Assembly (NCBI RefSeq): GCF_988242995.1 | Contig: NZ_OZ547043.1 | Reading direction: 5' to 3' (one strand) | DNA: 64,000 nt | Part shown: piece after piece, positions 1-64,000 of the stretch | Layout of the letters: every line of letters starts with the position of its first letter | How positions within the stretch are numbered: the first letter of the stretch is position 1 | Made by a program: the position numbers and the translations under genes | The notes under the pieces: model-generated | The model's database searches: none | Seen by the model: only the letters and a program-made list of their open reading frames with translations | What the model was told of the DNA's origin: nothing

Positions 1-1
1 A

Positions 2-1015
2 GTACAGGCTAACGCCGTGAACTGGGCGACGGTGAAATTCTGGCAGCAAATGGGTCTGACCCGCGTGATCCTCTCTCGCGAACTGTCACTGGAAGAGATT
101 GAAGAGATCCGCAATCAGGTGCCAGATATGGAGATCGAAATCTTCGTTCACGGCGCGCTGTGCATGGCCTACTCCGGTCGCTGCCTGCTCTCTGGCTATA
201 TCAACAAGCGCGACCCGAACCAGGGCACCTGCACCAACGCCTGCCGCTGGGAGTACAACGTCCAGGAAGGGAAAGAAGATGACGTTGGCAACATCGTGCA
301 CAAGTACGAGCCGATTCCGGTGCAAAATGTTGAGCCGACGCTGGGTATCGGCGCACCAACTGACAAAGTGTTTATGATCGAAGAAGCCCAGCGTCCGGGC
401 GAGTATATGACCGCGTTTGAAGATGAGCACGGCACTTACATCATGAACTCGAAAGATCTGCGCGCTATCGCCCACGTTGAACGCCTGACCAAAATGGGCG
501 TGCATTCGCTGAAAATCGAAGGCCGTACTAAATCTTTCTACTATTGCGCACGCACCGCACAGGTTTACCGTAAAGCTATCGATGACGCCGCTGCGGGCAA
601 ACCGTTCGATACCAGCCTGCTGGAAACTCTGGAAGGTCTGGCGCATCGTGGCTATACCGAAGGTTTCCTGCGTCGTCATACTCACGACGATTATCAGAAC
701 TACGAATACGGTTATTCAGTTTCTGACCGCCAGCAGTTTGTTGGTGAGTTTACCGGTGAGCGCAAGGGCGACCTCGCGGCGGTAGCGGTGAAAAATAAAT
801 TCTCCGTTGGCGACAGCCTTGAGCTGATGACGCCGCAAGGCAACATTAATTTTACCCTTGAGCACATGGAAAACGCCAAAGGTGAAGCTATGCCGGTCGC
901 ACCAGGCGATGGTTATACTGTGTGGATCCCGGTGCCGCAGGATCTTGAGCTAAATTACGCGCTGCTGATGCGTAATTTCTCCGGGGAAACCACGCGTAAC
1001 CCCCACGGTAAGTGA
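2..1015 (+). CDS. yegQ: U32-family peptidase YegQ, C-terminal part (5' end lies outside window)
   Basis: ORF open from window edge, stop at 1013-1015; translation matches remembered YegQ C-terminus; lies immediately upstream of cyaR as in E. coli. Confidence 0.8.
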   Translation, partial: VQANAVNWATVKFWQQMGLTRVILSRELSLEEIEEIRNQVPDMEIEIFVHGALCMAYSGRCLLSGYINKRDPNQGTCTNACRWEYNVQEGKEDDVGNIVHKYEPIPVQNVEPTLGIGAPTDKVFMIEEAQRPGEYMTAFEDEHGTYIMNSKDLRAIAHVERLTKMGVHSLKIEGRTKSFYYCARTAQVYRKAIDDAAAGKPFDTSLLETLEGLAHRGYTEGFLRRHTHDDYQNYEYGYSVSDRQQFVGEFTGERKGDLAAVAVKNKFSVGDSLELMTPQGNINFTLEHMENAKGEAMPVAPGDGYTVWIPVPQDLELNYALLMRNFSGETTRNPHGK

Positions 1016-1099
1016 TTAATTTCGATTATTTTTCCCGGATGGAAAATTCTTAGAAACCGATCACATACAGCTGCATTTATTAAGGTTATCATCTGTTTC

Positions 1100-1186
1100 G
1101 CTGAAAAACATAACCCATAAAATGCTAGCTGTACCAGGAACCACCTCCTTAGCCTGTGTAATCTCCCTTACACGGGCTTATTTTTT
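1100..1186 (+). ncRNA. cyaR: CyaR (RyeE) Hfq-dependent sRNA; its last 27 nt are the prophage att core
   Basis: Sequence gctgaaaaacataacccataaaatgctagctgtaccaggaaccacctccttagcctgtgtaatctcccttacacgggcttatttttt matches my recollection of cyaR; ends in hairpin plus T6. Confidence 0.8.
1160..1186. repeat. attL core, 27 bp (aatctcccttacacgggcttatttttt)
   Basis: Exact 27-bp direct repeat of 33441-33467; reverse complement equals the P2 locI core as I remember it (AAAAAATAAGCCCGTGTAAGGGAGATT). Confidence 0.85.
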
Positions 1187-1250
1187 ACGCGTAACACAAT
1201 GAAATAAAAGGATTTATTTCTGGTCACGTCCACACATTGACCACATCGAC

Positions 1251-1274
1251 AAAAAAGCCCCTCGACTGAGGGGC
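1251..1274 (-). terminator. Rho-independent terminator downstream of ogr
   Basis: Hairpin gcccctc-gact-gaggggc preceded on + strand by A6 (U-run on minus strand), 14 bp past ogr stop. Confidence 0.6.
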
Positions 1275-1287
1275 TTCCTGTTTGTAA

Positions 1288-1506
1288 TTACATCCACATA
1301 ATTTGCTGCCCTGACGGCAACGGGTGCGGTCTTACGGCGTGGACTTCTCCCGGCTTCACGATGTATCGCTGTACCGACTCATAAGTGATGAATGTGGCGC
1401 TGCAATTCACGTTCTGACACTGGTGATAACGCTCTTTTGTCGTGTCAGTGATATAGCGGCTTGTACGCGCATGTGCGGCATGCTGGCATAAAGGACAATG
1501 AAACAT
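1288..1506 (-). CDS. ogr: Ogr, zinc-finger late-gene transcription activator
   Basis: 72 aa from ATG 1506; C-x2-C ... C-x4-C motif; matches remembered P2 Ogr (MFHCPLCQHAAHARTSRYI...). ORF-track start at 1569 is a TTG. Confidence 0.9.
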   Translation of the reverse strand: MFHCPLCQHAAHARTSRYITDTTKERYHQCQNVNCSATFITYESVQRYIVKPGEVHAVRPHPLPSGQQIMWM

Positions 1507-1587
1507 CGCGAGCACCTCTTCCGGTTTTGTTGATGGTGCCATTTTAGTTAATTTATCCTTATAAAACAAACAGATAAATAAATTACA

Positions 1588-2751
1588 TCACTCATCATCT
1601 TCTGTTTCGTACTCCACATCAGAAAGCCTGACCTCAAGCTCTAAGGACGTCGTGAAGCCGCTATTATTCAGAAAATGTGTCACCTTAGTGATTGTCCAGT
1701 CCTGCTCGTCTATGACGCGCTTAAAGCCTGATACTTTAACCGGTGTTTCCGTGTAAATATCAGCACGACCGGTAGCCAGGCTGATGGAGAACTCCGCAAC
1801 GCCCCGTTGCAGTTTATCCCACTTCGCCTGAGCGGCACGCATGGCCTGTGCTTTCGTGGCATATACCGTGGTCAGGGCAAAAACGTTGTCAGCCTCACCG
1901 GCCATGTATTCACCTTCGCGCGCTTCCGGTACTTTTGGCGCTTTCTTCTGCCTGACCGGTTTTGCTTTCGGGTGCTCCAGTGCGCGCAGGTGTTTTTCTT
2001 TCTTTTTGCGTTTCAGTTTTACCTTCTGCTTTTGCGGCTTCGGGTCTTTGGTGTGTAACCACTTTGCCGTTACGCCGGTATAGGCTCCACGGTCAGCAAT
2101 CGCAAAATGATGGCGGTCGCCGTCGCTGCGGGTGATGGTGACCTGCGGGATTTTTTTACCGCTGGCCGTCACCCCCTGCCCCGCTTTGAGAAACAGCAGT
2201 TTTCCCATTTTTACCGACACCTCACCGCCGTTGCGTTCTGCAAGACGGGTCAGGAATTTCGCATCAGACTCCTGCGACTGGTCGATGTGCGGGATTTTAA
2301 TTCCGGCCAGTGACGGCGCGACACTGGCTTCCAGCTTGTTACGGGAGGCTATCGCCTCAACAATCGCACCGAGCGTGGTGTCATGCCATGAGCCTTCACG
2401 GCGGGAATTGAGCGTCCCGCGAAAATCTGCACTCCGGGCGCGGATGGTGACCACATCCGGTGCGCCCCGGTGTTCAACCTCATCAACGGTAAATTTCCCT
2501 TTGCATACCAGGGCAAAACCTTTCCAGCCGATATACACCGTCAGAACAGCACCACGAACCGGCAGTTCGACCTGCCCGTCGGCATCGTTCAGTTCAATAT
2601 CAAGCTGGTCAGCCTCAAAGCCCCGGTTATCCGTCAGGGTCATGCTCATCAGACGGTCGCTGATATTGCCGGTAATATCCCTGCTGTCGAGCATCAGCAT
2701 GTAATCCGGCGTCAGCGTACTGCCTGCATCAAATGTCAGCGCATCCAGCAT
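1588..2751 (-). CDS. D: Tail protein gpD
   Basis: 387 aa, P2 gpD length and position next to ogr. Confidence 0.9.
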   Translation of the reverse strand: MLDALTFDAGSTLTPDYMLMLDSRDITGNISDRLMSMTLTDNRGFEADQLDIELNDADGQVELPVRGAVLTVYIGWKGFALVCKGKFTVDEVEHRGAPDVVTIRARSADFRGTLNSRREGSWHDTTLGAIVEAIASRNKLEASVAPSLAGIKIPHIDQSQESDAKFLTRLAERNGGEVSVKMGKLLFLKAGQGVTASGKKIPQVTITRSDGDRHHFAIADRGAYTGVTAKWLHTKDPKPQKQKVKLKRKKKEKHLRALEHPKAKPVRQKKAPKVPEAREGEYMAGEADNVFALTTVYATKAQAMRAAQAKWDKLQRGVAEFSISLATGRADIYTETPVKVSGFKRVIDEQDWTITKVTHFLNNSGFTTSLELEVRLSDVEYETEDDE

Positions 2752-3230
2752 TATCCTGCCCCCGTCATACCCGTGAATCTGGTCGCCATACTGCCGGCCT
2801 TACCGATGAGCGACTCCGCCTGTTTACCAATATCGCCATAAAGCGCGGCCAGTGATTCATCAACGCGGGTGAGAGACAGCGTAAAATCAATTTTCCGGGG
2901 TGTGCCGTCTGCAAAGAAAATACTCCCTGTTTCACTCACCCTGCTGATGACATACATGCCGTAAATCATGCCGGTGCCATCCAGCAACGGCCACGCCCGG
3001 CCTTCCTCTGCCATCAGCCTGAGAGTGGTCATCGTCAGCTTGCCGCCGGTCAGTTCGGGATAAAGCACACCGGCAAGCGTGATGTTTTCCTCGCCAACGC
3101 CGAGAAACTGATAGGCATCCCGTTTACCGATACGGGAATTTGAAGGCCAGCGATAATCAGATTCACGCTGCATGGTCTGGTGTGGCAACGTCTGGCGCAT
3201 AAAAACAAACATACCTAACGCGAGCATCAT
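2751..3230 (-). CDS. U: Tail protein gpU
   Basis: 159 aa, P2 gpU length and position; stop-start overlap with D. Confidence 0.9.
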   Translation of the reverse strand: MMLALGMFVFMRQTLPHQTMQRESDYRWPSNSRIGKRDAYQFLGVGEENITLAGVLYPELTGGKLTMTTLRLMAEEGRAWPLLDGTGMIYGMYVISRVSETGSIFFADGTPRKIDFTLSLTRVDESLAALYGDIGKQAESLIGKAGSMATRFTGMTGAG

Positions 3231-3244
3231 TTTTCGTCACCTCC

Positions 3245-5692
3245 TTAACCGTCATGCATCATGCTGGCACGGGCGCGCGCACGTTTATCCCGCTCGTATT
3301 TTTCGAGCGCATCCTGTAACTGGCGGTCAAGCTGTGTCCCCGGCGCAGTACCGCCCGTCAGGTTGATGTGATATTCGTTTTTACTCTGGTCCACATAAGA
3401 GCGGCCAGCCAGTGCCGTGACTGGCTGATAAGCCTGATAGCCTGCATAAGAGCTGGTCGCCGGAATATAACCACCGGTGCCATACGTGGCGGCATGAGTT
3501 CTGGCGGCGGTCTGGTCAAGTGTGTCTGACTCTTTGTTGATGACCCCGAGCTTTTCCAGTACCCAGTCAATACCGCTGCGCAGTTTGTTGAACGCATTAA
3601 GCGGCAGCATCAACGCGTCAGCCAGTGCCTGCCCGAACATGACGCCCGTATCACGGCAACGGTTCAGGGTGTCCCGGGTGGCTTTGACCGGGGCAATCAG
3701 GTTTTTAAACCACTGCCACGCGGCCTGTAACTTTTCGCCCAGCCAGTCAAACACCGGCTTAAGTGGCGTGAACAGTTCCCCCACCGGCGCAAATGCCGCT
3801 TTCAGCCCTTCAACCACACCGCCAAAGAATGCGCTGACAGGCTCCCAGTATTTACGGATAAGTAACGCCCCGGCGACAATGGCGGCCACCACGGCCACAA
3901 CCGGCCAGCTAATCGCCCCGATGGCCGTCATAACAGCACTGCCAACCGTCGTGAAGATTGCTCCCATTGCGCCTGCTGCCGCGATGATGGCATTGATGCC
4001 GGTGATAACCGGCCAGGCTACGAGGCCAATGGCACCGATGACACCAATCAGCGCCAGTGCACCACCGACAATGATGCCGATGGTTGACGCCAGTGATTTG
4101 TTTTTCTGTATCCAGCCGTCGAGTTTTAACACATACTTTGTGGCCGTCTGCGTGAGCTTACGCAGTGCGCCTTCCTGCTGGTCAAACAGGTCAGTCCCCA
4201 CCGCCTCATAAGCGGACTGAAACTCCTTAAAGTCACCGCCGAGGTTGTCCTGCATGATATTTACCAGCTCGGCGGTCTTCCCGTCTGAGGCTTTAAACGC
4301 AGCGGTCAGTTTGTCCAGCTTTCCAGTTGAGGCGGCAGTCATCAGCACGGCGGCGGCTGAGCTGGCCTCCTCCCCGAAAATAGTTTTCATGTATTCAGCC
4401 TGCTGGGCAGTACCGAGCCGGTTTTTCTCAAAACTGGCCTGCATTTCTTTCAGAATGGTAAATACTGGTCGAGTATTCCCTTTACTGTCTGAGGTTTTCA
4501 CGCCAAGCTCTTTCAGTGCATCCCATGCTTTTCCCGTCGGTGCCTGCAGGCGGCTTAACACGGCACGGCTTCCCGTCCCCGCCATTGAACCGGTAATTTT
4601 TGCATCATGCAGCGCCCCGACCATTGCGGCGGTTTCTTCAATGCTGACACCAGCATTTTTTGCCACAGGTGCGGCATAGGTCAGCGCATCGCTCATGCCA
4701 TCAAAATCGGCGGCGGTTTTGTTCATCGTCATGGAGAGAACATCCCCGATATGAGCGACCTTATCGTTTGAAAGCTGAAAGGCGGATTTCATCCCCATCA
4801 GCAGGGCGGCGTTTTCTTCCATCGTGCGACGGTTCGCCAACGCCATATTCAGCGTGACCGGCGTTGCCGCCTGAATGGCATCAACATCCCCACCGGCTTT
4901 CGCAATAATAATCTGCGCACCGGCTGCATCATCTGCCGAGGCTGCGGTATTGTCGCCGAGCTGGCGCGCCTGCTTGCGTAGTGCAGCCATTTCGGCGGAG
5001 TCTTTTGCCACACCGAGCACAGCCTGCAATTCTGAGTTTTTCTGCGCAAACTCATAACCGGGCATCAGCAACTTAACTCCGGCCATCGTTCCCGCAGCAG
5101 CAATCCCCACACCGGCAGCGCCCACTGAGGCCATATTTCCGGCCAGTTCCTTTCCGGCCTGATAACGCTGTTTTACTGCGTTAAGTTTTGCCTGTTGTGC
5201 ACTGACACGCGCCAGCGCGTCACGCTGACGGTTAAGCTGTGCGGTGGTTTCACTGATACGGTTTTTCAGTCCCTGCTCATCATGTGCAAGATTGCGGGTA
5301 TTAATTCCCACAGCGGCCAGTTCCCGCTGCTGGCGTTTAATGGAATCTGTCAGGCGGTTATATTTCGCCTGTAAGTCCTCCGCCGCACGCTTTGCGGATT
5401 CCAGCACTTTCGCCTGAGCACGGGTCGGACGTTCAGTGTTTTTAAGCTGTGTGGCAAGGGCTTCGGCTTCCTGCCGTGCCTTTTCAAGTGCATGACCAGT
5501 CACGGCAAGCTGTGCGCTGGTCTTGCGAAATCCCTCAATACGGGATGCGTGACCGTTCAGCTCGCGCAGTGATTTTTGTGTTTCCCGGATATCCCCCGAC
5601 AGCGACTTACTCGCTGTGCGGATGGATTTAAACGGGCGGGATGCCTGGTCAACAGCCCTGAGCAATACCTGTAATTTTACATTGTTACTCAT
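3245..5692 (-). CDS. T: Tail tape-measure protein gpT
   Basis: 815 aa, Ala/Gly-rich coiled and hydrophobic segments typical of tape-measure proteins; P2 T position. Confidence 0.9.
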   Translation of the reverse strand: MSNNVKLQVLLRAVDQASRPFKSIRTASKSLSGDIRETQKSLRELNGHASRIEGFRKTSAQLAVTGHALEKARQEAEALATQLKNTERPTRAQAKVLESAKRAAEDLQAKYNRLTDSIKRQQRELAAVGINTRNLAHDEQGLKNRISETTAQLNRQRDALARVSAQQAKLNAVKQRYQAGKELAGNMASVGAAGVGIAAAGTMAGVKLLMPGYEFAQKNSELQAVLGVAKDSAEMAALRKQARQLGDNTAASADDAAGAQIIIAKAGGDVDAIQAATPVTLNMALANRRTMEENAALLMGMKSAFQLSNDKVAHIGDVLSMTMNKTAADFDGMSDALTYAAPVAKNAGVSIEETAAMVGALHDAKITGSMAGTGSRAVLSRLQAPTGKAWDALKELGVKTSDSKGNTRPVFTILKEMQASFEKNRLGTAQQAEYMKTIFGEEASSAAAVLMTAASTGKLDKLTAAFKASDGKTAELVNIMQDNLGGDFKEFQSAYEAVGTDLFDQQEGALRKLTQTATKYVLKLDGWIQKNKSLASTIGIIVGGALALIGVIGAIGLVAWPVITGINAIIAAAGAMGAIFTTVGSAVMTAIGAISWPVVAVVAAIVAGALLIRKYWEPVSAFFGGVVEGLKAAFAPVGELFTPLKPVFDWLGEKLQAAWQWFKNLIAPVKATRDTLNRCRDTGVMFGQALADALMLPLNAFNKLRSGIDWVLEKLGVINKESDTLDQTAARTHAATYGTGGYIPATSSYAGYQAYQPVTALAGRSYVDQSKNEYHINLTGGTAPGTQLDRQLQDALEKYERDKRARARASMMHDG

Positions 5693-6112
5693 TCGTGTTT
5701 CCGCTTCGCCGGAGCGCCTTTTCGCGCCATGTGATGAGTTCGGTCAGGCTCATGGGATACAGTTCTGATGGCGGCCAGTGAAATATCACTGCCACATCCG
5801 CCATCAGGTCATCGACCGAGAGATTTTTCGGGAACGTTACTGCACCGAGTTCGGCGACAAAAAACCGACCACCTTACCGGCCAGCGCCACAAGGTCAGGC
5901 AGTTCCAGCGCGGCGACTTCCTGCTCGGTCAGCATCGGTGCCGTCATGCGCGGCAGCACCTTAATCAGTGCATCGACTTCGGAGTTCGCGACCGCAGCCA
6001 GACTGACACCGCGCAGCGTCCCGGCATTAGGTTTCATCAGCGTGACCTGTTCGATAACCTGCTCACCACGCTTGACCGGATTGTCCAGGGTAATCACATT
6101 TTCTTTGTTCAT
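5685..6112 (-). CDS. E': gpE+E' product of programmed -1 frameshift (slip at TTTTTTG, + coords 5858-5864)
   Basis: Slippery heptamer T TTT TTG near 3' end of E; -1 frame stays open to a TAA at 5685-5687 overlapping the T start, giving 142 aa as in P2 E+E'. Confidence 0.7.
5837..6112 (-). CDS. E: Tail assembly chaperone gpE
   Basis: 91 aa, P2 gpE length and position. Confidence 0.85.
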   Translation of the reverse strand: MNKENVITLDNPVKRGEQVIEQVTLMKPNAGTLRGVSLAAVANSEVDALIKVLPRMTAPMLTEQEVAALELPDLVALAGKVVGFLSPNSVQ

Positions 6113-6168
6113 GGTTTTCTCACTTCTGAATCGGGGTTAACCGGTCAGCCAGGCTGACCGGATGAAAA

Positions 6169-6687
6169 TCACAGGCCGATATTGCGGCGGTGTTGCTCCA
6201 GCCGGTCGACGCCGTTCACCTTCTCAATCATGTTGATGGTGTCGATTTCGACCAGCTCCTTACCGTCCATCGTCAGCCGGAAATAGGTGCAGACCACGGA
6301 GATTTTCGACTCGGTGTCTTCTCCCTGTTTGCCCTCGCCGGTGTCGATTTCTTTCTGACGTCCACGCATGACCACCTCGACGGCCACCGTTTCGCCGGTA
6401 TCGTCGCGCTGGTAAGAGCCTGCAAAACGAATCGGTACGGAATCCACACCGGTTGCGGCGTAAAGCTCCCAGATAACCGAATCCGGGAAGCCACCGAGCG
6501 ACCACTCCATTGACAGCGCATCGTCATCAAGGCCGAGGTCTACCGGTGCGCTGCCGTTCATCCCCGCACCGCGATAGTTTTCGAGCTTACGGGTCAGTTT
6601 TGGTAGCGTGACGGACTTCGCGACGCCCTGATAGCTGTAGCCGTTCAGAAAGACGTTCATTAACTTGAGTTTGCGCGGCATTGCCAT
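6169..6687 (-). CDS. FII: Tail tube protein gpFII
   Basis: 172 aa, P2 FII length and position. Confidence 0.9.
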   Translation of the reverse strand: MAMPRKLKLMNVFLNGYSYQGVAKSVTLPKLTRKLENYRGAGMNGSAPVDLGLDDDALSMEWSLGGFPDSVIWELYAATGVDSVPIRFAGSYQRDDTGETVAVEVVMRGRQKEIDTGEGKQGEDTESKISVVCTYFRLTMDGKELVEIDTINMIEKVNGVDRLEQHRRNIGL

Positions 6688-6699
6688 CGGTCAGGCTCC

Positions 6700-7890
6700 T
6701 TAATTGCTGTTAACCGAGGTGACCAGATTTGCCAGGTATTTATCGGTAATACGCTGGCGCAGGGTCAGGTTTTCAAGAGGAGGCACCGGTGTATAGTCGT
6801 AGTCGATATACAGTTTTCCGGCCTTGAGGGTTTCCGCATCGTTGGATTCTTCGCTGAACCAGCAGGTCGCATCCACGATATAGCCGTTTGTTTTCAGCTC
6901 ACGGAATTTGGCATTGATGCCGTCAACGATGTCGCGAATCAGCGTTGCGGTGATGGGCTTGTCCACCGCCCACATGTGCGCCTCAGCCATCGTGTCGGCC
7001 ATCACCTGCGCGGTGCGGGTGTAGTTTTCAAAGAGGAACAGCGGGTCATCAGAGCAGGTACGGTTACCCCAGAATCGGAAACCGTCGCGGCGAATCAGCG
7101 TAGTGACGCCTGACTCGTTAAGCAGGTCAGCATCGGTGCCGGACTCCTGCAAATCCCAGAATACAGATGCGCTGATGCCGGTAACACCGTTTACCCCGAC
7201 GTTGGACAGCGTTTTATGCCAGCCCTGCTCCTGGTCGATTTTAGCGCGCAGACCCAGCGCACGGGCGGTGGCATACGCGGTGGCGGTGGTACTGGTGACC
7301 GTATCCCATGCGAGGAAATCCGGCCAGATGACCATCAGCTCACGCTGGCTGAAATTCTGGCGGTAGGCTTTCACCTCGGAAATGGTCTTACAGCCCCATG
7401 CGCTGATATATCCGAAAGCGCGCAGCTTCTGACAGACGGATGCCAGTGCAACAGCCACCTCTTTGGTATCCAGTCCCGGCACGCCGAGAATACGCGGTTT
7501 AACACCGGTTACCGACTCCGCCGCCAGCAGGGCTTTCAGTCCGGTGTACTGACCGTTTTCGTCGGTGGTGCCGATGATATTGGAAACGGTCTGCGCAAGT
7601 TTCGTTTCCTCGTCATCACCGGTGCCGTCTTCCACGCGCACGACAACGGTGACCGGTTTTGACTGGTCAGCGATGGCCTGCAACGATGCCGCCAGCGTGC
7701 CTTTTTTACCGGCCTTTGCAATTGCGCTCTGCACATTGGTAATCAGCACCGGTTTATTGAGGGGGAAGGTTTCCGCATCCGCATCGCTGGCCGTGCAGAC
7801 CATGCCGACAATGGCAGTGGATACGGTGGAAATGACGCGGGTGCCGTCGTTAATCTCCAGCACCTGCACGCCGTGATGATAGTCACTCAT
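6700..7890 (-). CDS. FI: Contractile tail sheath protein gpFI
   Basis: 396 aa, P2 FI length and position. Confidence 0.9.
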   Translation of the reverse strand: MSDYHHGVQVLEINDGTRVISTVSTAIVGMVCTASDADAETFPLNKPVLITNVQSAIAKAGKKGTLAASLQAIADQSKPVTVVVRVEDGTGDDEETKLAQTVSNIIGTTDENGQYTGLKALLAAESVTGVKPRILGVPGLDTKEVAVALASVCQKLRAFGYISAWGCKTISEVKAYRQNFSQRELMVIWPDFLAWDTVTSTTATAYATARALGLRAKIDQEQGWHKTLSNVGVNGVTGISASVFWDLQESGTDADLLNESGVTTLIRRDGFRFWGNRTCSDDPLFLFENYTRTAQVMADTMAEAHMWAVDKPITATLIRDIVDGINAKFRELKTNGYIVDATCWFSEESNDAETLKAGKLYIDYDYTPVPPLENLTLRQRITDKYLANLVTSVNSN

Positions 7891-8206
7891 CCGTTTAACT
7901 CCGTGGTTAATGGGTGCAACTATTTTCTGTTGTGCAGAGCATGAGACGCTATTTGCCCTGGATGGTCAGTGGATGAAACAACAGATACAGAAAAGGCGGG
8001 CAATTCGCCCGCATTTCCTAATTTGTACTAACCCAGCTTCCAACTGACAATTTACGTAGCCAAAAAGCTATCAAGTCTGGCAGACTGATTTGTACGAGGT
8101 GTGGATAACCATAATTATGTGCATGCTAACATCACGGTGCATGAGTCAATCGGGTCTATGCCAAAGAATTACGCCTTGATTGACCATAGATTGCTTGCCC
8201 TTGAAT

Positions 8207-8235
8207 TTGACCATTCCAATAAAATGAATTATGAT
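8207..8235 (+). promoter_or_regulatory. Near-consensus sigma70 promoter for cargo gene at 8258
   Basis: -35 TTGACC (8207-8212), 17-bp spacer, -10 TATGAT (8230-8235); followed by GGAGG RBS at 8247-8251. Confidence 0.45.
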
Positions 8236-8257
8236 AATCGTCAAATGGAGGTGCACA

Positions 8258-8902
8258 ATGATCAAACACACCGCAGCAGAAAGGGAAACCAACACTTCAG
8301 CTAAGCTGAATGAATACCAGTTGAACCTTCTGAAAAGAATTAACAACCTCGCTATTTCCCTGATGCCTGAATTTGAAGACAAAAACCAGGCAATTAATGC
8401 TATCACGCTGGATGATAGTTCACTGATGCAATTGCTCTACACCGTTCAACTCGAACAGAAGACTCGTGTCAATGACTACGAACTACGTAAAGTGCGCCGT
8501 CGTCGCGAAAATCTGGAACGATTTTATCGTGGGCTTCAGGAGTTAGGCGGTACGCTAAAGGTAAATGACGTGGTCGATATTCTTGGAATCACCCGCCAGG
8601 CGATCAACATTCGCGTTAAGAAGAACAAGCTTTTAGCATTCAAGCAGAACGGTGATTTTATTTTCCCGAAATTTCAGTTCACAGATAACGGGCTGATTCC
8701 CGGCTTTGAAGACGTAATGGCGGCATTTGACGAGAATACCCATCCAATGCTGAGGTTGGGTGTGCTGAAATCACCAATAGAGGTTAATAGCGAAGGCCTG
8801 AAAAAGACGCCGATTCAAATCATGCAGGACGGCGCTAAAAATAGTGAACTTAGTCTGGCTATCCGTGCCGCTAAACAGTTCGGAAATCATGTATCCAGTT
8901 AA
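8258..8902 (+). CDS. Cargo protein with HTH and C-terminal DUF2384-like (Xre/ParS/MbcA antitoxin-like) region plus a ~110-aa N-terminal extension of unknown function
   Basis: 214 aa from ATG 8258 with GGAGG RBS; HTH-like DILGITRQAINIRVKK; C-terminal HPMLRLGVLKSPIEVNSEGLKKTPIQIM resembles the toxin-binding domain of RES-Xre antitoxins; ~40% GC versus ~52% in flanking phage genes. Confidence 0.55.
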   Translation: MIKHTAAERETNTSAKLNEYQLNLLKRINNLAISLMPEFEDKNQAINAITLDDSSLMQLLYTVQLEQKTRVNDYELRKVRRRRENLERFYRGLQELGGTLKVNDVVDILGITRQAINIRVKKNKLLAFKQNGDFIFPKFQFTDNGLIPGFEDVMAAFDENTHPMLRLGVLKSPIEVNSEGLKKTPIQIMQDGAKNSELSLAIRAAKQFGNHVSS

Positions 8903-8913
8903 TTGTTTTAAAA

Positions 8914-8935
8914 AGAGGGGCTAGCCAGCCCCTCT
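8914..8935. terminator. Terminator hairpin shared by the convergent cargo genes
   Basis: Perfect stem agaggggc / gcccctct with 6-nt loop in the 38-bp gap between the two convergent stop codons; flanked by A/T runs. Confidence 0.5.
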
Positions 8936-8940
8936 TTGGT

Positions 8941-9651
8941 TTACATTGGTTCTGGCGTAATTTCGAATCCAAGCAGTTCTTCGAACATCTCTTCACCTGA
9001 CATCGTTCCTTTGTGCCACCCTTTAGGGAAGATACCTTCGTCATTTTCGATGTAACTGGCATAAGGCACCATCCCCTGAGGGGTATCGGTAAAGGCTGGT
9101 GTACTATCCGGTCGTTCCCAAAAGGCATAACAGCGTTTATAGCGTTTATGCCTTGAGGTATAGGCTATCCCGTCATAGTCACGCCCGAAATGTGTATAAA
9201 GATGTTCCATTAGCCATTGAGTAAAAGTGTAATCCTCGTTCTCTAAGCTATCCAAAGGAATATGTAACAACTCACAGAGCGCTACAACATCGATCACTTT
9301 CACTGGCCTCATGACATCCACAGAGCACATATAGTGTTGTGAAAGTACCGATTCAGGATAAGAAATCGTCCCTTCGAGATGGAGCAAACGCCCATAAGCT
9401 TCTGCCGCCGCCGTTAACGCAGAGTCAGAGGCATACCATACCGCCACACATCCCCCTGGGGGGTTGTATCGCCCACATTCATTTTCCTCAATTGGCGCTC
9501 TGAAGTTGATTGCGCTTTCATACAACGCCCTTTGATGACGCTTCAAAAGACCAGAGCCTGGTTGAATGTCAATCGCCGGAATACGTCCAGATTTATTTTT
9601 TGCAGCAATTCCTTGTGCAACAATATTTTTTTCAAATGTCCATTTGGTCAT
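8941..9651 (-). CDS. RES-domain protein (predicted NAD+-targeting toxin-like effector)
   Basis: 236 aa from ATG 9651 with AAGGAG RBS; motif ECGRYNPPGGCVAVWYASDSALTAAAEAY resembles the RES-domain core (GGRWNPP...YLADS...E in MbcT/ParT-type toxins); candidate Ser in GIAYTSRH; low GC. Confidence 0.6.
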   Translation of the reverse strand: MTKWTFEKNIVAQGIAAKNKSGRIPAIDIQPGSGLLKRHQRALYESAINFRAPIEENECGRYNPPGGCVAVWYASDSALTAAAEAYGRLLHLEGTISYPESVLSQHYMCSVDVMRPVKVIDVVALCELLHIPLDSLENEDYTFTQWLMEHLYTHFGRDYDGIAYTSRHKRYKRCYAFWERPDSTPAFTDTPQGMVPYASYIENDEGIFPKGWHKGTMSGEEMFEELLGFEITPEPM

Positions 9652-10345
9652 TTTTACTACTCCTTCTATAAACAGATTAAGCCATAGGCTCCTCTCCATA
9701 TTGATTGAAAATAATCCCTACCGTGCTTGCCCGGCAGGGGGTATGAGAACATGTGTATCTCAATCTCGATTATACCAAGCAAATTTTCTATTTTTCGGAA
9801 ATTTAGAGAGTTTTTTTAATGCTTCGCATGCCTTCTCGATGTATTGATGGGGCTGAAAAGAAGAAATAACGCAGGAAGTTTTACGGAAAGGAGAACTATA
9901 AAGATTTTTTTCAAGTGAATTAGAAATAAGAACTTCGCAGGATACTGCATTTTTAGTGAAGATGGGTTGAGTTTCTCAGCAAGAGTCCCGCGAGAGCCGT
10001 ATTGACAGCATGCATGACTCGGAGATTATTCCCCATGCAGGATGGTACACCAATGCAAGAGTTGGTTTACGCAAATGATTGGATGATCGCGATTACCGAC
10101 CGTACATTGCGCAAATAACGTTCTGCGTCGATGCTATTAAGATGCCCCGACCACACCGTACGACGGACGCCGTAGTGATCCGAGCTTAAGAATAGATAAT
10201 CTTTTCTCTCCGGATTCACCGTTCGCAGTGCGTTTTCCATAGCTGTCGCAAGCACAATACTTCCGCTACAGGCACAGAGCGGACTGTCAGATTAGGTTTT
10301 ACTCTGTGCCATAGATGAGTAATCTCACACCAGATCTAATACGAT

Positions 10346-10924
10346 TTATTGTGGCATTTCAGGCCATTCTATATCCGGAGCATCTTCCGGCTGAACGCGA
10401 TTCAGTAGCACACGGTATTTTTTCCAGTGTGTCAGGCTTAACTTTTCTTCCTCGGTAGCCATATCTAAATCGACAGCATCCTGCAGCGTGGCAATAATTT
10501 CACCTGCATATGCAATCAGCTCTTTCTTCTGAGAGTCAGCCGCTCTGACAAGCGCATCACGCTCTGCATTCTCATCATTCACCCACGCATTTCCGTTCCA
10601 TTTCTGATAATCCCCATCCGGGGAAATGGCTGTCACGTCTGGAGGTAATGCGCCAAGTTCAGAAATATAAATGGCTGCTCCCGTTTTCGTTTCGTAGACA
10701 GTCTTTCCGCGATGATCTTCCATCAACTCCCATTTTATTTCATCTGCATTGAAAACGGCTGCATAACCAGCCGGTATATCAGGCGGCGCAATATCTGTAC
10801 TGTTTGCAGGCAGACCTGTATACGGTGGAATATACGCGTCACTTTCCCCAATAAATTCATTGGTTCCATCAAGTAAATTAAATACGCGGATAGTTTGTGC
10901 TTCTGCACTCATTCTGAAAGCCAT
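10346..10924 (-). CDS. G: Tail fiber assembly protein gpG
   Basis: 192 aa, directly downstream of H with overlapping stop/start, P2 G position. Confidence 0.85.
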
Positions 10925-13542
10925 TATGCAAGCCTCACAATATAGTTAAATGCGATGTTTTTTACGGTATTTTCTGTATTACCTGTAGCATTAACGGTAA
11001 TAGAGTGCCCGTGTGAGCCAATAGCAACCGTGTGTGAATGTGCACCAATACCAACAGTATGGTTATGTGCTCCAATGTCGACTGTATGTGCATGATTGCC
11101 TGATGAACTTGTAGTCGTAGCACCTTTATCACTTCGCGGAACACCATAATCTGCACCGCCTGATTGCACGCTCACAGCAAAACCGACGGTATGTGTATGA
11201 TTGCCAGAAGTATTGGTTGATTTTGTGCCGTGGTTAAACGTACTGACTGTTTTTGTCCCGTAATCAAATGAACTGGTTGTTTTCGTTCCCAAATCCGTAT
11301 TTGACGCACTGGCGCTGTGAGTATGCGATTTAATCCCGTCCTGTTCCTGTGACAATACGGCACGCCCACTGGCAGGTTTGCCCTTGATTGTCCAGCCGCG
11401 CATATCAGGAATAACACCTGAAGGATAGGCAACAGCCAGTTTCGGATATGCAGCCTTATCAAACGTCTGCCCCTGCATAATTGCATAGCCCGCAGGTGGT
11501 GTATCTGATGGCCACGGCAACGGAACACCTGGCGGAAACGCTTCAATATCTTTCGTCCCGTCAAACGTTACGCCATTAATCGCCCTTGCCGTTTTCAGCT
11601 TTGTAGCTGTAGCCGCATTGCCGGACAGTTCGCCTGAAAGACCGGCGCTGAAGGTTTGTTTCGCCGCCCATGTCTGAGCTTCGTCGATAATTGGCACACG
11701 TCTTGTCGTGATCGTGCGGCTTCCCGGATTTCCTGAAATACGCACCATAAAAAAGCGGTAGTTCGCTTTACTTACAGTGCTGCGCCATACATGCATTGAG
11801 CGCCCAGTACCGGAATCATCACTCGGACCAACTGCGATGTTTATCAGGTTGCCATCAATGACGCCCCAGTCCATACCGTCGGGAATATTGGTCATGTTAT
11901 CAAGCCGAACGGTTATCAGACTGCCCGGCACAAAGTCGTGGGTCTGCCAGTCCAGGCTGGTGAGTTTTGCCACTGCACCGCCGATACCCAGATTCAGGGG
12001 AAGTGAATACGAGGTGTAGACTTCCCGCCATTCGCTCCACGAGCTGCCGGTATAGACGCGCTCAAACGTGCGACCTTTAAGGGTTGCACCTGTTCCGGCA
12101 GTTGTATAACGCTGCCATACGTTAACACCATCAAAGCGCCTCAACACTTCCAGAATACCGAGGACTGTCACGCCGTTTCCGTCCAGTATTGGACCGTTGG
12201 TCGCTTTACCTGTAACGCTGTAAATACCTGGTGAAGTCACATCATTCAAATCCCCGTCGTAATAACGACTCTCTGACTGATGACCGACTCTTAACCACGG
12301 TTCCCACTGCGGATTTGATGCATCCCAGCTTGCCGCAAGGCAGCGGACATACATATTTCCACGGCGAGTGGTATAACGTTGCGTTCTTCCATAATTCCCG
12401 CCTTCGAGGATCTCAAGCGTCCCCTGAGCAAAGCCGCCTTCCTCTGGATAATTGCGTTCATATGAAGCTATAGCCGAGCTACTGTTACGCCATAAACCAA
12501 GATGTTCGGCGGCTCCAAGCGTATTCAGGTCTATAGTCGTACTCAAAGGGCGGGTAGCTGATTGAGTGTGACGCCATACGCCCCATGGACCATCAGTACC
12601 ATTCCACTGATTGGCGAGTTTACGCATGTATACATTGCCGTCTCTCGTGATAAAGCGTTGCGTGCCTGCAAAATTGCCGGCAGCAAAAACCTCAAGCACA
12701 CCGACAGCATTATCTTCCGGGAAATTTTTCTCCAGTGTTGCGTTAGTTGAGGTAGCTTTAGACCAGATCCCCAGATAAGCCTTAACGGGACCAAATGTAT
12801 TCAGATCAGCATCAACCGGCATTTCGCCGTTGTTTTTCATAAACGTCAGGCTGGTAACGCCAACATTGTCCAGAAAAGCGTCCTTATCTGGAATATCGCC
12901 ACCGTTCTGGTCTTTCTGCAGACGTTTCTCAGCATTGTCATAGGCTGCTTTTACTGCCTTTGGCGTTGCCGCCAGCTTTTCACTGGTGCTGTTTGTTGCA
13001 CTGCTTAACTGAGTAAAACCTTTTTCTGTCAGCGTGGCGTCAGGATGGCGGCGGGACTGCTCATGCTCTGCGATTTTGTCATCGACGTAATCCTGCGTCG
13101 CCATCACCGTGCTGGCATCAATACTCAGCTCAACGGACGCCACGTTGCTGAGAATAATAACCATGCGGCAGGTCTGCGCACGTCCGGAGCCTTCAGCCAG
13201 TTCTGGCTTATAGCTTTCTGCCATGTTGGATACCGCAATCAGTGTTCCGGCATCGTCATACAGACCAAGCTCACGCATCCAGAAGCCGCCCACTTCGGGC
13301 GGTACAACCAGTTCAGCCACGATATAGTTTTTATTCTTGTTATCCACGCTGACTTTATTCAGAGCGTGACGCCAGACCTCATGCACCAGTTTCGTCTGAC
13401 CGGCATCCGGCACCGGCAATTTGCCATTACCGTCACCCACGGCCATTGCAGACAGGTTTACTTTTTTCCCGCCGGGGACAGTGGCGGCTGCCAGCTTTGC
13501 GGCTCCGGCAGTAGTGATAACGGTTTTAAATTTCGTGCTCAT
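10924..13542 (-). CDS. H: Tail fiber protein gpH (long variant with His-rich C-terminal repeats)
   Basis: 872 aa; N-terminus P2 H-like; C-terminal region has repeated HxH motifs ([34 protein letters not shown]). Confidence 0.85.
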
Positions 13543-13552
13543 TGTTTCTCAC

Positions 13553-14083
13553 TTATCCGGGATAAACAGTAATAACATCACCATCACAGACCACACCGCC
13601 TGTATACAGATAGCCGGGAATGTCCTGGATAATGTTCAGGCCGATAAGGTGGCGACTTGCGGGTTTGGCATCGGCAATCAGCCGTTCCATTTCCAGATAC
13701 ATCTCCTCCGTGATACCGCTTTCCAGCACACCGATATCAAGGCGAAAGGTTCCGGGCGGGTCGTTTGTCTCCCACCATTCCTTTACGTTAATGAGATAGC
13801 CGAGCGGCTCCACCACACGCCGGATTGCGCCGACAGTGCCTTTATGACAATGAATGAAATACGCATCGCGGATAACGGCGCGTTTTGTCGCTTCCGGCCA
13901 CTTTTCATCCCACCTGTCGACCGAAAACGCCCACGCCAGCCACGGCAGCAGATTTGCCGGACAGGTATCCGGGTTCCACAGCTCACGAATACTGACCGGC
14001 GTTTTTTCAATTTCCGCACAGGCTTTTGCGGCAGCAACTTCAAGCGGTGATGAGCCGGTCGGCAGCAGTCGCGAATCACTCAT
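13553..14083 (-). CDS. I: Baseplate protein gpI
   Basis: 176 aa, P2 I length and position. Confidence 0.9.
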   Translation of the reverse strand: MSDSRLLPTGSSPLEVAAAKACAEIEKTPVSIRELWNPDTCPANLLPWLAWAFSVDRWDEKWPEATKRAVIRDAYFIHCHKGTVGAIRRVVEPLGYLINVKEWWETNDPPGTFRLDIGVLESGITEEMYLEMERLIADAKPASRHLIGLNIIQDIPGYLYTGGVVCDGDVITVYPG

Positions 14084-14984
14084 CCGAGCCTCCGGTCACG
14101 ACGCGGTATTCGGTACAGAAAGACGCCTGCGTACTGTTGAGCACGATGTCAGCCAGTGGTGCAGTCAGTTCGACACGCTGCACGCCTTCCACATGCAAAG
14201 CGGCATAAATGGCAGACAGACGGATGTCGCGCCCCAGCCGGTGCTGTGCCGTGATATACGCTTCCAGTTTTTTTACTGCGGCCGCGCGGATGGGTTCGCT
14301 TTCGGGACCAGGGTAAAGGTAAAGCGTGGCGTTTATCTGGTATTCAACGATGGCGGCAGACTGCACGGTCACGCGGTCGGCCACCGGCCTGACATCCTCG
14401 CCATTAAGGGCGTTACGTACCACAGCCAGCAGGTCTTCGGATGCCACACCGTTATTCTCACGTGACAGCACAGAGATGGTGACGCAGGCCGGAGACGGAC
14501 TGGTGACAGAGATATCCGCGACACGCCCGTCGGCACTGCGGCCATGATACTGATAGGCACCCACCGACCCGGCGACGCTTAAACCTTCAAACGCCTGCTG
14601 AATACGCAGACGATAATCGGTGTCAGATTCCATCACTGCCGGTGTCGGCGGGAGGGTCGAATCATCTGCCGGGGTGATAATCAGGCGCGTGGTGTTGTAA
14701 TTGGCACCAATCACATCAAGGTCATTACCGGCTGCACAGGCCAGCATCACCGCCCGTGCAGCCTCATTCACACGCTGACGCCAGATAAGCTCACGATAAG
14801 CATTTTCCTCCAGCAGTTTGACGAGAGGCTCAGATTCCAGCGTCAGGGTACGGGCGACCGCCTCCTGCTGGTCTTCCGGGTAAAGGGAAATCAGTGTCGC
14901 CTTGCGTTCGGCGAGAATGGTTTCAAAGTCCAGCTCCTCGACCACATCCGGTGCGGGTAGCTGGTTCAGGTCGATAATCGGCAT
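14076..14984 (-). CDS. J: Baseplate protein gpJ
   Basis: 302 aa, P2 J length and position. Confidence 0.9.
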   Translation of the reverse strand: MPIIDLNQLPAPDVVEELDFETILAERKATLISLYPEDQQEAVARTLTLESEPLVKLLEENAYRELIWRQRVNEAARAVMLACAAGNDLDVIGANYNTTRLIITPADDSTLPPTPAVMESDTDYRLRIQQAFEGLSVAGSVGAYQYHGRSADGRVADISVTSPSPACVTISVLSRENNGVASEDLLAVVRNALNGEDVRPVADRVTVQSAAIVEYQINATLYLYPGPESEPIRAAAVKKLEAYITAQHRLGRDIRLSAIYAALHVEGVQRVELTAPLADIVLNSTQASFCTEYRVVTGGSDE

Positions 14985-14988
14985 GGTT

Positions 14989-15336
14989 TCAACTCACAGG
15001 GATGGTTAACGAAAGTGGCTGGCCGGTGTCGTTGTGCTGGCCGGTTAACGTGACCGTCATTCGCCCGTCAAAACTGCGCGCCGTGGTGACAGATGACAGC
15101 GTGACGCGGGGTTCCCATTTCAGCACCGCCATGTAACAGGCGACCTTAATCTGCAACTCAAGCGCCGGGGTCTGCGGCTGGTCAATCATTGACGCCAGCA
15201 ACGAGCCGTAATCACGACGCATCACCCGTGAGCCGACCGGTGTGCGCAGGATATCGCCGATACTCTGGCTGATATGCTCAAGGTCAGTGACAGTCAGGCC
15301 ATCACTGCGATTCATTCCGAGATAACGCGCTGTCAT
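14989..15336 (-). CDS. W: Baseplate protein gpW
   Basis: 115 aa, P2 W length and position. Confidence 0.9.
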   Translation of the reverse strand: MTARYLGMNRSDGLTVTDLEHISQSIGDILRTPVGSRVMRRDYGSLLASMIDQPQTPALELQIKVACYMAVLKWEPRVTLSSVTTARSFDGRMTVTLTGQHNDTGQPLSLTIPVS

Positions 15337-15968
15337 AGAGGGCTCCCGGTTGTGCCGCCGCTGTCGCCGGGGTGTTTATGGGTATGCAGTACCTTACCGT
15401 TTGATGAGAGTTCACCGCCGGTGTGTTCAATGTTGCCGCGCATCGTCCCGCCCTTCTGCACTTCCAGCGTGCCGGTAATCAGCCTGTTGGTGCAGACCAC
15501 CTCCGGTGTGTCCAGGGTGACGCGGGTTGATGCTTTCACCATGACCACCGGCACCGTGGCAGTAACAGAATCAGAAGCCGTCACGCTGGCCGTTTTAATT
15601 CCGCTTACCGTGAGTGCACTGGTTTCAGGTTCATATTCAATCACCGCCCCGTCAGGGAAACGGATATGCAGGGCATCCGCCGACGCAGACGGCGCGGGGT
15701 TATTGCCGGAATAAATCCCCGGCAGAACGAACGCCGTGTCGAGTTCACCGCCCACGGCCAGAATCAGCACCTGCTCCCCCACGGAAGGTGCCCACCATGT
15801 GCGCGAACGACCGGCACGATGGGTCAGCCACTGAAGCCAGTCAGTGCACATGCCGCCGGTCTGCACACGGCAGCGACCGGCGTTAAGGTCGGTTTCGACG
15901 ACAAGGCCGGTGCGGATCATGTTGCGCAGTGCGCGCGCGATTTCCTGAATATTTGCGAGAGTGTTCAT
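15333..15968 (-). CDS. V: Baseplate spike protein gpV
   Basis: 211 aa, P2 V length and position. Confidence 0.9.
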   Translation of the reverse strand: MNTLANIQEIARALRNMIRTGLVVETDLNAGRCRVQTGGMCTDWLQWLTHRAGRSRTWWAPSVGEQVLILAVGGELDTAFVLPGIYSGNNPAPSASADALHIRFPDGAVIEYEPETSALTVSGIKTASVTASDSVTATVPVVMVKASTRVTLDTPEVVCTNRLITGTLEVQKGGTMRGNIEHTGGELSSNGKVLHTHKHPGDSGGTTGSPL

Positions 15969-16034
15969 AACGGGAAGGATGCCGCCGGGTCATACCGGCG
16001 GCAATGTGACGATGAGGTGTCGGGAATGGCACAA

Positions 16035-16487
16035 CTAACGGTCGAGGTGAGCCAGGATAATCTCTTCAATCATCTGTACATCCTCACCGGTGAAGCCGAG
16101 CAGAGGGCGCGCCGGATAATCAATTTTCTTACCGTCTTTCCGGTTTTCTTCCGACAGACCGAACTGATGCACACTGGCGATTTTCGGTGACTTCCCGCCG
16201 TAAAACTCCATTGATGCCTGTTCCGGGCTGGCGCGGATATGCAAAAAACGACTGGTGATAAGTTTCGCAAACATTTTTCGCTTAACACGACCGGTCTTTT
16301 TTCTGGCGCTCTGCTGCTGGCGTGGCGCATAGGGTGTGCCGTCCGGGGCTTTCTGTGCCATCACCCGACGCTGCTGACTCTGTCGCAGACGTTTTGCCAG
16401 TTCGGCACTCAGTCGCCGACGCCCTGATGGTGACAGTGATTCAATCAGCCCGGTCAGCCGGTCTTCAAAACGCTTAAACTCATTCAT
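16035..16487 (-). CDS. S: Tail completion protein gpS
   Basis: 150 aa, P2 S length and position. Confidence 0.9.
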   Translation of the reverse strand: MNEFKRFEDRLTGLIESLSPSGRRRLSAELAKRLRQSQQRRVMAQKAPDGTPYAPRQQQSARKKTGRVKRKMFAKLITSRFLHIRASPEQASMEFYGGKSPKIASVHQFGLSEENRKDGKKIDYPARPLLGFTGEDVQMIEEIILAHLDR

Positions 16488-16947
16488 CCCACTTGCTCAC
16501 CAGTTCGCCATTGATATAAAGCTCCATCGGGCGGGTGACCGGCTCCGGCGGCGGAGGTTCCGGGATATTCTTCACATGCAGTGCGCCGTCCACCTCACTG
16601 ACCAGCGTGCGCTCGGTCAGCATCAGGCTGATGCTGATATCAAAGCTGCTGTCATTGTTGATGTCCGCATAAAACGTGAAGCCCTTTTTCTGGCCTTCGT
16701 CGGTGGTCATGATGTCGGGCTGATTTTCCCGCAGCCACGCCAGCACCGGCACGATGAGCAGGTCAAAATCACCGGTAAAGTCGGTCACAATGACATTGAG
16801 CGTGTAACGCTTTTCGAATGACAGCGACGTCGCCAGTGTGGAGGCAATACTCCCGTTATCCACGAATATCCGCAGCATCTCTGGACTGGTTTTCAGCACC
16901 GTGACGGCATCAGTCAGCGCCCTGCGCAGGCTGTCGGGTTTGAGCAT
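16480..16947 (-). CDS. R: Tail completion protein gpR
   Basis: 155 aa, P2 R length and position. Confidence 0.9.
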   Translation of the reverse strand: MLKPDSLRRALTDAVTVLKTSPEMLRIFVDNGSIASTLATSLSFEKRYTLNVIVTDFTGDFDLLIVPVLAWLRENQPDIMTTDEGQKKGFTFYADINNDSSFDISISLMLTERTLVSEVDGALHVKNIPEPPPPEPVTRPMELYINGELVSKWDE

Positions 16948-17200
16948 CGTTTTCGTCCTGACAGTGTTTAATCATTTTTACCTGGCTGGCACAGCGTGCC
17001 AGCGCGTTCTCAAGCTGCCGGATATCGGCACTTAAATCGCCGTTCTTCTGCGGGTCACTGCCCGGCATCGGGCAAAGACTCACTTTCGGGCAGGCGTTGT
17101 GGACAATCACTGGCGTCGGCGCAGGCCGGGCGCTGGTGCAACCGGCGCACAGCATCAGGCAGGTCAGCACCGTACCAGCGGCGGAAATCTTCGTTTTCAT
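16910..17200 (-). CDS. lysC: LysC (Rz1-like lipoprotein) nested out of frame in lysB
   Basis: 96 aa from ATG 17200 (GAGGT RBS); lipobox-like LCAGCTS signal; embedded in a different frame of lysB as in P2. Confidence 0.7.
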   Translation of the reverse strand: MKTKISAAGTVLTCLMLCAGCTSARPAPTPVIVHNACPKVSLCPMPGSDPQKNGDLSADIRQLENALARCASQVKMIKHCQDENDAQTRQPAQGAD

Positions 17201-17480
17201 TAAGTAACCTCGTGATGGTTTTCTCGCGCAGTGCTTCACGCTTCGCGGCGTTCTCCAGTTCCTGACGCAGTGCCACCTGCGCCAGCTCGTTTTTGTCTGC
17301 CCTGGTGAGGGCAACATGAAGCTGGTTTTTCAGCATGGTGATGGTCGTCTGCTGTTCACTGGCGACGTTGTTCACCCTGTCCAGCGAGGCGCGCAGGCTG
17401 GCGTTTTCATGCTTCGCCAGAAACAGCCCCGCCACCGCCAGCGATAACAACACAACCAGCACAATCATCAGCTTTGACAT
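17055..17480 (-). CDS. lysB: LysB (Rz-like spanin component)
   Basis: 141 aa, N-terminal transmembrane helix then coiled region; P2 lysB position. Confidence 0.8.
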   Translation of the reverse strand: MSKLMIVLVVLLSLAVAGLFLAKHENASLRASLDRVNNVASEQQTTITMLKNQLHVALTRADKNELAQVALRQELENAAKREALREKTITRLLNENEDFRRWYGADLPDAVRRLHQRPACADASDCPQRLPESESLPDAGQ

Positions 17481-17893
17481 GGTTCCCGCCCCTCAAGACG
17501 TTGACGGCAGGCCGTACGTATCAGCCGGAAGAACACCGACGCCACGAGATAAATCAGCGCGGTAAAAATCCACCCGGCAGCGACCAGCGAGATAAATGTC
17601 GCCACCATCACCACCAGAGCCGCCGCCCGTCTGCACCACGGCACCGGCTGCAAAAACAGCGACATGACAATCTTCACGGCCAGCGACTCCGGTGGCAGCT
17701 CCCACCCGTAGCGTTCCAGCGCATACTCAGTGGCATAAACGCCGACACCACCGGCAACCACACAGATAACCGTCGCCAGAATCGCCCAGGCAGCGACAAA
17801 ATTGACGGCCACGCTCTGCGGGTAAATCAGGGACAGTGCCAGCATCAGCGCCAGCGACACGTGCAGCATCAGTGAAAGGGATAATTTCTTCAT
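17468..17893 (-). CDS. lysA: LysA membrane protein (lysis timing)
   Basis: 141 aa, multiple hydrophobic helices; P2 lysA position. Confidence 0.8.
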   Translation of the reverse strand: MKKLSLSLMLHVSLALMLALSLIYPQSVAVNFVAAWAILATVICVVAGGVGVYATEYALERYGWELPPESLAVKIVMSLFLQPVPWCRRAAALVVMVATFISLVAAGWIFTALIYLVASVFFRLIRTACRQRLEGREPCQS

Positions 17894-17907
17894 GGTGTTT
17901 ACTCCGT

Positions 17908-18405
17908 TTAAGCCGGTACGCCGCCAGCGGTACGCCAGACGGTGACCAGTTTTTCCAGTGAATGCTCACGCTGACCGTAACCGGCACCCGGCAGGGACGC
18001 CCAGATATTGCGACAGCGTGAAATGGCGCGCTCAATGCGTCCCGCCCGGATGTCATCCAGTGCACCGCGTTCGCGGATCAACTGAATGGCGAGTCTGTCC
18101 TGCGACAACGGACTGAAATCCGGCAGGGCAAGCTGTTTGCGGTAGTGCGGCCAGAACAGGTAAAGCTGCTGATAGCGACCGGAGGCCGTGGATTTTTCAC
18201 CGCGACGGTTAAACACCTTCGCCGGTCGGCCATGTGCGAACGGGTGGTCACTGTAGTCGGTGAAGATTTCCGGCTTCCCGTCCAGTCCGGTGACTATCAC
18301 GTCATAGCCCCGGTTTTTCGTCAGCGGGTGATTCGCCGTCCCTTCGGACACGGCCAGCATGTCGAGAAAGGCAGCGATATTCTGATGCGTGTTAATTACC
18401 GGCAT
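17908..18405 (-). CDS. K: Endolysin gpK
   Basis: 165 aa, matches remembered P2 K (MPVINTHQNIAAFLDMLAVSEGT...). Confidence 0.9.
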   Translation of the reverse strand: MPVINTHQNIAAFLDMLAVSEGTANHPLTKNRGYDVIVTGLDGKPEIFTDYSDHPFAHGRPAKVFNRRGEKSTASGRYQQLYLFWPHYRKQLALPDFSPLSQDRLAIQLIRERGALDDIRAGRIERAISRCRNIWASLPGAGYGQREHSLEKLVTVWRTAGGVPA

Positions 18406-18686
18406 TACTGTTTCCCCCTGCCCTTAAAGCGGCGCTGAATGGCAATCTCAATCACCTGATAACCGGCGATACCCAGCATGGAGCCGATGCCGCACACCGC
18501 AGGCAGTGACAGGTCAGGAAACTGCACCAGAACAACACCGGCAACCATCGAGACAAAACCACCGAGCAACATGCGCCCGATAAACAGACGCGGGGTGATG
18601 GGTTCACCACCGGCAAGCACCTTGCCGACAACAATCAGCACCCCAATCATGAAAAGCGACAGGACGCTTTTTTCTTCTGCTGTCAT
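18405..18686 (-). CDS. Y: Holin gpY
   Basis: 93 aa, two to three transmembrane segments with charged C-terminus; P2 Y position. Confidence 0.9.
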   Translation of the reverse strand: MTAEEKSVLSLFMIGVLIVVGKVLAGGEPITPRLFIGRMLLGGFVSMVAGVVLVQFPDLSLPAVCGIGSMLGIAGYQVIEIAIQRRFKGRGKQ

Positions 18687-18689
18687 GCG

Positions 18690-18893
18690 TTACTCCCACA
18701 GATTGACAGTTTCAGCCACGGGCGCGGTCTGAACGTCGGGCAGTTCGACGGCGGTGCTGTGCGGCAGCACCGCACCCAGTTCAGCCAGTCCCGGATTTGC
18801 GGCGAGCACGGCCTCAACCACGCCCTCAGTGCGCCCGTAATACCGGACACAAATGGCGTCGAGCGTGTCGCCCTGTAGCGCAAAGGTCTTCAT
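18690..18893 (-). CDS. X: Tail protein gpX
   Basis: 67 aa from ATG 18893 (MKTFALQGDTLD...), overlapping the L stop; P2 X length. Confidence 0.8.
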   Translation of the reverse strand: MKTFALQGDTLDAICVRYYGRTEGVVEAVLAANPGLAELGAVLPHSTAVELPDVQTAPVAETVNLWE

Positions 18894-19402
18894 CAGATTT
18901 GACTCACGATGCAGCGCGGCTTGTCCTGGATACGCGCCACCGCCCAGCGCATATCCCGCCACAGTTCATCAATGGTGCTGTCAATGCTGTCGGCCTTCTT
19001 GTCGCCTTTCGCACTGGCATCCACGCCGCGATAACGCTCATAAAGCGACGCGGTCGCCATCGCACACACGGCGCGCTCGTAGTAAAAAACTTTGATGCTT
19101 TCACCGTCGATATCGTCTGCCGGGACGTCAGCCAGACGCGTAAAACCGGCGGCAATTTTCTGTTCGCGGTACTCGTACAGCTCCGCATTCGTTTCAGCCA
19201 TGCCTGACTTGATGGCCTCACGCAGACGGGCGGGGGCGACGGTCTGCTCAAGGCGCATACGTTCCCGGACGCGCTTCGGGTCGATATCGGGAAAAAAGAA
19301 CGTGTTTTTAATCACCGGCTCGTCGCCTGCCGGTTGCGGGATGACCACCGTACCCTCACCGGACACGGGAGCCTCCTTTCGCGGAATAATCAGCGTCATC
19401 AT
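18893..19402 (-). CDS. L: Capsid completion protein gpL
   Basis: 169 aa from ATG 19402 (MMTLIIPRKE...), P2 L length; ORF-track start is further upstream. Confidence 0.9.
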   Translation of the reverse strand: MMTLIIPRKEAPVSGEGTVVIPQPAGDEPVIKNTFFFPDIDPKRVRERMRLEQTVAPARLREAIKSGMAETNAELYEYREQKIAAGFTRLADVPADDIDGESIKVFYYERAVCAMATASLYERYRGVDASAKGDKKADSIDSTIDELWRDMRWAVARIQDKPRCIVSQI

Positions 19403-19501
19403 GACTACCTCTGAAAAGTCGGGCGGTGGACGCCGGTACAGTGTCAGGTGATTCACCCTCACTGACCGGCGTGCCGCCCTGGCGCGGGGCGCATTCGGTT
19501 G

Positions 19502-20245
19502 TTAACTGGCTTTCTTTTTCGGGCGTCCACGTTTTGCCGGTGTCACGCTCCGGGTCTTACGCGGGGTACGGGTGGCCGCTTTTGGCTGCGGCTCCGGCTT
19601 CGGTTTCAGCTCCCGCTCCAGTCGTTCAATCTCTTTTTTGACGCCTGCCTGACAGTCGAGCTGCGTCGCACGTTGCAGGTGAGCCAGCGCACCGGCGGCA
19701 TCACCACCGTCACGCAGAAACAGACCGGTGATTTTGTGCAGCTTTGCGCGCACTTCATCAGGCATGTCAGCCGTGGCGGTCAGTTCAAGGGTCTCCGTCA
19801 GCAGGCGGGTATCCACAGACTCACCGGCAGCGTGAGCGCGCATGGCCGCAAGCGCTACCTCCTCGGTGAACATGTACGGCGGGGTACGGCGGTGTTTACC
19901 CGGCATGGTCAGACCGTACTTCAGGGCATAACGGGCAATCTCCAGCGCACCGGCAATATCGCCGGTATCCAGACGCCACAGCATGACCGTCATCAGAATG
20001 TCATCCTGTGCACCTTTGCCCTGCTCCAGCACGCCGTTCACCCACGGCAACCAGAACGGCAGCAGTTCGCGTTTTTTCGCGGCCTTCAGCTCTTTTGAAT
20101 AAATCGCTTTCAGTGTGCGCTGGTCTGCGGCGAGCTTAACCAGCATCTGCTCATAGACAGTTGCATGTCGCAGCGGGGCGGCTTCCCGCTGCGCGGTCAT
20201 CGCTGCCGAGACCCGCATCATGTGGCGCTGTGCGGGACTCGTCAT
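19502..20245 (-). CDS. M: Terminase small subunit gpM
   Basis: 247 aa, P2 M length and position; basic C-terminal tail. Confidence 0.9.
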   Translation of the reverse strand: MTSPAQRHMMRVSAAMTAQREAAPLRHATVYEQMLVKLAADQRTLKAIYSKELKAAKKRELLPFWLPWVNGVLEQGKGAQDDILMTVMLWRLDTGDIAGALEIARYALKYGLTMPGKHRRTPPYMFTEEVALAAMRAHAAGESVDTRLLTETLELTATADMPDEVRAKLHKITGLFLRDGGDAAGALAHLQRATQLDCQAGVKKEIERLERELKPKPEPQPKAATRTPRKTRSVTPAKRGRPKKKAS

Positions 20246-20248
20246 CGG

Positions 20249-21322
20249 TTACGCTCCCGGCTCTGCGGTCGCTTTAGCCAGTGTGGAGAAATCACCGACC
20301 TTAATTTTTTCCACCAGACAACCGGCGGCGTAGTCTTCCACCACGTAATCAATGTTCATTGACTCGTAGTTCTCCACGCGGTCGAGTTTCGGGTTTTCCT
20401 CAATCACGCGGCGATGGCTGTCATCCATGTAGTAGATGGACAGGTTTTCCAGCTTTGTGATGAGCATCGCATCCGCCGGGAAGTACGGGACGCGTACCGC
20501 CGGCAGGTTACCGATGCGTTTCTGGCTGATGATGACGTCAGCGGCCAGCATTTCGCTGTTGTCCTGCTCCTTGTTGACGATGGGAAAATACTTGTCCGCC
20601 AGTAGCTGACGTCCCACAATCACCACAAGGTCAGGGTCTTCCTGATACCACGGCTCAATCAGGTTGTTGGTCGCATCCATCACCAGTGCGTCAAGGCTGG
20701 CATAATCACCGCCCTTACCCACGCGGATAACCTCAGAGGTCGTGCGGCCTTCCTCGTCAGTGACCTTGCTCATCACGCGCGCCGGGGCTTCATTGCGGTA
20801 TTTCTGCAGCCAGCCGACCGCCACATCCTGCAGCATCGGATTGCTGCTGCGGTCAGAGGTTTCTGCACGCTTCACGCCGTTAAAACCGGCCATAATGAAA
20901 TCAAGGGACTGGCGTTTGATAATGGCGTTACGGACACGGAGCTGGAAATCCTGATAACGCGCCCACAGGTCAAGCGTTTTGTAGCGGATATAAAAATCGA
21001 AGTTAATCTGGTCGCATTCGTACTTGTTTGACGCCAGCTTCGAGAAGTCCTTCGGCTGACGCTCGGTGCCACCGGCAGTGTCGGTGGTGCTGGCGATTGA
21101 GCCGGTGACACCAATACCAATTTTTTCCCCTTTCATTTCGCTGACCGGCACAATGTTGATGCGGGTCAGAAAATCAGAGGACTCCTGCATGGTGTTCATC
21201 AGGGTCTGGGTGACCGACGGTTCAACGGTGAATTTTTTCGACACATCACCGGCGTCGATGCCGTTCAGTTCGGCAACACGGGACAGGTAGGCATTAAATT
21301 TAAAGCGGGTTTCCTGGCGCAT
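20249..21322 (-). CDS. N: Major capsid protein gpN
   Basis: 357 aa, P2 N length and position. Confidence 0.9.
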   Translation of the reverse strand: MRQETRFKFNAYLSRVAELNGIDAGDVSKKFTVEPSVTQTLMNTMQESSDFLTRINIVPVSEMKGEKIGIGVTGSIASTTDTAGGTERQPKDFSKLASNKYECDQINFDFYIRYKTLDLWARYQDFQLRVRNAIIKRQSLDFIMAGFNGVKRAETSDRSSNPMLQDVAVGWLQKYRNEAPARVMSKVTDEEGRTTSEVIRVGKGGDYASLDALVMDATNNLIEPWYQEDPDLVVIVGRQLLADKYFPIVNKEQDNSEMLAADVIISQKRIGNLPAVRVPYFPADAMLITKLENLSIYYMDDSHRRVIEENPKLDRVENYESMNIDYVVEDYAAGCLVEKIKVGDFSTLAKATAEPGA

Positions 21323-21380
21323 AGTTTTTCCTGAAATTAAGGGTTAATCGTGAAGGTTTTCCCGGACTGACTGACGCCGG

Positions 21381-22235
21381 TCAGCAGTTCGTCATCAGGG
21401 CGTCACCGCCACCGCCGGTGGCCTTGCTGCGGCGCTGCTGGGTCAGACTTTCGGTGTGGTCGAGACTGTTTTTCAGGCGGGTGAATGCCTGGCTGGTTTC
21501 ATCCGCCCTGTCTGTCACCTCCTGCTTAAGTGCGGAAAAGGCAGTTTCCATCTCAGCGAGGCGCTGCTCAGTGGCGCTCAGTTTTTCCTGCACATGTTCA
21601 GCAACAGCGGTCACCGCTTCATGCACGTCATTCAGACGGGCGTCATCGCTGGCCTGTTTGCGGCCAAAAATGGACTTCACCTTTTCGGTCAGGGCGGTGA
21701 ACACGGTTTCAGGCAGGTCTTCAAATTCCAGCTCAACGGGCGTTGCCACTGAAATCAGGTTTTCAGGGCTTAATTTGAAGCGGTTCAGGGGGTTGTGTTT
21801 TGCCGTGCGGCAGAATTCCAGGTATTCCGTGCCGAGGCTTGCCGGGTCATCGGTGACGGCCAGTCCCACCAGATAACATTTGCCGGTGTTGGCAAAGTTC
21901 GGCTGAATTTCCATTGAGGTGTAGACCTTCTGCGCGGCCTTGTTCATCGCGATAAGGTCATCGGTCGGGGTGATTTTCGCAAACAGCGCCCATTTGCCTT
22001 TCAGCGCCGAATCATCGTCAATCTTTTCGGCCTTCAGTTCGACCACATCGCCATAACGCTTAAAAATACCGTCAGGCAGGATGCCGCGCAGATGTTCCAG
22101 GTTAATGCGGCAACCATAGACTCGCGGGTCAAAGGTTTCGGCCATTTCCTGAATATCCTGCGCACTGATGACACGCCCGTCACAGGTGTCACCCTCAACG
22201 CCGATACGAAAGAATTTTGAGACTTTTTTTGCCAT
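21381..22235 (-). CDS. O: Capsid scaffold protein gpO
   Basis: 284 aa from ATG 22235 (MAKKVSKFF...), P2 O length. Confidence 0.9.
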   Translation of the reverse strand: MAKKVSKFFRIGVEGDTCDGRVISAQDIQEMAETFDPRVYGCRINLEHLRGILPDGIFKRYGDVVELKAEKIDDDSALKGKWALFAKITPTDDLIAMNKAAQKVYTSMEIQPNFANTGKCYLVGLAVTDDPASLGTEYLEFCRTAKHNPLNRFKLSPENLISVATPVELEFEDLPETVFTALTEKVKSIFGRKQASDDARLNDVHEAVTAVAEHVQEKLSATEQRLAEMETAFSALKQEVTDRADETSQAFTRLKNSLDHTESLTQQRRSKATGGGGDALMTNC

Positions 22236-22408
22236 TGTCAGGAGTCCTGAATAGTGATTAGAGGAGTCACATGTCGGCATCAGTTTCCCGACGATACGCA
22301 TCCTCCGCCATCAGTCCCGGATGGCTTATCACTGACACAACAGCACCTTAGCGAATCGCGGGGCGCGACTCAGTAGCCTTGCCGTGTATTCATCACGGCG
22401 AGGTATTC

Positions 22409-24181
22409 ATGACCATCACCACAGACACCACTCTTTTACACGACCCGCGTCGTCAGGCGGCGCTGCTGTACTGGCAGGGGTTTTCCGTGCCGCAGATTGC
22501 CGCCATGTTGCAGATGAAACGCCCGACGGTGCAGAGCTGGAAACAGCGCGACGGCTGGGACAGCGTTGCCCCCATCAGCCGTGTCGAAATGAGTCTGGAA
22601 GCGCGGCTGACCCAGCTCATCATCAAACCGCAGAAAACCGGCGGTGACTTCAAGGAAATTGACCTGCTCGGACGCCAGATTGAACGACTGGCACGGGTCA
22701 ACCGTTACAGTCAGACCGGCAACGAGGCAGACCTTAATCCGAACGTCGCTAACCGCAACAAAGGCGGGCGTCGCAAACCGAAAAAGAATTTTTTCAGTGA
22801 CGAGGCCATCGAAAAGCTGGACCAGATTTTCTTTGAGCAGTCTTTCGAATATCAGTTGCACTGGTATCGCGCCGGGCTTGAGCACCGCATCCGCGATATC
22901 CTGAAATCCCGCCAGATTGGCGCGACGTTTTATTTTTCCCGCGAGGCGCTGCTGCGCGCCCTGAAAACCGGTCATAACCAGATTTTTCTGTCGGCCAGTA
23001 AAACGCAGGCGTATGTGTTCCGCGAATACATCATCGCCTTTGCCCGGCTGGTTGACGTTGACCTGACCGGTGACCCGATTGTCCTGGGCAATAACGGCGC
23101 AAAACTGATTTTTCTCGGCACCAACTCCAACACCGCGCAGAGCCATAACGGCGACCTGTACGTCGACGAGATTTTCTGGATCCCGAATTTTCAGGTACTG
23201 CGTAAGGTGGCATCAGGTATGGCCTCACAGAGTCACCTGCGTTCGACCTATTTCTCCACCCCGTCCACGCTGGCGCACGACGCCTACCCGTTCTGGTCGG
23301 GTGAACTGTTTAACCGGGGACGCGCCAGCGCCGCCGAACGCGTGGAAATCGACGTCAGTCATAACGCCCTTGCCGGTGGACTTCTCTGTGCGGACGGCCA
23401 GTGGCGGCAGATTGTCACCATTGAGGACGCCCTGAAAGGCGGCTGCACGCTGTTCGACATTGAGCAGCTTAAACGCGAAAACAGCGCCGACGATTTTAAA
23501 AACCTGTTCATGTGTGAATTTGTTGACGACAAGGCGTCGGTGTTCCCGTTCGAGGAGCTGCAACGCTGCATGGTCGACACGCTGGAAGAATGGGAAGACT
23601 ATGCGCCGTTTGCCGCGAATCCGTTCGGCTCCCGCCCGGTATGGATTGGTTACGACCCGTCACACCGTGGCGACAGCGCCGGATGCGTGGTACTGGCACC
23701 GCCGGTGGTGGCCGGTGGCAAATTCAGAATACTTGAGCGTCACCAGTGGAAAGGCATGGACTTTGCCACTCAGGCTGAATCCATCCGCAAACTCACCGAA
23801 AAATACAACGTCGAATACATCGGTATTGATGCCACCGGCCTCGGTGTCGGCGTGTTCCAGCTCGTGCGCTCGTTCTATCCCGCCGCGCGCGACATCCGCT
23901 ACACGCCGGAAATGAAAACCGCAATGGTGCTCAAGGCAAAAGACGTTATCCGCCGTGGCTGTCTGGAATATGACGTCAGCGCCACCGACATCACCAGCTC
24001 GTTTATGGCTATCCGCAAGACCATGACCAGCAGCGGGCGCAGCGCCACCTATGAGGCCAGCCGCAGCGAGGAAGCCAGCCACGCCGACCTCGCCTGGGCG
24101 ACCATGCACGCCCTGTTAAATGAGCCACTCACCGCCGGTATCAGCACCCCGCTGACATCCACCATTCTGGAGTTTTACTGA
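22409..24181 (+). CDS. P: Terminase large subunit (ATPase) gpP
   Basis: 590 aa from ATG 22409 (MTITTDTTLLH...), divergent from O as in P2; ORF-track start 22379 is a TTG. Confidence 0.9.
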   Translation: MTITTDTTLLHDPRRQAALLYWQGFSVPQIAAMLQMKRPTVQSWKQRDGWDSVAPISRVEMSLEARLTQLIIKPQKTGGDFKEIDLLGRQIERLARVNRYSQTGNEADLNPNVANRNKGGRRKPKKNFFSDEAIEKLDQIFFEQSFEYQLHWYRAGLEHRIRDILKSRQIGATFYFSREALLRALKTGHNQIFLSASKTQAYVFREYIIAFARLVDVDLTGDPIVLGNNGAKLIFLGTNSNTAQSHNGDLYVDEIFWIPNFQVLRKVASGMASQSHLRSTYFSTPSTLAHDAYPFWSGELFNRGRASAAERVEIDVSHNALAGGLLCADGQWRQIVTIEDALKGGCTLFDIEQLKRENSADDFKNLFMCEFVDDKASVFPFEELQRCMVDTLEEWEDYAPFAANPFGSRPVWIGYDPSHRGDSAGCVVLAPPVVAGGKFRILERHQWKGMDFATQAESIRKLTEKYNVEYIGIDATGLGVGVFQLVRSFYPAARDIRYTPEMKTAMVLKAKDVIRRGCLEYDVSATDITSSFMAIRKTMTSSGRSATYEASRSEEASHADLAWATMHALLNEPLTAGISTPLTSTILEFY

Positions 24182-25215
24182 TGAGCAAGAAAAAAGGGAA
24201 AACACCGCAACCTGCGGCAAAAAAAATGACCGCCAGCGCCCCGAAAATGGAGGCATTCACCTTTGGTGAGCCGGTGCCGGTACTCGACCGCCGTGACATT
24301 CTGGATTACGTCGAGTGCATCAGTAACGGCAGATGGTATGAGCCACCGGTCAGCTTTACCGGTCTGGCAAAAAGTCTGCGTGCTGCCGTGCATCACAGCT
24401 CACCGATTTACGTTAAACGCAATATTCTGGCCTCGACATTTATCCCGCATCCGTGGCTTTCGCAACAGGATTTCAGCCGCTTTGTGCTGGATTTTCTGGT
24501 GTTCGGTAATGCGTTTCTGGAAAAGCGTTACAGCACCACCGGTAAGGTCATCAGACTGGAAACCTCACCGGCCAAATATACCCGTCGTGGCGTGGAGGAG
24601 GATGTTTACTGGTGGGTGCCGTCCTTCAACGAGCCGACAGCCTTCGCGCCCGGCTCCGTGTTTCACCTGCTGGAGCCTGATATTAATCAGGAGCTGTACG
24701 GCCTGCCGGAATATCTCAGCGCCCTTAACTCTGCCTGGCTGAATGAGTCGGCCACGCTGTTCCGCCGCAAGTATTACGAAAACGGCGCACATGCCGGATA
24801 CATCATGTACGTCACCGATGCCGTGCAGGACCGCAACGATATCGAAATGCTTCGCGAAAACATGGTTAAGTCGAAAGGCCGCAATAACTTTAAAAATCTG
24901 TTTCTCTATGCCCCACAGGGGAAAGCCGACGGCATTAAAATTATCCCGCTCAGTGAAGTGGCAACGAAGGACGATTTTTTTAATATCAAAAAAGCCAGTG
25001 CCGCAGACCTGCTGGACGCGCACCGCATCCCCTTTCAGTTGATGGGGGGCAAGCCGGAGAACGTCGGGTCGCTGGGTGATATTGAGAAAGTGGCAAAGGT
25101 CTTTGTCCGCAATGAGCTTATCCCGTTACAGGACAGGATCCGAGAGATAAACGGCTGGCTCGGTCAGGAGGTCATCCGCTTTAAAAACTACTCACTGGAC
25201 ACTGACAACGACTGA
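24181..25215 (+). CDS. Q: Portal protein gpQ
   Basis: 344 aa, ATGA overlap with P stop; P2 Q length and position. Confidence 0.9.
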   Translation: MSKKKGKTPQPAAKKMTASAPKMEAFTFGEPVPVLDRRDILDYVECISNGRWYEPPVSFTGLAKSLRAAVHHSSPIYVKRNILASTFIPHPWLSQQDFSRFVLDFLVFGNAFLEKRYSTTGKVIRLETSPAKYTRRGVEEDVYWWVPSFNEPTAFAPGSVFHLLEPDINQELYGLPEYLSALNSAWLNESATLFRRKYYENGAHAGYIMYVTDAVQDRNDIEMLRENMVKSKGRNNFKNLFLYAPQGKADGIKIIPLSEVATKDDFFNIKKASAADLLDAHRIPFQLMGGKPENVGSLGDIEKVAKVFVRNELIPLQDRIREINGWLGQEVIRFKNYSLDTDND

Positions 25216-25384
25216 ACATCGCCGCCTGCGGGCGGCTTTTTTACATCCCGTCATCACGCCCTCACACGCTCACCACCGCACAAAACACCCCTTAGACACA
25301 CCAACGCCCCGACGCACAATCTAAACGCCATCACGACGCGCTCAGACGCTGAAAAAATAAAATCAGCACCACCGCCAGCGCGCA

Positions 25385-25403
25385 GTGCTTTCCCCGCCTC
25401 GCC
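25385..25403. other. cos site (19-nt cohesive-end sequence)
   Basis: gtgctttccccgcctcgcc is the reverse complement of the P2 cohesive end as I remember it (GGCGAGGCGGGGAAAGCAC); lies just downstream of Q where P2 cos sits. Confidence 0.6.
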
Positions 25404-25554
25404 CGCCCGCTTCATGGGTCGGTTTGAATGCAGTTGAATTACAACTACCAAACCAAGCAATCCCTACTATTACGCAGAAAATGCATACTGAAATACCTCG
25501 TGCAAATTGATGCAGCTAAGTATGCATAGGTTTTATGCCTCAACGTATACGTTA

Positions 25555-27387
25555 TCAAACAGAGCCCTGTTCAAAAACAGTATCAAAATATGGTAGGAGA
25601 GGATAAGCACACAGAAAGAAAATCAGGATGCATGCATATGTCGTTGTTTCATCGTAACAAGCATTAGTATATAAATTACCATGTGCTAATTTATGTCTTA
25701 AGGTTGCCCCACTCTTTCTGTTAAAAAGAACATCGATAGTCAAAACAAGATTTTTAGAAAAGATACTTTCCAAATCATCTCTGCATTTATCTAGAAGCTG
25801 AGAAATACTTGTTGACTCCTCTAATCCCTTATCCAAATATCTAGTAGCATCCTTTCCACTAAGCTCATAATAATAACGAACCATACCTTCCATTTGTGGT
25901 ATTAAAAGATAAGCTGCACTGATGTAATCTCCCTGCCATAATTTGTAAAAGCCCAAATTAAAAATCTCCCTAAACTCCGGCTTGACAATTGGACTAGTTG
26001 TAACCAATTTAACGAATGTTGACAACGTCAAGCCATGTTCTTGAGAAAGTACATAGCGAGCAGGTTCAAAGACACCGTTTACAAAAATCTTATGAGTAAT
26101 CTCGAAATTTCTTAGATATTGATCAATAACAACATCATCACTCATATCTTTTTTATTATCCAACGGCGGGATTGTATATATCTTACGCCCACTCTCATCA
26201 TTAATTTCTGTTCCAACAAAACTAGAGAATAAACTTTTTTCTGATAATCTTAAAACTTGTTCCCTCATGCTTTCAATATTTTCAATCGGTGTTTCACTCA
26301 TTAAAACTTTGAATATATCGGGCAAAGAACGCCCCGTCAGTTTTTTTTCACTTTCAGCAACCAAGTCACTAATATCAATAGAATGGCTTAAAGTGACATA
26401 TTCACTCCTTACTTCTTCTCTCAAATTAGCAAGTTGTTCCTTTAAATCTTCTATCTGTTGGCTATCACCACCGTACTGTCTTAATTCAGAGATAGCTGTT
26501 CTTAACCAAGAGATCTTACCCATATTATCAGGTCGTTCTGTTGCAACTTTAATAGTAATATTTGCAGATGCCAGTTTACATCTCTTGGCACGTTCATACT
26601 CACCATTTTTTTCATAAATAACTGCACTTGTCATATAAAGTGATTTTACAGCATCATAATATTTTTTATCTTTATGCTGCTCAGCCATCTTCTCAGCATT
26701 TTCCGCATACTGCAGATTATACCCATCAAAATCACGCACCATAAACCAAGTCAAATTATTGAAACCTTCAAAGATTAATCTTTCATTTTGAATACTATAA
26801 AGAGAATGAATGGCATTTTTAATCGCCATGTTTCCTTCTGATTTTCTAGGGTAGACCATTTTATTAATGTGCAAAGCCCTAGCAATATAATCACGAGCAA
26901 AAATAAAGCAATTTAAATCACTTTCATCCATGCTTTCGTTTTTTATTATTAGCTTTTCAATTGCTATATTTAGCATTTCAGCATAGGAATCAATTGCTTT
27001 AATTGCCACGTCTTTATTTTTCCGATTATTACACCAAACAACATCATATATTCTTGATAACAAAAATGGATTGGTTATTTTTTGAGAAACATATAAAAGA
27101 CAGTCATTCACCTGCTCATCAAAATCTTCAGGCAATATTGATCTTTTATTACCCCAAATCATTTGGGGTTCAAATGCTGGAGTGTTGTTAACAACTTGCA
27201 AATTGAAACTATATAGCATACCAAAAAGAGATGCTAATTTTTTCTCTTTGGGGTTTTCTGATGACTCAGCAATCCCATCCAGATATTTTTTTATTTTATG
27301 TGCATGAAATGTAACTGGTATATACATAAAAACACTATAATCTAGTGTTTCAAGCTCTTCCCTTGTAAGAACAAAGATATCATTCAT
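25555..27387 (-). CDS. Cargo protein, 611 aa, unknown family; C-terminal R-x4-H (HEPN-like) motif; candidate single-gene defence/abortive-infection effector
   Basis: Large ORF in the P2 tin/old position between cos and A; ~30-35% GC on sampled lines versus ~52% flanks; ATG 27387 with AAGGTG RBS (track start 27492 is a TTG); motif RHKLAH encoded at 25681-25698; no Walker A seen. Confidence 0.6.
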   Translation of the reverse strand: MNDIFVLTREELETLDYSVFMYIPVTFHAHKIKKYLDGIAESSENPKEKKLASLFGMLYSFNLQVVNNTPAFEPQMIWGNKRSILPEDFDEQVNDCLLYVSQKITNPFLLSRIYDVVWCNNRKNKDVAIKAIDSYAEMLNIAIEKLIIKNESMDESDLNCFIFARDYIARALHINKMVYPRKSEGNMAIKNAIHSLYSIQNERLIFEGFNNLTWFMVRDFDGYNLQYAENAEKMAEQHKDKKYYDAVKSLYMTSAVIYEKNGEYERAKRCKLASANITIKVATERPDNMGKISWLRTAISELRQYGGDSQQIEDLKEQLANLREEVRSEYVTLSHSIDISDLVAESEKKLTGRSLPDIFKVLMSETPIENIESMREQVLRLSEKSLFSSFVGTEINDESGRKIYTIPPLDNKKDMSDDVVIDQYLRNFEITHKIFVNGVFEPARYVLSQEHGLTLSTFVKLVTTSPIVKPEFREIFNLGFYKLWQGDYISAAYLLIPQMEGMVRYYYELSGKDATRYLDKGLEESTSISQLLDKCRDDLESIFSKNLVLTIDVLFNRKSGATLRHKLAHGNLYTNACYDETTTYACILIFFLCAYPLLPYFDTVFEQGSV

Positions 27388-27506
27388 CGTTTTCACCTTT
27401 TTCAGTATAAATTTGCACGCATTATTATTAGCAACATAATCATCAATAGTTAACACATGCAGATAGACAGCAATTTTACTATTATGCAACAAATTAAATC
27501 AGATGT

Positions 27507-29789
27507 TTATTGCTCTGAATAACAATAAAACCAACTCCACTCATCAGCGACCGGATACGTAAATTTTTTCCCGTTGTAATTTACGGTCGCTCCACGCGCC
27601 AGCGCCTCCATCTCCCATCGCTGCGGCCTGATACCGTTCTGAGCAAGGTCAACGCGGATACGGGTAATTTGCATTCGTTCCGACCGGGTCAGTCTGGCCG
27701 ATGGCGCTATTTCATGCGGTTTTAGCGGGCTTCCGTTTCTTTGCTGACGATTTAGCGTTCTCAGCCCGTGTTTTAATGCGCCCCTGAGCGCCTTCACGAC
27801 CTCCGGGTCATTCCATTCGATAACACCGTCATTAACCAGATTAAGCACTGCTGCGGCGTGCTCAGAAGGTGTGGGAGCCGGTAACGAAGTATCACCACCA
27901 GTGAGCTTTCCACAGTTATTGACAGGACTCCGAGGCGCGGCGATGCCGCTTTTTAAAGTCAAAGGCTCAACGACCGGAACTTTCGGCACAATGCGCCAGT
28001 CCGTCGTTCTGGTGATATGAATATGACGCGCGCCGAGATGCGGCGCGTAAATGCCGACCACTCTCTCAACTTCTTCCTCGTACTCGTTAACGTCATCCGA
28101 CGGGCTACGGGCAACCCTGACAGTCTGACAATCGCGCGGGACATTTGCCCCACCCTGCGCGCTGATATACAACGCAAAATCACCACTGTCTGCGGCGGCG
28201 CGTGCAGCCTCGACGCGTTCGTCAAACTCATCAGCAATGCTGACGCCGCGAGGCAATTTGCGTAGTTCACGGTAAGCCCCCATTGTCGGCAGGCCAACCG
28301 TTTTAAATTGCGGGATGCGCCACGTTGACGCCCATGCGGTAACAGCCGCGGCAGTGTCATTCAGCGGTCTGCCGGTATCATTATCGAGCTGACCATCCAG
28401 TGCATATCCGTCGATATTTTTTGAGATGTATTTCGCGATATACCCCGCAGCACCGCCCCGGTTAAGGTGTTTCGCCTGAAAACGGTTTCGCGCGGCTCCT
28501 CTTTCGTCGCCATCCTCTTTGAGCGCGTAGCGACGCATGATTTCAATAATCTGGTTACGCTGGCGTGGATTACAAAAAAGCATCATATGCCAGTGCGGCG
28601 TTCCGTCGTGGTGTGGCTCGACGACTCGCAAACCGTAGACCTGTAAATCATTATCCTTGAATGCCGTGCGCATCAGGCTCCAGATACGGCAGAGATAACG
28701 CTGCGCATCCTTTGGATTAAATGCCTCATCGTTCCAGCCGTGATTAAGCTGGACGGTTTTACTTTCGCCTTTTCCGACCTGACGTGTCGGGTGATACTTT
28801 GACGGCGCGGTCAGCGTGATAAACATCCCCACATCACCCTCTGCGGCGGCGTAACGCTCAATACCGGCAATGGTGTTCATCAGCTCCATCCGGCGAATTT
28901 CAGGATTAGAAATACTGCCCATCACCTTACTGATAAGGTCGATGCGCTCGCCGGTTTCCCTGTTTTCAAGGTCACACGATTTAAGAAATTCCAGATTTGC
29001 CTGGCGGCGTGCACGTACATCACGAATGGCATGTTTACTGGCATAAGGAGAACGGTCTTTATTCACCTCCCCGACAGCAATCAGTAACGCCTCATGCCAG
29101 CGCATACGCTGGCCTTTAAGCTGATGAGTCCACCACTCATCGTTAAACAGACGGGCAATGGCAGAATATGCCTGCCTCGTGGTCATCTGTCCTTTACGGT
29201 ATTTTTTCCAGTAGAGAGGGGAAATATTGAAAGCACGTGCAGCGCCAGCAACATGACCATAGAGGTGAGCCTGCGCCTCATCCGTAAACAGCGATTCTTT
29301 CTCGCCATGCGCATCCACCCAGGCATCGCAGAGTTCCTCATACATCATGAAAAGCTGCGATGAGATACGGGCAGCAAATTTTTTCAGCTCCTTGTCATTC
29401 ATTCCCGGCAGGCGCGCATACTGGTCGCGCTCTGCCAGAAACAGCAACGACGCATCGGTGTTCATTTCATGGCGCTGATTCACACGATCAATGCGCGGCC
29501 ATAAACGACGCTGAAAAGTGGATGTGAGGAAATAAAACCCGTGCACTGGGCTTTTATTGCGCCTGATGTAGTCATAGCGTGAAGTAAACAGCGAGCGCAA
29601 AAAGTAAGGCAGGCGGTTAATCGTGGATAAAACACCTTGCACCTGACGCATCTCATCACGTGTAAGAGGTCTTTCGCGCCCGACAGCCTCGCGTGGCGCG
29701 TTCCATGCATAAGCACCGGTAAACATCTTACCGGTGCCTGCGGCAAATGCTGACGGAGGGACAAAACGCCCGGAGGCTTTAACGGCCAT
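27507..29789 (-). CDS. A: Replication initiation protein gpA (rolling-circle nickase)
   Basis: 761 aa from ATG 29789 (MAVKASGRFVPP...), P2 A length; track start 29831 is a TTG. Confidence 0.9.
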   Translation of the reverse strand: MAVKASGRFVPPSAFAAGTGKMFTGAYAWNAPREAVGRERPLTRDEMRQVQGVLSTINRLPYFLRSLFTSRYDYIRRNKSPVHGFYFLTSTFQRRLWPRIDRVNQRHEMNTDASLLFLAERDQYARLPGMNDKELKKFAARISSQLFMMYEELCDAWVDAHGEKESLFTDEAQAHLYGHVAGAARAFNISPLYWKKYRKGQMTTRQAYSAIARLFNDEWWTHQLKGQRMRWHEALLIAVGEVNKDRSPYASKHAIRDVRARRQANLEFLKSCDLENRETGERIDLISKVMGSISNPEIRRMELMNTIAGIERYAAAEGDVGMFITLTAPSKYHPTRQVGKGESKTVQLNHGWNDEAFNPKDAQRYLCRIWSLMRTAFKDNDLQVYGLRVVEPHHDGTPHWHMMLFCNPRQRNQIIEIMRRYALKEDGDERGAARNRFQAKHLNRGGAAGYIAKYISKNIDGYALDGQLDNDTGRPLNDTAAAVTAWASTWRIPQFKTVGLPTMGAYRELRKLPRGVSIADEFDERVEAARAAADSGDFALYISAQGGANVPRDCQTVRVARSPSDDVNEYEEEVERVVGIYAPHLGARHIHITRTTDWRIVPKVPVVEPLTLKSGIAAPRSPVNNCGKLTGGDTSLPAPTPSEHAAAVLNLVNDGVIEWNDPEVVKALRGALKHGLRTLNRQQRNGSPLKPHEIAPSARLTRSERMQITRIRVDLAQNGIRPQRWEMEALARGATVNYNGKKFTYPVADEWSWFYCYSEQ

Positions 29790-30054
29790 ATGAGCCAAAA
29801 GCCTCTGAGCAACGCTTGCTGAGTTGCTCAACCTGCGCGTTTAAATCAGCAAAAGACTTTGCGCTTCCGGTCAGAATATCGTGATGCATCAGGCCGGAAA
29901 CGAGCTGGCTTAATTTCGGGTAATAACCAACCACCGCCAGCCATTCCTGACCGGCGTTTTTACCGCTTTCCGCTCTCTTTTTCTCGTGGAGAATAAACTG
30001 AAAGCTGTCACTGGTAACGACATAACGTTCGCCAATTTCGATACGAATACTCAT
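29779..30054 (-). CDS. Small early protein (P2 orf83-like position)
   Basis: 91-aa ORF between B and A, coupled to neighbours. Confidence 0.6.
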   Translation of the reverse strand: MSIRIEIGERYVVTSDSFQFILHEKKRAESGKNAGQEWLAVVGYYPKLSQLVSGLMHHDILTGSAKSFADLNAQVEQLSKRCSEAFGSYGR

Positions 30055-30275
30055 GCCATTCTCCGGTAATGCTTGTTTTTTGCTTCAAAGACTGACTGAC
30101 AGGAAACACAACGCGTGGCTGACGGATAAGCCGCACGACGGGCAGCAGGTATTGGCGCGTCACACTCTTCGCAAACCAGCGCAGAAACACCGCAATGTTT
30201 CCCCCTTGCCGCGTTAATCTGGCGCTCCAGTAATTCAGCCTGTTGTTCCTGAATAAAATCCACGTTGTCCGGCAT
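30051..30275 (-). CDS. Small C4 zinc-finger protein, DksA/TraR-like
   Basis: 74 aa with C-x2-C ... C-x2-C (CEECDAP ... CVSCQ); P2 early region position. Confidence 0.7.
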   Translation of the reverse strand: MPDNVDFIQEQQAELLERQINAARGKHCGVSALVCEECDAPIPAARRAAYPSATRCVSCQSVFEAKNKHYRRMA

Positions 30276-30277
30276 TA

Positions 30278-30580
30278 TCAGCTCCTTTTATCGTTAAGTT
30301 TCCTGGATACATCAACGCAATAACTGGCAAGTTCTGTCGTTAATTTTGTTAGTTCATCCACTGAGGAAATTTGCTTGTGGAATACAGCGCGTTTAACAAG
30401 TAAATTGACCACATCAGACAGGAGGTTTAATTCATTCTGATAAATCGCGATAACAGATTCAGTTATGTCGCGTTTTTCTTTATCAAGACAAAGTTGAATA
30501 AGAGACAAATCGCCATTTTTCATAACGGCGATTTTTAAGGCGTTATTCAGTAATACAACTGAACGAGAACAGGACATCAA
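30278..30580 (-). CDS. Small early protein (P2 orf81-like position)
   Basis: 100-aa ORF, translationally coupled in the early operon. Confidence 0.55.
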
Positions 30581-30834
30581 AGCACCTCCCCGCGAGACAA
30601 TCCGATATTGTGAAATTTTTCCGACTCCTGACTGAGCAGCTCGACTATCTCCACGCGGGATAACTCCGCCTTTGTGATGTGGCGAATCATGGCGTCAAGA
30701 TGAGAAGAAAAGCGGGTCGCAGCGTCGGCCTGTGCTTCGGTTCTGGCCTGTTGCAGCAGTAATGCGTATATACCGCACTGATTTTCAGAAACTGTATGCA
30801 TGACTTTCTCCAGGCAAAAAGAAGCCCCGCACAA
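30577..30834 (-). CDS. Small early protein (P2 orf80-like position)
   Basis: 85-aa ORF overlapping the downstream start. Confidence 0.55.
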
Positions 30835-30864
30835 TTAAGTGCGTTAAAAACTCTGGTTAATTAC

Positions 30865-31365
30865 TTAATGCAGATATTGCTCTGGTTTTACCGACGTCAG
30901 AATTGTCGGTGCATACTCAAACAGACTGAATAATTCACGTAATGCACGGAATAAAGCATCACGCCAGTAACATGATTCTTCATTAATTCGCCAGTATGGC
31001 TGGTTAAATTCTTTTTCTGTCAGTCGTGCGTGCATAAATAAAGTGCGACGCTGACTGACTGTTAAAAAACTAATATATGCATACTCACTTGCGCCAACCT
31101 GACGGCGTTTTGAGAATGCCCCACGCAATTCATCAATTGCACATACCAGTCGTTCACGTTCGACATCATTCATTTCTTCAAAACGCATCGTTGCGTGACG
31201 CTGTTTTAACTGAGCATGGAAGCAAACCGTTAGCCGTTCGCGTTCCATCATCTGATTATAATAATCACATGTCTCCTGCCAGCGAGGGACGGCAAGATGC
31301 TTACCAATTATCCGGCGCATAGTTGCTGGCTGTTTTTCAACGAGATTGAGCGTCATCACTGTCAT
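30865..31365 (-). CDS. B: Replication protein gpB (helicase loader-like)
   Basis: 166 aa, P2 B length and position. Confidence 0.85.
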   Translation of the reverse strand: MTVMTLNLVEKQPATMRRIIGKHLAVPRWQETCDYYNQMMERERLTVCFHAQLKQRHATMRFEEMNDVERERLVCAIDELRGAFSKRRQVGASEYAYISFLTVSQRRTLFMHARLTEKEFNQPYWRINEESCYWRDALFRALRELFSLFEYAPTILTSVKPEQYLH

Positions 31366-31556
31366 TTCCAGACCCTCCGGCTTTTCAGAAAGGTCAGAGC
31401 CTTTTTTAACGGACTCTGTTTTTTGGTGCGGATAATGATTCCCTTACGCCCCTTACCGTGGGTGATGGTGAAGTCAATCGCCCTGGGGCTTTCGTTACGC
31501 AGTAACTGAGCAATACAACGAGGCTCATTCATACGGTTCTCCTTAACGTGGTTCAC
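31362..31556 (-). CDS. Small early protein (P2 orf78-like position)
   Basis: 64-aa basic ORF between cox and B. Confidence 0.55.
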   Translation of the reverse strand: MNHVKENRMNEPRCIAQLLRNESPRAIDFTITHGKGRKGIIIRTKKQSPLKKALTFLKSRRVWK

Positions 31557-31818
31557 CGAGACCTAACCACATCAACCAGCCGTCACGAATCTCTTTAGGA
31601 CGGCTTTCATAAGCCAGTTTTAGTCCGTTATTCCATGCCGGAAGGTATACCCAATATTCACCTGCACGACCTGAAGCTGATTGTGGATCGGTCATATCAA
31701 TTACTGGCAGCTTTCCTTTATCGATCATCCGACGAACCGCTCCTGTCGATTTTCCTATTAGTTTTGCGAACTCCTGATAAGGAATCGCATCAGTCATGAG
31801 TGTTACTTGCTTGCTCAT
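31543..31818 (-). CDS. cox: Cox (excisionase / repressor of Pc)
   Basis: 91 aa, P2 Cox length; first gene of early operon, divergent from C. Confidence 0.85.
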   Translation of the reverse strand: MSKQVTLMTDAIPYQEFAKLIGKSTGAVRRMIDKGKLPVIDMTDPQSASGRAGEYWVYLPAWNNGLKLAYESRPKEIRDGWLMWLGLGEPR

Positions 31819-31932
31819 GTCGTCCTCCAGCCCTCATGAATTGCGTTTAATGCCTTATAATGCCTTTTAGTGCCCACATCCAAGCACTAAACAATCTACA
31901 TCTAAACTAAATACTATTGAGATCTAAACACC
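31819..31932. promoter_or_regulatory. Pe/Pc divergent promoter-operator switch region between cox and C
   Basis: 114-bp AT-rich intergenic region between divergent cox and C, as in the P2 immunity switch. Confidence 0.5.
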
Positions 31933-32232
31933 ATGTCAAACACGATAAGCGAGAAGATAGTCTTAATGCGAAAATCAGAGTATTTGAGCAGACAACAACT
32001 TGCTGATTTAACAGGGGTTCCGTATGGCACGCTGAGTTACTATGAAAGTGGTCGTTCAACACCTCCAACAGATGTCATGATGAACATCCTGCAGACCCCA
32101 CAATTCACCAAATACACTTTATGGTTCATGACCAATCAGATCGCTCCTGAGTCCGGGCAAATTGCGCCCGCTCTCGCACACTTTGGGCAAAACGAAACAA
32201 CGTCGCCCCACTCCGGTCAAAAGACTGGTTAA
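31933..32232 (+). CDS. C: Immunity repressor C
   Basis: 99 aa, P2 C length; HTH near N-terminus (RQQLADLTGVPYGTLSYYESG). Confidence 0.85.
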   Translation: MSNTISEKIVLMRKSEYLSRQQLADLTGVPYGTLSYYESGRSTPPTDVMMNILQTPQFTKYTLWFMTNQIAPESGQIAPALAHFGQNETTSPHSGQKTG

Positions 32233-32347
32233 CAATTCATCGTGAATATATTCATCACAAGTGCCTACTATTGGTGGCTAAATTTCAGCCACCACGAAAA
32301 AAGCGATTAGTAGTCGCAAAAAAACACACCACTCGGAGGGTTTTCTG

Positions 32348-33361
32348 ATGGCAATCAAAAAACTCGATGATGGTCGATATGAAGTGGACATCCGCCCTAC
32401 TGGACGTAATGGAAAACGCATCCGTAGGAAGTTTGATAAGAAAAGCGAAGCTGTCGCTTTCGAGAAATACACGTTGTACAACCACCACAATAAAGAATGG
32501 CTATCAAAACCAACAGACAAGCGACGTCTGTCGGAGCTGACACAGATCTGGTGGGATTTAAAGGGTAAACACGAAGAGCATGGGAGATCTAATCTTGGAA
32601 AAATTGAAATCTTCACAAAAATAACGAATGACCCATGCGCATTTCAAATTTCGAAATCGCTTATCAGCCAGTACTGCGCCACCCGAAGAAGTCAGGGTAT
32701 TAAACCTTCGAGTATCAATCGTGATTTAACATGTATTAGCGGCATGTTTACAGCCCTGATTGAAGCGGAGTTATTCTTTGGTGAGCACCCTATCAGAGGG
32801 ACAAAAAGGCTTAAGGAGGAAAAACCAGACACAGGCTATCTCACGCAGGAAGAAATTGCCTTACTGCTTGCTGCTCTTGACGGCGACAACAAAAAGATTG
32901 CGATTCTTTGCCTGAGTACTGGAGCACGTTGGGGAGAAGCAGCTCGTTTGAAAGCAGAAAATATTATCCATAACCGCGTCACGTTTGTTAAAACGAAAAC
33001 AAACAAACCACGCACCGTCCCGATCTCAGAGGCTGTTGCCAAAATGATCGCGGATAACAAACGAGGTTTTTTATTCCCTGATGCTGATTACCCTCGCTTC
33101 AGACGAACAATGAAAGCAATAAAACCGGATTTGCCAATGGGGCAAGCCACACATGCACTAAGGCACAGCTTTGCCACTCATTTCATGATTAATGGAGGAA
33201 GTATTATCACGCTACAACGGATACTAGGTCACACACGGATTGAGCAAACTATGGTTTACGCTCATTTTGCGCCAGAGTACCTTCAGGACGCCATTTCTCT
33301 TAATCCGCTAAGAGGTGGTACTGAGGCTGAGAGTGTCCACACAGTGTCCACAGTAGAGTAA
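32348..33361 (+). CDS. int: Tyrosine integrase
   Basis: 337 aa, P2 Int length; catalytic-region motifs (ARWGE, HALRHSFATH, VYAHF); 80 bp from attR. Confidence 0.9.
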   Translation: MAIKKLDDGRYEVDIRPTGRNGKRIRRKFDKKSEAVAFEKYTLYNHHNKEWLSKPTDKRRLSELTQIWWDLKGKHEEHGRSNLGKIEIFTKITNDPCAFQISKSLISQYCATRRSQGIKPSSINRDLTCISGMFTALIEAELFFGEHPIRGTKRLKEEKPDTGYLTQEEIALLLAALDGDNKKIAILCLSTGARWGEAARLKAENIIHNRVTFVKTKTNKPRTVPISEAVAKMIADNKRGFLFPDADYPRFRRTMKAIKPDLPMGQATHALRHSFATHFMINGGSIITLQRILGHTRIEQTMVYAHFAPEYLQDAISLNPLRGGTEAESVHTVSTVE

Positions 33362-33440
33362 CGTTTAAGGGCTTTCAGTGGTAATTTATGCCGCTCAAAC
33401 CCGCATTGTACCGTTGAAAGCCCCTAATGGTGACACCCTA

Positions 33441-33467
33441 AATCTCCCTTACACGGGCTTATTTTTT
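33441..33467. repeat. attR core, 27 bp
   Basis: Exact copy of 1160-1186. Confidence 0.85.
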
Positions 33468-33637
33468 GTGCATAAACCATAGAGACGGATTGATCCCAGG
33501 TGACCGTCTTCCATTGACCACATCGATAGAATCTCCCTTCATAGCACGATGCCTTTCACGTAACGGCATCGTGCTCGCACAGGTTCCGGCTAAGCACAAC
33601 CAGAACGCGCATGTTTGACGCTTACCAAAAAATATTC

Positions 33638-33955
33638 TCACTCTCCACATTTGAATGTCAGACGAGCGACGCCATGTAATCCTGCACCTTCTGTCTTCAG
33701 GTCAACTATCTGCATTTTTTTGCCCTGAGTAACACAGAAATGAGCTGCATCATTTTTTACTATATTTTCTGCACCAGATATTCTGCCCCTGGCTAAAGAA
33801 GCTTCGGCTTCGGTGTAGTATTGGTTATCGAGTTTACGCTGAATATTACTTTTATATGCAAGACCAAATTTACCGATACTTGTCTCATCATTATGTACAG
33901 CACACCCAGACATAAGAAAAACACTAATTAATGATATAGCAGCTATCTTTTTCAT
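33638..33955 (-). CDS. yegR: Small lipoprotein YegR
   Basis: 105 aa from ATG 33955 (GGAAGG RBS); signal peptide plus lipobox (LMSGC); E. coli yegR position before yegS. Confidence 0.6.
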   Translation of the reverse strand: MKKIAAISLISVFLMSGCAVHNDETSIGKFGLAYKSNIQRKLDNQYYTEAEASLARGRISGAENIVKNDAAHFCVTQGKKMQIVDLKTEGAGLHGVARLTFKCGE

Positions 33956-34369
33956 CTTACCTTCCCCCATTAAATACCAACGACACGCTCTGGTGTTAAA
34001 ATATAATAATGGCATGATTATTATAATTGAATAGGATTATAATAAATGTTCTGTACAACATTTCCTACATAAGTAGGAATTACAAACATGAAGCCCTGCC
34101 CAGGTATCCCCATGAGGGCTTTAATATATTTAGAATAAGATAGTGAAGATGCCACTGTTTAGTTGAATATTAGGTATATGCTCTTTTTTGAAATTTACCG
34201 GTGGCTACCGTTAACATTCACTGTCCCCATTGCAAGCTCCTGGTGGTAACCACTGAATCCTCCATACTTGAACTGATTTTTTATCCTCCGACTTTCATCC
34301 TGTTCTGACTCCACCTTTTCTTTTCTGCTCTACACTATCTACAGACCAATCATAAAGGCACATACGATC

Positions 34370-35269
34370 ATGGCAGAATTTCCCGCCAGCTTACTGATTC
34401 TTAATGGCAAAAGTACTGACAATTTACCATTGCGCGAAGCAATTATGCTGTTGCGTGAGGAAGGAATGACGATCCATGTGCGGGTCACCTGGGAGAAAGG
34501 CGATGCCGCACGATATGTAGAGGAGGCCCGGAAGTTGGGCGTCGCAACGGTGATTGCCGGTGGTGGCGATGGCACCATTAATGAAGTTTCTACGGCGTTG
34601 ATTCAGTGTGAGGGGGATGACATACCCGCGCTAGGAATTTTGCCATTAGGAACCGCCAATGATTTTGCCACCAGTGTAAGGATTCCTGAGGCACTGGATA
34701 AGGCGCTGAAACTGGCAATTGCCGGTGACGCCATTGCGATAGATATGGCGCAGGTCAACAAACAAACCTGTTTTATTAATATGGCGACAGGCGGATTTGG
34801 GACGCGTATTACCACAGAAACGCCGGAAAAATTAAAAGCCGCGCTGGGTGGCGTCTCTTACATCATTCATGGCTTAATGCGCATGGATACTCTGCAACCG
34901 GACCGTTGTGAGATCCGCGGTGAAAACTTTCACTGGCAAGGTGACGCCCTGGTCATTGGTATTGGTAACGGGCGTCAGGCCGGTGGCGGTCAGCAATTGT
35001 GCCCGAACGCGTTAATTAACGATGGCTTGCTGCAACTGCGCATTTTTACCGGCGATGAAATTCTTCCGGCTCTCGTATCAACATTAAAATCTGACGAAGA
35101 TAACCCGAATATTATCGAAGGCGCTTCGTCGTGGTTTGATATACAAGCCCCACACGAAATCACTTTTAATCTTGATGGCGAACCGTTGAGCGGACAAAAC
35201 TTTCATATTGAAATACTTCCGGCGGCGTTGCGTTGTCGATTACCACCAGATTGCCCATTGTTGCGTTAA
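34370..35269 (+). CDS. yegS: Lipid kinase YegS (DAGK catalytic domain)
   Basis: 299 aa; GGDGT motif of diacylglycerol-kinase-like fold. Confidence 0.85.
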
Positions 35270-35350
35270 TCACACTATTCTCTCTTGAACCAGGGAGAAT
35301 CCGTAATGCCGGATGCGGTGTAAAAACTTTATCCGGCATACAGAGCAATA

Positions 35351-36130
35351 CTACACCGTAATTAATTTCACCCGTGTCTTCTGCAATGCCAGTTTATCCA
35401 CCTCTGACACGGCATCATCGGTAATAATAATGTCAATTTTTTCGATTGGCAGTACCTGATTAAAACCGCGACGATTAAATTTCGATGAATCGAGAACGGC
35501 AATCACTTTATTTGCGGCTGTAACCATCGCCCCGCTAATCGAATAACCTTCATTAAAGGTCGTAATACCATTAACCGCATCAATACCATCAGCACCGACA
35601 AACATTAAATCGGCATTAATATCCTGCAATGAACGCTCGGCAATGGAACCATGCATCGAGCGTGTTTTATGGCGGACGGTCCCACCACAGACGACCAGAG
35701 TAATGTCTTTATTTTCGGAAAGGGCAAATGCTGCCGGGAGACTGTTGGTAATCACCGTGATATTTTTGGCGGTCATTAATCCTTCGGCGATAAGCATTGT
35801 CGTACTTCCGCTGTCGAGAATAACGGTCATCCCTTCGTGGATCATTTTGACTGCCGCCTGCGCTATTCTGTTTTTTGGCGCGCTGGCGAGCTGAAATCGC
35901 TCTTTAAACCCAACTTCCTGGGTCTCGGTTTCACTATTACCGGACATTATTTTCGCCGCACCGCCATGAAAGCGCGTAACCACGCCTTTTTGTTCGAGAA
36001 AGCGCAAATCGGCACGGATTGTCGCTTCCGAGGCAGCAAATACTCCCGCCAGATCCTGAACAAGCACGGTTCCCTGTTCATTCACTAATTGGATGATCTT
36101 ATTCCTTCGCTCGAATGAATTCATCGTCAT
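35351..36130 (-). CDS. gatR: DeoR-family galactitol operon repressor GatR (uninterrupted)
   Basis: 259 aa, N-terminal HTH, DeoR C-terminal sugar-binding region; downstream of gatD. Confidence 0.8.
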   Translation of the reverse strand: MTMNSFERRNKIIQLVNEQGTVLVQDLAGVFAASEATIRADLRFLEQKGVVTRFHGGAAKIMSGNSETETQEVGFKERFQLASAPKNRIAQAAVKMIHEGMTVILDSGSTTMLIAEGLMTAKNITVITNSLPAAFALSENKDITLVVCGGTVRHKTRSMHGSIAERSLQDINADLMFVGADGIDAVNGITTFNEGYSISGAMVTAANKVIAVLDSSKFNRRGFNQVLPIEKIDIIITDDAVSEVDKLALQKTRVKLITV

Positions 36131-36229
36131 TTACCCATATTCAATTGTGGCTAGTGTAAACGAAGGGGGACCATTGGTGAATGATCTGTTTTGCACAATA
36201 CCGGGCCAGCATCACGCTGGCCCGCGGTT

Positions 36230-37270
36230 TCAGGGAATGAGCAACACTTTGCCCGGCATAGCATTACGAGCGATGTCACGCACCGCCTGGGCGAAGCTTT
36301 CAAAGCTTCCACGGTGAGCGATTAATGGCTCCAGGCTTAACTTACGTTCTGTCAGCAACCGGCTCGCCGTTTCCCACTCCTGCCCCGGCCAAGGGCTGGA
36401 GTAGTTCATCCAGCTGCCGATAACCGTCAGCTCTTTACGTAATATTTTGCCAAACGTTGTCGATGTTAAATGCAGATCCTGATGCAACGTGCCCACCAGC
36501 GCCAGCTGGGCATGAGGCCCGGCAATCTCTACCGCCAGTTCGACGGTTTTCGGGACGCCAGCCGTCTCGAGGATAAGCTGATTAAAGCGCAGCTCGCGTA
36601 AAACGCCCTGCATTTGCGGCGCGCTCATTTCAAGGCTGTTAAATGTTAGCATCGCCCCGAAAGATTTTGCCAGAGCCAGTTTTTCTGAGCTAATGTCGAT
36701 AGCCGTCACACTCTTTGCTCCCAGCGCGACAGCGCACTGAATTGCCAGCAGGCCAATGGTTCCGGCACCAATAATAATAACGTTTTTATTCTCACAACCT
36801 TGCGCTAAATGAAAAGCATGCAGGCCAACGGTAATCGGCTCAATAAAAGCCCCATCCTCAATAGACATATCCGTGGGTAGAGCAAAGACATTTTTTCGCT
36901 TAACGACAATATATTCAGCAAATCCACCATCACGCCGCGAGCCAATAAAATCATATTTTGCGCACTGGGAATAAAACCCTTTCAAACACTCTGGACAAGT
37001 AAAACAGGGTAATAACGGCACACAGGCAACCGCATCGCCAGGGTGTAAATCATCAACACCGGATCCCACCGCATCAATATAGCCGCTAAATTCATGGCCT
37101 AACGTTATTGGATAATAATGTGCACCATTTTTAAATATCCTGGGTAAATCGGAACCACATAAGCCCGAGCTGGCAATTTTTACCCGCACCTGATCCTGAT
37201 GTTTAATTTCAGGAATGACGCTTTCTGCAATGCGCACGATACCATCAGTATCATTCACCACTGATTTCAT
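36230..37270 (-). CDS. gatD: Galactitol-1-phosphate 5-dehydrogenase
   Basis: 346 aa, zinc-dependent medium-chain dehydrogenase motifs (GHEFSG; GAGTIG). Confidence 0.85.
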   Translation of the reverse strand: MKSVVNDTDGIVRIAESVIPEIKHQDQVRVKIASSGLCGSDLPRIFKNGAHYYPITLGHEFSGYIDAVGSGVDDLHPGDAVACVPLLPCFTCPECLKGFYSQCAKYDFIGSRRDGGFAEYIVVKRKNVFALPTDMSIEDGAFIEPITVGLHAFHLAQGCENKNVIIIGAGTIGLLAIQCAVALGAKSVTAIDISSEKLALAKSFGAMLTFNSLEMSAPQMQGVLRELRFNQLILETAGVPKTVELAVEIAGPHAQLALVGTLHQDLHLTSTTFGKILRKELTVIGSWMNYSSPWPGQEWETASRLLTERKLSLEPLIAHRGSFESFAQAVRDIARNAMPGKVLLIP

Positions 37271-37317
37271 AAAAACTCCTGATTGTTAAGGGGGATTACC
37301 TCCCCCTCAGGTAAAAA

Positions 37318-38673
37318 TTATTCTGCGAGAACGGCTTTCTCTTGTTTAATAAAACCACGCGCTCTACGCCAGGTCATGAAAATACCGGTCAGATAAATTG
37401 CGCCGATAATAATGAAACCGGGAATATTTTGCGGGGAGAAAACCTGAATCAGTAACCAGGTAATGGGAGAACCGCCCTGATCCATTGAAGCCACCATACC
37501 TCCGGCTTTTAACGCCCCAGCATTGGCCGCCAGTTGGGTGTGCAAACCAATAGTTTGCGTCGCGATCCACAGGGTGATGCTCATAATGATGACACCCGAG
37601 ATTAAGGTGCGGAACAGATTTCCACGATGCACGGCGACCGCCATCGCCACGAAGAAGCCGATAGTTGCAAGATCGCCAAACGGCAGCACCTGATTACCCG
37701 GCACACAAACAGCAATTAAAATGGTGAGTGGAATAAAAATCAGGCTTGCCGATACCACCGCCGTATGCCCCAGCAGCAACGCCGGATCAAGGCCAATCAG
37801 GAACTCCTGACCGCCGAACTTCGCCTGTAAACGACTACGGGCCTGCTTAGCGATGGGCGTTAAACCATCCATGATGGGTTTAATCACCCGTGGCATCAGC
37901 AGCATAACTGCCGCCGTTTTTACCGCCAGCTGCAATACACCTTTGACATCGTAACCCGCGAGGATGCCGATAATCAGCCCCATCACAAAACCCACGGTGA
38001 CAGGCTCGCCAAATGGGCCAAATTTGCGCTGAATATCGTCGGCGCTAAATTTAATACGGTTAACGCCTGGGATTTTCTCGATGATAGCATCCACCAGCAC
38101 CGCAATTGGCCCCAGATACGCCGACGTACCGTGCGGAATGGCAATGCCTTCCAGCTCAAAGAAATTTCGGGTATCGCGGGCAAACCAGTCGCCGAGCTTA
38201 TAAACAAACGCCGCGTGAATTACCACACCCGCCATCCCTATCATCCATGAACCGGTTGCCAGATGCAGCAATGCGCCGGTGAAGGTCATATGCCAGATAT
38301 TCCAGATATCAACATTTACCACCCGCGTCATACGGGTCAGTAGCATCGCCACGTTAACCAGAATCGCAATCGGAATCGCCACCAGCGCAATTTGCGACGC
38401 CCAGGTCATTGGTGAAGAGCCCGGCCAACCGACATCGACCACATGCAGATTCAGGTCGAAATTTTCCGCCATCGCTTTCGCCGCCGGGCCAATGGAATCC
38501 AGCATTAAGCCAATCACAAGGCCAATACCAACAAAGCCAATCCCGATATGCAGACCCGCTTTAAAGCAATCGCCTGCCTTCATGCCTAATATTTTAGAAA
38601 AAATAATGATGACAATCGGCAGCATCACCGTAGGGCCGAGGTCGAGAATATAACGCATGACTTCTGAAAACAT
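37318..38673 (-). CDS. gatC: PTS galactitol EIIC
   Basis: 451 aa polytopic membrane protein within the gat operon. Confidence 0.85.
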   Translation of the reverse strand: MFSEVMRYILDLGPTVMLPIVIIIFSKILGMKAGDCFKAGLHIGIGFVGIGLVIGLMLDSIGPAAKAMAENFDLNLHVVDVGWPGSSPMTWASQIALVAIPIAILVNVAMLLTRMTRVVNVDIWNIWHMTFTGALLHLATGSWMIGMAGVVIHAAFVYKLGDWFARDTRNFFELEGIAIPHGTSAYLGPIAVLVDAIIEKIPGVNRIKFSADDIQRKFGPFGEPVTVGFVMGLIIGILAGYDVKGVLQLAVKTAAVMLLMPRVIKPIMDGLTPIAKQARSRLQAKFGGQEFLIGLDPALLLGHTAVVSASLIFIPLTILIAVCVPGNQVLPFGDLATIGFFVAMAVAVHRGNLFRTLISGVIIMSITLWIATQTIGLHTQLAANAGALKAGGMVASMDQGGSPITWLLIQVFSPQNIPGFIIIGAIYLTGIFMTWRRARGFIKQEKAVLAE

Positions 38674-38676
38674 AGG

Positions 38677-38961
38677 TCACCCCTGTAAGATAGTCAGAAT
38701 TTTATTTTGTAATGCTTCGATACCGACACCAGAAACAAAAGGCATGCCGTGAACTAACGGAATATCGCCAAAACTACGGTCAACTTTGGCGGTAGTACAT
38801 ATCAAATGCACGCCATCCATATAGGTTTCTATTTCATTAACCCGACACTGGATTAATTCAACAGGAATATTATGACTCTGACACAACTCTTTAATTTCTT
38901 CCGCCGCCATCGTGGAGGTCGCAACCGCGCCTCCGCAAGCGACAATAATCTTGCGTTTCAT
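38677..38961 (-). CDS. gatB: PTS galactitol EIIB
   Basis: 94 aa; conserved Cys in [10 protein letters not shown]. Confidence 0.85.
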
Positions 38962-38991
38962 AAATAGTCCTTTTTATTGTTACAGAGGGAT

Positions 38992-39444
38992 TTATTCGTC
39001 TGAATCTAAAACATACTTTGTGAAGTATTCCTTTAACTGGGTTTCAGGAAGAGTGATTAGTGTCTCGACGATCTCGGGCTGTTGTAACTTGCCAAATAAA
39101 CAGCGTAAAAGTTTCAATTGCTGCTGCGGATTTTCCACAATTAACGCAATAACCAACGATACCGCCACGTCGTTATCATCATCCGCTTGCTGAAAATGAA
39201 CTTTATTTGTTGGCCTTAACAGATAAATGGCTGACGACTTAGCATGAATCGCCTCACAATGCGGTATTGCAATGGCGTGCTGCTCAAGCATTATCCCGGT
39301 AGGGAATTCTGCTTCTCTGGCAATTAATGCCTGTGGCCAGGTATCATGAACCACACCTTTCGCGAGCATCTCATTACCGATATGGGTTAAAACTTCGCTA
39401 CGATCGACAAAAGAAATTCCGCTACGAACAAACAGGTTAGTCAT
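38992..39444 (-). CDS. gatA: PTS galactitol EIIA
   Basis: 150 aa; operon position. Confidence 0.85.
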   Translation of the reverse strand: MTNLFVRSGISFVDRSEVLTHIGNEMLAKGVVHDTWPQALIAREAEFPTGIMLEQHAIAIPHCEAIHAKSSAIYLLRPTNKVHFQQADDDNDVAVSLVIALIVENPQQQLKLLRCLFGKLQQPEIVETLITLPETQLKEYFTKYVLDSDE

Positions 39445-39453
39445 ATACCGTCC

Positions 39454-41653
<2,200 letters not shown>

Positions 41654-41713
41654 TCAAATGTCGAGATAATGATCACAAAAACGACAATTCGAAAATTAAT
41701 CAGAATGACAGGC

Positions 41714-41743
41714 AAAAAAACGGCCTCCCGATAGGGAAGCCGT
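41714..41743 (-). terminator. Rho-independent terminator downstream of fbaB
   Basis: Minus-strand hairpin (ggcttccc / gggaggcc, one G-U pair) followed by U7. Confidence 0.5.
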
Positions 41744-41763
41744 AGCAAAGTGCGCGTGTTTTT

Positions 41764-41790
41764 ATGCCGGATGCGACGTAAACGCCTTTT
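41764..41790. repeat. REP-like palindromic element
   Basis: atgccggatgcgacgtaaacgcc resembles the E. coli REP consensus (gccggatgcggcgtaaacgcc...). Confidence 0.4.
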
Positions 41791-41826
41791 CCGTCATACG
41801 TGGTAGTGCTGTTCGTATAAGGCGTA

Positions 41827-42879
41827 TCAGGCAATAGTAATTTTGCTATCGAGATAAACGTCCTGCACGGCGTTAATCAGTTTCACGCCGTCAGCCATCG
41901 ATTTCTTGAACGCCTTACGTCCAAGAATCAGCCCCATTCCGCCTGCGCGTTTGTTGATAACCGCAGTACGCACTGCATCGCTGAGGTCAGTTTCACCGCC
42001 TGCAGCACCGCCGGAGTTTATCAACCCTGCGCGGCCCATATAGCAGTTAGCTAACTGATAACGCACCAGATCAATCGGGTTTTCGCTGGTCAACTTGCTG
42101 TACACGCGATCGTCGGTATAACCGTAATTAATCGCTTTATAGCCGCCGTTATTTTCCGCCATTTTTTGTTTAACGATATCTGCACCTATGGTCGCCGCCA
42201 GATGGTTTGCCTGACCGGTCAGGTCGGCGGAAACATGGTAATCAACGCCATCTTTCTTAAAGGCGGAGTTACGCAAATAGGCCCACAGCACTGTCACCAT
42301 GCCCAGCTCGTGCGCACGTTCAAAAGCCGCAGAAATTTCTTCAATCTGGCGACGTGACTCTTCCGAACCAAAATAGATAGTCGCACCAACCGCCACCGCG
42401 CCCATGTTGAAGGCCTGCTCCACGCTGGCATACAGCGTTTGATCGTAGGTATTCGGGTAACTTAGCGTCTCGTTGTGATTAAGTTTGACGAGGAATGGAA
42501 TGCGATGCGCGTAACGCCGCGATACCGATGCCAGCACGCCGTAAGTTGACGCCACACAGTTACAGCCCGCTTCGATCGCCAGTTCAACAATGTTTTTCGG
42601 GTCAAAGTAGAGCGGGTTAGCGGCAAATGAAGCTCCGGCAGAGTGCTCAACGCCCTGGTCAACCGGCAGAATAGAAAGATATCCTGTGCCAGCCAGACGC
42701 CCGGTGTTGTACAACGTCTGCATATTACGTAACACCGCTGGCGGGCGATTATTGTCAATCATCACGCGGTCTACGTAGTCATGTCCGGGGAGATAAAGCT
42801 GGTCAGAAGGAATAGTCATACAACGGTGCTGTAAAAGGTTGTCGGCGTCTTTGCCAAGCAACTGCGCAATATCTGTCAT
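41827..42879 (-). CDS. fbaB: Class I fructose-bisphosphate aldolase
   Basis: 350 aa from ATG 42879 ([20 protein letters not shown]...). Confidence 0.85.
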
Positions 42880-43135
42880 TACTATGCTCCCGTAAATTCC
42901 GATTGGATATCGGCTATGGATTGTCCTGGCCCGCCTTTTGCGGGCAATCATAATCCTGGTCGTTACAGGCGAGTTTTTCCATCTTTTGGATGTTTTATCA
43001 GCGTTTTCTGTTGGCTCGATTCATCAGAAAAAATGTTACCGCGGTCAAGTTTTCACCGCAAAGGTATTTAAAAGGTATTATTAAATGGTATTGTCATCGC
43101 GTACCTTACATTACCTGTCATGAAGGAATTAAAAG

Positions 43136-44413
43136 ATGAAAACAACAGCAAAGCTGTCGTTCATGATGTTTGTTGAATGGTTTATCTGGGGCGCGTGGTT
43201 TGTGCCATTGTGGTTATGGTTAAGTAAAAGCGGTTTTAGTGCCGGAGAAATTGGCTGGTCGTATGCCTGTACCGCCATTGCGGCGATCCTGTCGCCAATT
43301 CTGGTTGGCTCCATCACTGACCGCTTTTTCTCGGCGCAGAAAGTGCTGGCGGTATTGATGTTCGCTGGTGCGGCGCTGATGTATTTCGCTGCGCAACAGA
43401 CCACTTTTGCCGGGTTCTTCCCGTTACTGCTGGCCTACTCGCTAACCTATATGCCGACCATTGCGCTGACTAACAGTATCGCTTTTGCCAACGTGCCGGA
43501 TGTGGAGCGTGATTTCCCACGCATTCGTGTGATGGGCACTATCGGCTGGATTGCCTCTGGTCTGGCATGTGGATTTTTGCCGCAAATGCTGGGTTATGCC
43601 GATATCTCTCCGACTAACATCCCGCTGCTGATTACCGCCGGAAGTTCTGCTCTGCTCGGTGTGTTTGCGTTTTTCCTGCCCGACACGCCGCCAAAAAGCA
43701 CCGGCAAAATGGACATTAAAGTCATGCTCGGCCTGGATGCGCTGATCCTGCTGCGCGATAAAAACTTCCTCGTCTTTTTCTTCTGTTCATTCCTGTTTGC
43801 GATGCCACTGGCGTTCTATTACATCTTTGCCAACGGTTATCTGACCGAAGTCGGTATGAAAAACGCCACTGGCTGGATGACGCTCGGCCAGTTCTCTGAA
43901 ATCTTCTTTATGCTGGCATTGCCGTTTTTCACCAAACGCTTTGGTATCAAAAAGGTATTATTACTTGGTCTGGTCACCGCTGCGATCCGCTATGGCTTCT
44001 TTATTTACGGTAGTGCGGATGAATATTTCACCTACGCGTTACTGTTCCTCGGCATTTTGCTGCACGGCGTAAGTTACGATTTTTACTACGTTACCGCTTA
44101 CATCTATGTCGATAAAAAAGCCCCCGTGCATATGCGTACCGCCGCGCAGGGGCTGATCACGCTCTGCTGCCAGGGCTTCGGCAGTTTGCTCGGCTATCGT
44201 CTTGGCGGTGTGATGATGGAAAAGATGTTCGCTTATCAGGAACCGGTAAACGGACTGACTTTCAACTGGTCCGGGATGTGGACTTTCGGCGCGGTGATGA
44301 TTGCCATTATCGCCGTGCTGTTCATGATTTTTTTCCGCGAATCCGACAACGAAATTACGGCTATCAAGGTCGATGATCGCGATATTGCGTTGACACAAGG
44401 GGAAGTTAAATGA
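43136..44413 (+). CDS. yegT: MFS nucleoside transporter-like protein YegT
   Basis: 425 aa, 12-TM MFS-like; K-12 gene order. Confidence 0.8.
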   Translation: MKTTAKLSFMMFVEWFIWGAWFVPLWLWLSKSGFSAGEIGWSYACTAIAAILSPILVGSITDRFFSAQKVLAVLMFAGAALMYFAAQQTTFAGFFPLLLAYSLTYMPTIALTNSIAFANVPDVERDFPRIRVMGTIGWIASGLACGFLPQMLGYADISPTNIPLLITAGSSALLGVFAFFLPDTPPKSTGKMDIKVMLGLDALILLRDKNFLVFFFCSFLFAMPLAFYYIFANGYLTEVGMKNATGWMTLGQFSEIFFMLALPFFTKRFGIKKVLLLGLVTAAIRYGFFIYGSADEYFTYALLFLGILLHGVSYDFYYVTAYIYVDKKAPVHMRTAAQGLITLCCQGFGSLLGYRLGGVMMEKMFAYQEPVNGLTFNWSGMWTFGAVMIAIIAVLFMIFFRESDNEITAIKVDDRDIALTQGEVK

Positions 44414-45414
44414 AAACAGAACGTATTCTCGGTGCTCTTTATGGGCAGGCGTTAGGGGATGCGATGGGGATGCCCTCCGAGCTTTGGCCACGCAGCCGCG
44501 TTAAAGCACACTTTGGCTGGATTGACCGTTTTCTGCCTGGACCAAAGGAGAATAACGCAGCCTGTTATTTTAACCGCGCCGAATTCACCGACGATACCTC
44601 GATGGCGCTGTGTCTGGCGGATGCGTTACTGGAACGTAAAGGCAAGATCGATCCGGATCTGATTGGGCGTAATATTCTCGACTGGGCGCTGCGTTTCGAC
44701 GCCTTTAACAAAAACGTACTAGGTCCGACCTCGAAGATTGCGCTTAACGCCATTCGCGACGGTAAACCCGTTGCTGAACTGGAAAACAATGGCGTGACCA
44801 ACGGCGCAGCGATGCGCGTCTCGCCATTAGGTTGTTTGCTTCCGGCGCGCGATGTTGATTCCTTTATTGATGATGTGGCGCTGGCGTCCAGCCCGACCCA
44901 TAAATCCGATCTGGCGGTTGCAGGTGCGGTAGTCATCGCATGGGCGATTTCCCGTGCCATTGACGGAGAAAGCTGGTCAGCGATTGTTGATTCTCTACCC
45001 TCGATTGCGCGACATGCACAGCAAAAACGCATCACCACCTTCAGCGCCTCACTGGCGGCGCGGCTGGAGATTGCGCTGAAAATTGTGCGCAATGCAGACG
45101 GCACTGAATCCGCCAGCGAACAGCTTTACCAGGTCGTTGGCGCAGGTACCAGCACTATTGAGTCCGTTCCGTGCGCCATTGCGCTGGTTGAACTGGCACA
45201 AACCGACCCGAACCGTTGCGCCGTCCTCTGCGCTAACCTTGGCGGCGATACAGACACCATCGGTGCTATGGCGACGGCAATCTGCGGCGCGTTGCATGGC
45301 ATTAACGCTATCGATCCTGCGTTAAAGACGGAACTGGATGCGGTAAATCAGCTTGATTTCAACCGCTATGCCACGGCGCTGGCGAAATATCGTCAACAAC
45401 GGGAGGCGGTATGA
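44410..45414 (+). CDS. yegU: ADP-ribosylglycohydrolase-family protein YegU
   Basis: 334 aa; overlapping start with yegT stop. Confidence 0.8.
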   Translation: MKTERILGALYGQALGDAMGMPSELWPRSRVKAHFGWIDRFLPGPKENNAACYFNRAEFTDDTSMALCLADALLERKGKIDPDLIGRNILDWALRFDAFNKNVLGPTSKIALNAIRDGKPVAELENNGVTNGAAMRVSPLGCLLPARDVDSFIDDVALASSPTHKSDLAVAGAVVIAWAISRAIDGESWSAIVDSLPSIARHAQQKRITTFSASLAARLEIALKIVRNADGTESASEQLYQVVGAGTSTIESVPCAIALVELAQTDPNRCAVLCANLGGDTDTIGAMATAICGALHGINAIDPALKTELDAVNQLDFNRYATALAKYRQQREAV

Positions 45415-46376
45415 GCGGCGCTCGATTACACACGCTGCTGCCTGAATTAACCACGCGTCAGCCAGTTATGGTGATTGGCGCGGCGGTCATTGATGTGATC
45501 GCCGACGCTTATGCCCTCCCCTGGCGTGGGTGCGATATCGAACTGAAACAGCAGAGCGTTAACGTTGGCGGCTGCGCACTGAATATCGCCGTGGCGTTAA
45601 AGCGCCTGGGCATCGAAGCGGGTAACGCCTTGCCGCTCGGTCAGGGGGTGTGGGCGGAGATTATTCGCAACCGGATGGCAAAAGAGGGCTTAATCAGCCT
45701 GATCGATAACGCCGAAGGTGATAACGGCTGGTGTCTGGCGCTGGTTGAGCCGGATGGCGAACGCACTTTTATGTCATTCAGCGGTGTGGAAAATCAGTGG
45801 AATCGCCAGTGGCTGGCGCGATTAACCGTTGCGCCTGGCTGCCTGCTCTATTTTTCTGGTTATCAACTGGCCTCGCCCTGCGGCGAATTGTTAGTGGAAT
45901 GGCTGGAAGAGCTGCAAGACGTGACGCCGTTTATCGATTTTGGCCCACGTATTGGCGATATCCCGGATGCATTACTGGCGCGGATCATGGCCTGTCGACC
46001 TTTAGTGTCACTTAATCGTCAGGAGGCTGAGATTGCCGCCGAACGTTTTGCTTTATCCGCAGAGATAACAACACTTGGCAAACAATGGCAGGAGAAATTT
46101 GCCGCGTCGTTGATCGTCCGTCTGGATAAAGAAGGCGCATGGTATTTTGGCGACAACGCTTCTGGCTGCGTTCCGGCATATCCAACGCAAGTTGTTGACA
46201 CCATTGGTGCGGGCGACAGTCATGCAGGTGGCGTACTTGCCGGGCTGGCCTCTGGTCTGCCACTGGCGGATGCCGTATTACTGGGCAATGCAGTGGCGTC
46301 GTGGGTTGTCGGGCATCGGGGCGGTGATTGTGCGCCAACGCGCGAGGAACTACTCCTCGCACACAAAAACGTATAG
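45411..46376 (+). CDS. yegV: PfkB-family sugar kinase YegV
   Basis: 321 aa; GAGD motif of the ribokinase fold. Confidence 0.8.
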   Translation: MSGARLHTLLPELTTRQPVMVIGAAVIDVIADAYALPWRGCDIELKQQSVNVGGCALNIAVALKRLGIEAGNALPLGQGVWAEIIRNRMAKEGLISLIDNAEGDNGWCLALVEPDGERTFMSFSGVENQWNRQWLARLTVAPGCLLYFSGYQLASPCGELLVEWLEELQDVTPFIDFGPRIGDIPDALLARIMACRPLVSLNRQEAEIAAERFALSAEITTLGKQWQEKFAASLIVRLDKEGAWYFGDNASGCVPAYPTQVVDTIGAGDSHAGGVLAGLASGLPLADAVLLGNAVASWVVGHRGGDCAPTREELLLAHKNV

Positions 46377-47096
46377 ATCGCTGCGACAGTGGCTGATGCT
46401 GTACTCAATAGGCCGTTGCTGTTGGTCAAGCGCCACTTGCTTGATCACCAGCACCGGTATTTTGCTATCTAACTGAATATGTGACTGAAACTCGGCATCC
46501 GGCATCCGGGCGCTAACGCGGGAACGCGTACGTTGTGGGTAAATGTGCTGGCTGCGGAAGTAGTCATAAAGAGAAATTCCGATGGCATCAACATCATGAA
46601 TTAAATGCGCCGGAACCCACGATTCCTCAATTGATACCGCTTCTTCATCGACATAGCGAATACGCTTAAGCAAAAAGACATCACTTCCTGCTTCGACCGC
46701 TAGCTGCTGCGCGACTTCTTCGGGACATTTCACGACACGCTTGTTAACCCATAGCGTATCGGGTTTTTTCCCGCGCAACACCACCTGCTGAGAAAAACCT
46801 CGCGCTTCTTTCAACGAATATTCGAAGATGTTGTTGATCTGCGTGCCGTAACCACGCGAACGCGTCACCACGCCCTCTTCTTCCAGCGCCTGCATCGCCT
46901 TGCGCACCGTAATGCGCGAAACGCCGGTTAACTGACTTAAATCACGCTCACCGGGCAAAATATTGCCATGCTCCAGCACCCCGCTGCGCACGGCATTTTT
47001 TACCGTTTCGGCAAACTTAATATAAAGCGGCGTGTTATCCGCCGCTAAAATACGTTCGTTCAGTTGGGCAATCAGCTGGGTATGCGCTTGTTCCAT
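46350..47096 (-). CDS. yegW: GntR-family transcriptional regulator YegW
   Basis: 248 aa; N-terminal GntR HTH, UTRA-like C-terminus. Confidence 0.8.
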   Translation of the reverse strand: MEQAHTQLIAQLNERILAADNTPLYIKFAETVKNAVRSGVLEHGNILPGERDLSQLTGVSRITVRKAMQALEEEGVVTRSRGYGTQINNIFEYSLKEARGFSQQVVLRGKKPDTLWVNKRVVKCPEEVAQQLAVEAGSDVFLLKRIRYVDEEAVSIEESWVPAHLIHDVDAIGISLYDYFRSQHIYPQRTRSRVSARMPDAEFQSHIQLDSKIPVLVIKQVALDQQQRPIEYSISHCRSDLYVFVCEE

Positions 47097-47147
47097 TTGT
47101 CTTTTTCCTGCCAGGGAGTCTGGTGGGAGTATATCACTGCTTCTTAT

Positions 47148-47975
47148 TTAAGGCGTTTCTTTAATCCCATCAACGAATGCCTGCAACTCCTCCACCGTGC
47201 CATTAAACACATTAAAATCCACCGGACCATTAATGCCATCTACCTGTCCACGGTCGGAATGCTGCCAGAAGCGCCAGGCCATGCCGTCATTGTCCGGACG
47301 ACGTTGATAATAGTGAGCCACCCACCACGGATATTCATTAAAATAGCCCGCCAGATTGGTGTGATAAAAAACGGCTCCTGAGTAAATAATCGGCTTTTTT
47401 CCCGTGCGTTTTTCGACCATTTTTAGCCACTGACTTACCCGCTTGCGTAATTCTTTTGCCGATAATTTTCCCCGTTCTTCTACGTCCAGCACGGCAGGGA
47501 GATCGCCGTGGGCAAAATCCACCGTTTGCAGAAATAATCGCGCCTGAACTGAAGCGGATACCGACGGGGAGAAATAATGATACGCCCCGCGCAGCAGGCC
47601 ATTTTCGCGGCTTAGTTGCCAGTTACGCGAAAAATAGGGGTCCACCAGCTTTTCGCCTTCCGTCGCCTTGATAAAGGCAAACTGCAAGCGAATACCGTTA
47701 TCGCGCATTTTTGCCACCCGCTGCCAGTCGATTCGCTCCTGCCAGCGTGAAACATCAATACCATGAATGGTGTAACTGGCAGGAATGCGAATAGCAAAAG
47801 ATTTGACCGGACGATAACCGTAGAAGTGGATGTAGTCTTTAATCTGAATTGCTGTCGAGTAGAAAAAATTCACCGTCTGACGCGGATAAATTGCAAGGAT
47901 GGAAATTAGCCCAAGAGCGCATAATAAAGCGGTGAATTTTTTTCGACTGGTGATTCTCAGCTGCATTGGTTTCAT
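47148..47975 (-). CDS. yegX: Glycoside hydrolase family 25-like protein YegX
   Basis: 275 aa, signal/TM N-terminus, GH25 lysozyme-like region; K-12 gene order. Confidence 0.75.
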   Translation of the reverse strand: MKPMQLRITSRKKFTALLCALGLISILAIYPRQTVNFFYSTAIQIKDYIHFYGYRPVKSFAIRIPASYTIHGIDVSRWQERIDWQRVAKMRDNGIRLQFAFIKATEGEKLVDPYFSRNWQLSRENGLLRGAYHYFSPSVSASVQARLFLQTVDFAHGDLPAVLDVEERGKLSAKELRKRVSQWLKMVEKRTGKKPIIYSGAVFYHTNLAGYFNEYPWWVAHYYQRRPDNDGMAWRFWQHSDRGQVDGINGPVDFNVFNGTVEELQAFVDGIKETP

Positions 47976-48030
47976 CCCTGAATGTCAGCGCCAAAGACTG
48001 ACAATAACCAAAGCAGCTATAGTACGGTGC

Positions 48031-48831
48031 TCACCACCAGGCGTGGAAGTGGTGAACCGGACCAATACCGTGACCAACTTCCAGCGTGTCGGCCTGGGCT
48101 AACGCCGATGAAAGCCAGCTTTTTGCCTCCTGGACGGTGTCAGCCCAGTTTGTATGGCGCGGGCGCAGTGCAGCCAACGCCGCAGAGAGCGTACAACCAG
48201 TGCCGTGGGTGTTTTTGGTCATAATGCGCGGTGCGGTAAACCGTTGTTTACCCTCGCGGGTAAACAGCCAGTCCGGGCTTTGCTCATCATCCAGATGACC
48301 ACCTTTCATTAGCACTGCGCCACAGCCCATCGCCAACAGCGATCGCCCTTGTTCCAGCATTTCCTGTTCGGTGCGCGCGTGTGGCGCATCGAGCAAGGCG
48401 GCAGCTTCGGGCAAGTTTGGCGTTATTAATGAAACCTGTGGCAATAATCGACTGCGCAGCGTAGCAACCGCCGAAGGTGAAAGCAGCGGGTCGCCGCTTT
48501 TTGCCAGCATAACGGTGTCGAGTACCACGTTTTGGATCTGATAACGTTGCAACCGTTCTGCCACCGCTTCAACAATATCGGTTTCCGCCAACATACCGAT
48601 TTTAGTGGTGTCGATTCGCACATCGCTGAACACCGAATCGAGCTGGGCGGCGACAAAATCAGGCTCAATGCGATACACCGACTGTACGCCACGGGTATTT
48701 TGCGCCACCAGTGCAGTAATCACTGAGCAACCATAAGCGCCAAGTGCCGAGAAGGTTTTAAGATCGGCCTGAATCCCCGCACCACCACTCGGATCAGTAC
48801 CGGCAATCGTCAGAGCGTTAATTCGTTTCAC
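48031..48831 (-). CDS. thiD: Hydroxymethylpyrimidine / phosphomethylpyrimidine kinase
   Basis: 266 aa; downstream of thiM with overlapping stop/start. Confidence 0.85.
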
Positions 48832-49616
48832 GCCTGCACCTCCTGCGTCAATTGCCAGAGCGCATCAAGGAAATGTGGAACAAAACTGCCTGGCCCCTCG
48901 CTACTGGCGACTGCGCGTTCTCCGGCTTGTTTCATCCAGTGACAGGCAGATGCGATATTTTCCAGCGTATCGCCTGGTAGCGCACAACAGGCAGCGACAA
49001 CCGCCGATAATGCACAGCCAGTTCCTACCACTTTGGTCATTAGCGGATCGCCACCGTTAATGCCAACGATACGATGCCCATCGGTAACATAATCCACCTC
49101 GCCTGTGACCACGACGATTGCGCCAGTTTCCCGTGCCAGTGTTTGTGCAGCGGGTATCGCGTTAGCTGCGGCATCAGTGGTATCCACTCCCCGTCCGCCA
49201 TTAGCAATGCCAGCTAATGCCATGATTTCCGAAGCATTACCACGTATCGCTGCCGGTTTAAAAGATAAAAGTTCATGACAAAAACGGCGGCGATAATCGA
49301 GTGCACCAACCGCTACTGGATCAAGCGTCCAGGGTGTTTGAGAGCGTTTTGCTTGCTCAACGGCGGCACGCATCGCCTGTGCGCGTGGCTGCGTCAGCGT
49401 GCCAACGTTAATCAGCAACGCACTGGCGATAGCCGCAAACTGACTGGCTTCTTCGGTTTCGATAACCATCGCTGGCGATGCACCGAGCGCCAGTAAGGTA
49501 TTGGCAGTAAAGGTTTGCACCACATCATTGGTCATACAGTGCACAAGGGGGGAATGTTTGTGAAAAAGATGTAACGCGTGCGCAGATTGCGCGGAACTCA
49601 GCAGGTCGACTTGCAT
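48828..49616 (-). CDS. thiM: Hydroxyethylthiazole kinase
   Basis: 262 aa; preceded by the TPP riboswitch. Confidence 0.85.
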
Positions 49617-49745
49617 AGTTTGCTCCTGCCATAACGTTAAGAAGCAATGACCTGGTGGTCCGTGACTTCCCTACGCTGGCATTATCCAGATCAGGTGATA
49701 CGGGTATTTCTCAGCCTTCACGCAGAAGGGCACCCCGAGTCGTTT
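49617..49745 (-). promoter_or_regulatory. TPP (thi-box) riboswitch in the thiMD leader
   Basis: Minus-strand sequence actcggggtgcccttctgcgtgaaggctgagaaatacccgtatcacctgatctggataatgccagcgtagggaa... matches the remembered E. coli thiM aptamer (CUGAGA thi-box present). Confidence 0.8.
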
Positions 49746-49838
49746 GGTTGCGATGATAAATCGCAGAGGAGGATGGTAATGTCCAGCGCACGCGTTGTAA
49801 ACGAGGAAAAACCGCAGTTTTACAATCGCGTTAATAAA

Positions 49839-50111
49839 TTATTTGATATAAGAATCCAGCACCTTCAGAACTACATCCAGATCTTCTTCACGTTTTAGCT
49901 CATCCCCCTGGTGAACGATGTGTTCCGTCAGATGACCTTTAATCACTTCCCGCATCAGACCGTTTACCGCGCCACGGATAGCAGCAATCTGTTGTAAAAC
50001 TGCAGCGCATTCGTGCGGCTCGTCGAGCATTTTCTTGAGCGCCACGACCTGGCCCTGAATCTTACTGGCACGCGCTTTCAGTTTCTGTTTATCACGGATT
50101 GTATGAGACAT
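49839..50111 (-). CDS. rcnR: Ni/Co-responsive repressor RcnR
   Basis: 90 aa, matches remembered RcnR ([21 protein letters not shown]...). Confidence 0.9.
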
Positions 50112-50159
50112 GGCAACACCTGGTTAACAAGAATATGAAAAATCATAGCACTATTAATC

Positions 50160-50194
50160 TACTGGGGGGTAGTATCAGGTACTGGGGGGGAGTA
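50160..50194. promoter_or_regulatory. Tandem RcnR operators (TACT-G6/7-N-AGTA)
   Basis: tactggggggtagta (50160-50174) and tactgggggggagta (50180-50194) in the rcnR-rcnA divergent intergenic region. Confidence 0.7.
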
Positions 50195-50231
50195 GAATAA
50201 GATTGCCGAATTAATACTAAGAATTATTATC

Positions 50232-51056
50232 ATGACCGAATTTACCACTCTTCTTCAGCAAGGAAACGCCTGGTTCTTCATCCCCAGCGCCATCTTACTT
50301 GGTGCGCTTCATGGCCTGGAACCAGGGCACTCAAAAACGATGATGGCGGCGTTTATCATCGCCATCAAAGGCACCATTAAACAGGCGGTAATGCTCGGAC
50401 TGGCAGCAACCATTTCGCATACCGCAGTGGTCTGGTTGATTGCCTTTGGCGGGATGGTGATCAGCAAGCGCTTTACTGCTCAATCAGCAGAACCGTGGCT
50501 CCAGTTGATTTCCGCAGTGATCATTATTGGCACCGCGTTCTGGATGTTCTGGCGTACCTGGCGCGGCGAACGCAACTGGCTGGAGAATATGCACGAGCAT
50601 GATCATGAACATCATCACCACGATCACGAAGATCACCACGACCATGGACATCATCACCATCACGAACATGGCGAGTATCAGGATGCCCATGCACGAGCCC
50701 ATGCCAATGACATTAAACGACGCTTTGATGGTAGAGAGGTCACCAACTGGCAAATTTTGTTATTTGGCTTAACCGGTGGCCTTATACCCTGCCCGGCAGC
50801 AATTACCGTGCTGTTGATTTGCATTCAGTTGAAAGCCCTGACACTGGGCGCAACACTGGTCGTCAGTTTCAGCATTGGCCTGGCGTTAACGCTGGTCACC
50901 GTAGGCGTTGGCGCAGCAATCAGCGTTCAGCAGGTCGCAAAACGCTGGAGCGGATTTAACACTCTCGCTAAACGCGCCCCCTATTTTTCCAGTCTGTTGA
51001 TTGGCTTAGTTGGTGTGTATATGGGCGTACATGGCTTCATGGGCATAATGCGATAA
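50232..51056 (+). CDS. rcnA: Ni/Co efflux permease RcnA
   Basis: 274 aa with His-rich cytoplasmic loop (HEHDHEHHHHDHEDHHDHGHHHHHEHG). Confidence 0.9.
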   Translation: MTEFTTLLQQGNAWFFIPSAILLGALHGLEPGHSKTMMAAFIIAIKGTIKQAVMLGLAATISHTAVVWLIAFGGMVISKRFTAQSAEPWLQLISAVIIIGTAFWMFWRTWRGERNWLENMHEHDHEHHHHDHEDHHDHGHHHHHEHGEYQDAHARAHANDIKRRFDGREVTNWQILLFGLTGGLIPCPAAITVLLICIQLKALTLGATLVVSFSIGLALTLVTVGVGAAISVQQVAKRWSGFNTLAKRAPYFSSLLIGLVGVYMGVHGFMGIMR

Positions 51057-51274
51057 CTCAATCCTTTAGGCTTGCATGTTATCTTCAGCCCAGGATGATT
51101 CTTAAATCAGCTATTTCCGCTGACTCTCTGCTCGCTAAGGATGCTTTTAGGGCATCCTTTCATTTACACTTTTTACGAAATCATGGGATCACTAACAAAA
51201 TATCGCTTGTCAGTTATATTGTATGGCAGGAAAGATATGCGACTGATATTACAGATCCCCAAAGTGGAGAGTTT

Positions 51275-51613
51275 ATGACCATTAAAAATAAGATGTTGCT
51301 GGGTGCGCTTTTGCTGGTTACCAGTGCCGCCTGGGCCGCACCAGCCACCGCGGGTTCGACCAATACCTCGGGAATTTCTAAGTATGAGTTAAGCAGTTTC
51401 ATTGCTGACTTTAAGCATTTCAAACCAGGCGATACCGTCCCAGAGATGTACCGCACCGATGAGTACAACATTAAGCAGTGGCAGTTACGTAACCTGCCCG
51501 CGCCTGATGCCGGGACGCACTGGACCTATATGGGTGGCGCGTACGTGTTGATCAGCGACACCGACGGTAAAATCATTAAAGCCTACGACGGTGAGATTTT
51601 TTATCATCGCTAA
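51275..51613 (+). CDS. rcnB: Periplasmic protein RcnB (YohN)
   Basis: 112 aa from ATG 51275 (GGAGA RBS) with signal peptide; track start is further upstream. Confidence 0.8.
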   Translation: MTIKNKMLLGALLLVTSAAWAAPATAGSTNTSGISKYELSSFIADFKHFKPGDTVPEMYRTDEYNIKQWQLRNLPAPDAGTHWTYMGGAYVLISDTDGKIIKAYDGEIFYHR

Positions 51614-51638
51614 AAAAAACCCCCTCATCATGAGGGGG
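51612..51638 (-). terminator. Terminator of the yeh operon (overlaps rcnB stop)
   Basis: Hairpin ccccctca-tca-tgaggggg followed on minus strand by U8. Confidence 0.5.
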
Positions 51639-51694
51639 AAATGCAGACACCTTGTTATTTTTTATTATTAGCCACTTGCTCGTCTTGCTTGTTA

Positions 51695-52729
51695 TTAGTC
51701 GTATTTCACGTTGATTAATGCGGTTGCCTCCAGTGCGCCAGATTTTACTTTATTTTTATCATAAACATAGTAACTGGCAGTTACTGGAATTGAGACCGTT
51801 GTATCTGTAATTTTTGACTTCGCCGCAATTTCTTTTAAATTTGTGTACCCTTTGCTGTTATCAGTGATATTTAAAAATGTGACTGGCGAACCATTGCTTT
51901 CAAGCATAAATCCGACTCCATTATCTTCTGCACCTTTCAGGATCGTGTTACTGCCGGCTAACAAATCAGAACTTGATAAATACACCTGCATTCTCCGTGA
52001 TGTTTGATTCTGCTGACCTAATAAATTTTTACAGCGCAGAATAATATCCCCTTTTTTGCTATTTATTGTTGCTTTGTTACCTGTGGTTGGTAATTGTAAA
52101 ATTGGAATACTCTCTAAAGTAATTAATAAATCATCAGGTTTGCAGGTCGTTGTTATCGGGTTATATGACAATGCCAGATTAAAGGAATAGACACCTGCAT
52201 TTTGTGCCAATGCATTTCTGTAGCTATTTACACATGCATCCCATGACTTGCCACCGAATAAACACAGTAAAAATTGTACTGCAGCACTCCCGCGTGTCGA
52301 TGATGAAGCACTGGATAATGTCGCAACACCATTAATCATCACTGAACCGCCACCCCCCGCAGAAACATTCACTTTTGCATTACTGGCCGCAGGTGTCACC
52401 GTTACCGAATAACCACTGGTGAAACTGGTCTGATTATTTGACAACGTGATGTTGTTTTTATTGGTCCATTCAAAATGTAAATTTAATTTAATGGTATCGT
52501 TATAAAGTCCAACAATAATATCCGATGGGCTCATAGGGGTGATAGTATTTGTACTCACGCATGACGAATCATTAAAATTATGCTCATATGTCGCTATTTG
52601 TGTTTGACTAAGTGCAAAATCCCCCTGAACAACCAAATTGTGCTGAACAGATAACTCACTATAACATGCCGCATAGCTCACAGGCATAACTATCATCATT
52701 AATATAAATAGCATTATGCGAATTTCCAT
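51695..52729 (-). CDS. yehA: Fimbrial adhesin-like protein YehA
   Basis: 344 aa with signal peptide; last gene of chaperone-usher cluster. Confidence 0.75.
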   Translation of the reverse strand: MEIRIMLFILMMIVMPVSYAACYSELSVQHNLVVQGDFALSQTQIATYEHNFNDSSCVSTNTITPMSPSDIIVGLYNDTIKLNLHFEWTNKNNITLSNNQTSFTSGYSVTVTPAASNAKVNVSAGGGGSVMINGVATLSSASSSTRGSAAVQFLLCLFGGKSWDACVNSYRNALAQNAGVYSFNLALSYNPITTTCKPDDLLITLESIPILQLPTTGNKATINSKKGDIILRCKNLLGQQNQTSRRMQVYLSSSDLLAGSNTILKGAEDNGVGFMLESNGSPVTFLNITDNSKGYTNLKEIAAKSKITDTTVSIPVTASYYVYDKNKVKSGALEATALINVKYD

Positions 52730-52744
52730 AGAACCACCTGACTA

Positions 52745-55240
52745 TTACTGGCAAATATAATTTCTACTTTCATCAATCTCTTTACCGAAGGTGATTGTGC
52801 ATGAAAGTCCTTGTTGCTTATCAATTGCTACATTAACCGATGGCGGTACTTCATTGGTGCGAATAAATAACTGACTTCCCTGGCCGACAACGCCAATATT
52901 ATGACCGTGGATATCATTGACTTCATAACCAAACGTTAATGGTTGCCCATCCGCTCTTAACGCTTTTATAAACCAGGGCTTGCGCTGATCGGTATCAAAA
53001 TTAACCAGTACAACCGCGCCGCGATAAGGGACGGCAATTTTCCGGTTACCGCGCAATTCTGCTTCGCTATCGCTTTGCGACACATCCAGCATCAGGTGAT
53101 TTTCCCGATAAGGTGTCATTCCGTCGTATACCACCACTCCATTACGGTTTGTTGTGCGATATTTTTGCCCATTGACATAAGCATCTTTAATTCCTGACGC
53201 ATTCATCACAGCAAACGTTTCGGAAAGACGGTTCGCCAGATTAACGCCACCCGACCAGGCGACAATGCCCCCTGAAACACTGGCTCCAGCCTGTCGATAA
53301 GTACTCGACTGACTATAACTGCCATTCACTGTCGCAACCGGCGCGTTCCAGGTCAAATTCGCCCCAGCTGTCGTTTCATTTCCCTGATACTGATGACTCA
53401 GGTTGACCCCATAGTTAAATTGATCCCGGCTTCCAACGGTTCCCGATAATCCCGTATTATTTGAGGCAAAACCCTGATCATCAAACGTCGTTGAGTTAGA
53501 CATATATATTTGCCGACGAGGCGTCGTAACGTCATCACCCCAATCAAAGGGAATCGATATAAAAATATTAAAACGTTTCTCTTCATGATGATTCTCGTCA
53601 TAAGCCTGGCTTGCCGCGAGGGTATAGCTTATCCGTCGCAGGTTGTTGGAATAACTCAACTGATAATCCTTACTGCTGCCGCTACGCCCCCAGTAATCTC
53701 GCCATAACGTACTTAAGGACACAGAACCCCAGCCTTCTGGCAATGACTGGCTCATATTGGCAGAAAAGCTATTTTTACGGCCAAAATCGTTCTGGTAATA
53801 ATCGGCAATGTCATAGATATCGTTTTCATCACGGCGATAATTATCCTTATTGTTTGCCCAAACGTGATCGTTAAATGTCCGGTAATCACGCGACGAATAA
53901 CGCCAGGCCGCCAGACCAAAACGCGTCGACGTTTGGCTCACAAATTTGTTGTAGGCAATTTGATAACTTTGCCCGTCAAACACATCGCCGTTGTCTTGTT
54001 TACTATGCGACTTTGTGGCATCGACGGAAATGGCACCAATGCGTGTATTCCAGCCAGTCCCCAAAGTGAACGCGTAATAATTATTCGCGACCATCGAGCC
54101 ACCATACAGCGTTAATAAGTTATTAAAACCATACTGATAACCCGCCTGGACAAAATCACTTTGTTTGCTCGCCCCTTCAATACGGCTACGACCCGCCGCA
54201 AAATCATATTTCGACACGCCGGGTTGCAGCATATTTGGTACCGCTGCATAAGGCACCAGATAGGTGGTTACCGAACCGTCCGCCTCTTTCACGCTGACAT
54301 CAAGATCCGCTCCACCTCCGGCCAACTGCAAATCTGTAATCGCAAACGGGCCAGGAGGAACCTCTTTCTGATAAACCACAAAACCATTCTGTTCAATAGT
54401 TACCAGCGCGTTACTCTGAGCAATCCCCTGCACCCGTGGCGTAAAATTTTGTTTCGAGTTAGGCAACATCTGCATATCACGAAACAACCGCACACCGCTG
54501 AAGCGAACAGAATCAAAAATATCGCTTGATGTGTACATATCACCCACACGAAGCGTGCCGAGAAGTTGGGCAAATCCACGTTCCAGATACAGGGTATTGC
54601 TTTTCCACACCCCTGGATTGTTATTTGTTTTACTGAAACTGGCATCAGAATGCAGTTGCCACCCCAGTAAGTTTAACCCGCTGTTAAAACGTACATATGT
54701 ACTCTTGCTATTACCGGACGCTTTATAATCGCTGTAATACTGACTCATATAATAAGAGGTATAAAACGCATTAATACCCCGCTCCCAGTTTTCAGGTGGT
54801 ACATAGCCACTTTCCAGTTCTTCCACCCAGGCTTGCGGGACACTGAAATCGAGACGAAAAACTCCGATATCCCAGGTATAGCTCCCGCCCTGAATAAGTT
54901 GCTTAAATGTTAAACATTGCTTACCGCTGGAAAAGTTATCGGTATTAATGCCTAACCGCTTGATAATTTCCCTTGATAAACATGTTTCTTGCGGGTTGTC
55001 TTTAACAATAATCTCATATTTCCCGCGCCATTGCTTATTGACATAAATATCGATGTCATACTGCCCCGGCAAGGGTTGATTATCATCAAGACGAATATTT
55101 GCAACCTGCTGGTCTTTCATTCCACCTATCATAAAATGGGTATCAAAGGTTTCTTCAGCTGCATAAGCTTCAATGCCGAGCAATAACGCTACGATTGCTG
55201 ATGCAAGTGGGGTCATTCTCAACATAGGCAGCTCCTGCAA
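52745..55240 (-). CDS. yehB: Fimbrial outer-membrane usher YehB
   Basis: 831 aa; usher size and position. Confidence 0.85.
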   Translation of the reverse strand: MQELPMLRMTPLASAIVALLLGIEAYAAEETFDTHFMIGGMKDQQVANIRLDDNQPLPGQYDIDIYVNKQWRGKYEIIVKDNPQETCLSREIIKRLGINTDNFSSGKQCLTFKQLIQGGSYTWDIGVFRLDFSVPQAWVEELESGYVPPENWERGINAFYTSYYMSQYYSDYKASGNSKSTYVRFNSGLNLLGWQLHSDASFSKTNNNPGVWKSNTLYLERGFAQLLGTLRVGDMYTSSDIFDSVRFSGVRLFRDMQMLPNSKQNFTPRVQGIAQSNALVTIEQNGFVVYQKEVPPGPFAITDLQLAGGGADLDVSVKEADGSVTTYLVPYAAVPNMLQPGVSKYDFAAGRSRIEGASKQSDFVQAGYQYGFNNLLTLYGGSMVANNYYAFTLGTGWNTRIGAISVDATKSHSKQDNGDVFDGQSYQIAYNKFVSQTSTRFGLAAWRYSSRDYRTFNDHVWANNKDNYRRDENDIYDIADYYQNDFGRKNSFSANMSQSLPEGWGSVSLSTLWRDYWGRSGSSKDYQLSYSNNLRRISYTLAASQAYDENHHEEKRFNIFISIPFDWGDDVTTPRRQIYMSNSTTFDDQGFASNNTGLSGTVGSRDQFNYGVNLSHQYQGNETTAGANLTWNAPVATVNGSYSQSSTYRQAGASVSGGIVAWSGGVNLANRLSETFAVMNASGIKDAYVNGQKYRTTNRNGVVVYDGMTPYRENHLMLDVSQSDSEAELRGNRKIAVPYRGAVVLVNFDTDQRKPWFIKALRADGQPLTFGYEVNDIHGHNIGVVGQGSQLFIRTNEVPPSVNVAIDKQQGLSCTITFGKEIDESRNYICQ

Positions 55241-55915
55241 TTAAATTTTGTCACTAATATAGTTGCCATGGTCATCGATAATGGTCAGATGCCAGTTATT
55301 CGCATTATTACTTTTGACATTAATACTCTGACTTTCTAAGGGGGCAATCATAATAGTTTCATAATTGACTTTGACATTATTAGCTTTGACATCCGAAATC
55401 GTCACCCAATTTGCTGAGTCATTTTTTATCACCAATCCATTGCCACTGCGATTTACCAGTAACTTTTTAAATGTCGCTTTATTTACCGGTGCAATACCCG
55501 CAGGCCGGTAAAACAATTTGATTCTGTTTTGCATTGCAAATTTCAGTGCATTCTTGCCCTCTTGCTCTGGACTATTTGGTGGAATATCCAGAACATTCAG
55601 ATAAAAAATGCTCTCTTTATTAGTGGGTAGTTTATTCGGCATAATTTTGATTTTTACTTGCTGCCCGGAATTTGCCCCTATTTTTGCCACTGGTGGCGTT
55701 AACATGAAAGGAACCTGAATTTTTTCTGGTGGTAACGACGTATCGCCATCATCAATCCACGCCTGCAGCAGCGAAGAACGGTTTCCCTGATTCATCAACT
55801 GCACCATCACTTCTTTATTTTCTGCCGGGTAAATAATACGCGTCCCGTAGATAACAATACCGGCATGTGCAGGAAGGACCATAGAAGAAATGAGTAAAGC
55901 AAATAATCCTTTCAT
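55241..55915 (-). CDS. yehC: Fimbrial periplasmic chaperone YehC
   Basis: 224 aa; PapD-like size and position. Confidence 0.85.
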   Translation of the reverse strand: MKGLFALLISSMVLPAHAGIVIYGTRIIYPAENKEVMVQLMNQGNRSSLLQAWIDDGDTSLPPEKIQVPFMLTPPVAKIGANSGQQVKIKIMPNKLPTNKESIFYLNVLDIPPNSPEQEGKNALKFAMQNRIKLFYRPAGIAPVNKATFKKLLVNRSGNGLVIKNDSANWVTISDVKANNVKVNYETIMIAPLESQSINVKSNNANNWHLTIIDDHGNYISDKI

Positions 55916-55995
55916 CTTAATGCCTCTTAAATTAAAAGGCCGCCATGGGGATAGCGGCCATGTTTATTACCTGGGGAAACTTGAAATTTTATTTA

Positions 55996-56538
55996 TTAAT
56001 CTTGCGCCACACGCATAACCAGAGAAGATAACACATCACCTGATTGCACTGAATTATCTGTCAACTTCAGGTATTTTGCTTTAAACGGAATAGCATATTG
56101 ACCTTCCGCTGTTTTATAACTCTCAATGTTAAAAGGTGCAGAAACATCCAGGACATCGCTGTTATCACCTAAATAGAGATAGTACCCCACGGTATCGTTG
56201 CTACTGGCTATCGCCTTATCGTTTCCGGTTATTTTATCGTTGGTAATCAACGAGAGTTTTACACCAGCAACTTCTTTCGGACAGCTAATTTTTAACATGC
56301 TGCTGGTTACACCGACTGCATCATCATAGGTCGAGTATTTAGCTTTACCTTCAAAGACAGTGGTTGGTACAGTTGGCATATTAATACTTACTGAATCGCC
56401 ACCCGCTTCGAATTTACACGGAGATTCTGCAATATTCCCTTTAATGGTTAATGTTCCGGTATCAACGTCTGCGGCAAATACCCCAGCGCTCATAAAAAAA
56501 GAAGAAAAGACAGCGGCAGCAATAATTGAGCGTTTCAT
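55996..56538 (-). CDS. yehD: Fimbrial major subunit YehD
   Basis: 180 aa with signal peptide; first gene of the cluster. Confidence 0.8.
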   Translation of the reverse strand: MKRSIIAAAVFSSFFMSAGVFAADVDTGTLTIKGNIAESPCKFEAGGDSVSINMPTVPTTVFEGKAKYSTYDDAVGVTSSMLKISCPKEVAGVKLSLITNDKITGNDKAIASSNDTVGYYLYLGDNSDVLDVSAPFNIESYKTAEGQYAIPFKAKYLKLTDNSVQSGDVLSSLVMRVAQD

Positions 56539-56833
56539 AATATGTTCCTTAATAAACTTTATTTTTTGGTTGTTAAGAGTCTGTATCTCTTGGAAACAAA
56601 TTTCTCACATCAAAAAAGTTGCCGCAATGTAAACATATTGTTTTATTGATTTAAAACAAATTAACTATTGCAATATAAATACAACAAATACTTAAGCATA
56701 TTAAATATTTATCACGTCTATTAATTAATGCAGATTTTTGTAAATGGTATTATTGATATCAATAAAAAAGCTGAAATCATTCACACGAATGATTTCAGCT
56801 TTCTAAATCCGATTAAAAAACCAGGGTGGCAAA

Positions 56834-57115
56834 TTAATCGTAGCGATTTAACACGATTCGACGTTTGCTATCGCTACCTGCAACAACCACTTCTGTCGTT
56901 ACACCTTTGACTGGCGAAGAAACCTGATGACGGGTATCAACATCATACGTTAACTGACCACAATGCTGTTGAGGTTGACCATTAACCATAGCCATACTGC
57001 ATGTTGGGGGACTGATCCTGCCATTAATCGCTAATTTGGCAGTCTCTGAAGAGAATGCGGGAGAAGCCAATCCATAGGCAAGAAAAATAATTCCTGACAG
57101 CCAATACTTATTCAT
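56834..57115 (-). CDS. yehE: Small secreted protein YehE
   Basis: 93 aa with signal peptide; K-12 gene order. Confidence 0.7.
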   Translation of the reverse strand: MNKYWLSGIIFLAYGLASPAFSSETAKLAINGRISPPTCSMAMVNGQPQQHCGQLTYDVDTRHQVSSPVKGVTTEVVVAGSDSKRRIVLNRYD

Positions 57116-57377
57116 TGAACGTTATCCCTGTAGTAAAGGTTATGCCTGGATAGAATGAGTGCATAACAAACTATAGCTGTACATCCACTACACAGCCACG
57201 AAGGATGATAATGAAGCATTGCCTGTATGATCAATCGACTTTGTAGAGTTTCGGACGAAGGTCCGCAGAATATTCGCAGCATTAAATAAGTGTTCATTAA
57301 TGCGGCAAAAACAAATACACCGCATCAATGTAACATCTCTGCGGTGTATGAAAAACAACCAAAAAGGTTAATACGCG

Positions 57378-58487
57378 TTAGACCGCGCGGAAGGAAATCT
57401 CGCCTGGAATGACTTCACCCTGCCAGTAGAGCTGAGCTGCAACGCGGTCAGCCAGCTGGCGGTAGATAGCGGTAAATTCGCTCTCCGGACGGCTGATAAC
57501 CGTTGGCGTGCCTTTATCGAGATCTTCACGTAAGGAGATGTGTAACGGCATCTGCCCCAGCAACTGCGTGTGGTATTTCTCGGCCAGTTTCTCTGCACCA
57601 CCGGTACCGAAAATCGGTTCATGGTGACCACAGTTACTGCAAATATGCACACTCATGTTCTCGACAATACCGAGCACCGGAACCTCGACTTTCTCGAACA
57701 TCACAATGCCTTTTTTCGCATCGATCAACGCAATGTCCTGCGGGGTGGTGACCACTACCGCGCCAGTTACTGGAATGTTTTGTGCCAGTGTCAATTGAAT
57801 GTCACCGGTGCCTGGCGGCATATCAAGCACCAGATAGTCGAGATCCGGCCACAAGGTTTCCTGCAACATCTGCATTAACGCCTTGCTCGCCATCGGACCA
57901 CGCCACACCATCGCATTGTCGTCAGTGACCAGATAACCAATTGAATTGGTTGCCAGTCCATGAGACATAATCGGTGCCATATGGGTACCGTCCGGCGAAG
58001 TTGGACGCTGATTTTCTGCGCCCAGCATGGTGGGGATTGATGGGCCGTAGATATCGGCGTCCAGAATGCCGACTTTCGCCCCTTCCGCCGCCAGTGCCAG
58101 CGCCAGGTTTACCGCCGTGGAGGATTTACCCACGCCGCCTTTACCGGAGCTGACCGCAATGATGTTCTTCACGCCGTTAATTCCCGGCTGATTCTTCACG
58201 CGTTTTAAGGTGGCGATATTGTGCGACAGTTTCCAGTCGATAGATTTCGCCCCGGTGATACGCAGCAGTTCGGCGCTACATTGCTCTTTTAACTCTTCGA
58301 ACGCGCTATGCCAGACGAATGGCATAACCAGTTCCACATGCAACGTGTCGTCCATCCAGGCGACATGGTGCAACGCTTTCAGCGTGGTGAGGTTATGCTT
58401 CAGGGTTGGGTGCTGAAAATTGGCCAGTGTCCCGGCGACCATTGCGCGCAAGGCTTCTGGTGATTTGGCCTGGGATTGTTCGTTCAT
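57378..58487 (-). CDS. mrp: Fe-S cluster carrier ATPase Mrp/ApbC
   Basis: 369 aa from ATG 58487 (MNEQSQAKSPEAL...); deviant Walker A GKGGVGKS. Confidence 0.9.
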   Translation of the reverse strand: MNEQSQAKSPEALRAMVAGTLANFQHPTLKHNLTTLKALHHVAWMDDTLHVELVMPFVWHSAFEELKEQCSAELLRITGAKSIDWKLSHNIATLKRVKNQPGINGVKNIIAVSSGKGGVGKSSTAVNLALALAAEGAKVGILDADIYGPSIPTMLGAENQRPTSPDGTHMAPIMSHGLATNSIGYLVTDDNAMVWRGPMASKALMQMLQETLWPDLDYLVLDMPPGTGDIQLTLAQNIPVTGAVVVTTPQDIALIDAKKGIVMFEKVEVPVLGIVENMSVHICSNCGHHEPIFGTGGAEKLAEKYHTQLLGQMPLHISLREDLDKGTPTVISRPESEFTAIYRQLADRVAAQLYWQGEVIPGEISFRAV

Positions 58488-58618
58488 CCCGACTCCTTTT
58501 TTGTATAGATAAACCATCAGCGGATAGTTTACCTGAAGAATATAGAGAAGTACTTACTTAACATTTTCCCATTTGGTACTATCTAACCCCTTTTCACTAT
58601 TAAGAAGTAATGCCTACT

Positions 58619-60652
58619 ATGACTCAAGTCGCGAAGAAAATTCTGGTGACGTGCGCACTGCCGTACGCTAACGGCTCAATCCACCTCGGCCATATGCTGG
58701 AGCACATCCAGGCTGATGTCTGGGTCCGTTACCAGCGAATGCGCGGCCACGAGGTCAACTTCATCTGCGCCGACGATGCCCACGGTACACCGATCATGCT
58801 GAAAGCTCAGCAGCTTGGTATCACCCCGGAGCAGATGATTGGCGAAATGAGTCAGGAGCATCAGACTGATTTTGCAGGCTTTAACATCAGCTATGACAAC
58901 TATCACTCGACGCACAGCGAAGAGAACCGCCAGCTGTCTGAGCTTATCTATACTCGCCTGAAAGAGAACGGTTTTATTAAAAACCGCACCATCTCTCAGC
59001 TGTACGATCCGGAAAAAGGCATGTTCCTGCCGGACCGTTTTGTAAAAGGCACCTGCCCTAAATGTAAAGCGCCAGATCAATACGGCGATAACTGTGAAGT
59101 CTGCGGCGCGACTTACAGCCCGACTGAACTGATCGAGCCGAAATCGGTAGTTTCTGGCGCTACCCCGGTAATGCGTGATTCTGAACACTTCTTCTTTGAT
59201 CTGCCCTCTTTCAGCGAAATGTTGCAGGCATGGACCCGCAGCGGTGCGTTGCAGGAGCAGGTGGCAAACAAAATGCAGGAGTGGTTTGAATCTGGTCTGC
59301 AACAGTGGGATATCTCCCGCGATGCGCCGTACTTCGGTTTTGAAATTCCGAACGCGCCTGGTAAATATTTCTACGTCTGGCTGGACGCACCGATTGGCTA
59401 CATGGGTTCCTTCAAGAATCTGTGCGACAAGCGCGGCGACAGCGTAAGCTTCGATGAATACTGGAAGAAAGACTCCACCGCCGAGCTGTACCACTTCATC
59501 GGTAAAGATATCGTTTACTTCCACAGCCTGTTCTGGCCTGCCATGCTGGAAGGCAGCAACTTCCGTAAGCCGACCAACCTGTTTGTTCATGGCTATGTGA
59601 CGGTGAACGGCGCGAAGATGTCCAAGTCTCGCGGCACCTTTATTAAAGCCAGCACCTGGCTGAATCATTTTGATGCTGACAGCCTGCGTTACTACTACAC
59701 TGCGAAACTCTCTTCGCGCATTGATGATATCGATCTCAACCTGGAAGATTTCGTTCAGCGTGTGAATGCCGATATCGTGAATAAAGTGGTTAACCTGGCA
59801 TCCCGTAACGCTGGCTTTATCAACAAGCGTTTTGACGGCGTGCTGGCAAGCGAACTGGCTGACCCGCAACTGTACAAAACCTTTACTGATGCCGCTGAAG
59901 TGATTGGCGAAGCATGGGAAAGCCGCGAATTTGGTAAAGCTATCCGTGAAATCATGGCATTGGCTGACCTGGCTAATCGCTATGTCGATGAACAGGCTCC
60001 GTGGGTGGTGGCGAAACAGGAAGGCTGCGATGCTGACCTGCAGGCAATTTGCTCGATGGGCATAAACCTGTTCCGCGTGCTGATGACTTACCTGAAGCCG
60101 GTACTGCCGAAACTGACCGAGCGTGCAGAAGCCTTCCTCAATACAGAACTGACCTGGGATGGTATCCAGCAACCGCTGTTGGGCCATAAAGTGAATCCGT
60201 TCAAAGCGCTGTATAACCGCATCGATATGAAGCAGGTTGAAGCACTGGTGGAAGCGTCTAAAGAAGAAGTGAAAGCAGCTGCCGCGCCAGTTACTGGCCC
60301 ACTGGCAGATGATCCGATTCAGGAAACCATCACCTTTGACGACTTCGCTAAAGTTGACCTGCGCGTGGCGTTGATCGAAAACGCAGAGTTTGTTGAAGGT
60401 TCTGACAAACTGCTGCGCCTGACGCTGGATCTCGGCGGTGAAAAACGCAATGTCTTCTCCGGCATTCGTTCTGCTTACCCGGATCCGCAGGCACTGATTG
60501 GTCGTCATACCATTATGGTGGCTAACCTGGCACCACGTAAAATGCGCTTCGGTATCTCCGAAGGCATGGTGATGGCTGCCGGTCCTGGCGGGAAAGATAT
60601 TTTCCTGCTAAGCCCGGATGCCGGTGCTAAACCGGGTCATCAGGTGAAATAA
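58619..60652 (+). CDS. metG: Methionyl-tRNA synthetase
   Basis: 677 aa from ATG 58619 ([25 protein letters not shown]...); HLGH and KMSKS motifs. Confidence 0.95.
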
Positions 60653-60662
60653 TCCCCCTTCA

Positions 60663-60693
60663 AGGCGCTGTATCGACAGCGCCTTTTCTTTAT
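60663..60693 (+). terminator. metG rho-independent terminator
   Basis: Hairpin aggcgctg-tatcga-cagcgcct followed by T-rich tract. Confidence 0.6.
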
Positions 60694-60792
60694 AAATTCC
60701 TAAAGTTGTTTTCTTGCGATTTTGTCTCTCTCTAACCCGCATAAATACTGGTAGCATCAGCATTCAACTGGATAAAATTACAGGGATGCAGA

Positions 60793-63700
60793 ATGAAACA
60801 CTTTATCTATCAGGACGAAAAATCACATAAATTCTGGGCGGTGGAGCAGCAGGGAAACGAGCTGCATATTAACTGGGGTAAAGTCGGCACTAACGGGCAA
60901 AGTCAGGTAAAAAGCTTTGCAGATGCTGCGGCGGCGGAAAAAGCGGAACTGAAGCTGATTGCGGAGAAGGTGAAGAAGGGGTATGTGGAAGAATTATCTT
61001 CGCCATCCCAACCCGCAATCAAAATAGAAACGATCGAAGTAGATACAACTGGCGTGGCAGAAACCACAGTCGTATTTGACCAAAGTATGGTTGTTGAACC
61101 TGCTGAGACACCATGCCCGTGGCTGACAGATGATTCCCCTATCCATCTATCGGAGAAAAAGTCTCAGGAGGCCTTACCTTCCCGACGTTTTCCTGGGGAT
61201 GCTGTAAGCGAACCACAAGACAGCCTCCTTATGAATTTAGGTCAGGATATTCATAATCTATCAGGAAAAATAACAACATACGATTTCAGTGCATGTTCTG
61301 CTAACTGGCAGCAGAATATCAATGAAGCTCTCGCTAATGGTCCACTTTCTCCTGCTGCGTTGGCTGTACAGGTTGTTCTGGTTTCACGTAAATTCTGGGA
61401 CGAATGCCCTGAACTCATGGATGAAATTGTCTATGTCTACGGACTAGAATTTGCCGTGGATATGTTTATTGCCATGCAATATATCTCGTTCGATTGCACT
61501 TATCACAGAACAAGCATACACATTACTTTTCAGCCATTATTAAACCATGCACATTGTGTTACCCCCTTTGACGTTCGACTGCGTAAACATTTGGCTCTAG
61601 CAGAAGAAACTTTGTGGCAACGCTGTGTAGATAAATTCATTACAGCTTTGCCTGATATTCCTCCCGTTCAACAACCGATGGTAGCGCTAATGCTACCGGA
61701 ACGCCCGGAGATTGCAGAAGAAATCGCACGACGGTTACTGGAGCAGAAAAATATCCAATCTGTTGAATGGCTGAAACTTGTTGTACAAGAATCTTCCTTG
61801 CTCAAAGCACTGGAATCTTATTGCGCGTACGACCTTTTTAATGACTATTACCATGGTTGCATCTGGAATGTCACCGTTTTGCAGGAGCAAGGGATTGCCG
61901 GAATCGCTCGCTTCGCCCCCTATGCTTATGCTGATCTTTGCGGAAGTATTCTCGCAGAGATCAATCACCCACAAGCATTAATGCTACTTATACGTGTGTC
62001 TGGCAAAACTAAACGCTGCCATGAACGAATGACTAAGGCTTGCGCTGCGTTCCCACACACGGCACTGGCGGCACTGGCGGAACTTCTTGCGCAAAAAGAA
62101 GAGAATAGTTGGCGCATTATGCTAATGACGATGCTTATCTCGCAACCGGCACTAGCAGAACAGGTCACTCCCTGGCTCTCAACACCCGCAGTTGCCGTAC
62201 TGAAATCATGCCAGCAACAACTGACACAGCCCTCAAACCATGCCAGCGCCGATATGCTGCCAGCCATATTAGTCTCACCGCCCTGGCTTTCGAAAAAGAA
62301 AAAATCTGTAATGCCGGTATTGGATTTAACGCCATTACCGCTGGAGTCATGCTGCACATTGACCGAGACGGCAGAAAAAGAGATTCATGCAAGGCATCGC
62401 TGGCACGCACATCAAATAGACATCGGCCAAAAAGAGGATATTCAGAACTACCTGGCACGTCTGGGTTTCAATCGCTGGAATAATGGCCAGTATATGAAAG
62501 CGTCTGATGCTGTTGTAGAACTCTGGCAGAGGGGAGATTATTCTGCGCTAATCAGCGAATTTAAAACCTTCTGGCACTCCTATCAACGGGAATGGCAGCT
62601 TTACATGTTAGCCGCCCTGCCTATCGAAAAAACAGCGCAGGCGTGGAATGTCCTCAGTAAAGAGCCACACGTCGGTGTCGAGTTTGTCATGACGCACCTG
62701 CAACTCGCTGGGTTACAGGGTTTTATTCACTCCTTTTCACGCTATCCACAAGAAGCTCTGCCTGTAGCACAATATTTTGCGGCTATCGAATTAGCGCCAC
62801 TGATCGCCCGCGCCTTCAACAAACTCAAAACCCTACGACAAGACGCCCGCACCTGGCTGCTGAAATACCCGGAACACGCCATTACCGGCCTGCTACCTTC
62901 GGCGCTCGGCAAAGCCGGTGAAGCACAGGATAACGCCCGCGCTGCCTTGCGTATGCTTACCGAAAACGGTCATCAACCATTACTGCAAGAAATCGCCCGG
63001 CGTTATAACCAGCCGGAAGTAACAGATGCGGTGAACGCTCTGCTTGCGCTCGATCCCTTAGATAATCACCCGACAAAAATCCCCACTCTTCCGGCCTTTT
63101 ATCAGCCATCGATCTGGACCCGCCCGGTATTAAAAGCAAATGCCCAATCACTGCCAGATAGCGCCCTCCTCCACCTCGGTGAAATGCTCCGCTTCCCTCA
63201 GGAAGAGGCACTGTATCCGGGATTATTGCAGGTGAAAGATGCCTGTATCGCCGACTCACTGGCTGAATTTGCCTGGGATCTGTTTACCGCCTGGCTGGCC
63301 GCTGGCGCACCATCGAAAGAGAGCTGGGCGTTCACTGCGTTAGGTGTTCTCGGTAACGACGACACCGCCCGCAAACTGACGCCTTTGATTCGCGCCTGGC
63401 CTGGTGAATCCCAGCATAAACGCGCCACCGTCGGGCTGGATATTCTCGCTGCTATCGGTAGTGATATCGCCCTGATGCAGCTTAACGGCATTGCTCAGAA
63501 ACTGAAATTCAAAGCCTTACAGGAGCGGGCGAAAGAGAAAATTGCCGACATTGCCGAGAGCCGCGAACTCACGGTGGCGGAGCTTGAAGACCGGTTAGCA
63601 CCGGATCTCGGTCTGGATGATAACGGTTCGCTGCTGCTGGATTTTGGCCCACGGCAGTTCACCGTCAGCTTTGATGAAACCTTAAAACCGTTTGTGCGTG

Positions 63701-64000
63701 ATGTTTCTGGCAGCCGTCTGAAAGACCTGCCCAAACCAAACAAAAGCGATGATGAATCACAGGCGAACGATGCTGTTAACCGCTACAAACTGCTGAAAAA
63801 AGATGCGCGTACCGTCGCCGCCCAGCAGGTAGCAAGGCTGGAATCCGCCATGTGCCTGCGCCGCCGCTGGTCGCCGGAAAACTTCCAGCTCTTCCTGGTT
63901 GAGCATCCGCTGGTTCGTCACTTAACCCGCCGTCTGATTTGGGGTGTTTATAGCGCCGAAAACCAGCTGCAGGCTTGCTTTCGCGTAGCGGAAGATAACA
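60793..64000 (+). CDS. molR: MolR-like large protein with N-terminal WGR domain, open through window end (3' partial)
   Basis: ATG 60793; hand translation stays open for ~1069 codons to window edge; absent from ORF track probably because no stop lies in the window; N-terminus FIYQDEKSHKFWAVEQQGNELHINWGKVG is WGR-like. Confidence 0.7.
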   Translation, partial: MKHFIYQDEKSHKFWAVEQQGNELHINWGKVGTNGQSQVKSFADAAAAEKAELKLIAEKVKKGYVEELSSPSQPAIKIETIEVDTTGVAETTVVFDQSMVVEPAETPCPWLTDDSPIHLSEKKSQEALPSRRFPGDAVSEPQDSLLMNLGQDIHNLSGKITTYDFSACSANWQQNINEALANGPLSPAALAVQVVLVSRKFWDECPELMDEIVYVYGLEFAVDMFIAMQYISFDCTYHRTSIHITFQPLLNHAHCVTPFDVRLRKHLALAEETLWQRCVDKFITALPDIPPVQQPMVALMLPERPEIAEEIARRLLEQKNIQSVEWLKLVVQESSLLKALESYCAYDLFNDYYHGCIWNVTVLQEQGIAGIARFAPYAYADLCGSILAEINHPQALMLLIRVSGKTKRCHERMTKACAAFPHTALAALAELLAQKEENSWRIMLMTMLISQPALAEQVTPWLSTPAVAVLKSCQQQLTQPSNHASADMLPAILVSPPWLSKKKKSVMPVLDLTPLPLESCCTLTETAEKEIHARHRWHAHQIDIGQKEDIQNYLARLGFNRWNNGQYMKASDAVVELWQRGDYSALISEFKTFWHSYQREWQLYMLAALPIEKTAQAWNVLSKEPHVGVEFVMTHLQLAGLQGFIHSFSRYPQEALPVAQYFAAIELAPLIARAFNKLKTLRQDARTWLLKYPEHAITGLLPSALGKAGEAQDNARAALRMLTENGHQPLLQEIARRYNQPEVTDAVNALLALDPLDNHPTKIPTLPAFYQPSIWTRPVLKANAQSLPDSALLHLGEMLRFPQEEALYPGLLQVKDACIADSLAEFAWDLFTAWLAAGAPSKESWAFTALGVLGNDDTARKLTPLIRAWPGESQHKRATVGLDILAAIGSDIALMQLNGIAQKLKFKALQERAKEKIADIAESRELTVAELEDRLAPDLGLDDNGSLLLDFGPRQFTVSFDETLKPFVRDVSGSRLKDLPKPNKSDDESQANDAVNRYKLLKKDARTVAAQQVARLESAMCLRRRWSPENFQLFLVEHPLVRHLTRRLIWGVYSAENQLQACFRVAEDN

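Follow-up and report, generated by a model that had tools for sequence, protein, structure and literature searches.

In this work, we have asked what lies beyond the int-proximal junction of a P2-like prophage integrated at the cyaR terminator of E. coli, and whether the sequences found there belong to phage attachment or to the bacterial chromosome. The window, that is, the whole stretch of DNA analysed, comprises 64,000 nucleotides of contig NZ_OZ547043.1 (assembly GCF_988242995.1). The original prediction singled out, in the interval 33468-33640, a second copy of the first 10 nt of the att core followed by a perfect inverted repeat, and suggested three possible identities for them: a scar of an earlier integration or excision event, a secondary site resembling att, or an arm-type site bound by protein. 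Our results show that this interval is ordinary, near-universal E. coli chromosome, which was not made by the resident prophage. The overall explanation that we consider best, and hold with moderate confidence, is that of a host flank carrying a fossil phage arm, a 10-mer whose match to the core would be coincidental, and a hairpin that would belong to the RNA of the yegR 3' UTR.

The cyaR locus, its resident prophage and the bacterial flank

The cyaR sRNA gene occupies positions 1098..1183 on the plus strand (Rfam RF00112, 100.7 bits, full length), and its terminator is at the same time the att core, the bacterial half of the P2 attachment site. The 27-bp core, AATCTCCCTTACACGGGCTTATTTTTT, is identical to the annotated P2 attP core and occurs as an exact match on the plus strand both at 1160..1186, on the cyaR/ogr side, and at 33441..33467, at the int-proximal junction. 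Between these copies lies a P2-like prophage of ~32 kb (1187-33440), with int at 32348-33361. The original prediction labelled the int-proximal junction attR; in P2 nomenclature it is attL (B-O-P').

In the P2 record AF063097, the ogr side is the 'P arm', bearing IHF and Int sites and then the ogr terminator, and the int side is the 'P' arm', bearing Int and Cox sites. The ogr-side arm of the resident prophage (1187..1277, plus strand) is 98-99% identical to this record, and mapping of the protein_bind and terminator features of AF063097 placed in it an IHF region at ~1187-1219, an Int arm-type site at 1222-1249 and the ogr/F-operon terminator at ~1257-1274. On the opposite side, a repeat search identified two direct repeats of AGTGTCCACA at the 3' end of int (33332..33352, plus strand), and Int binding ('P' arm') is annotated at the homologous P2 position; these repeats constitute the Int arm-type sites on the int side (P') of the resident prophage. 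The published consensus for the P2 Int arm sites is tgTGGaCa (PMC3448106). The int-side arm also contains an imperfect 26-nt inverted repeat (33358-83 / 33409-34), and the stretch 33419-33467, in which AAGCCC...GGGCTT is followed by the T-run of the core, could form a terminator for the int transcript in the prophage state. Elsewhere in the window, a TPP riboswitch (RF00059, 71 bits; 49651-49747, minus strand) is unrelated to the flagged features.

The flagged interval is the spacer that separates the int-proximal core, which is the cyaR-terminator core of the preferred P2 attachment site, from the yegR stop codon; yegR (33638..33955, minus strand) is convergent and codes for the 105-aa lipoprotein YegR, as judged from the ORF and its translation and from the RefSeq annotation of identical loci. 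The segment 33469-33700 matches 5417 of 5426 complete E. coli genomes, with one copy in each. In the same set, the exact 55-mer 33505-33559 is present in 2577 genomes, and the junction of a P2-type int-side arm with the core in only 762. Empty yegQ-cyaR-yegR sites with the flank were found in BL21, WL297, EcPF5, ST131 p11A, O157:H7 and O104:H4, and K-12, which has an ogrK/D' remnant at the site, also has the flank. In the prophage-free O157:H7 strain YB14-1, the 10-mer, both arms of the inverted repeat and the loop are all identical to the window. The original prediction had itself named as evidence against it the same sequence standing unchanged in prophage-free genomes, with no relation to a P2-like arm, and since both the 10-mer and the inverted repeat are unchanged in prophage-free YB14-1 and O104:H4 and unrelated to the P2 arm, this is what we found for both features. 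They should not be annotated as att-related prophage features.

Alignment also revealed a deletion junction at 33627..33628, where other E. coli lineages are ~170 nt longer. The extra ~170 nt are a decayed lipoprotein gene, detected by tblastn with the neighbour protein of Cedecea and other Enterobacteriaceae (E = 2e-6 to 8e-6): in Cedecea and in uncultured Enterobacteriaceae a lipoprotein gene of 106-110 aa follows yegR, and in the long-form E. coli haplotypes the insert is a frameshifted remnant of the 5' two-thirds of this gene. The remnant is present in EcPF5, ST131 and RMDEC465 (L013 1640-1815, L014 and L015) and in the divergent Escherichia L007, and has been lost from the window, K-12, BL21 and O157. 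Two records with other labels, a MAG assigned to Citrobacter sp. (L006), which also shows the P2 junction, and a 385-bp contig assigned to Xanthobacter autotrophicus (L008), carry a yegR identical or 95% identical to that of E. coli and are probably E. coli contamination or mis-binning.

A putative fossil P2 arm beside the core

Local and multiple alignments identified, at 33468..33526 on the plus strand of the host chromosome, a putative fossil arm of the P2 ogr-side type, with 33487-33526 aligning to positions 1210-1249 of the resident P arm. The local alignment of fossil and resident arm scores 33, against 15.2 +/- 2.3 for shuffled sequences, and 0 of 1000 shuffles reach 33. When the fossil arms of five host haplotypes (the window, BL21, O157, RMDEC465, which is L015, and L007, a divergent Escherichia at 17% divergence) were compared with the resident and P2 arms using dinucleotide-preserving shuffles, z values of 7-15 were obtained, and no shuffle of 500-1000 reached the observed score. 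The counterpart of the annotated P2 Int arm site, GGTCACGTCCACACATTGACCACATCGA, is the segment 33499-33526, with 24 of 29 columns aligned alike. The last part of this segment, CATTGACCACATCGA (33512-33526), equals P2 at all 15 positions and appears to be an Int arm-type repeat that the fossil arm has kept intact, the only one: 33513-33522 (TTGACCACAT, in reverse tgTGGtCa) agrees with tgTGGaCa at 7 of 8 positions and is identical to the second P2 arm repeat, and the partner, or first, repeat is degenerate in the host (GTCTTCCA vs GTCCACAC in P2).

In P2 attP, the ogr-side arm (AF063097) comprises an IHF site and a pair of direct repeats of the Int arm type, with the ogr/F-operon terminator after them. 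The fossil aligns to this arm and agrees with it both in orientation and in the side of the core on which it lies. Unlike it, the fossil sits in the chromosome of prophage-free strains, has a degenerate first repeat, has lost the IHF box in the window, and lacks both terminator and ogr, an unrelated hairpin following instead. The IHF-box region beside the core is kept in L015 and L007. Among E. coli haplotypes the arm forms a deletion series, in which L015 is the most complete, 8 nt are missing from the window and WL297, and most strains have ~16 nt less again; the core-proximal 24 nt of the window (33469-33492, GTGCATAAACCATAGAGACGGATTGATC) represent a rare, less-deleted form, present in 142 of the 5426 complete genomes, most strains having ATGCATAAGCCCTATC. 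Among 18 haplotypes, CATTGACCACATCGA varies at 1 of its 15 positions and the rest of the fossil arm at 7 of 18, a low variation that could be due to selection, to conversion by resident prophages or to chance.

We propose that the 'empty' cyaR attB is the fossil junction of an older P2-like prophage, because the first ~60 nt after the core read as a decayed ogr-side P2 arm. As expected of a prophage remnant, the homology adjoins the core, its side and its orientation are both correct, and it is collinear with the P2 arm from the core onwards; its presence in prophage-free strains indicates that it is not part of the current element. P2 relatives that use other cores (Wphi-type, R18C, P2_AC1 and Klebsiella Kp4845-1) have the same arm architecture, which favours a transfer from phage to host, the host copy being the phage relic. 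New P2-like phages would thus integrate into the core beside an older fossil arm, and the resident prophage would be an example. A scar of earlier integration, as originally suggested, is therefore supported for the flank, in the form of the fossil arm at 33468-33526, and is not supported for the 10-mer and the inverted repeat on which the suggestion was based. An arm-like bacterial flank was not found described in the literature that we searched, and it may already have been noted.

A younger remnant at the same locus provides a comparison. In K-12, the cryptic P2 remnant has the order cyaR - core - P arm - ogrK - D' (yegZ) - truncated core - yegR, and, like the fossil, it is attached to the cyaR core and has kept its ogr-side arm. 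The older fossil arm is found in K-12 too, downstream of the truncated core of the remnant. The K-12 remnant is young, being ~98% identical to P2, keeping ogr and part of D, and occurring in some lineages only, whereas the fossil is an arm of ~60-85 nt with ~75-85% identity, present in essentially all E. coli and in divergent Escherichia. At the right end of the K-12 remnant (L001 2459-2490), a point internal to gene D is joined to core nt 11-27 (GAGAACTCTGCT joined to ACACGGGCTTATTTTTTT); the deletion took exactly the AATCTCCCTT part of the second core, and the intact D at 1780-1800 of the window continues differently.

Since the decayed arm is common to essentially all E. coli, it would date the use of the cyaR terminator by P2-like phages to before the diversification of the species. 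A further proposal, which we regard as speculative and improbable, is that the preferred P2 site of E. coli is a fossil junction and not a naive attB, and that arm decay tunes the integration and excision of P2-like phages at cyaR. If this were true, the decayed arm would offer Int one arm-type repeat, plus an IHF box in some lineages, and the int-proximal junction of every lysogen would be a partial attP mimic; the better conservation of CATTGACCACATCGA would reflect selection or repeated conversion by resident prophages, and the tuning could account for the preference for the site in some strains and for its being unusable in K-12, which has a fully intact arm beside an intact core. The natural arm variants (full, 8-nt deletion and ~16-nt deletion) are suited to testing the effects of extra-core sequence on Int recombination. 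They also carry a warning for prophage-boundary callers, as at the cyaR site arm-like sequence runs past the true junction. The fossil arm is in this respect a useful by-product of the analysis, the flagged 10-mer and hairpin being of little consequence.

The inverted repeat and the yegR transcript

The inverted repeat is perfect, as the original prediction had described it, with arms AGCACGATGCC (33543-33553) and GGCATCGTGCT (33565-33575) forming an 11-bp stem around an 11-nt loop. On the yegR sense strand, which is the minus strand, this hairpin (33543..33575) lies 63-95 nt past the yegR stop codon, and its folding energy is -20.8 kcal/mol (z = -4.2), against -19.3 kcal/mol (z = -5.2) on the plus strand. 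The absence of a U-run on both strands was likewise borne out: past the stem, the minus strand reads AUGAAGGGAG and the plus strand CGCACAGG, and a terminator scan of 33300-34500 returned no terminator-like sites. With a stable, GC-rich stem-loop shortly past the yegR stop codon on the sense strand, the hairpin resembles both intrinsic terminators and the 3'-UTR stem-loops of Rho-terminated transcripts (PMC6061677); unlike intrinsic terminators, it has no U-tract directly 3' of the stem, and it is therefore not one of them. Directly upstream of it on the yegR transcript there is a second, weaker stem-loop (33577..33611, minus strand; -17.8 kcal/mol, z = -2.8), which shows one-sided changes only among the haplotypes and whose segment is common to the divergent Escherichia L007.

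We propose that the hairpin would act, if at all, as minus-strand RNA in the yegR 3' UTR. Where Rho-terminated transcripts are processed, 3'-UTR stem-loops mark the resulting ends (Dar and Sorek 2018, PMC6061677). Similarly, the yegR transcript would undergo factor-dependent termination further downstream, followed by trimming of its 3' end, and the stem-loop would block 3'-5' exonucleases, setting or stabilising the 3' end of the mRNA. The hairpin would then be neither an intrinsic terminator nor a recombinase site. In K-12, a single transcription unit is given for yegR-yegZ (PMC3946193), and yegR is induced together with ogrK (PMC5811628), which fits with read-through and not with termination at a stem devoid of a U-tract. 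The Term-seq supplement tables that we searched do not include yegR, and no mapped yegR 3' end was found. We regard the hairpin, with low confidence, as an RNA 3'-end stability element or else as an element without function, and a purely neutral relic appears nearly as likely as an RNA stem-loop.

The alternative that survives best, which we treat as tentative but a real possibility, is that both the hairpin and the 10-mer are functionless on either strand and represent neutral sequence left at the join that an old deletion made between the fossil arm and the truncated gene lying downstream of yegR. The region is indeed a patchwork of deletions (the ~170-nt indel and the series of 8-16-nt indels), and L007 has homologous sequence on both sides and no hairpin, from which it follows that any function would be young, or the stem neutral. 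The two loop-proximal pairs are broken in some lineages, and covariation is lacking, with no compensatory change among the 14 distinct haplotypes of 33538-33615, whose divergence is too low for a covariation test. On the other hand, a perfect 11-bp stem of -20 kcal/mol is improbable in random sequence (0-1 of 200 shuffles), and the nine outer pairs are unchanged in all 14 of these haplotypes, and even in the lineage with 9.5% divergence, while the loop (3 of 11 positions) and the neighbouring sequence vary. Among 18 flank haplotypes, mostly from P2-carrying genomes, the outer pairs vary at 0 of 18 positions, against ~22% of sites elsewhere in the flank, a post-hoc comparison with P about 0.01. 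With the common ST131-type change, pairing is maintained as G.U on the minus strand, and the plus strand is left with C.A.

The failure to find relatives of the hairpin segment elsewhere is also consistent with neutral sequence. For the ~100 nt between 33527 and 33625, no relative was detected in phages, plasmids, Rfam or the neighbour gene of the outgroup. When 33469-33640 and the long-form flank were compared with 50,697 phage records (blastn, distant mode), the only matching records were those that include E. coli host flank, namely Phage TP, which is the K-12 remnant, and vB_EcoM-720R8; other phage matches, including phage 186 at E = 0.5, were at chance level, and a phage origin of the segment was rejected on these grounds. 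Genuine plasmids contained no relative of it, the 'plasmid' matches being mislabelled chromosomes, and a search of Rfam with 33380-33720 at a permissive threshold gave two chance-level matches only (E = 6-8, 14 bits vs thresholds of 50-60). In viral contigs, the full hairpin was found only in the yegR flanks of P2-like UViGs, with a loose pattern that mostly returned unrelated palindromes. We also rejected the possibility that the hairpin descends, by decay, from the 3' end of the lipoprotein gene found after yegR in other genera, because past residue ~67 of this gene neither nucleotide nor protein comparison detected similarity to the segment, and that of a dispersed REP/BIME-like element, because the median is one place per genome. 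We know of no sigma-54 promoter, REP element or operator that it matches.

The second core-like 10-mer

The second copy of AATCTCCCTT, at 33530..33539 on the plus strand, matches core nt 1-10, and the other copies in the window are the starts of the two att cores only. The distance of 89 bp from the core given in the original prediction is correct as a start-to-start spacing; counted from the end of the core, the gap is 62 nt. This 10-mer is polymorphic host sequence, with four alleles: AATCTCCCTT (the window, S51, ST131 and O157), AATCCTCCTT (K-12, BL21 and EcPF5), AATCCCCCTT (WL297) and AATTCCCCTT (RMDEC465). Three of its ten positions, 33533, 33534 and 33535, are variable and make up the densest variation in the flank, at odds with the host conservation expected of a secondary attB. 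Every allele is one step away from AATCCCCCTT, and the most divergent lineages in yegR-yegS are RMDEC465, with AATTCCCCTT (9.5%), and WL297, with AATCCCCCTT (4.4-6.5%). Because these two lineages carry AATTCCCCTT and AATCCCCCTT, the exact match to the core looks like a derived allele whose ancestor was one or the other. If the alleles are rooted with L015 (9.5% divergent) and L012, the ancestors favoured are CC or TC-less, the root of the allele network resting on two divergent lineages only.

When the 172-nt flank was shuffled 5000 times, 16 of the shuffles had a word of 10 nt or more in common with the 27-nt core. The local alignment to the core of AATCCCCCTT (CC), the likely ancestral allele, is no better than that of 27% of shuffles, and past the 10 nt local alignment found no match to the core or to either junction. 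The match between 10-mer and core is probably a coincidence. The C-run of the 10-mer may descend from the left stem of the ogr terminator of the fossil arm, an alignment that is weak, the sequence compared being AGAATAGCCCCCTT in Klebsiella phage Kp4845-1.

A different origin, which we consider very unlikely, would make of the second AATCTCCCTT the truncated far core of the older prophage, so that the fossil would be bounded by 33441-33467 and 33530-33539 after an internal deletion that would have removed everything from the ogr-side arm to the far junction. The 10-mer does lie 3 nt beyond the end of the fossil-arm homology, its two preceding bases (TA.AATCTCCCTT) resemble the phage-side junction CTAAATCTCCCTT, exact words of this length are rare by chance, as noted above, and K-12 shows that remnants bounded by a truncated core arise at this locus. 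Against this, after the 10 nt the sequence departs from the core, polymorphism affects the three central bases, with an exact match that looks derived, and the similarity of the CC allele is at chance level; moreover, L007 has the fossil arm and no such element, and the stretch aligns about equally well to the poly-A/GCCCC stem of P2-type ogr terminators such as that of Kp4845-1. Our preferred reading thus remains that of a chance resemblance in host sequence.

Known secondary P2 sites share most of the core, and a site of this kind would be expected to match it further, through the part in which the strands are exchanged. At this locus, a chimeric query in which the P' arm was joined directly to the 10-mer and hairpin had no match in the 5426 complete E. 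coli genomes, against 762 for the canonical junction, and a longer chimeric query was matched only as two pieces in the normal arrangement; together with its position at the most variable spot of the flank, this speaks against the 10-mer as a secondary att-like site. We find it scarcely credible that a dimeric protein, whether a host regulator or, at an extra arm-type site, P2 Int, Cox or IHF, binds the inverted repeat as DNA, or that the 10-mer is a usable secondary att, for although a perfect pair of 11-bp palindromic arms with an 11-bp spacer adjoins a fossil arm with one retained Int arm-type repeat, the arms AGCACGATGCC and GGCATCGTGCT are unlike tgTGGaCa (PMC3448106) and match no annotated P2 Int, Cox or IHF site and no P2-like arm aligned, the site is single-copy and E. 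coli-specific, the ST131-type substitution allows RNA pairing on the minus strand only, and the 762 genomes with P2-type prophages carry them at the canonical core.

On the minus strand, the AATCCTCCTT allele (L002 2527-2545, the K-12/BL21 allele of window positions 33520-33540) shows AAGGAGG with an ATG 9 nt on, opening an ORF of 10 codons, MWSMEDGYQR. A small minus-strand ORF at the 10-mer was rejected, as both its length (10 to 27 codons) and its frame differ among haplotypes.

Follow-up and report, generated by a model that had tools for sequence, protein, structure and literature searches.

An uninterrupted gatR gene predicts repressible galactitol catabolism in an Escherichia coli strain

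Introduction

Disruption of gatR, the repressor gene of the galactitol (gat) operon, in Escherichia coli K-12 has reportedly been known since 1996. Insertion of an IS element inactivates the K-12 gene and renders the gat operon constitutive (PMC5850726, PMC9189660), the element being named IS1 in one passage of PMC5850726. The functional state is represented by E. coli HS: Sousa et al. (2017) replaced the K-12 pseudogene with HS gatR, using yegS and gatD primers, which gave regulated gat expression and makes HS GatR an experimentally functional gat repressor; in mice, new IS insertions in the restored gene produced constitutive clones again (PMC5850726). Whether gat expression is regulated or constitutive affects fitness in the mouse gut (PMC5850726), and competition for galactitol contributes to colonisation resistance against Salmonella (cited in PMC11445065).

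Beyond GatR itself, the closest described relative is AgaR of the aga (N-acetylgalactosamine) regulon, which shares 38% identity with GatR over 254 residues and has the same two-domain architecture. AgaR controls the paralogous tagatose-bisphosphate pathway, with KbaY and KbaZ in the place of GatY and GatZ, but acts on a different operon and for a different substrate. DeoR, the only solved-structure relative of GatR found by sequence (PDB 7l6l), has a homologous C-terminal sensor domain (E 1.9e-11, residues 83-254), but is a distant member of the family with a different effector and different operators.

Here, we describe the gat locus in a 64,000-nucleotide stretch of contig NZ_OZ547043.1 (RefSeq assembly GCF_988242995.1), the whole of which is referred to below as the window, and compare its gatR gene with the disrupted K-12 gene, the functional HS gene and the copies carried by complete E. 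coli genomes.

Results

The original prediction was that gatR in this stretch is an uninterrupted ORF encoding a 259-residue repressor. The first part holds without qualification, as the minus-strand frame at 35351..36130 runs from ATG to TAG through 259 codons with no internal stop; the probability of a random open frame of this length is about (61/64)^259, or roughly 4e-6. The product is a DeoR/GlpR family transcriptional regulator in which the N-terminal helix-turn-helix (HTH) domain and the C-terminal sugar-phosphate sensor domain are both present. HTH_DeoR (Pfam PF08220) covers residues 8-60 (E 1.3e-16, 60.5 bits against a cut-off of 21) and DeoRC (Pfam PF00455) covers residues 85-238 (E 2.5e-51, 174.2 bits against 31.8), so that both domains exceed their gathering scores.

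The length of the protein needs adjustment. While 259 codons is correct for the frame, the RefSeq version of gatR in related genomes is 257 aa long and begins at the second ATG (36124), the related NCBIfam AgaR and SrlR models begin to align at residue 3 of the longer form, and the distances from a weak GGG Shine-Dalgarno motif, 3 nt to the first ATG and 9 nt to the second, favour the second. Taken together, these three observations make a 257-aa GatR the more likely product. This is a small correction that leaves the finding of an intact gatR unaffected.

The assignment to GatR, rather than to another member of the family, follows from identity to the K-12 and HS genes and from position, next to yegS (34370..35269, + strand) on one side and gatD on the other, downstream of gatYZABCD. 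The sole gene between yegS and gatD in HS encodes WP_001295426.1, an identical 257-aa protein preceded by an identical upstream spacer, and the same accession is found in M217 and FDAARGOS_1276, in which gatR is identical to the window gene at the nucleotide level as well. The full 780 nt are 100% identical in the independent complete genomes M217, B20105, Ec-U14-1 and FDAARGOS_1276. The HS gene differs from that of the window by 16 synonymous nucleotide changes. We also considered whether the protein could be AgaR; it scores 232.9 bits against the NCBIfam AgaR equivalog model (NF040755), below the cut-off of 260, and GatR is thus a paralogue of AgaR and not AgaR itself.

Table 1. Coordinates of the gat features in the window
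Feature	Position	Strand	Evidence
gatR, galactitol operon DeoR-family repressor	35351..36130; likely start 36124, stop 35351-35353	-	ORF, Pfam, identity to WP_001295426.1 genes
K-12 IS3 target site GAC, unoccupied here	35826..35828	-	blastn of K-12 junction region, junction sequences, K-12-type annotation
gatD-gatR spacer	36131..36229	-	alignment, inverted repeat, promoter scan, consensus scan
gatYZABCD, full length	36230..41599	-	NCBIfam cut-offs, lengths vs relatives
gatD	36230-37270	-	NCBIfam equivalog
gatC	37318-38673	-	NCBIfam EIIC-GAT subfamily model
gatB	38677-38961	-	NCBIfam equivalog
gatA	38992-39444	-	NCBIfam equivalog
gatZ	39454-40716	-	NCBIfam equivalog
gatY	40745-41599	-	NCBIfam tagatose-bisphosphate aldolase models
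gatY control region	41600..41725	-	promoter/terminator scan, repeats, consensus scans, 13-allele alignment

It had also been claimed that K-12 gatR is disrupted by an insertion element that leaves the operon constitutive, and that no such element lies near the gene here; an alignment to the K-12 fragments was proposed. The annotation of a K-12-derived genome agrees with the literature cited above on the first point, since gatR is annotated there as a pseudogene in two partial pieces, one on each side of an IS3 transposase. Both the RefSeq annotation and the terminal sequences identify the element as IS3, in contrast to the IS1 of the PMC5850726 passage. Alignment of the junctions placed the K-12 insertion point at the equivalent of 35826-35828, with a 3-bp GAC target duplication at ORF nt 303-305; the interrupted gene would encode approximately 101 native residues and a short IS-encoded tail. 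With IS3 and one copy of GAC taken out of the K-12 gene, the rebuilt protein showed no amino-acid difference from the window protein. The two genes are about 98% identical at the nucleotide level, and all 16 of the nucleotide differences between the window gene and the rebuilt K-12 gene are synonymous. K-12 and the window therefore hold the same gene for the same protein, which in K-12 is split by IS3 and in the window is whole, the target site being contiguous and IS3 absent from the window.

The claim that no IS sequence lies near gatR was equally sound. The K-12 IS3 element has no blastn match in the 64-kb window beyond the gatR flanks. Over 35.7 kb (16033-51778) the window is collinear with FDAARGOS_1276 apart from 23 gap positions, and the annotation of FDAARGOS_1276 shows no transposase in that stretch; nor do the relatives collinear with 1192-16500 and 51000-64000 have one there, so that transposase-free collinear relatives cover the window from 1192 to 64000.

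The remainder of the operon is also complete (Table 1). All six gatYZABCD products score above their curated NCBIfam cut-offs, have the same lengths as in HS, 118UI and FDAARGOS_1276, and contain no internal stops. The order yegS / gatR-gatD-gatC-gatB-gatA-gatZ-gatY / fbaB is common to HS, M217, 118UI and K-12, and past gatY the window continues with fbaB, yegTUVWX, thiDM, rcnRAB, yehABCDE, apbC and metG, the usual arrangement of the gat locus on the E. coli chromosome. Relative to HS, there are nine replacements in GatD, eight in GatZ and none in GatR, making GatR the best conserved of the cluster's proteins. The lack of amino-acid differences, together with the 16 of 16 synonymous changes, indicates strong purifying selection on GatR, a pattern consistent with a working repressor.

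The window, HS and K-12 do not differ in the gatD-gatR spacer (100% identity). Directly after the gatD stop codon, at 36202-36224, a perfect 9-bp GC-rich stem (CGGGCCAGC-N5-GCTGGCCCG) with no T-run is found in identical form in HS and K-12, and might act between the two genes either as a partial terminator or as a hairpin that stabilises the mRNA. A simple scan called no consensus sigma-70 promoter for gatR in this spacer. Because the stem-loop has no T-run, read-through into gatR from gatD is possible. Autoregulation of GatR through an operator in the spacer was considered and set aside, as the AgaR consensus described below has no match there with five or fewer mismatches.

At the other end of the operon, the gatY control region lies downstream of the fbaB terminator (41720-41743). 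It contains a predicted sigma-70-like gatY promoter, with a -35 element TCGACA from 41664, an 18-nt spacer and a -10 element CATTAT ending at 41635. A CRP-like sequence read by eye, TGTGATCATTATCTCG, overlaps the -35 element just upstream of this predicted promoter and is a candidate site, and an 11-nt inverted repeat, ATTTGAAAACA-N13-TGTTTTGAAAT (41625-41659), brackets the -10 element. The region is approximately 91% identical to that of K-12 and represents a different natural allele from that of HS, with about 14 of 156 positions changed relative to K-12 and HS. The changes include a 2-bp deletion, a G-to-A change within the spacer of the CRP-like site, found among the 13 sampled alleles only here and in 118UI, and paired A-to-G changes through which the repeat around the gatY -10 gains symmetry. 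All blocks that are invariant across the 13 natural alleles are kept in the window, and the window allele is found at at least 99% identity in 179 complete genomes.

The fbaB-gatY spacer is 78 nt shorter than that of HS, with one REP-type element in the window (41745-41826) and two in HS (39555-39861), located before the fbaB terminator in both, so that HS has one additional copy after fbaB. Loss of regulatory DNA was rejected as an account of this 78-bp difference, because the extra HS copy lies upstream of the fbaB terminator and outside the promoter.

A limited search of the accessible literature found no definition of the GatR operator, so operator assignment rests on analogy with the 38%-identical paralogue. 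As a proxy, we used the AgaR operator consensus and validated it on aga promoters: the K-12 agaR-kbaZ and agaS promoter regions gave six matches, with 0.03 expected. The only match in the 64-kb window with three or fewer mismatches (0.13 expected) is at 41629-41652, over the gatY -10. Allowing up to five mismatches gave 12 matches in the window, three of which, all on the gat strand, fall in the 125-bp gatY control region (41629-41652, 41675-41698 and 41691-41714); about 0.02 of these 12 would be expected there from its share of the window length. With three to five mismatches, the gat sites are weaker than genuine aga sites (zero to three), and the best of them has three mismatches in the window allele against four in K-12 and HS. 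By analogy, then, the AgaR-like sites in 41600-41725 are candidate GatR operators.

Finally, we surveyed 5,426 complete E. coli genomes, scoring gatR as contiguous where a match extended over at least 80% of its length. A gatR match was present in 5,109 genomes and was contiguous in 4,756 (about 88% of the full set), a count that scores match length and so includes contiguous copies whether or not they carry individual frameshifts. The exact K-12 gatR::IS3 junction accounted for 344 of the 353 non-contiguous copies, and the junction carriers that were sampled, for example ER1709 and JM109, are K-12 laboratory derivatives. Given this proportion, disruption of gatR is in essence peculiar to the K-12 laboratory lineage, and nearly all other gatR-bearing E. 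coli have a contiguous, full-length gene. An intact gatR is the wild-type norm of the species and not a notable feature of this sequence.

Discussion

Identity of the window GatR with the HS allele that restored regulation in K-12 leads to the prediction that gat is repressible here. We put the probability at approximately 0.9 that the window gatR is an ordinary functional wild-type allele and that the operon would be both inducible and repressible in this strain, unlike in K-12. That intact, functional gatR alleles exist is already known biology.

Our data are compatible with a model in which GatR would be translated from a cistron of its own, which follows gatD, and would bind, through its HTH_DeoR domain, the AgaR-like, TTTC-rich candidate operators at gatY, blocking transcription of gatYZABCD when galactitol is lacking. 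One putative operator would occlude the gatY -10, with one or two more upstream of the CRP-like site, and the bound repressors might cooperate. By analogy with other members of the DeoR family, a galactitol-derived sugar phosphate produced by PTS uptake may bind the DeoRC domain and release the repressor. Full gat expression would probably require cAMP-CRP as well, and thus be under catabolite control, as the CRP-like site suggests.

The most serious challenge to a regulated operon comes from the gatY control region. The roughly 14 changes in 156 positions that set it apart from K-12 and HS, among them the 2-bp deletion and the G-to-A change in the CRP-like spacer, might weaken the operators and leave gat constitutive or differently set despite an intact gatR, and the functional evidence for HS gatR was obtained in a K-12 background, whose control region shares only about 91% identity with the allele found here. 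We regard this as improbable, since the allele lacks none of the blocks conserved in all 13 alleles, fits the consensus no worse at its best site than K-12 and HS do (three mismatches against four) and is carried, at 99% identity or more, by 179 complete genomes; moreover, purifying selection on GatR would be pointless without a target.

It is less probable still that gatR is open yet fails to be expressed as a functional repressor, through a wrong start or the want of a promoter of its own, leaving the strain to behave like K-12. The scan that called no consensus sigma-70 promoter in the gatD-gatR spacer, the weak Shine-Dalgarno motif and the two candidate ATG codons would all fit such a failure, but neither the spacer nor the start region differs from that of the functional donor HS or of K-12 (100% identity), each of the 16 substitutions relative to K-12 is synonymous, and transcription could read through from gatD past a stem-loop without a T-run. 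An assembly or sequencing artefact, in which a frameshift or insertion in the true genome had been collapsed, has a negligible chance of being correct: short-read assemblies can collapse IS elements, but we found nothing else in favour of this explanation, and the same 780 nt recur in M217, B20105, Ec-U14-1 and FDAARGOS_1276 with collinear flanks. Thus, a working, regulated gatR remains our preferred reading.

For studies of gat regulation in this strain, K-12 is the wrong model, and galactitol-inducible expression is to be expected. In view of the effects of gat regulation on fitness in the gut, the regulated genotype is relevant to any gut-colonisation work with the strain.

The allelic variation upstream of gatY invites a further, rather unlikely, proposal: that different alleles, acting through AgaR-like operators at the -10 and at one or two upstream positions, set different thresholds of galactitol repression and induction between lineages. 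If true, such threshold-tuning alleles could matter, as selection on gat regulation in the gut is strong. However, the divergence of the control region is similar to the synonymous divergence of its neighbours, so neutral drift explains the alleles equally well. On the same comparison (approximately 9-10% divergence, against an estimated synonymous divergence of approximately 8-10% in gatR and gatZ), we do not propose a hyper-polymorphic control region under diversifying selection.

Several observations concern the surroundings of gatR. The gat cluster (35351-41599) resembles a recombination mosaic: gatY is nucleotide-identical to that of 118UI, gatR is identical to that of FDAARGOS_1276 and M217, and gatZ differs at 31-39 positions from 118UI, FDAARGOS_1276 and HS. 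For the 24 kb at 24000-48000, the best full-coverage match among complete RefSeq E. coli genomes is at most 98.3%. Further along, the region of yehA, a fimbrial adhesin-like gene (51778-52752), is not collinear with FDAARGOS_1276 by megablast and has an approximately 98% match to other E. coli; it is an allelic variant of a fimbrial tip gene.

A P2-like prophage (1160-33467) ends 1.9 kb from gatR, leaving the gene untouched. The prophage is complete, with ogr, D, tail, baseplate, lysis, capsid, terminase, portal, replication and cox genes, a C-like repressor gene and an integrase gene (32348-33361). A 27-nt direct repeat, AATCTCCCTTACACGGGCTTATTTTTT, marks its two ends (1160-1186 and 33441-33467), and the insertion lies between yegQ and yegR, a site at which K-12 has only a remnant consisting of ogrK and a partial gpD.

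Two loci stand out within the prophage. Between the portal and replication-endonuclease genes, 25555-27492 (- strand) encodes a 645-aa cargo protein with a DUF7380 domain (E 3.8e-38) and a match to PDC-S39, a candidate single-gene defence system of PADLOC (E 2.9e-84); the locus is probably a P2 hotspot occupied by an anti-phage gene. A RES-domain protein is encoded at 8941-9699 (- strand; Pfam RES, E 1.5e-12), flanked by the genes for tail sheath and tail-fibre assembly, and carries the name 'RES family NAD+ phosphorylase' in a RefSeq relative. It is adjoined by a convergent 223-aa ORF at 8231-8902 (+ strand), for which no family match was found, and the pair may be toxin-antitoxin or defence cargo.

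Follow-up and report, generated by a model that had tools for sequence, protein, structure and literature searches.

Tandem G-tract sites between rcnR and rcnA match the K-12 RcnR operator base for base

Two TACT...AGTA repeats, each built around a run of G, lie side by side between the divergent rcnR and rcnA genes, and the question they raise is whether they are the operators through which RcnR controls both genes or serve some other role. We approached this in the window (the whole 64,000-nucleotide stretch of DNA analysed here) and in related genomes. The sites are almost certainly tandem type 1 RcnR operators that repress both divergent promoters until Ni(II) or Co(II) binds RcnR. To this reading the present analysis contributes the sequence, its identity with K-12, the gene context, the promoter geometry given by published transcription starts and the exclusive linkage to rcnR; the literature contributes binding, stoichiometry and release by metal; and we infer where exactly the –10 boxes lie and that repression works by steric occlusion.

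Two G-tract sites in the rcnR-rcnA gap

Site 1 (TACTGGGGGGTAGTA, TACT-G6-T-AGTA) occupies positions 50160-50174 on the rcnR-proximal side, and site 2 (TACTGGGGGGGAGTA, TACT-G7-AGTA) occupies positions 50180-50194 on the rcnA-proximal side; both were read directly from the sequence, neither was assigned a strand, and they are separated by the 5-bp spacer TCAGG (50175-50179, likewise unstranded). Site 2 can equally be written TACT-G6-N-AGTA with N = G, and in site 1 N = T. The two TACT-G6/7-N-AGTA sites that the sequence-only reading had placed at 50160-50194 were exact in both coordinates and pattern, and the 20 bp that it gave between them is correct as the start-to-start distance, which equals the centre-to-centre distance and leaves a gap of 5 bp.

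A search with TACTGGGGGGNAGTA on both strands of the 64 kb window, allowing up to two mismatches, matched sites 1 and 2 only, at a chance level of 0.16 matches expected per window as estimated from dinucleotide-preserving shuffles. A repeat finder independently picked out sites 1 and 2 as direct copies of 15 nt with 93% identity, at a spacing of 20. Since the analytic expectation for an exact TACT-G6-N-AGTA match is ~5e-4 per window, two copies 20 bp apart are not a product of chance. No third site was found within 150 bp of sites 1 and 2 at up to four mismatches. A G-quadruplex at the sites was also considered and dismissed because there are only two G runs.

Both sites lie inside the 120-bp gap that separates rcnR from rcnA. 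On the minus strand, rcnR (49839-50111) encodes a 90-aa Ni(II)/Co(II)-sensing repressor of the CsoR/RcnR family, which scored 197 bits against the NCBIfam equivalog NF011613 (cut-off 138) and matched Pfam PF02583. It carries the metal ligands His3, Cys35, His60 and His64 together with the RASK motif, as is expected of a cognate repressor with the H-C-H-H sensing motif defined in PMC11672702. On the plus strand, the regulated gene rcnA (50232-51056) encodes a 274-aa Ni/Co efflux protein (NCBIfam NF007454, 560 bits; Pfam NicO), and downstream of it rcnB (51275-51613, plus strand) encodes a periplasmic accessory protein (Pfam PF11776 RcnB; RefSeq annotation). The window is a piece of E. coli chromosome with the gene order thiD-thiM-rcnR-rcnA-rcnB-yehA, and RefSeq annotates the corresponding region of E. 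coli genomes as thiM, a TPP riboswitch, rcnR, rcnA, rcnB and yehA.

Some further elements were recorded in the window. The TPP riboswitch lies at 49651-49747 on the minus strand (Rfam RF00059, 71 bits), upstream of thiM-thiD and just downstream of rcnR, and the CyaR/RyeE small RNA lies at 1098-1183 on the plus strand (Rfam RF00112, 100.7 bits). In the gap between rcnB and yehA (51620-51638), the minus strand has a GC-rich hairpin with a T run after it; by its look this would be the yeh fimbrial operon's terminator, perhaps a bidirectional one.

The TACT-G6-N-AGTA pattern is the RcnR consensus given in PMC7055735, PMC3902906 and PMC7105576, three papers that cite the primary work. They state that apo-RcnR binds this very pair of K-12 sites and that Ni(II) or Co(II) releases it, and they credit the operator to Iwig & Chivers 2009 (J Mol Biol 393:514) and Blaha et al. 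2011 (Biochimie 93:434). The E. coli RcnR operator is described as a tandem of two 'type 1' sites, each bound by one tetramer, in which RcnR contacts the TACT/AGTA arms through the minor groove and the unbroken G tract takes on A-form character that is recognised by its shape (PMC3902906). The RcnR tetramer blocks transcription of rcnA and rcnB and comes off the DNA in the presence of Co(II) or Ni(II) (PMC7105576). Salmonella RcnR binds DNA at least 90-fold more weakly in vitro with Zn(II), the coupling energy being reported as comparable to that of Co(II) (PMC5709419).

The type 2 operators of the same protein family, for example those of Streptomyces lividans CsoR, resemble RcnR sites in being G-tract pseudopalindromes with A-form-like DNA character and GTA dyads as anchors, but in them two short G/C tracts lie 2-4 bases apart, the AT-rich arms are spaced by ~11 bp, and each site takes up two tetramers where an RcnR site takes up one (PMC3902906). 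Each site in the window has a single unbroken tract, G6 or G7, with 7 bp separating the arms, and so neither has the make-up of a type 2 operator.

Comparison with K-12 (DH5alpha) showed that the 35-bp operator at 50160-50194 is identical base for base. The flanking genes and the distances to both start codons and to the published transcription starts are also the same, as are the RcnR and RcnB proteins. The RcnA proteins differ by one substitution, A126E (window 50608-50609, codon 126), at the start of the histidine-rich loop. The 120-bp gap differs only at position 50199, outside the sites, where the window has A and K-12 has C; we regard this A as a natural allele, since the whole 120 bp is found with 100% identity in further E. 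coli strains. Judged by its sequence, then, the window operator is the K-12 rcnR-rcnA operator, an already known feature. The EMSA with RcnR, with and without Ni/Co, that the sequence-only reading had suggested has in effect already been published for identical DNA, according to the three papers cited above. The nickel/cobalt efflux switch of this strain is of the K-12 type and intact, a result mainly of quality-control value, and a genuine operator could here be recognised from sequence alone.

The region is widespread in E. coli: the surrounding 2 kb was matched in 5417 of 5426 complete genomes, and the 120-bp intergenic region was present at 95% identity or more in 5361 of the 5426. Individual strains differ in small ways. 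The A at 50199 is shared by, for example, E. coli M217 and EP91A. In ETEC1720, the tract of site 2 is G6 rather than G7, perhaps as a rare variant or perhaps through an error in sequencing the homopolymer. In ETEC4085, rcnA is parted from its promoter and operator by an inserted IS5-family element, which lies a few bases 5' of the rcnA ATG.

Position of the sites on the divergent promoters

To place the promoters we used transcription starts experimentally mapped in E. coli MG1655 (Kim et al. 2012, Table S1; PMC3415461), positioned on the window by matching the 51-nt strings of that table. The rcnR start falls at window position 50134 on the minus strand (NC_000913 2183841, minus; leader of 23 nt; 11 reads). 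For rcnA, there is an upstream start at 50184 (plus strand; NC_000913 2183891; leader of 48 nt; 12 reads) and a main start, a G, at 50205 (plus strand; NC_000913 2183912; leader of 27 nt; 25 reads). Read counts behind all three starts, at 11-25, are low (PMC3415461).

Counted from the rcnR start, site 1 occupies –26 to –40 and site 2 occupies –46 to –60. Counted from the main rcnA start, the corresponding intervals are –45 to –31 for site 1 and –25 to –11 for site 2; counted from the upstream rcnA start at 50184, which lies inside site 2, they are –24 to –10 and –4 to +11. With the published starts mapped to the window, the core promoters of rcnA and rcnR both fall under the sites, which extend across the –35/spacer region on either side and reach the margin of the rcnA –10 box. 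A repressor bound at the sites would therefore sit on the core of each divergent promoter, in keeping with the repression reported for both genes. The further claim of the sequence-only reading, that the sites serve as a positive control for an intact divergent promoter region, was borne out: the 35-bp operator and RcnR are those of K-12, and the sites overlie both promoters as located by the published starts.

The boxes that best accompany these starts can be assigned provisionally. For the main rcnA promoter, the putative –10 box is TAGAAT (50193-50198, plus strand), the first two bases of which are the end of site 2. A –10-like hexamer, TAGTAT (50170-50175, plus strand), is formed by the 3' arm of site 1 and the first base of the spacer, and precedes the upstream rcnA start, 50184, by 8 nt. 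For rcnR, the start at 50134 is preceded by a putative extended –10 element, TGcTATGAT (50142-50150, minus strand). The allelic position 50199 falls between the putative –10 box of the main rcnA promoter and its +1, 6 nt short of the latter. The abstract of Blaha et al. reportedly terms the two promoters 'convergent', which has no obvious match to the back-to-back geometry given by the starts.

Three other promoter candidates were rejected. A consensus promoter scan proposed TTGCCG-16-TATTAT, ending at the rcnA ATG, and TTAACC-18-TACAAT, inside rcnR; both misfit the published starts. A symmetric rcnR –10 hexamer, TAGATT (50161-50156), mirroring the rcnA box, was set aside since the base corresponding to the T at hexamer position 6 is not conserved on the rcnR side, and since the published start fits TGcTATGAT instead.

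Taken with the published biochemistry, this geometry would give the following course of events. In the absence of metal, RcnR tetramers would occupy both sites, one each, touching the inverted TACT/AGTA arms and reading the A-like shape of the unbroken G tract. From this position, across both –35/spacer regions and part of the rcnA –10 box, RcnR would keep RNA polymerase off the two promoters, and rcnA(-rcnB) and rcnR would be repressed. Binding of Ni(II) or Co(II) to RcnR, through ligands including His3, Cys35, His60 and His64, would lower its affinity for DNA, and its release would free the promoters so that the efflux pump is made.

The tandem motif across species

We scanned one genome per species, covering 100,044 bacterial and archaeal species, for the pattern TACTGGGGGNNAGTA-N(3-8)-TACTGGGGGNNAGTA. 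This pattern required exact arms and G5, so that conservation of the arms and of the G5 core within the resulting set is circular; independent information comes only from the linkage to genes, from the orientation, from the spacer and from positions that the pattern left free. The scan gave 82 matches. Within the Enterobacterales they came from Escherichia, Salmonella, Citrobacter, Enterobacter, Klebsiella, Raoultella, Kosakonia, Rahnella, Serratia, Hafnia, Erwinia and others, and outside this order from Vibrio, Shewanella and Chromobacterium.

When the loci were compared with the window proteins by tblastn, a divergent RcnR homologue (58-100% identity) was found on the same side of the motif in 79 of the 79 loci with enough flanking sequence; the remaining 3 of the 82 end within ~100 bases of the motif. 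Three Shewanella loci apart, every testable locus had an RcnA homologue on the opposite side. In every locus the rcnA coding strand was the G-rich one, and the site nearest rcnR was always the one with T before AGTA, the G7 site being nearest rcnA. The sequence-only reading had held that the sites fit the RcnR pattern, and this is upheld both by the consensus in PMC7055735, PMC3902906 and PMC7105576 and by the exclusive occurrence of the tandem motif with rcnR homologues.

These linkage data bear on whether another regulator, such as the paralogue FrmR or the iron and nickel regulators Fur and NikR, might be the chief occupant of the sites, with RcnR in a minor role. FrmR is a close relative of RcnR, the window RcnR itself scoring 76 bits on the FrmR model, and operators across the CsoR/RcnR family share a plan of G/C tract plus inverted repeat (PMC3902906). 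Against this, the tandem motif adjoins an RcnR homologue wherever the linkage could be tested (79/79), the papers assign both binding and the Ni/Co response at these exact sites to RcnR (PMC7055735, PMC3902906, PMC7105576), and FrmR acts on its own frmRA promoter (PMC4528141). We therefore consider a different principal regulator very improbable, and retain RcnR as the protein that these sites serve.

The free positions of the motif were nearly invariant. At site 1 they were GT in 77 loci, AT in 3 and CT in 2, and at site 2 they were GG in 79 of the 82. The base before AGTA was T at site 1 in all 82 species and G at site 2 in 81. The spacer was 5 bp long in 65 sequences and 6 bp in 18 (the 82 loci plus the window), and none of the 82 loci had a spacer of 3, 4, 7 or 8 bp, though the pattern allowed these lengths. 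The spacer comprised 38 different sequences, beginning with T in 81 of the 82 loci. Its length being fixed at 5-6 bp places the sites two helical turns apart, on one face of the DNA.

Homopolymeric G runs within promoter spacers could in principle be slipped-strand, phase-variable tracts that switch rcnA or rcnR on and off by altering promoter spacing, rather than protein recognition elements, and the G6 tract in place of G7 at site 2 of ETEC1720 is the kind of change that such a device would produce. Runs of 6-7 bases are, however, short for efficient slippage in a mismatch-repair-proficient enterobacterium. The tract lengths were the same in the 10 Escherichia sequences compared, ETEC1720 excepted, and do not vary between species either, and the free positions are near-invariant across the 82 species (GT 77 times at site 1, GG 79 times at site 2); phase variation also gives the TACT/AGTA arms no role. 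We find it extremely unlikely that the tracts are phase-variable switches, and the operator reading accounts for the arms and the tracts together.

The three loci without RcnA (L005, L030 and L031) are from uncultured Shewanella and have the tandem operator together with an RcnR homologue of 67-68% identity. The homologue in L005 has the H-C-H-H residues, and the gene downstream of the operator in this locus (787-1137) encodes a 116-aa membrane protein with no significant Pfam match, which may be a different regulated gene.

Operator arms, promoter elements and related sites

Operators reached through the repressor protein, and not through the motif, gave independent support for its conservation. 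On an IncHI2 plasmid found in this way, whose rcnR is 92% identical, both 15-mers are unchanged and the spacer and flanks differ. A Ralstonia RcnR homologue (62% identity) is accompanied by a single TACT-C6-T-AGTA site. In the Pseudomonas plasmid pCAR1.3, TATAC-C4-AGTATA is found at a DmeR-like gene adjoining dmeF. Like the window sites, the Ralstonia and Pseudomonas sites have a G/C tract between short AT-rich inverted arms and lie between a divergently oriented repressor gene and a gene for efflux; unlike the window, with its two phased copies of G6 and G7, each has one site only, and the Pseudomonas site has a shorter tract and different arms. In the IncHI2 plasmid pC309-VIM4 (L002, 1197-1880), ~680 bp separate an IS26 copy from the operator and rcnA is not listed, the gene table being incomplete; rcnA may have been truncated by IS26, with rcnR and both operator sites kept.

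The flanks of the sites are conserved in a manner relevant to the promoters. Read together, the two bases that close site 2 and the four after them gave the hexamer TAnnnT in 81 of 81 loci, most often TAGAAT (39 loci), and TAGTAT was present at site 1 in 81 of 82. On the rcnR strand, a TGnTAnnnT box was found 9 nt from site 1 in 40 loci and 26-27 nt from it in 24. These conserved hexamers agree with the putative –10 assignments in the window, and conservation of the flanks suggests that the operator arms may double as promoter elements.

Could the repeats then be promoter elements only, duplicated by chance or by a small tandem duplication, without operator function? Each 3' arm is indeed part of a TAnnnT hexamer suitably spaced from a published start, and these hexamers are conserved at both sites (81/81 for TAnnnT at site 2, 81/82 for TAGTAT at site 1). 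Such an origin leaves unexplained the 5' TACT arms and the G tracts, which are kept on the plasmid copy and in Ralstonia, as well as the strict 20-21 bp phasing and the exclusive association with the repressor gene, and it is contradicted by the published binding data (PMC7055735, PMC3902906, PMC7105576). Moreover, promoter and operator roles are compatible and not mutually exclusive. We give almost no credence to a promoter role alone, and keep to RcnR operators that may also carry promoter elements.

A more specific form of this dual role seems to us quite possible, though we stop just short of favouring it. The AGTA 3' arms might also be the –10 elements of the two rcnA promoters (TAGTAT for the start at 50184, TAGAAT for that at 50205), so that RcnR and RNA polymerase would compete for the same bases, and the T/G asymmetry between the sites would be imposed by promoter function and not by RcnR. 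In the same proposal, the third sites present in 21 of the 82 species would form a phased repressor array with a length tunable by lineage. If true, dual operator/promoter arms or three-site variants would be a modest refinement. What the comparison adds is small, namely the 20-21 bp phasing, the fixed orientation, arms that may double as –10 hexamers, and the three-site variants; these details sharpen what is understood of a well-studied metal sensor and could be of use in designing promoters for Ni/Co biosensors, and they open no new question.

The third site starts 21 bp from site 1, towards rcnR, and its sequence is AACTGGGGGGGAGTT or, with the tract inverted, TACTCCCCC(T/G)GAGTA. Loci of this kind came from the Kosakonia/Phytobacter group (L012, L039, L040, L055, L056, L062, L064 and L082) and from Enterobacter, Klebsiella and Lelliottia (L013, L019, L043, L048-L051, L054, L058, L071, L077, L078 and L086). 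In the 21 three-site loci, the TGnTAnnnT box on the rcnR strand is shifted from 9 nt to 26-27 nt from site 1.

Follow-up and report, generated by a model that had tools for sequence, protein, structure and literature searches.

MoxR proteins are presented in the literature as chaperone-like maturases of dedicated complexes, and YehL of Escherichia coli belongs to one of their recognised subfamilies (PMC3893208). The pairing of an AAA_5 ATPase with a VWA/MIDAS protein that is seen in RavA–ViaA, CoxD–CoxE, NorQ–NorD, CbbQ–CbbO and midasin is found again in YehL and YehP, whereas the Yeh cluster, unlike those remodellers, adds DUF5682, SWIM and WGR/DUF4132 proteins, the last in 1–7 copies. The gene analysed here heads this set (MoxR AAA+, VWA, SWIM, DUF5682, DUF4132), which is conserved across Proteobacteria and whose non-ATPase components all lack a solved or characterised relative; unlike the known MoxR/VWA remodellers, its own product is neither an ATPase nor a VWA protein. 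A literature search crowded by unrelated uses of ‘WGR’ and ‘YehF’ turned up no functional work on yehI or yehLMPQ.

The same gene is one of the few classical LexA regulon members without a known function. Under its older K-12 name, molR, it is listed as an E. coli LexA-regulated gene with a known SOS box (PMC6590174, Table 1, whose entry covers K-12 only and cites Fernandez de Henestrosa 2000 and Courcelle 2001). [quoted passage not shown] A distant parallel comes from Deinococcus radiodurans, where DR2173 (WGR) and DRA0166 (DUF4132), which carry the same two domains as our protein, rise strongly in expression when DdrO, a repressor of the DNA-damage response, is depleted (PMC8533742). This response would parallel LexA control of the present gene, but the two domains reside there on separate proteins, in another phylum and under another repressor, and the likeness is one at the domain level.

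An intact counterpart of K-12 yehF/yehH

The DNA analysed is a 64,000-nucleotide stretch of contig NZ_OZ547043.1 (assembly GCF_988242995.1), hereafter the window, at the end of which lies the following feature:

60793..64000, + strand: partial coding sequence (CDS) of the WGR + DUF4132 protein, codons 1–1069 of an expected 1249

Machine translation of 60793–63999 yields a single open frame of 1069 sense codons with zero stops, beginning MKHFIYQDEK, in agreement with the roughly 1069 open codons that a first-pass annotation had counted by hand from the same start; codon 1070 begins at base 64000, and the frame runs past the window end. Assuming uniform codons, a frame of this length would arise by chance with a probability of about (61/64)^1069, or about 5e-23, and the ORF listing holds no overlapping ORF longer than 130 aa in the other frames across 60793–64000. 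The ATG at 60793 is preceded by a GGGA Shine–Dalgarno sequence (60783–60786) and is the start annotated both in K-12 and in strain 19KM1831. The translation shows 100% identity to residues 1–1069 of an E. coli database protein of 1249 aa (P0004), whose annotation names the WGR and DUF4132 domains, and 98.0% identity to the 1249-aa CDS of strain 19KM1831; from these near-identical relatives, a stop is expected about 540 nt beyond the window end. The earlier surmise that the gene was missing from the ORF track on account of a stop outside the window was right, since the listing skips frames that run off the source and the identical and near-identical database proteins are 1249 aa long. A dN/dS of 0.20 against the closest complete genome indicates purifying selection, and Rfam returned no RNA families in or near the locus. 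The window covers 86% of the gene, from its 5′ end; this E. coli gene is intact, looks expressed and has a cytoplasmic product of 1249 aa.

Chromosomal position identifies this gene. It follows metG directly (58610–60652), with a spacer of 140 nt to the ATG, and yehI, which is beyond the window, comes 10 nt after the gene in the closest complete genome and in K-12. The K-12 slot between metG and yehI is filled by yehF (b2115, 274 aa) and the pseudogene yehH (b4499), in the same order metG > gene > yehI. Two lesions account for this state, and the frame of the window copy is open at both places: in K-12, codon 275 has changed from TTA to the stop TGA, and an extra G at about nt 2846 shifts the frame by +1 at codon 949. 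The statement in the first-pass annotation that molR is broken up in K-12 was accurate. We take the gene to be the intact ortholog of yehF and the yehH pseudogene, the K-12 pieces once called molR_1/2/3.

This orthology is read from the position and the two ends. Promoter, WGR domain and C-terminal third are 89–99% identical to K-12 (89% in the WGR domain, 95% over the C-terminal 315 aa), whereas the middle appears to be a divergent allele of a different cassette class: identity to the K-12 allele is 64.6% over aa 1–936 and ranges from 31 to 86% within residues 66–670, with 31% and 48% in two hypervariable cassettes described below (HV1 and HV2, respectively). Megablast-level DNA similarity to K-12 is absent across most of 60989–62710. 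At 64.6% identity over aa 1–936, a plain DNA alignment with the K-12 fragments, which had been suggested as a check, fails over half of the gene.

The first-pass annotation also considered an intact copy notable, a view that wider sampling does not sustain. An intact CDS is annotated in 8 of 11 sampled complete genomes, intact versions of 1233–1264 aa are plentiful in the protein collection (one 1262-aa sequence lies on at least 1000 contigs), and the exact K-12 63-mer containing the TGA is present in 706 of 5426 complete genomes, K-12 laboratory derivatives being frequent among them. The locus occupies the same site in 5418–5423 of those 5426 genomes; at ≥80% query coverage the window class is found in 154 and the K-12 class in 4011. 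The intact copy is the normal E. coli state and the K-12 pseudogene a documented exception. Natural inactivation has nevertheless recurred (K-12, EBJ001, GF124.3 and O157:H7 F8798), which argues that the gene is dispensable under many conditions. K-12 cannot reveal the function of the gene because its copy has both a stop and a frameshift; with that copy dead, strains with intact alleles, such as the source strain, are the right material. As a sequence feature the gene is ordinary: it belongs to the annotated E. coli core, and public databases already contain its exact product.

Promoter and probable SOS control

Four elements lie between metG and the start codon:

60662..60685, + strand: metG intrinsic terminator, a 10-bp GC-rich stem followed by a T run (terminator scan)
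60690..60702, + strand: conserved island TTTATAAATTCCTA, invariant across Escherichia and Klebsiella
60749..60757, + strand: candidate extended −10, TGgTAGCAT, in an invariant CTGnTAGCAT island (5-genome footprint)
60766..60785, + strand: LexA (SOS) box AACTGGATAAAATTACAGGG, CTG-N10-CAG, read from the sequence

The promoter region is 99% identical to that of K-12, including the LexA box and the region with the BglJ–RcsB site, and the metG terminator is kept between Escherichia and Klebsiella. Within the conserved island, AATTCCTA (60695–60702) matches wwTTCykA, the core of the activator site mapped in K-12 (PMC3950696), and is a candidate BglJ–RcsB site. Downstream, TGgTAGCAT is probably an extended −10 element, with a spacing that agrees with the published distance from the BglJ–RcsB site to the TSS (PMC3950696); the assignment is drawn from the phylogenetic footprint, since a generic sigma-70 scan of the + strand upstream of the gene called no promoter.

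The LexA box overlaps the Shine–Dalgarno sequence, ends 8 nt 5′ of the ATG and is identical in K-12 and 19KM1831. It carries CTGG and matches the consensus at 13 of 20 positions (7 mismatches), and searches of the window for strict CTGT-N8-ACAG and for the 20-mer LexA consensus with ≤3 mismatches gave no match. The bare CTG-N10-CAG core is too short for significance by itself, and we therefore judge the box by its identity with the published K-12 box and its cross-genus conservation, not by pattern statistics: in E. whittamii, Escherichia sp. E1V33, K. oxytoca and K. grimontii it is kept 5′ of whichever DUF4132 gene comes first. No such box was found upstream of homologs in Erwinia, Serratia and Betaproteobacteria, which suggests that SOS control may be a local feature of Escherichia and Klebsiella and not intrinsic to the system.

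Domain layout and hypervariable cassettes

The predicted protein comprises a WGR domain, a disordered linker, variable helices, a HEAT-like solenoid and a DUF4132 module, distributed as follows:

60805..60993, + strand: WGR domain, aa 5–67 (Pfam PF05406, E = 1e-18; 67.5 bits against a cut-off of 22)
60988..61632, + strand: hypervariable cassette HV1, aa 66–280
61633..62067, + strand: semi-variable helical segment, aa 281–425, varying in some allele families only
62368..62802, + strand: hypervariable cassette HV2, aa 526–670
62803..63708, + strand: conserved HEAT-like alpha-solenoid, aa 671–972
63709..64000, + strand: first half of the DUF4132 alpha/beta module, aa 973–1069 (Pfam PF13569)

The WGR assignment made in the first-pass annotation is upheld by Pfam (aa 7–67). 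The domain is 86–100% identical among E. coli alleles, its motif reads WGK here (NWGKVG), and a PDB sequence search found it to be the sole region with a solved relative by sequence: the WGR of Bacteroides fragilis Q64V53 (PDB 2ra8) is homologous to aa 2–79 (E = 2e-19), and that of PARP3 is a marginal match. In PMC6294510 and PMC13061835, the WGR of PARP1/2/3 is described as recognising DNA breaks; the window protein differs in its WGK motif and in lacking the PARP catalytic domain, BRCT and zinc fingers. An NCBIfam match to a Leptospira fibronectin-binding family was rejected, as it covered the N-terminal WGR only and scored 64 bits against a cut-off of 1000.

At the other end, DUF4132 scores 89.1 bits (cut-off 27) over profile positions 1–88 in the window ORF and 172 bits over positions 1–179 in the full-length 19KM1831 CDS (98% identical), in which the domain ends near aa 1158, past the window end. 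The AF2 model (pLDDT 87.9, pTM 0.80; 92.7 for the C-terminal model) consists almost entirely of helical repeats followed by a C-terminal alpha/beta module, and structure comparison identified a stacked helical-hairpin, HEAT/ARM-like scaffold in it. Pfam searches at E ≤ 10 returned nothing meaningful for the variable region and the extreme C-terminus, and neither Pfam, the AlphaFold model nor fold searches revealed an enzyme, a helix-turn-helix (HTH) or any transcription-factor fold besides WGR. The description of the protein as regulator-like comes from the old molybdate-regulator name and is not supported. The paralog YehI (b2118), a 1210-aa DUF4132 protein, is 36.7% identical over about 1180 aa and has the same helical body and DUF4132 end, but is without a WGR and varies far less between strains (93.4% identity, 19KM1831 vs K-12). 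Across the family the conserved part is the C-terminal ~600 aa, and the N-terminal part varies.

Residues 66–425 and 526–670 are cassette-like and hypervariable, with 23–60% identity between E. coli alleles against 93–100% for the neighbouring genes. HV1, at 23–40% identity from one E. coli allele family to another, contains a disordered acidic linker (about aa 68–103) and has a low GC content of 0.41–0.46; the DNA match to K-12 stops at 60989, and the HV1 model has a pLDDT of <50 at model residues 1–43 and of 60–70 across much of the remainder. The adjoining segment (aa 281–425) is 42–72% identical in the 1253/1262/1264-aa families and 90–100% identical in P0033/P0039. HV2 falls to 31–64% in P0033 and P0070 (K-12 type) and stays at 85–100% in other families. 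HV2 reassorts independently of HV1: the window HV2 is 99% identical to that of ST131 copy B, whose HV1 is only 40% identical. The allele classes are common to E. coli and E. fergusonii, and the window HV1 is closer to Klebsiella copy B (52–55%) than to other E. coli alleles (31–40%). Between the window and 19KM1831 the central cassette has a dS of 0.006, as against 0.07–0.36 in its flanks, and such a near-identical cassette within diverged flanks points to recent recombinational spread. We found no report in the literature of cassette hypervariability at the molR/yehH locus. Such hypervariability, together with variable copy number and recurrent decay, is typical of recognition modules subject to unusual selection.

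The yehLMPQ cluster and candidate functions

Among 78 loci from Enterobacterales, Burkholderiales, Xanthomonadales, Geobacterales and metagenomes, 52 have 1–7 tandem DUF4132 genes adjoining yehL-yehM-yehP-yehQ on the same strand, the exceptions being mostly contigs cut short or genes inside long arrays; the copy number of DUF4132 genes runs from 1 to 7 or more. Domain searches identify YehL as a MoxR-type AAA_5 ATPase, with midasin AAA domains as its nearest solved relatives, YehM as DUF5682 and YehQ as a SWIM zinc finger, and YehP matches VWA_CoxE (VWA/MIDAS) at full length with E = 2e-72. In the source genome yehLMPQ would lie beyond the window, as inferred from the closest genomes (19KM1831 and K-12). 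A gap of ~570 nt and yehK separate yehI from yehL in E. coli, and co-transcription with yehLMPQ is consequently not assured.

We propose that the protein is an SOS-induced, nucleic-acid-binding scaffold or adaptor for a YehLMPQ remodelling machine and not a classical transcription factor, a reading to which we give an even chance of being correct and in which it is gene neighbourhood that ties the protein to YehLMPQ. LexA, at an operator just 5′ of the start codon, would repress expression until DNA damage releases it, and BglJ–RcsB could also activate expression. The N-terminal WGR might then tether the protein to nucleic acid, in the manner of the PARP WGR at DNA breaks, with the hypervariable helical cassettes offering a variable surface that would recognise a partner or ligand. 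The C-terminal solenoid and DUF4132, both strongly conserved, would dock onto an invariant YehLMPQ engine, which would use ATP to remodel the bound target. A conserved C-terminal ~600 aa and a variable N-terminus fit such a constant docking end and variable recognition end. Copy A (where present), copy B (the window gene) and YehI, which is without a WGR, may be alternative adaptors to one engine. Against this reading stand the lack of a LexA box 5′ of the Erwinia, Serratia and betaproteobacterial homologs, the interval between yehI and yehL in E. coli, the WGK motif and the repeated natural inactivation of the gene.

A broader version of this scaffold proposal is more tentative, and we see it as possible, with the balance tilted against it. 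Arrays of [WGR-DUF4132]n with yehLMPQ could constitute an unrecognised, widespread proteobacterial system, switched on by SOS in Escherichia and Klebsiella, in which exchangeable hypervariable cassettes on a nucleic-acid-tethered HEAT scaffold specify the target of a midasin-like AAA+/VWA motor. If true, this would be a new kind of machine for processing DNA damage or else a new kind of sensor, fixed in the chromosome and serving immunity or acting against mobile elements; it would have been overlooked largely because the K-12 copy of the lead gene is dead.

A conflict or immunity system, which we hold to be doubtful, would cast the tandem WGR-DUF4132 proteins as polymorphic sensors of invading elements, for instance of phage or plasmid proteins or of DNA ends, their cassettes as target-recognition modules under diversifying or balancing selection, and YehLMPQ as activator or effector, like the MoxR–vWA ‘ternary’ systems proposed by comparative genomics. 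Much of the cassette evidence suits it: HV1 and HV2 diverge (23–64% identity) between near-constant flanking genes and reassort independently, allele classes are shared with E. fergusonii, the window HV1 lies closer to Klebsiella copy B than to other E. coli alleles, recent recombinational spread is indicated, HV1 is low in GC, copy number is variable and pseudogenes have arisen repeatedly and independently. SOS induction would, moreover, coincide with prophage induction, and Pfam bpMoxR, from the MoxR–vWA ternary systems, weakly matches YehL. Yet 0 of 5027 PADLOC models (PADLOC-DB v2, E ≤ 0.01) match the MolR-like protein, YehI, YehK, YehL, YehM, YehP or YehQ, under conditions in which a prophage gene in the window, serving as positive control, matched PDC-S39 at 3e-84. 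The locus is core and not accessory, as its constant site shows; tblastn found it absent from 50,697 phage genomes, and it is effectively absent from true plasmids, the plasmid matches being mostly chromosome-sized records or megaplasmids. Searches of the DUF4132 protein also found no recognisable effector such as a nuclease, protease, NADase or pore, although one may reside in YehM.

It is unlikely, in our estimation, that the cluster is a chaperone for cofactor or complex maturation, with YehL and YehP acting like CoxD/CoxE, NorQ/NorD, CbbQ/CbbO or RavA/ViaA to remodel an enzyme complex or insert a metal, and the DUF4132 proteins serving as adaptors or substrates; the old ‘molybdate utilisation’ phenotype would then be a distant echo of a maturation role. 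CoxD/CoxE mature the Mo-Cu centre of CO dehydrogenase, YehP is a full-length VWA_CoxE match beside an ATPase of a named subfamily of the maturase-like MoxR proteins, and a HEAT scaffold suits an adaptor. K-12, however, has normal molybdoenzyme activity despite its dead molR copy, and the loci examined contain no candidate client enzyme conserved beside the cluster, whose E. coli neighbours are metG and yehR. Hypervariability and paralog arrays of 1–7 copies are unlike known MoxR clients, and SOS control and the WGR suggest nucleic acid, not a metalloenzyme, as the object of the machine.

The original molR mutation reportedly mapped elsewhere on the chromosome. The idea of MolR as a transcriptional regulator of molybdate metabolism that binds DNA through its WGR lives on in product names of some sources (‘molybdate metabolism regulator MolR’, ‘MolR family transcriptional regulator’) and in a description of WGR as the DNA-binding domain of ‘MolR-like TFs’ (PMC7824862, citing Lee et al. 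1990, J Bacteriol 172:2079), but is highly improbable for a 1249-aa HEAT solenoid without an HTH or other transcription-factor fold, given that in the loci examined DUF4132 genes stand beside MoxR/VWA/SWIM genes and never beside mod, moa or moe, that the Deinococcus molybdate genes did not respond alongside the WGR/DUF4132 genes (PMC8533742), and that NCBI and EcoCyc-derived annotation now reads yehF/yehH, ‘DUF4132 domain-containing protein’.

An intact WGR–DUF4132 gene downstream of metG

Machine translation of 60793–64000 (+) gives 1069 codons without a stop, with the N-terminus MKHFIYQDEKSHKFWAVEQQGNELHINWGKVG, in agreement with the first-pass annotation, which had described a long WGR-domain reading frame open from 60793 to the window end; no rival frame over this interval exceeds 130 codons in the ORF list for 56000–64000. 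That list excludes ORFs leaving the source, so the frame's omission from the ORF track does trace, as had been suggested, to its running off the window end. In the protein collection, the translation is the same at every residue as residues 1–1069 of P0004, a 1249-aa protein that NCBI names 'DUF4132 domain-containing protein [Escherichia coli]' and that is present on 71 contigs; compared with the 1249-aa CDS of 19KM1831, the closest complete genome, its identity is 98.0%. From these full-length matches, approximately 180 codons of the gene lie past the window end. The exact protein is already in public databases with NCBI annotation, and its presence here is known and ordinary.

The gene begins 140 nt beyond the end of metG (58610–60652). 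In 19KM1831, metG follows apbC and is itself followed by the ortholog (3750 nt), yehI after 10 nt, a small yehK-like ORF, yehL, yehM and yehP. K-12 MG1655 shares this gene order, except that the place of the ortholog between metG and yehI is taken by yehF (b2115, 274 aa, 'PF05406 family protein') together with the pseudogene yehH (b4499). These are the old molR_1/2/3 fragments, which bears out the earlier statement that the K-12 copy is split. The two K-12 lesions are a TGA at codon 275, where intact relatives have TTA, and a G-run lengthened by one G near nt 2846 (codon 949); disruption of molR in K-12 has been noted in print (PMC3950696).

The first-pass annotation called an intact copy notable, a view that does not hold. 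Full-length versions of 1233, 1249, 1253, 1262 and 1264 aa are plentiful in the protein collection, with a single 1262-aa sequence on at least 1000 contigs and clusters of 1361 (1253-aa) and 931 (1249-aa) members. Eleven complete genomes were drawn at even intervals from a similarity ranking; the CDS is annotated as intact in 8 and is a pseudogene in 3. EBJ001 shares the K-12 stop, GF124.3 acquired its stop independently, at codon 671, and in O157:H7 F8798 both tandem copies are broken. Of 5426 complete genomes, 706 contain the exact TGA-bearing K-12 63-mer, laboratory descendants of K-12 making up many of these; 2302 more carry this stretch with 1–3 mismatches.

The ORF list also has a 610-codon frame antisense within metG (58676–60508, −); very likely it is no gene but a shadow ORF produced by the codon bias of metG, which is highly expressed. 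Outside the window, a small toxin/sRNA locus may lie between yehI/yehK and yehL in K-12; a survey of type I toxin–antitoxin systems (PMC2887945) reportedly mentions yehI and yehL.

Hypervariable cassettes ahead of a conserved C-terminus

DNA similarity between the window and K-12 ends at 60989; from there to 62710 it is absent or approximately 80%, and beyond that point it returns at 93%. Alignment with the K-12 molR fragments, a check proposed in the first-pass annotation, gave 64.6% amino acid identity over aa 1–936, rising to 95% in the final 315 aa. Nine representative alleles, aligned together, resolve the pattern by region.

Amino acid identity among alleles, by region
aa 1–65: WGR, 86–100%
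aa 66–280: hypervariable cassette HV1, 23–40%
aa 281–425: semi-variable, 42–72% in some families
aa 526–670: hypervariable cassette HV2, 31–64% in some families
aa 671–1069 (window end): C-terminal, 84–100% per 50-aa window, mostly >90%

The cassettes reassort as blocks: relative to the window, the allele protein P0039 departs in HV1 alone, P0033 in HV2 alone and the K-12 type in both, while the ST131 gene of the window's type (copy B) is 99% identical in HV2 and 40% in HV1. E. fergusonii has allele classes in common with E. coli, and the window HV1 is 52–55% identical to Klebsiella copy B versus 31–40% to other E. coli alleles. Synonymous divergence (dS) from 19KM1831 is approximately 0.006 over aa 65–670, far below that of the WGR region (0.36), the C-terminus (0.067) and metG (0.18), which indicates that the cassette block moved recently between backgrounds; whole-gene dN/dS for this pair is 0.20. 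GC content is 0.41–0.46 in HV1 versus 0.54–0.56 in the conserved end. Hypervariability is confined to the WGR–DUF4132 gene: comparison of 19KM1831 with K-12 puts the genes around it at 100% (apbC), 99.1% (metG), 98.3% (yehL), 97.0% (yehM) and 93.4% (yehI) identity. We found no published report of this cassette mosaic, which is worth following up.

Pfam searches and an AlphaFold2 model of aa 60–1249 (58 homologs; pLDDT 87.9, pTM 0.80) delimit the following parts.

aa 5–67: WGR (Pfam)
aa ~60–103: acidic disordered linker (model)
after the linker: helical region of lower confidence with two beta-hairpins (model)
confident long stack of helical hairpins (model)
aa 973–1158 of the full protein: DUF4132 (Pfam)
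C-terminal: alpha/beta module (model), pLDDT 92.7 when modelled alone

No further Pfam domain was found, even at permissive thresholds. The WGR domain is the only part with a solved relative by sequence (2ra8, E = 2e-19), its match to the PARP3 WGR being marginal. Together, the domains and the model predict a putative nucleic-acid-binding head tethered flexibly to a large protein-interaction scaffold. Neither an enzyme fold nor a transcription-factor fold was found by Pfam, solved-structure search or the model, which leaves the earlier label 'regulator-like' unsupported.

Regulation, neighbourhood and possible function

The 160 nt 5′ of the gene are 99% identical to K-12, so K-12 promoter results should transfer.

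60662–60685: metG terminator, clean (terminator scan)
60695–60702: candidate BglJ–RcsB core AATTCCTA, fitting motif and spacing
60766–60785: SOS (LexA) box AACTGGATAAAATTACAGGG, overlapping the Shine–Dalgarno and ending 8 nt before the ATG

The SOS box and BglJ–RcsB control of molR are already published: Table 1 of PMC6590174 includes molR as a LexA-regulated gene whose SOS box is known, and its K-12 promoter is activated by BglJ–RcsB from a site centred 65–68 nt upstream of the mapped transcription start, with the core wwTTCykA (PMC3950696). From motif fit and spacing, we infer that AATTCCTA is this site. A footprint of the metG spacer across E. coli, E. whittamii, Escherichia sp. E1V33, K. 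oxytoca and K. grimontii retains four conserved islands, the rest having diverged: the metG terminator, TTTATAAATTC, CTGnTAGCAT (likely an extended −10) and CTGGATAAAAnnACAGGGA. In the Escherichia and Klebsiella loci compared, the SOS box always stands 5′ of the array's first gene, whichever paralog that is; it was not seen 5′ of Erwinia, Serratia, Burkholderiales or Xanthomonadales homologs.

In many lineages a second WGR–DUF4132 paralog, copy A, separates metG from the window gene's ortholog. It was seen among loci L010, L012, L013, L017, L018, L020 and L024 from other Escherichia and Klebsiella genomes; carriers include ST131, ECE204, O157:H7, E. whittamii and K. oxytoca, and its C-terminus is 55–70% identical. 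Copy A is lacking from the window, K-12 and 19KM1831, which have copy B and yehI only. In ST131 sublineage L1a, the blaCTX-M-15 transposon TnMB1860 is inserted at this region (PMC9334617).

An exhaustive HMMER search with aa 80–1249 recovered relatives in 5897 clusters at 50% identity (2626 with E ≤ 1e-30), conservation being concentrated in the C-terminal ~600 aa. At 52 of 78 loci, taken from contigs of a one-genome-per-species set and metagenomes, 1–7 tandem DUF4132 genes directly adjoin homologs of yehL, yehM, yehP and yehQ on the same strand; most of the others come from contigs that are cut short or from inside long Massilia arrays. Massilia species have 5–7 tandem paralogs per array.

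YehL: AAA_5 MoxR-type ATPase
YehM: DUF5682 protein
YehP: CoxE-type VWA protein
YehQ: SWIM zinc-finger protein

YehL is a named MoxR subfamily (PMC3893208) whose nearest solved relatives are midasin AAA modules; sequence searches found no solved relatives of YehM, YehP or YehQ. Nor did our search return a published account of the link between DUF4132 arrays and yehLMPQ across the family, which likewise deserves follow-up.

We regard as established the gene identity, the domain and fold class, operator conservation, the conserved neighbourhood, the variable front and constant back, and purifying selection. We propose that the protein is a damage-linked adaptor of YehLMPQ, a reading we consider evenly balanced between right and wrong. 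The constant back (HEAT and DUF4132) would dock onto the single-copy YehLMPQ machinery, the variable front would supply specificity, the WGR domain would tether the assembly to nucleic acid and LexA would hold expression off until DNA damage; the MoxR/VWA pair would then remodel with ATP, as clients are remodelled by RavA–ViaA, NorQD, CbbQO, CoxDE and midasin. In Deinococcus, depletion of DdrO strongly raises expression of one WGR gene and one DUF4132 gene (PMC8533742), independently supporting a DNA-damage context.

The main rival keeps this architecture and takes the cassettes as immune recognition modules, which would suit their variability, the copy-number flux and the recurrent decay. It is nevertheless doubtful, given a locus fixed in the core genome and off mobile elements (50,697 phage genomes contain no member of the DUF4132 family, and true plasmids essentially none), no component matching PADLOC and no visible effector. 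A role in metal or complex maturation would explain the CoxE-type VWA protein but lacks a client gene, and we consider it unlikely. The classical molybdate-regulator reading, to which the name alone points, is highly improbable.

Combined deletion of molR1 (yehF) and lepA in K-12 gives a synthetic growth defect (PMC4245954) that may be a polar effect on adjacent metG. K-12 cannot make the full-length product, so strains carrying an intact allele are the natural system for studying the cassette mosaic and the yehLMPQ linkage of the proposed adaptor.

Prophage and lineage of the window

A P2-family prophage occupies approximately 1500–33400 (ends approximate), between the CyaR sRNA gene and yegR; K-12 has only a remnant at this site.

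1098–1183 (+): CyaR/RyeE sRNA, 100.7 bits, adjoining the prophage
1588–2751 (−): gpD
8941–9699 (−): RES-domain protein, tail region (Pfam E = 1.5e-12)
10924–13542 (−): tail fibre
20249–21322 (−): major capsid
22379–24181 (+): terminase
24181–25215 (+): portal
25555–27492 (−): cargo gene, 645-aa DUF7380/DUF4209 protein
27507–29831 (−): replication endonuclease
32348–33361 (+): integrase
49651–49747 (−): TPP riboswitch, 71.2 bits, upstream of thiMD

The cargo gene, in the slot between portal and replication endonuclease, encodes a protein matching the PADLOC candidate defence family PDC-S39 (E = 3e-84), and the RES-domain protein may be the toxin of a RES–Xre type pair. For the stretches 60600–64000 and 20000–44000, the nearest complete E. 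coli genome reaches ~98.3–98.4% DNA identity. This ceiling and the metG dS of 0.18 against the best-matching strain suggest either that the source strain belongs to a lineage outside the 5426 complete RefSeq genomes or that the region is a recombination mosaic. The CyaR/RyeE sRNA and the TPP riboswitch are ordinary for this region.
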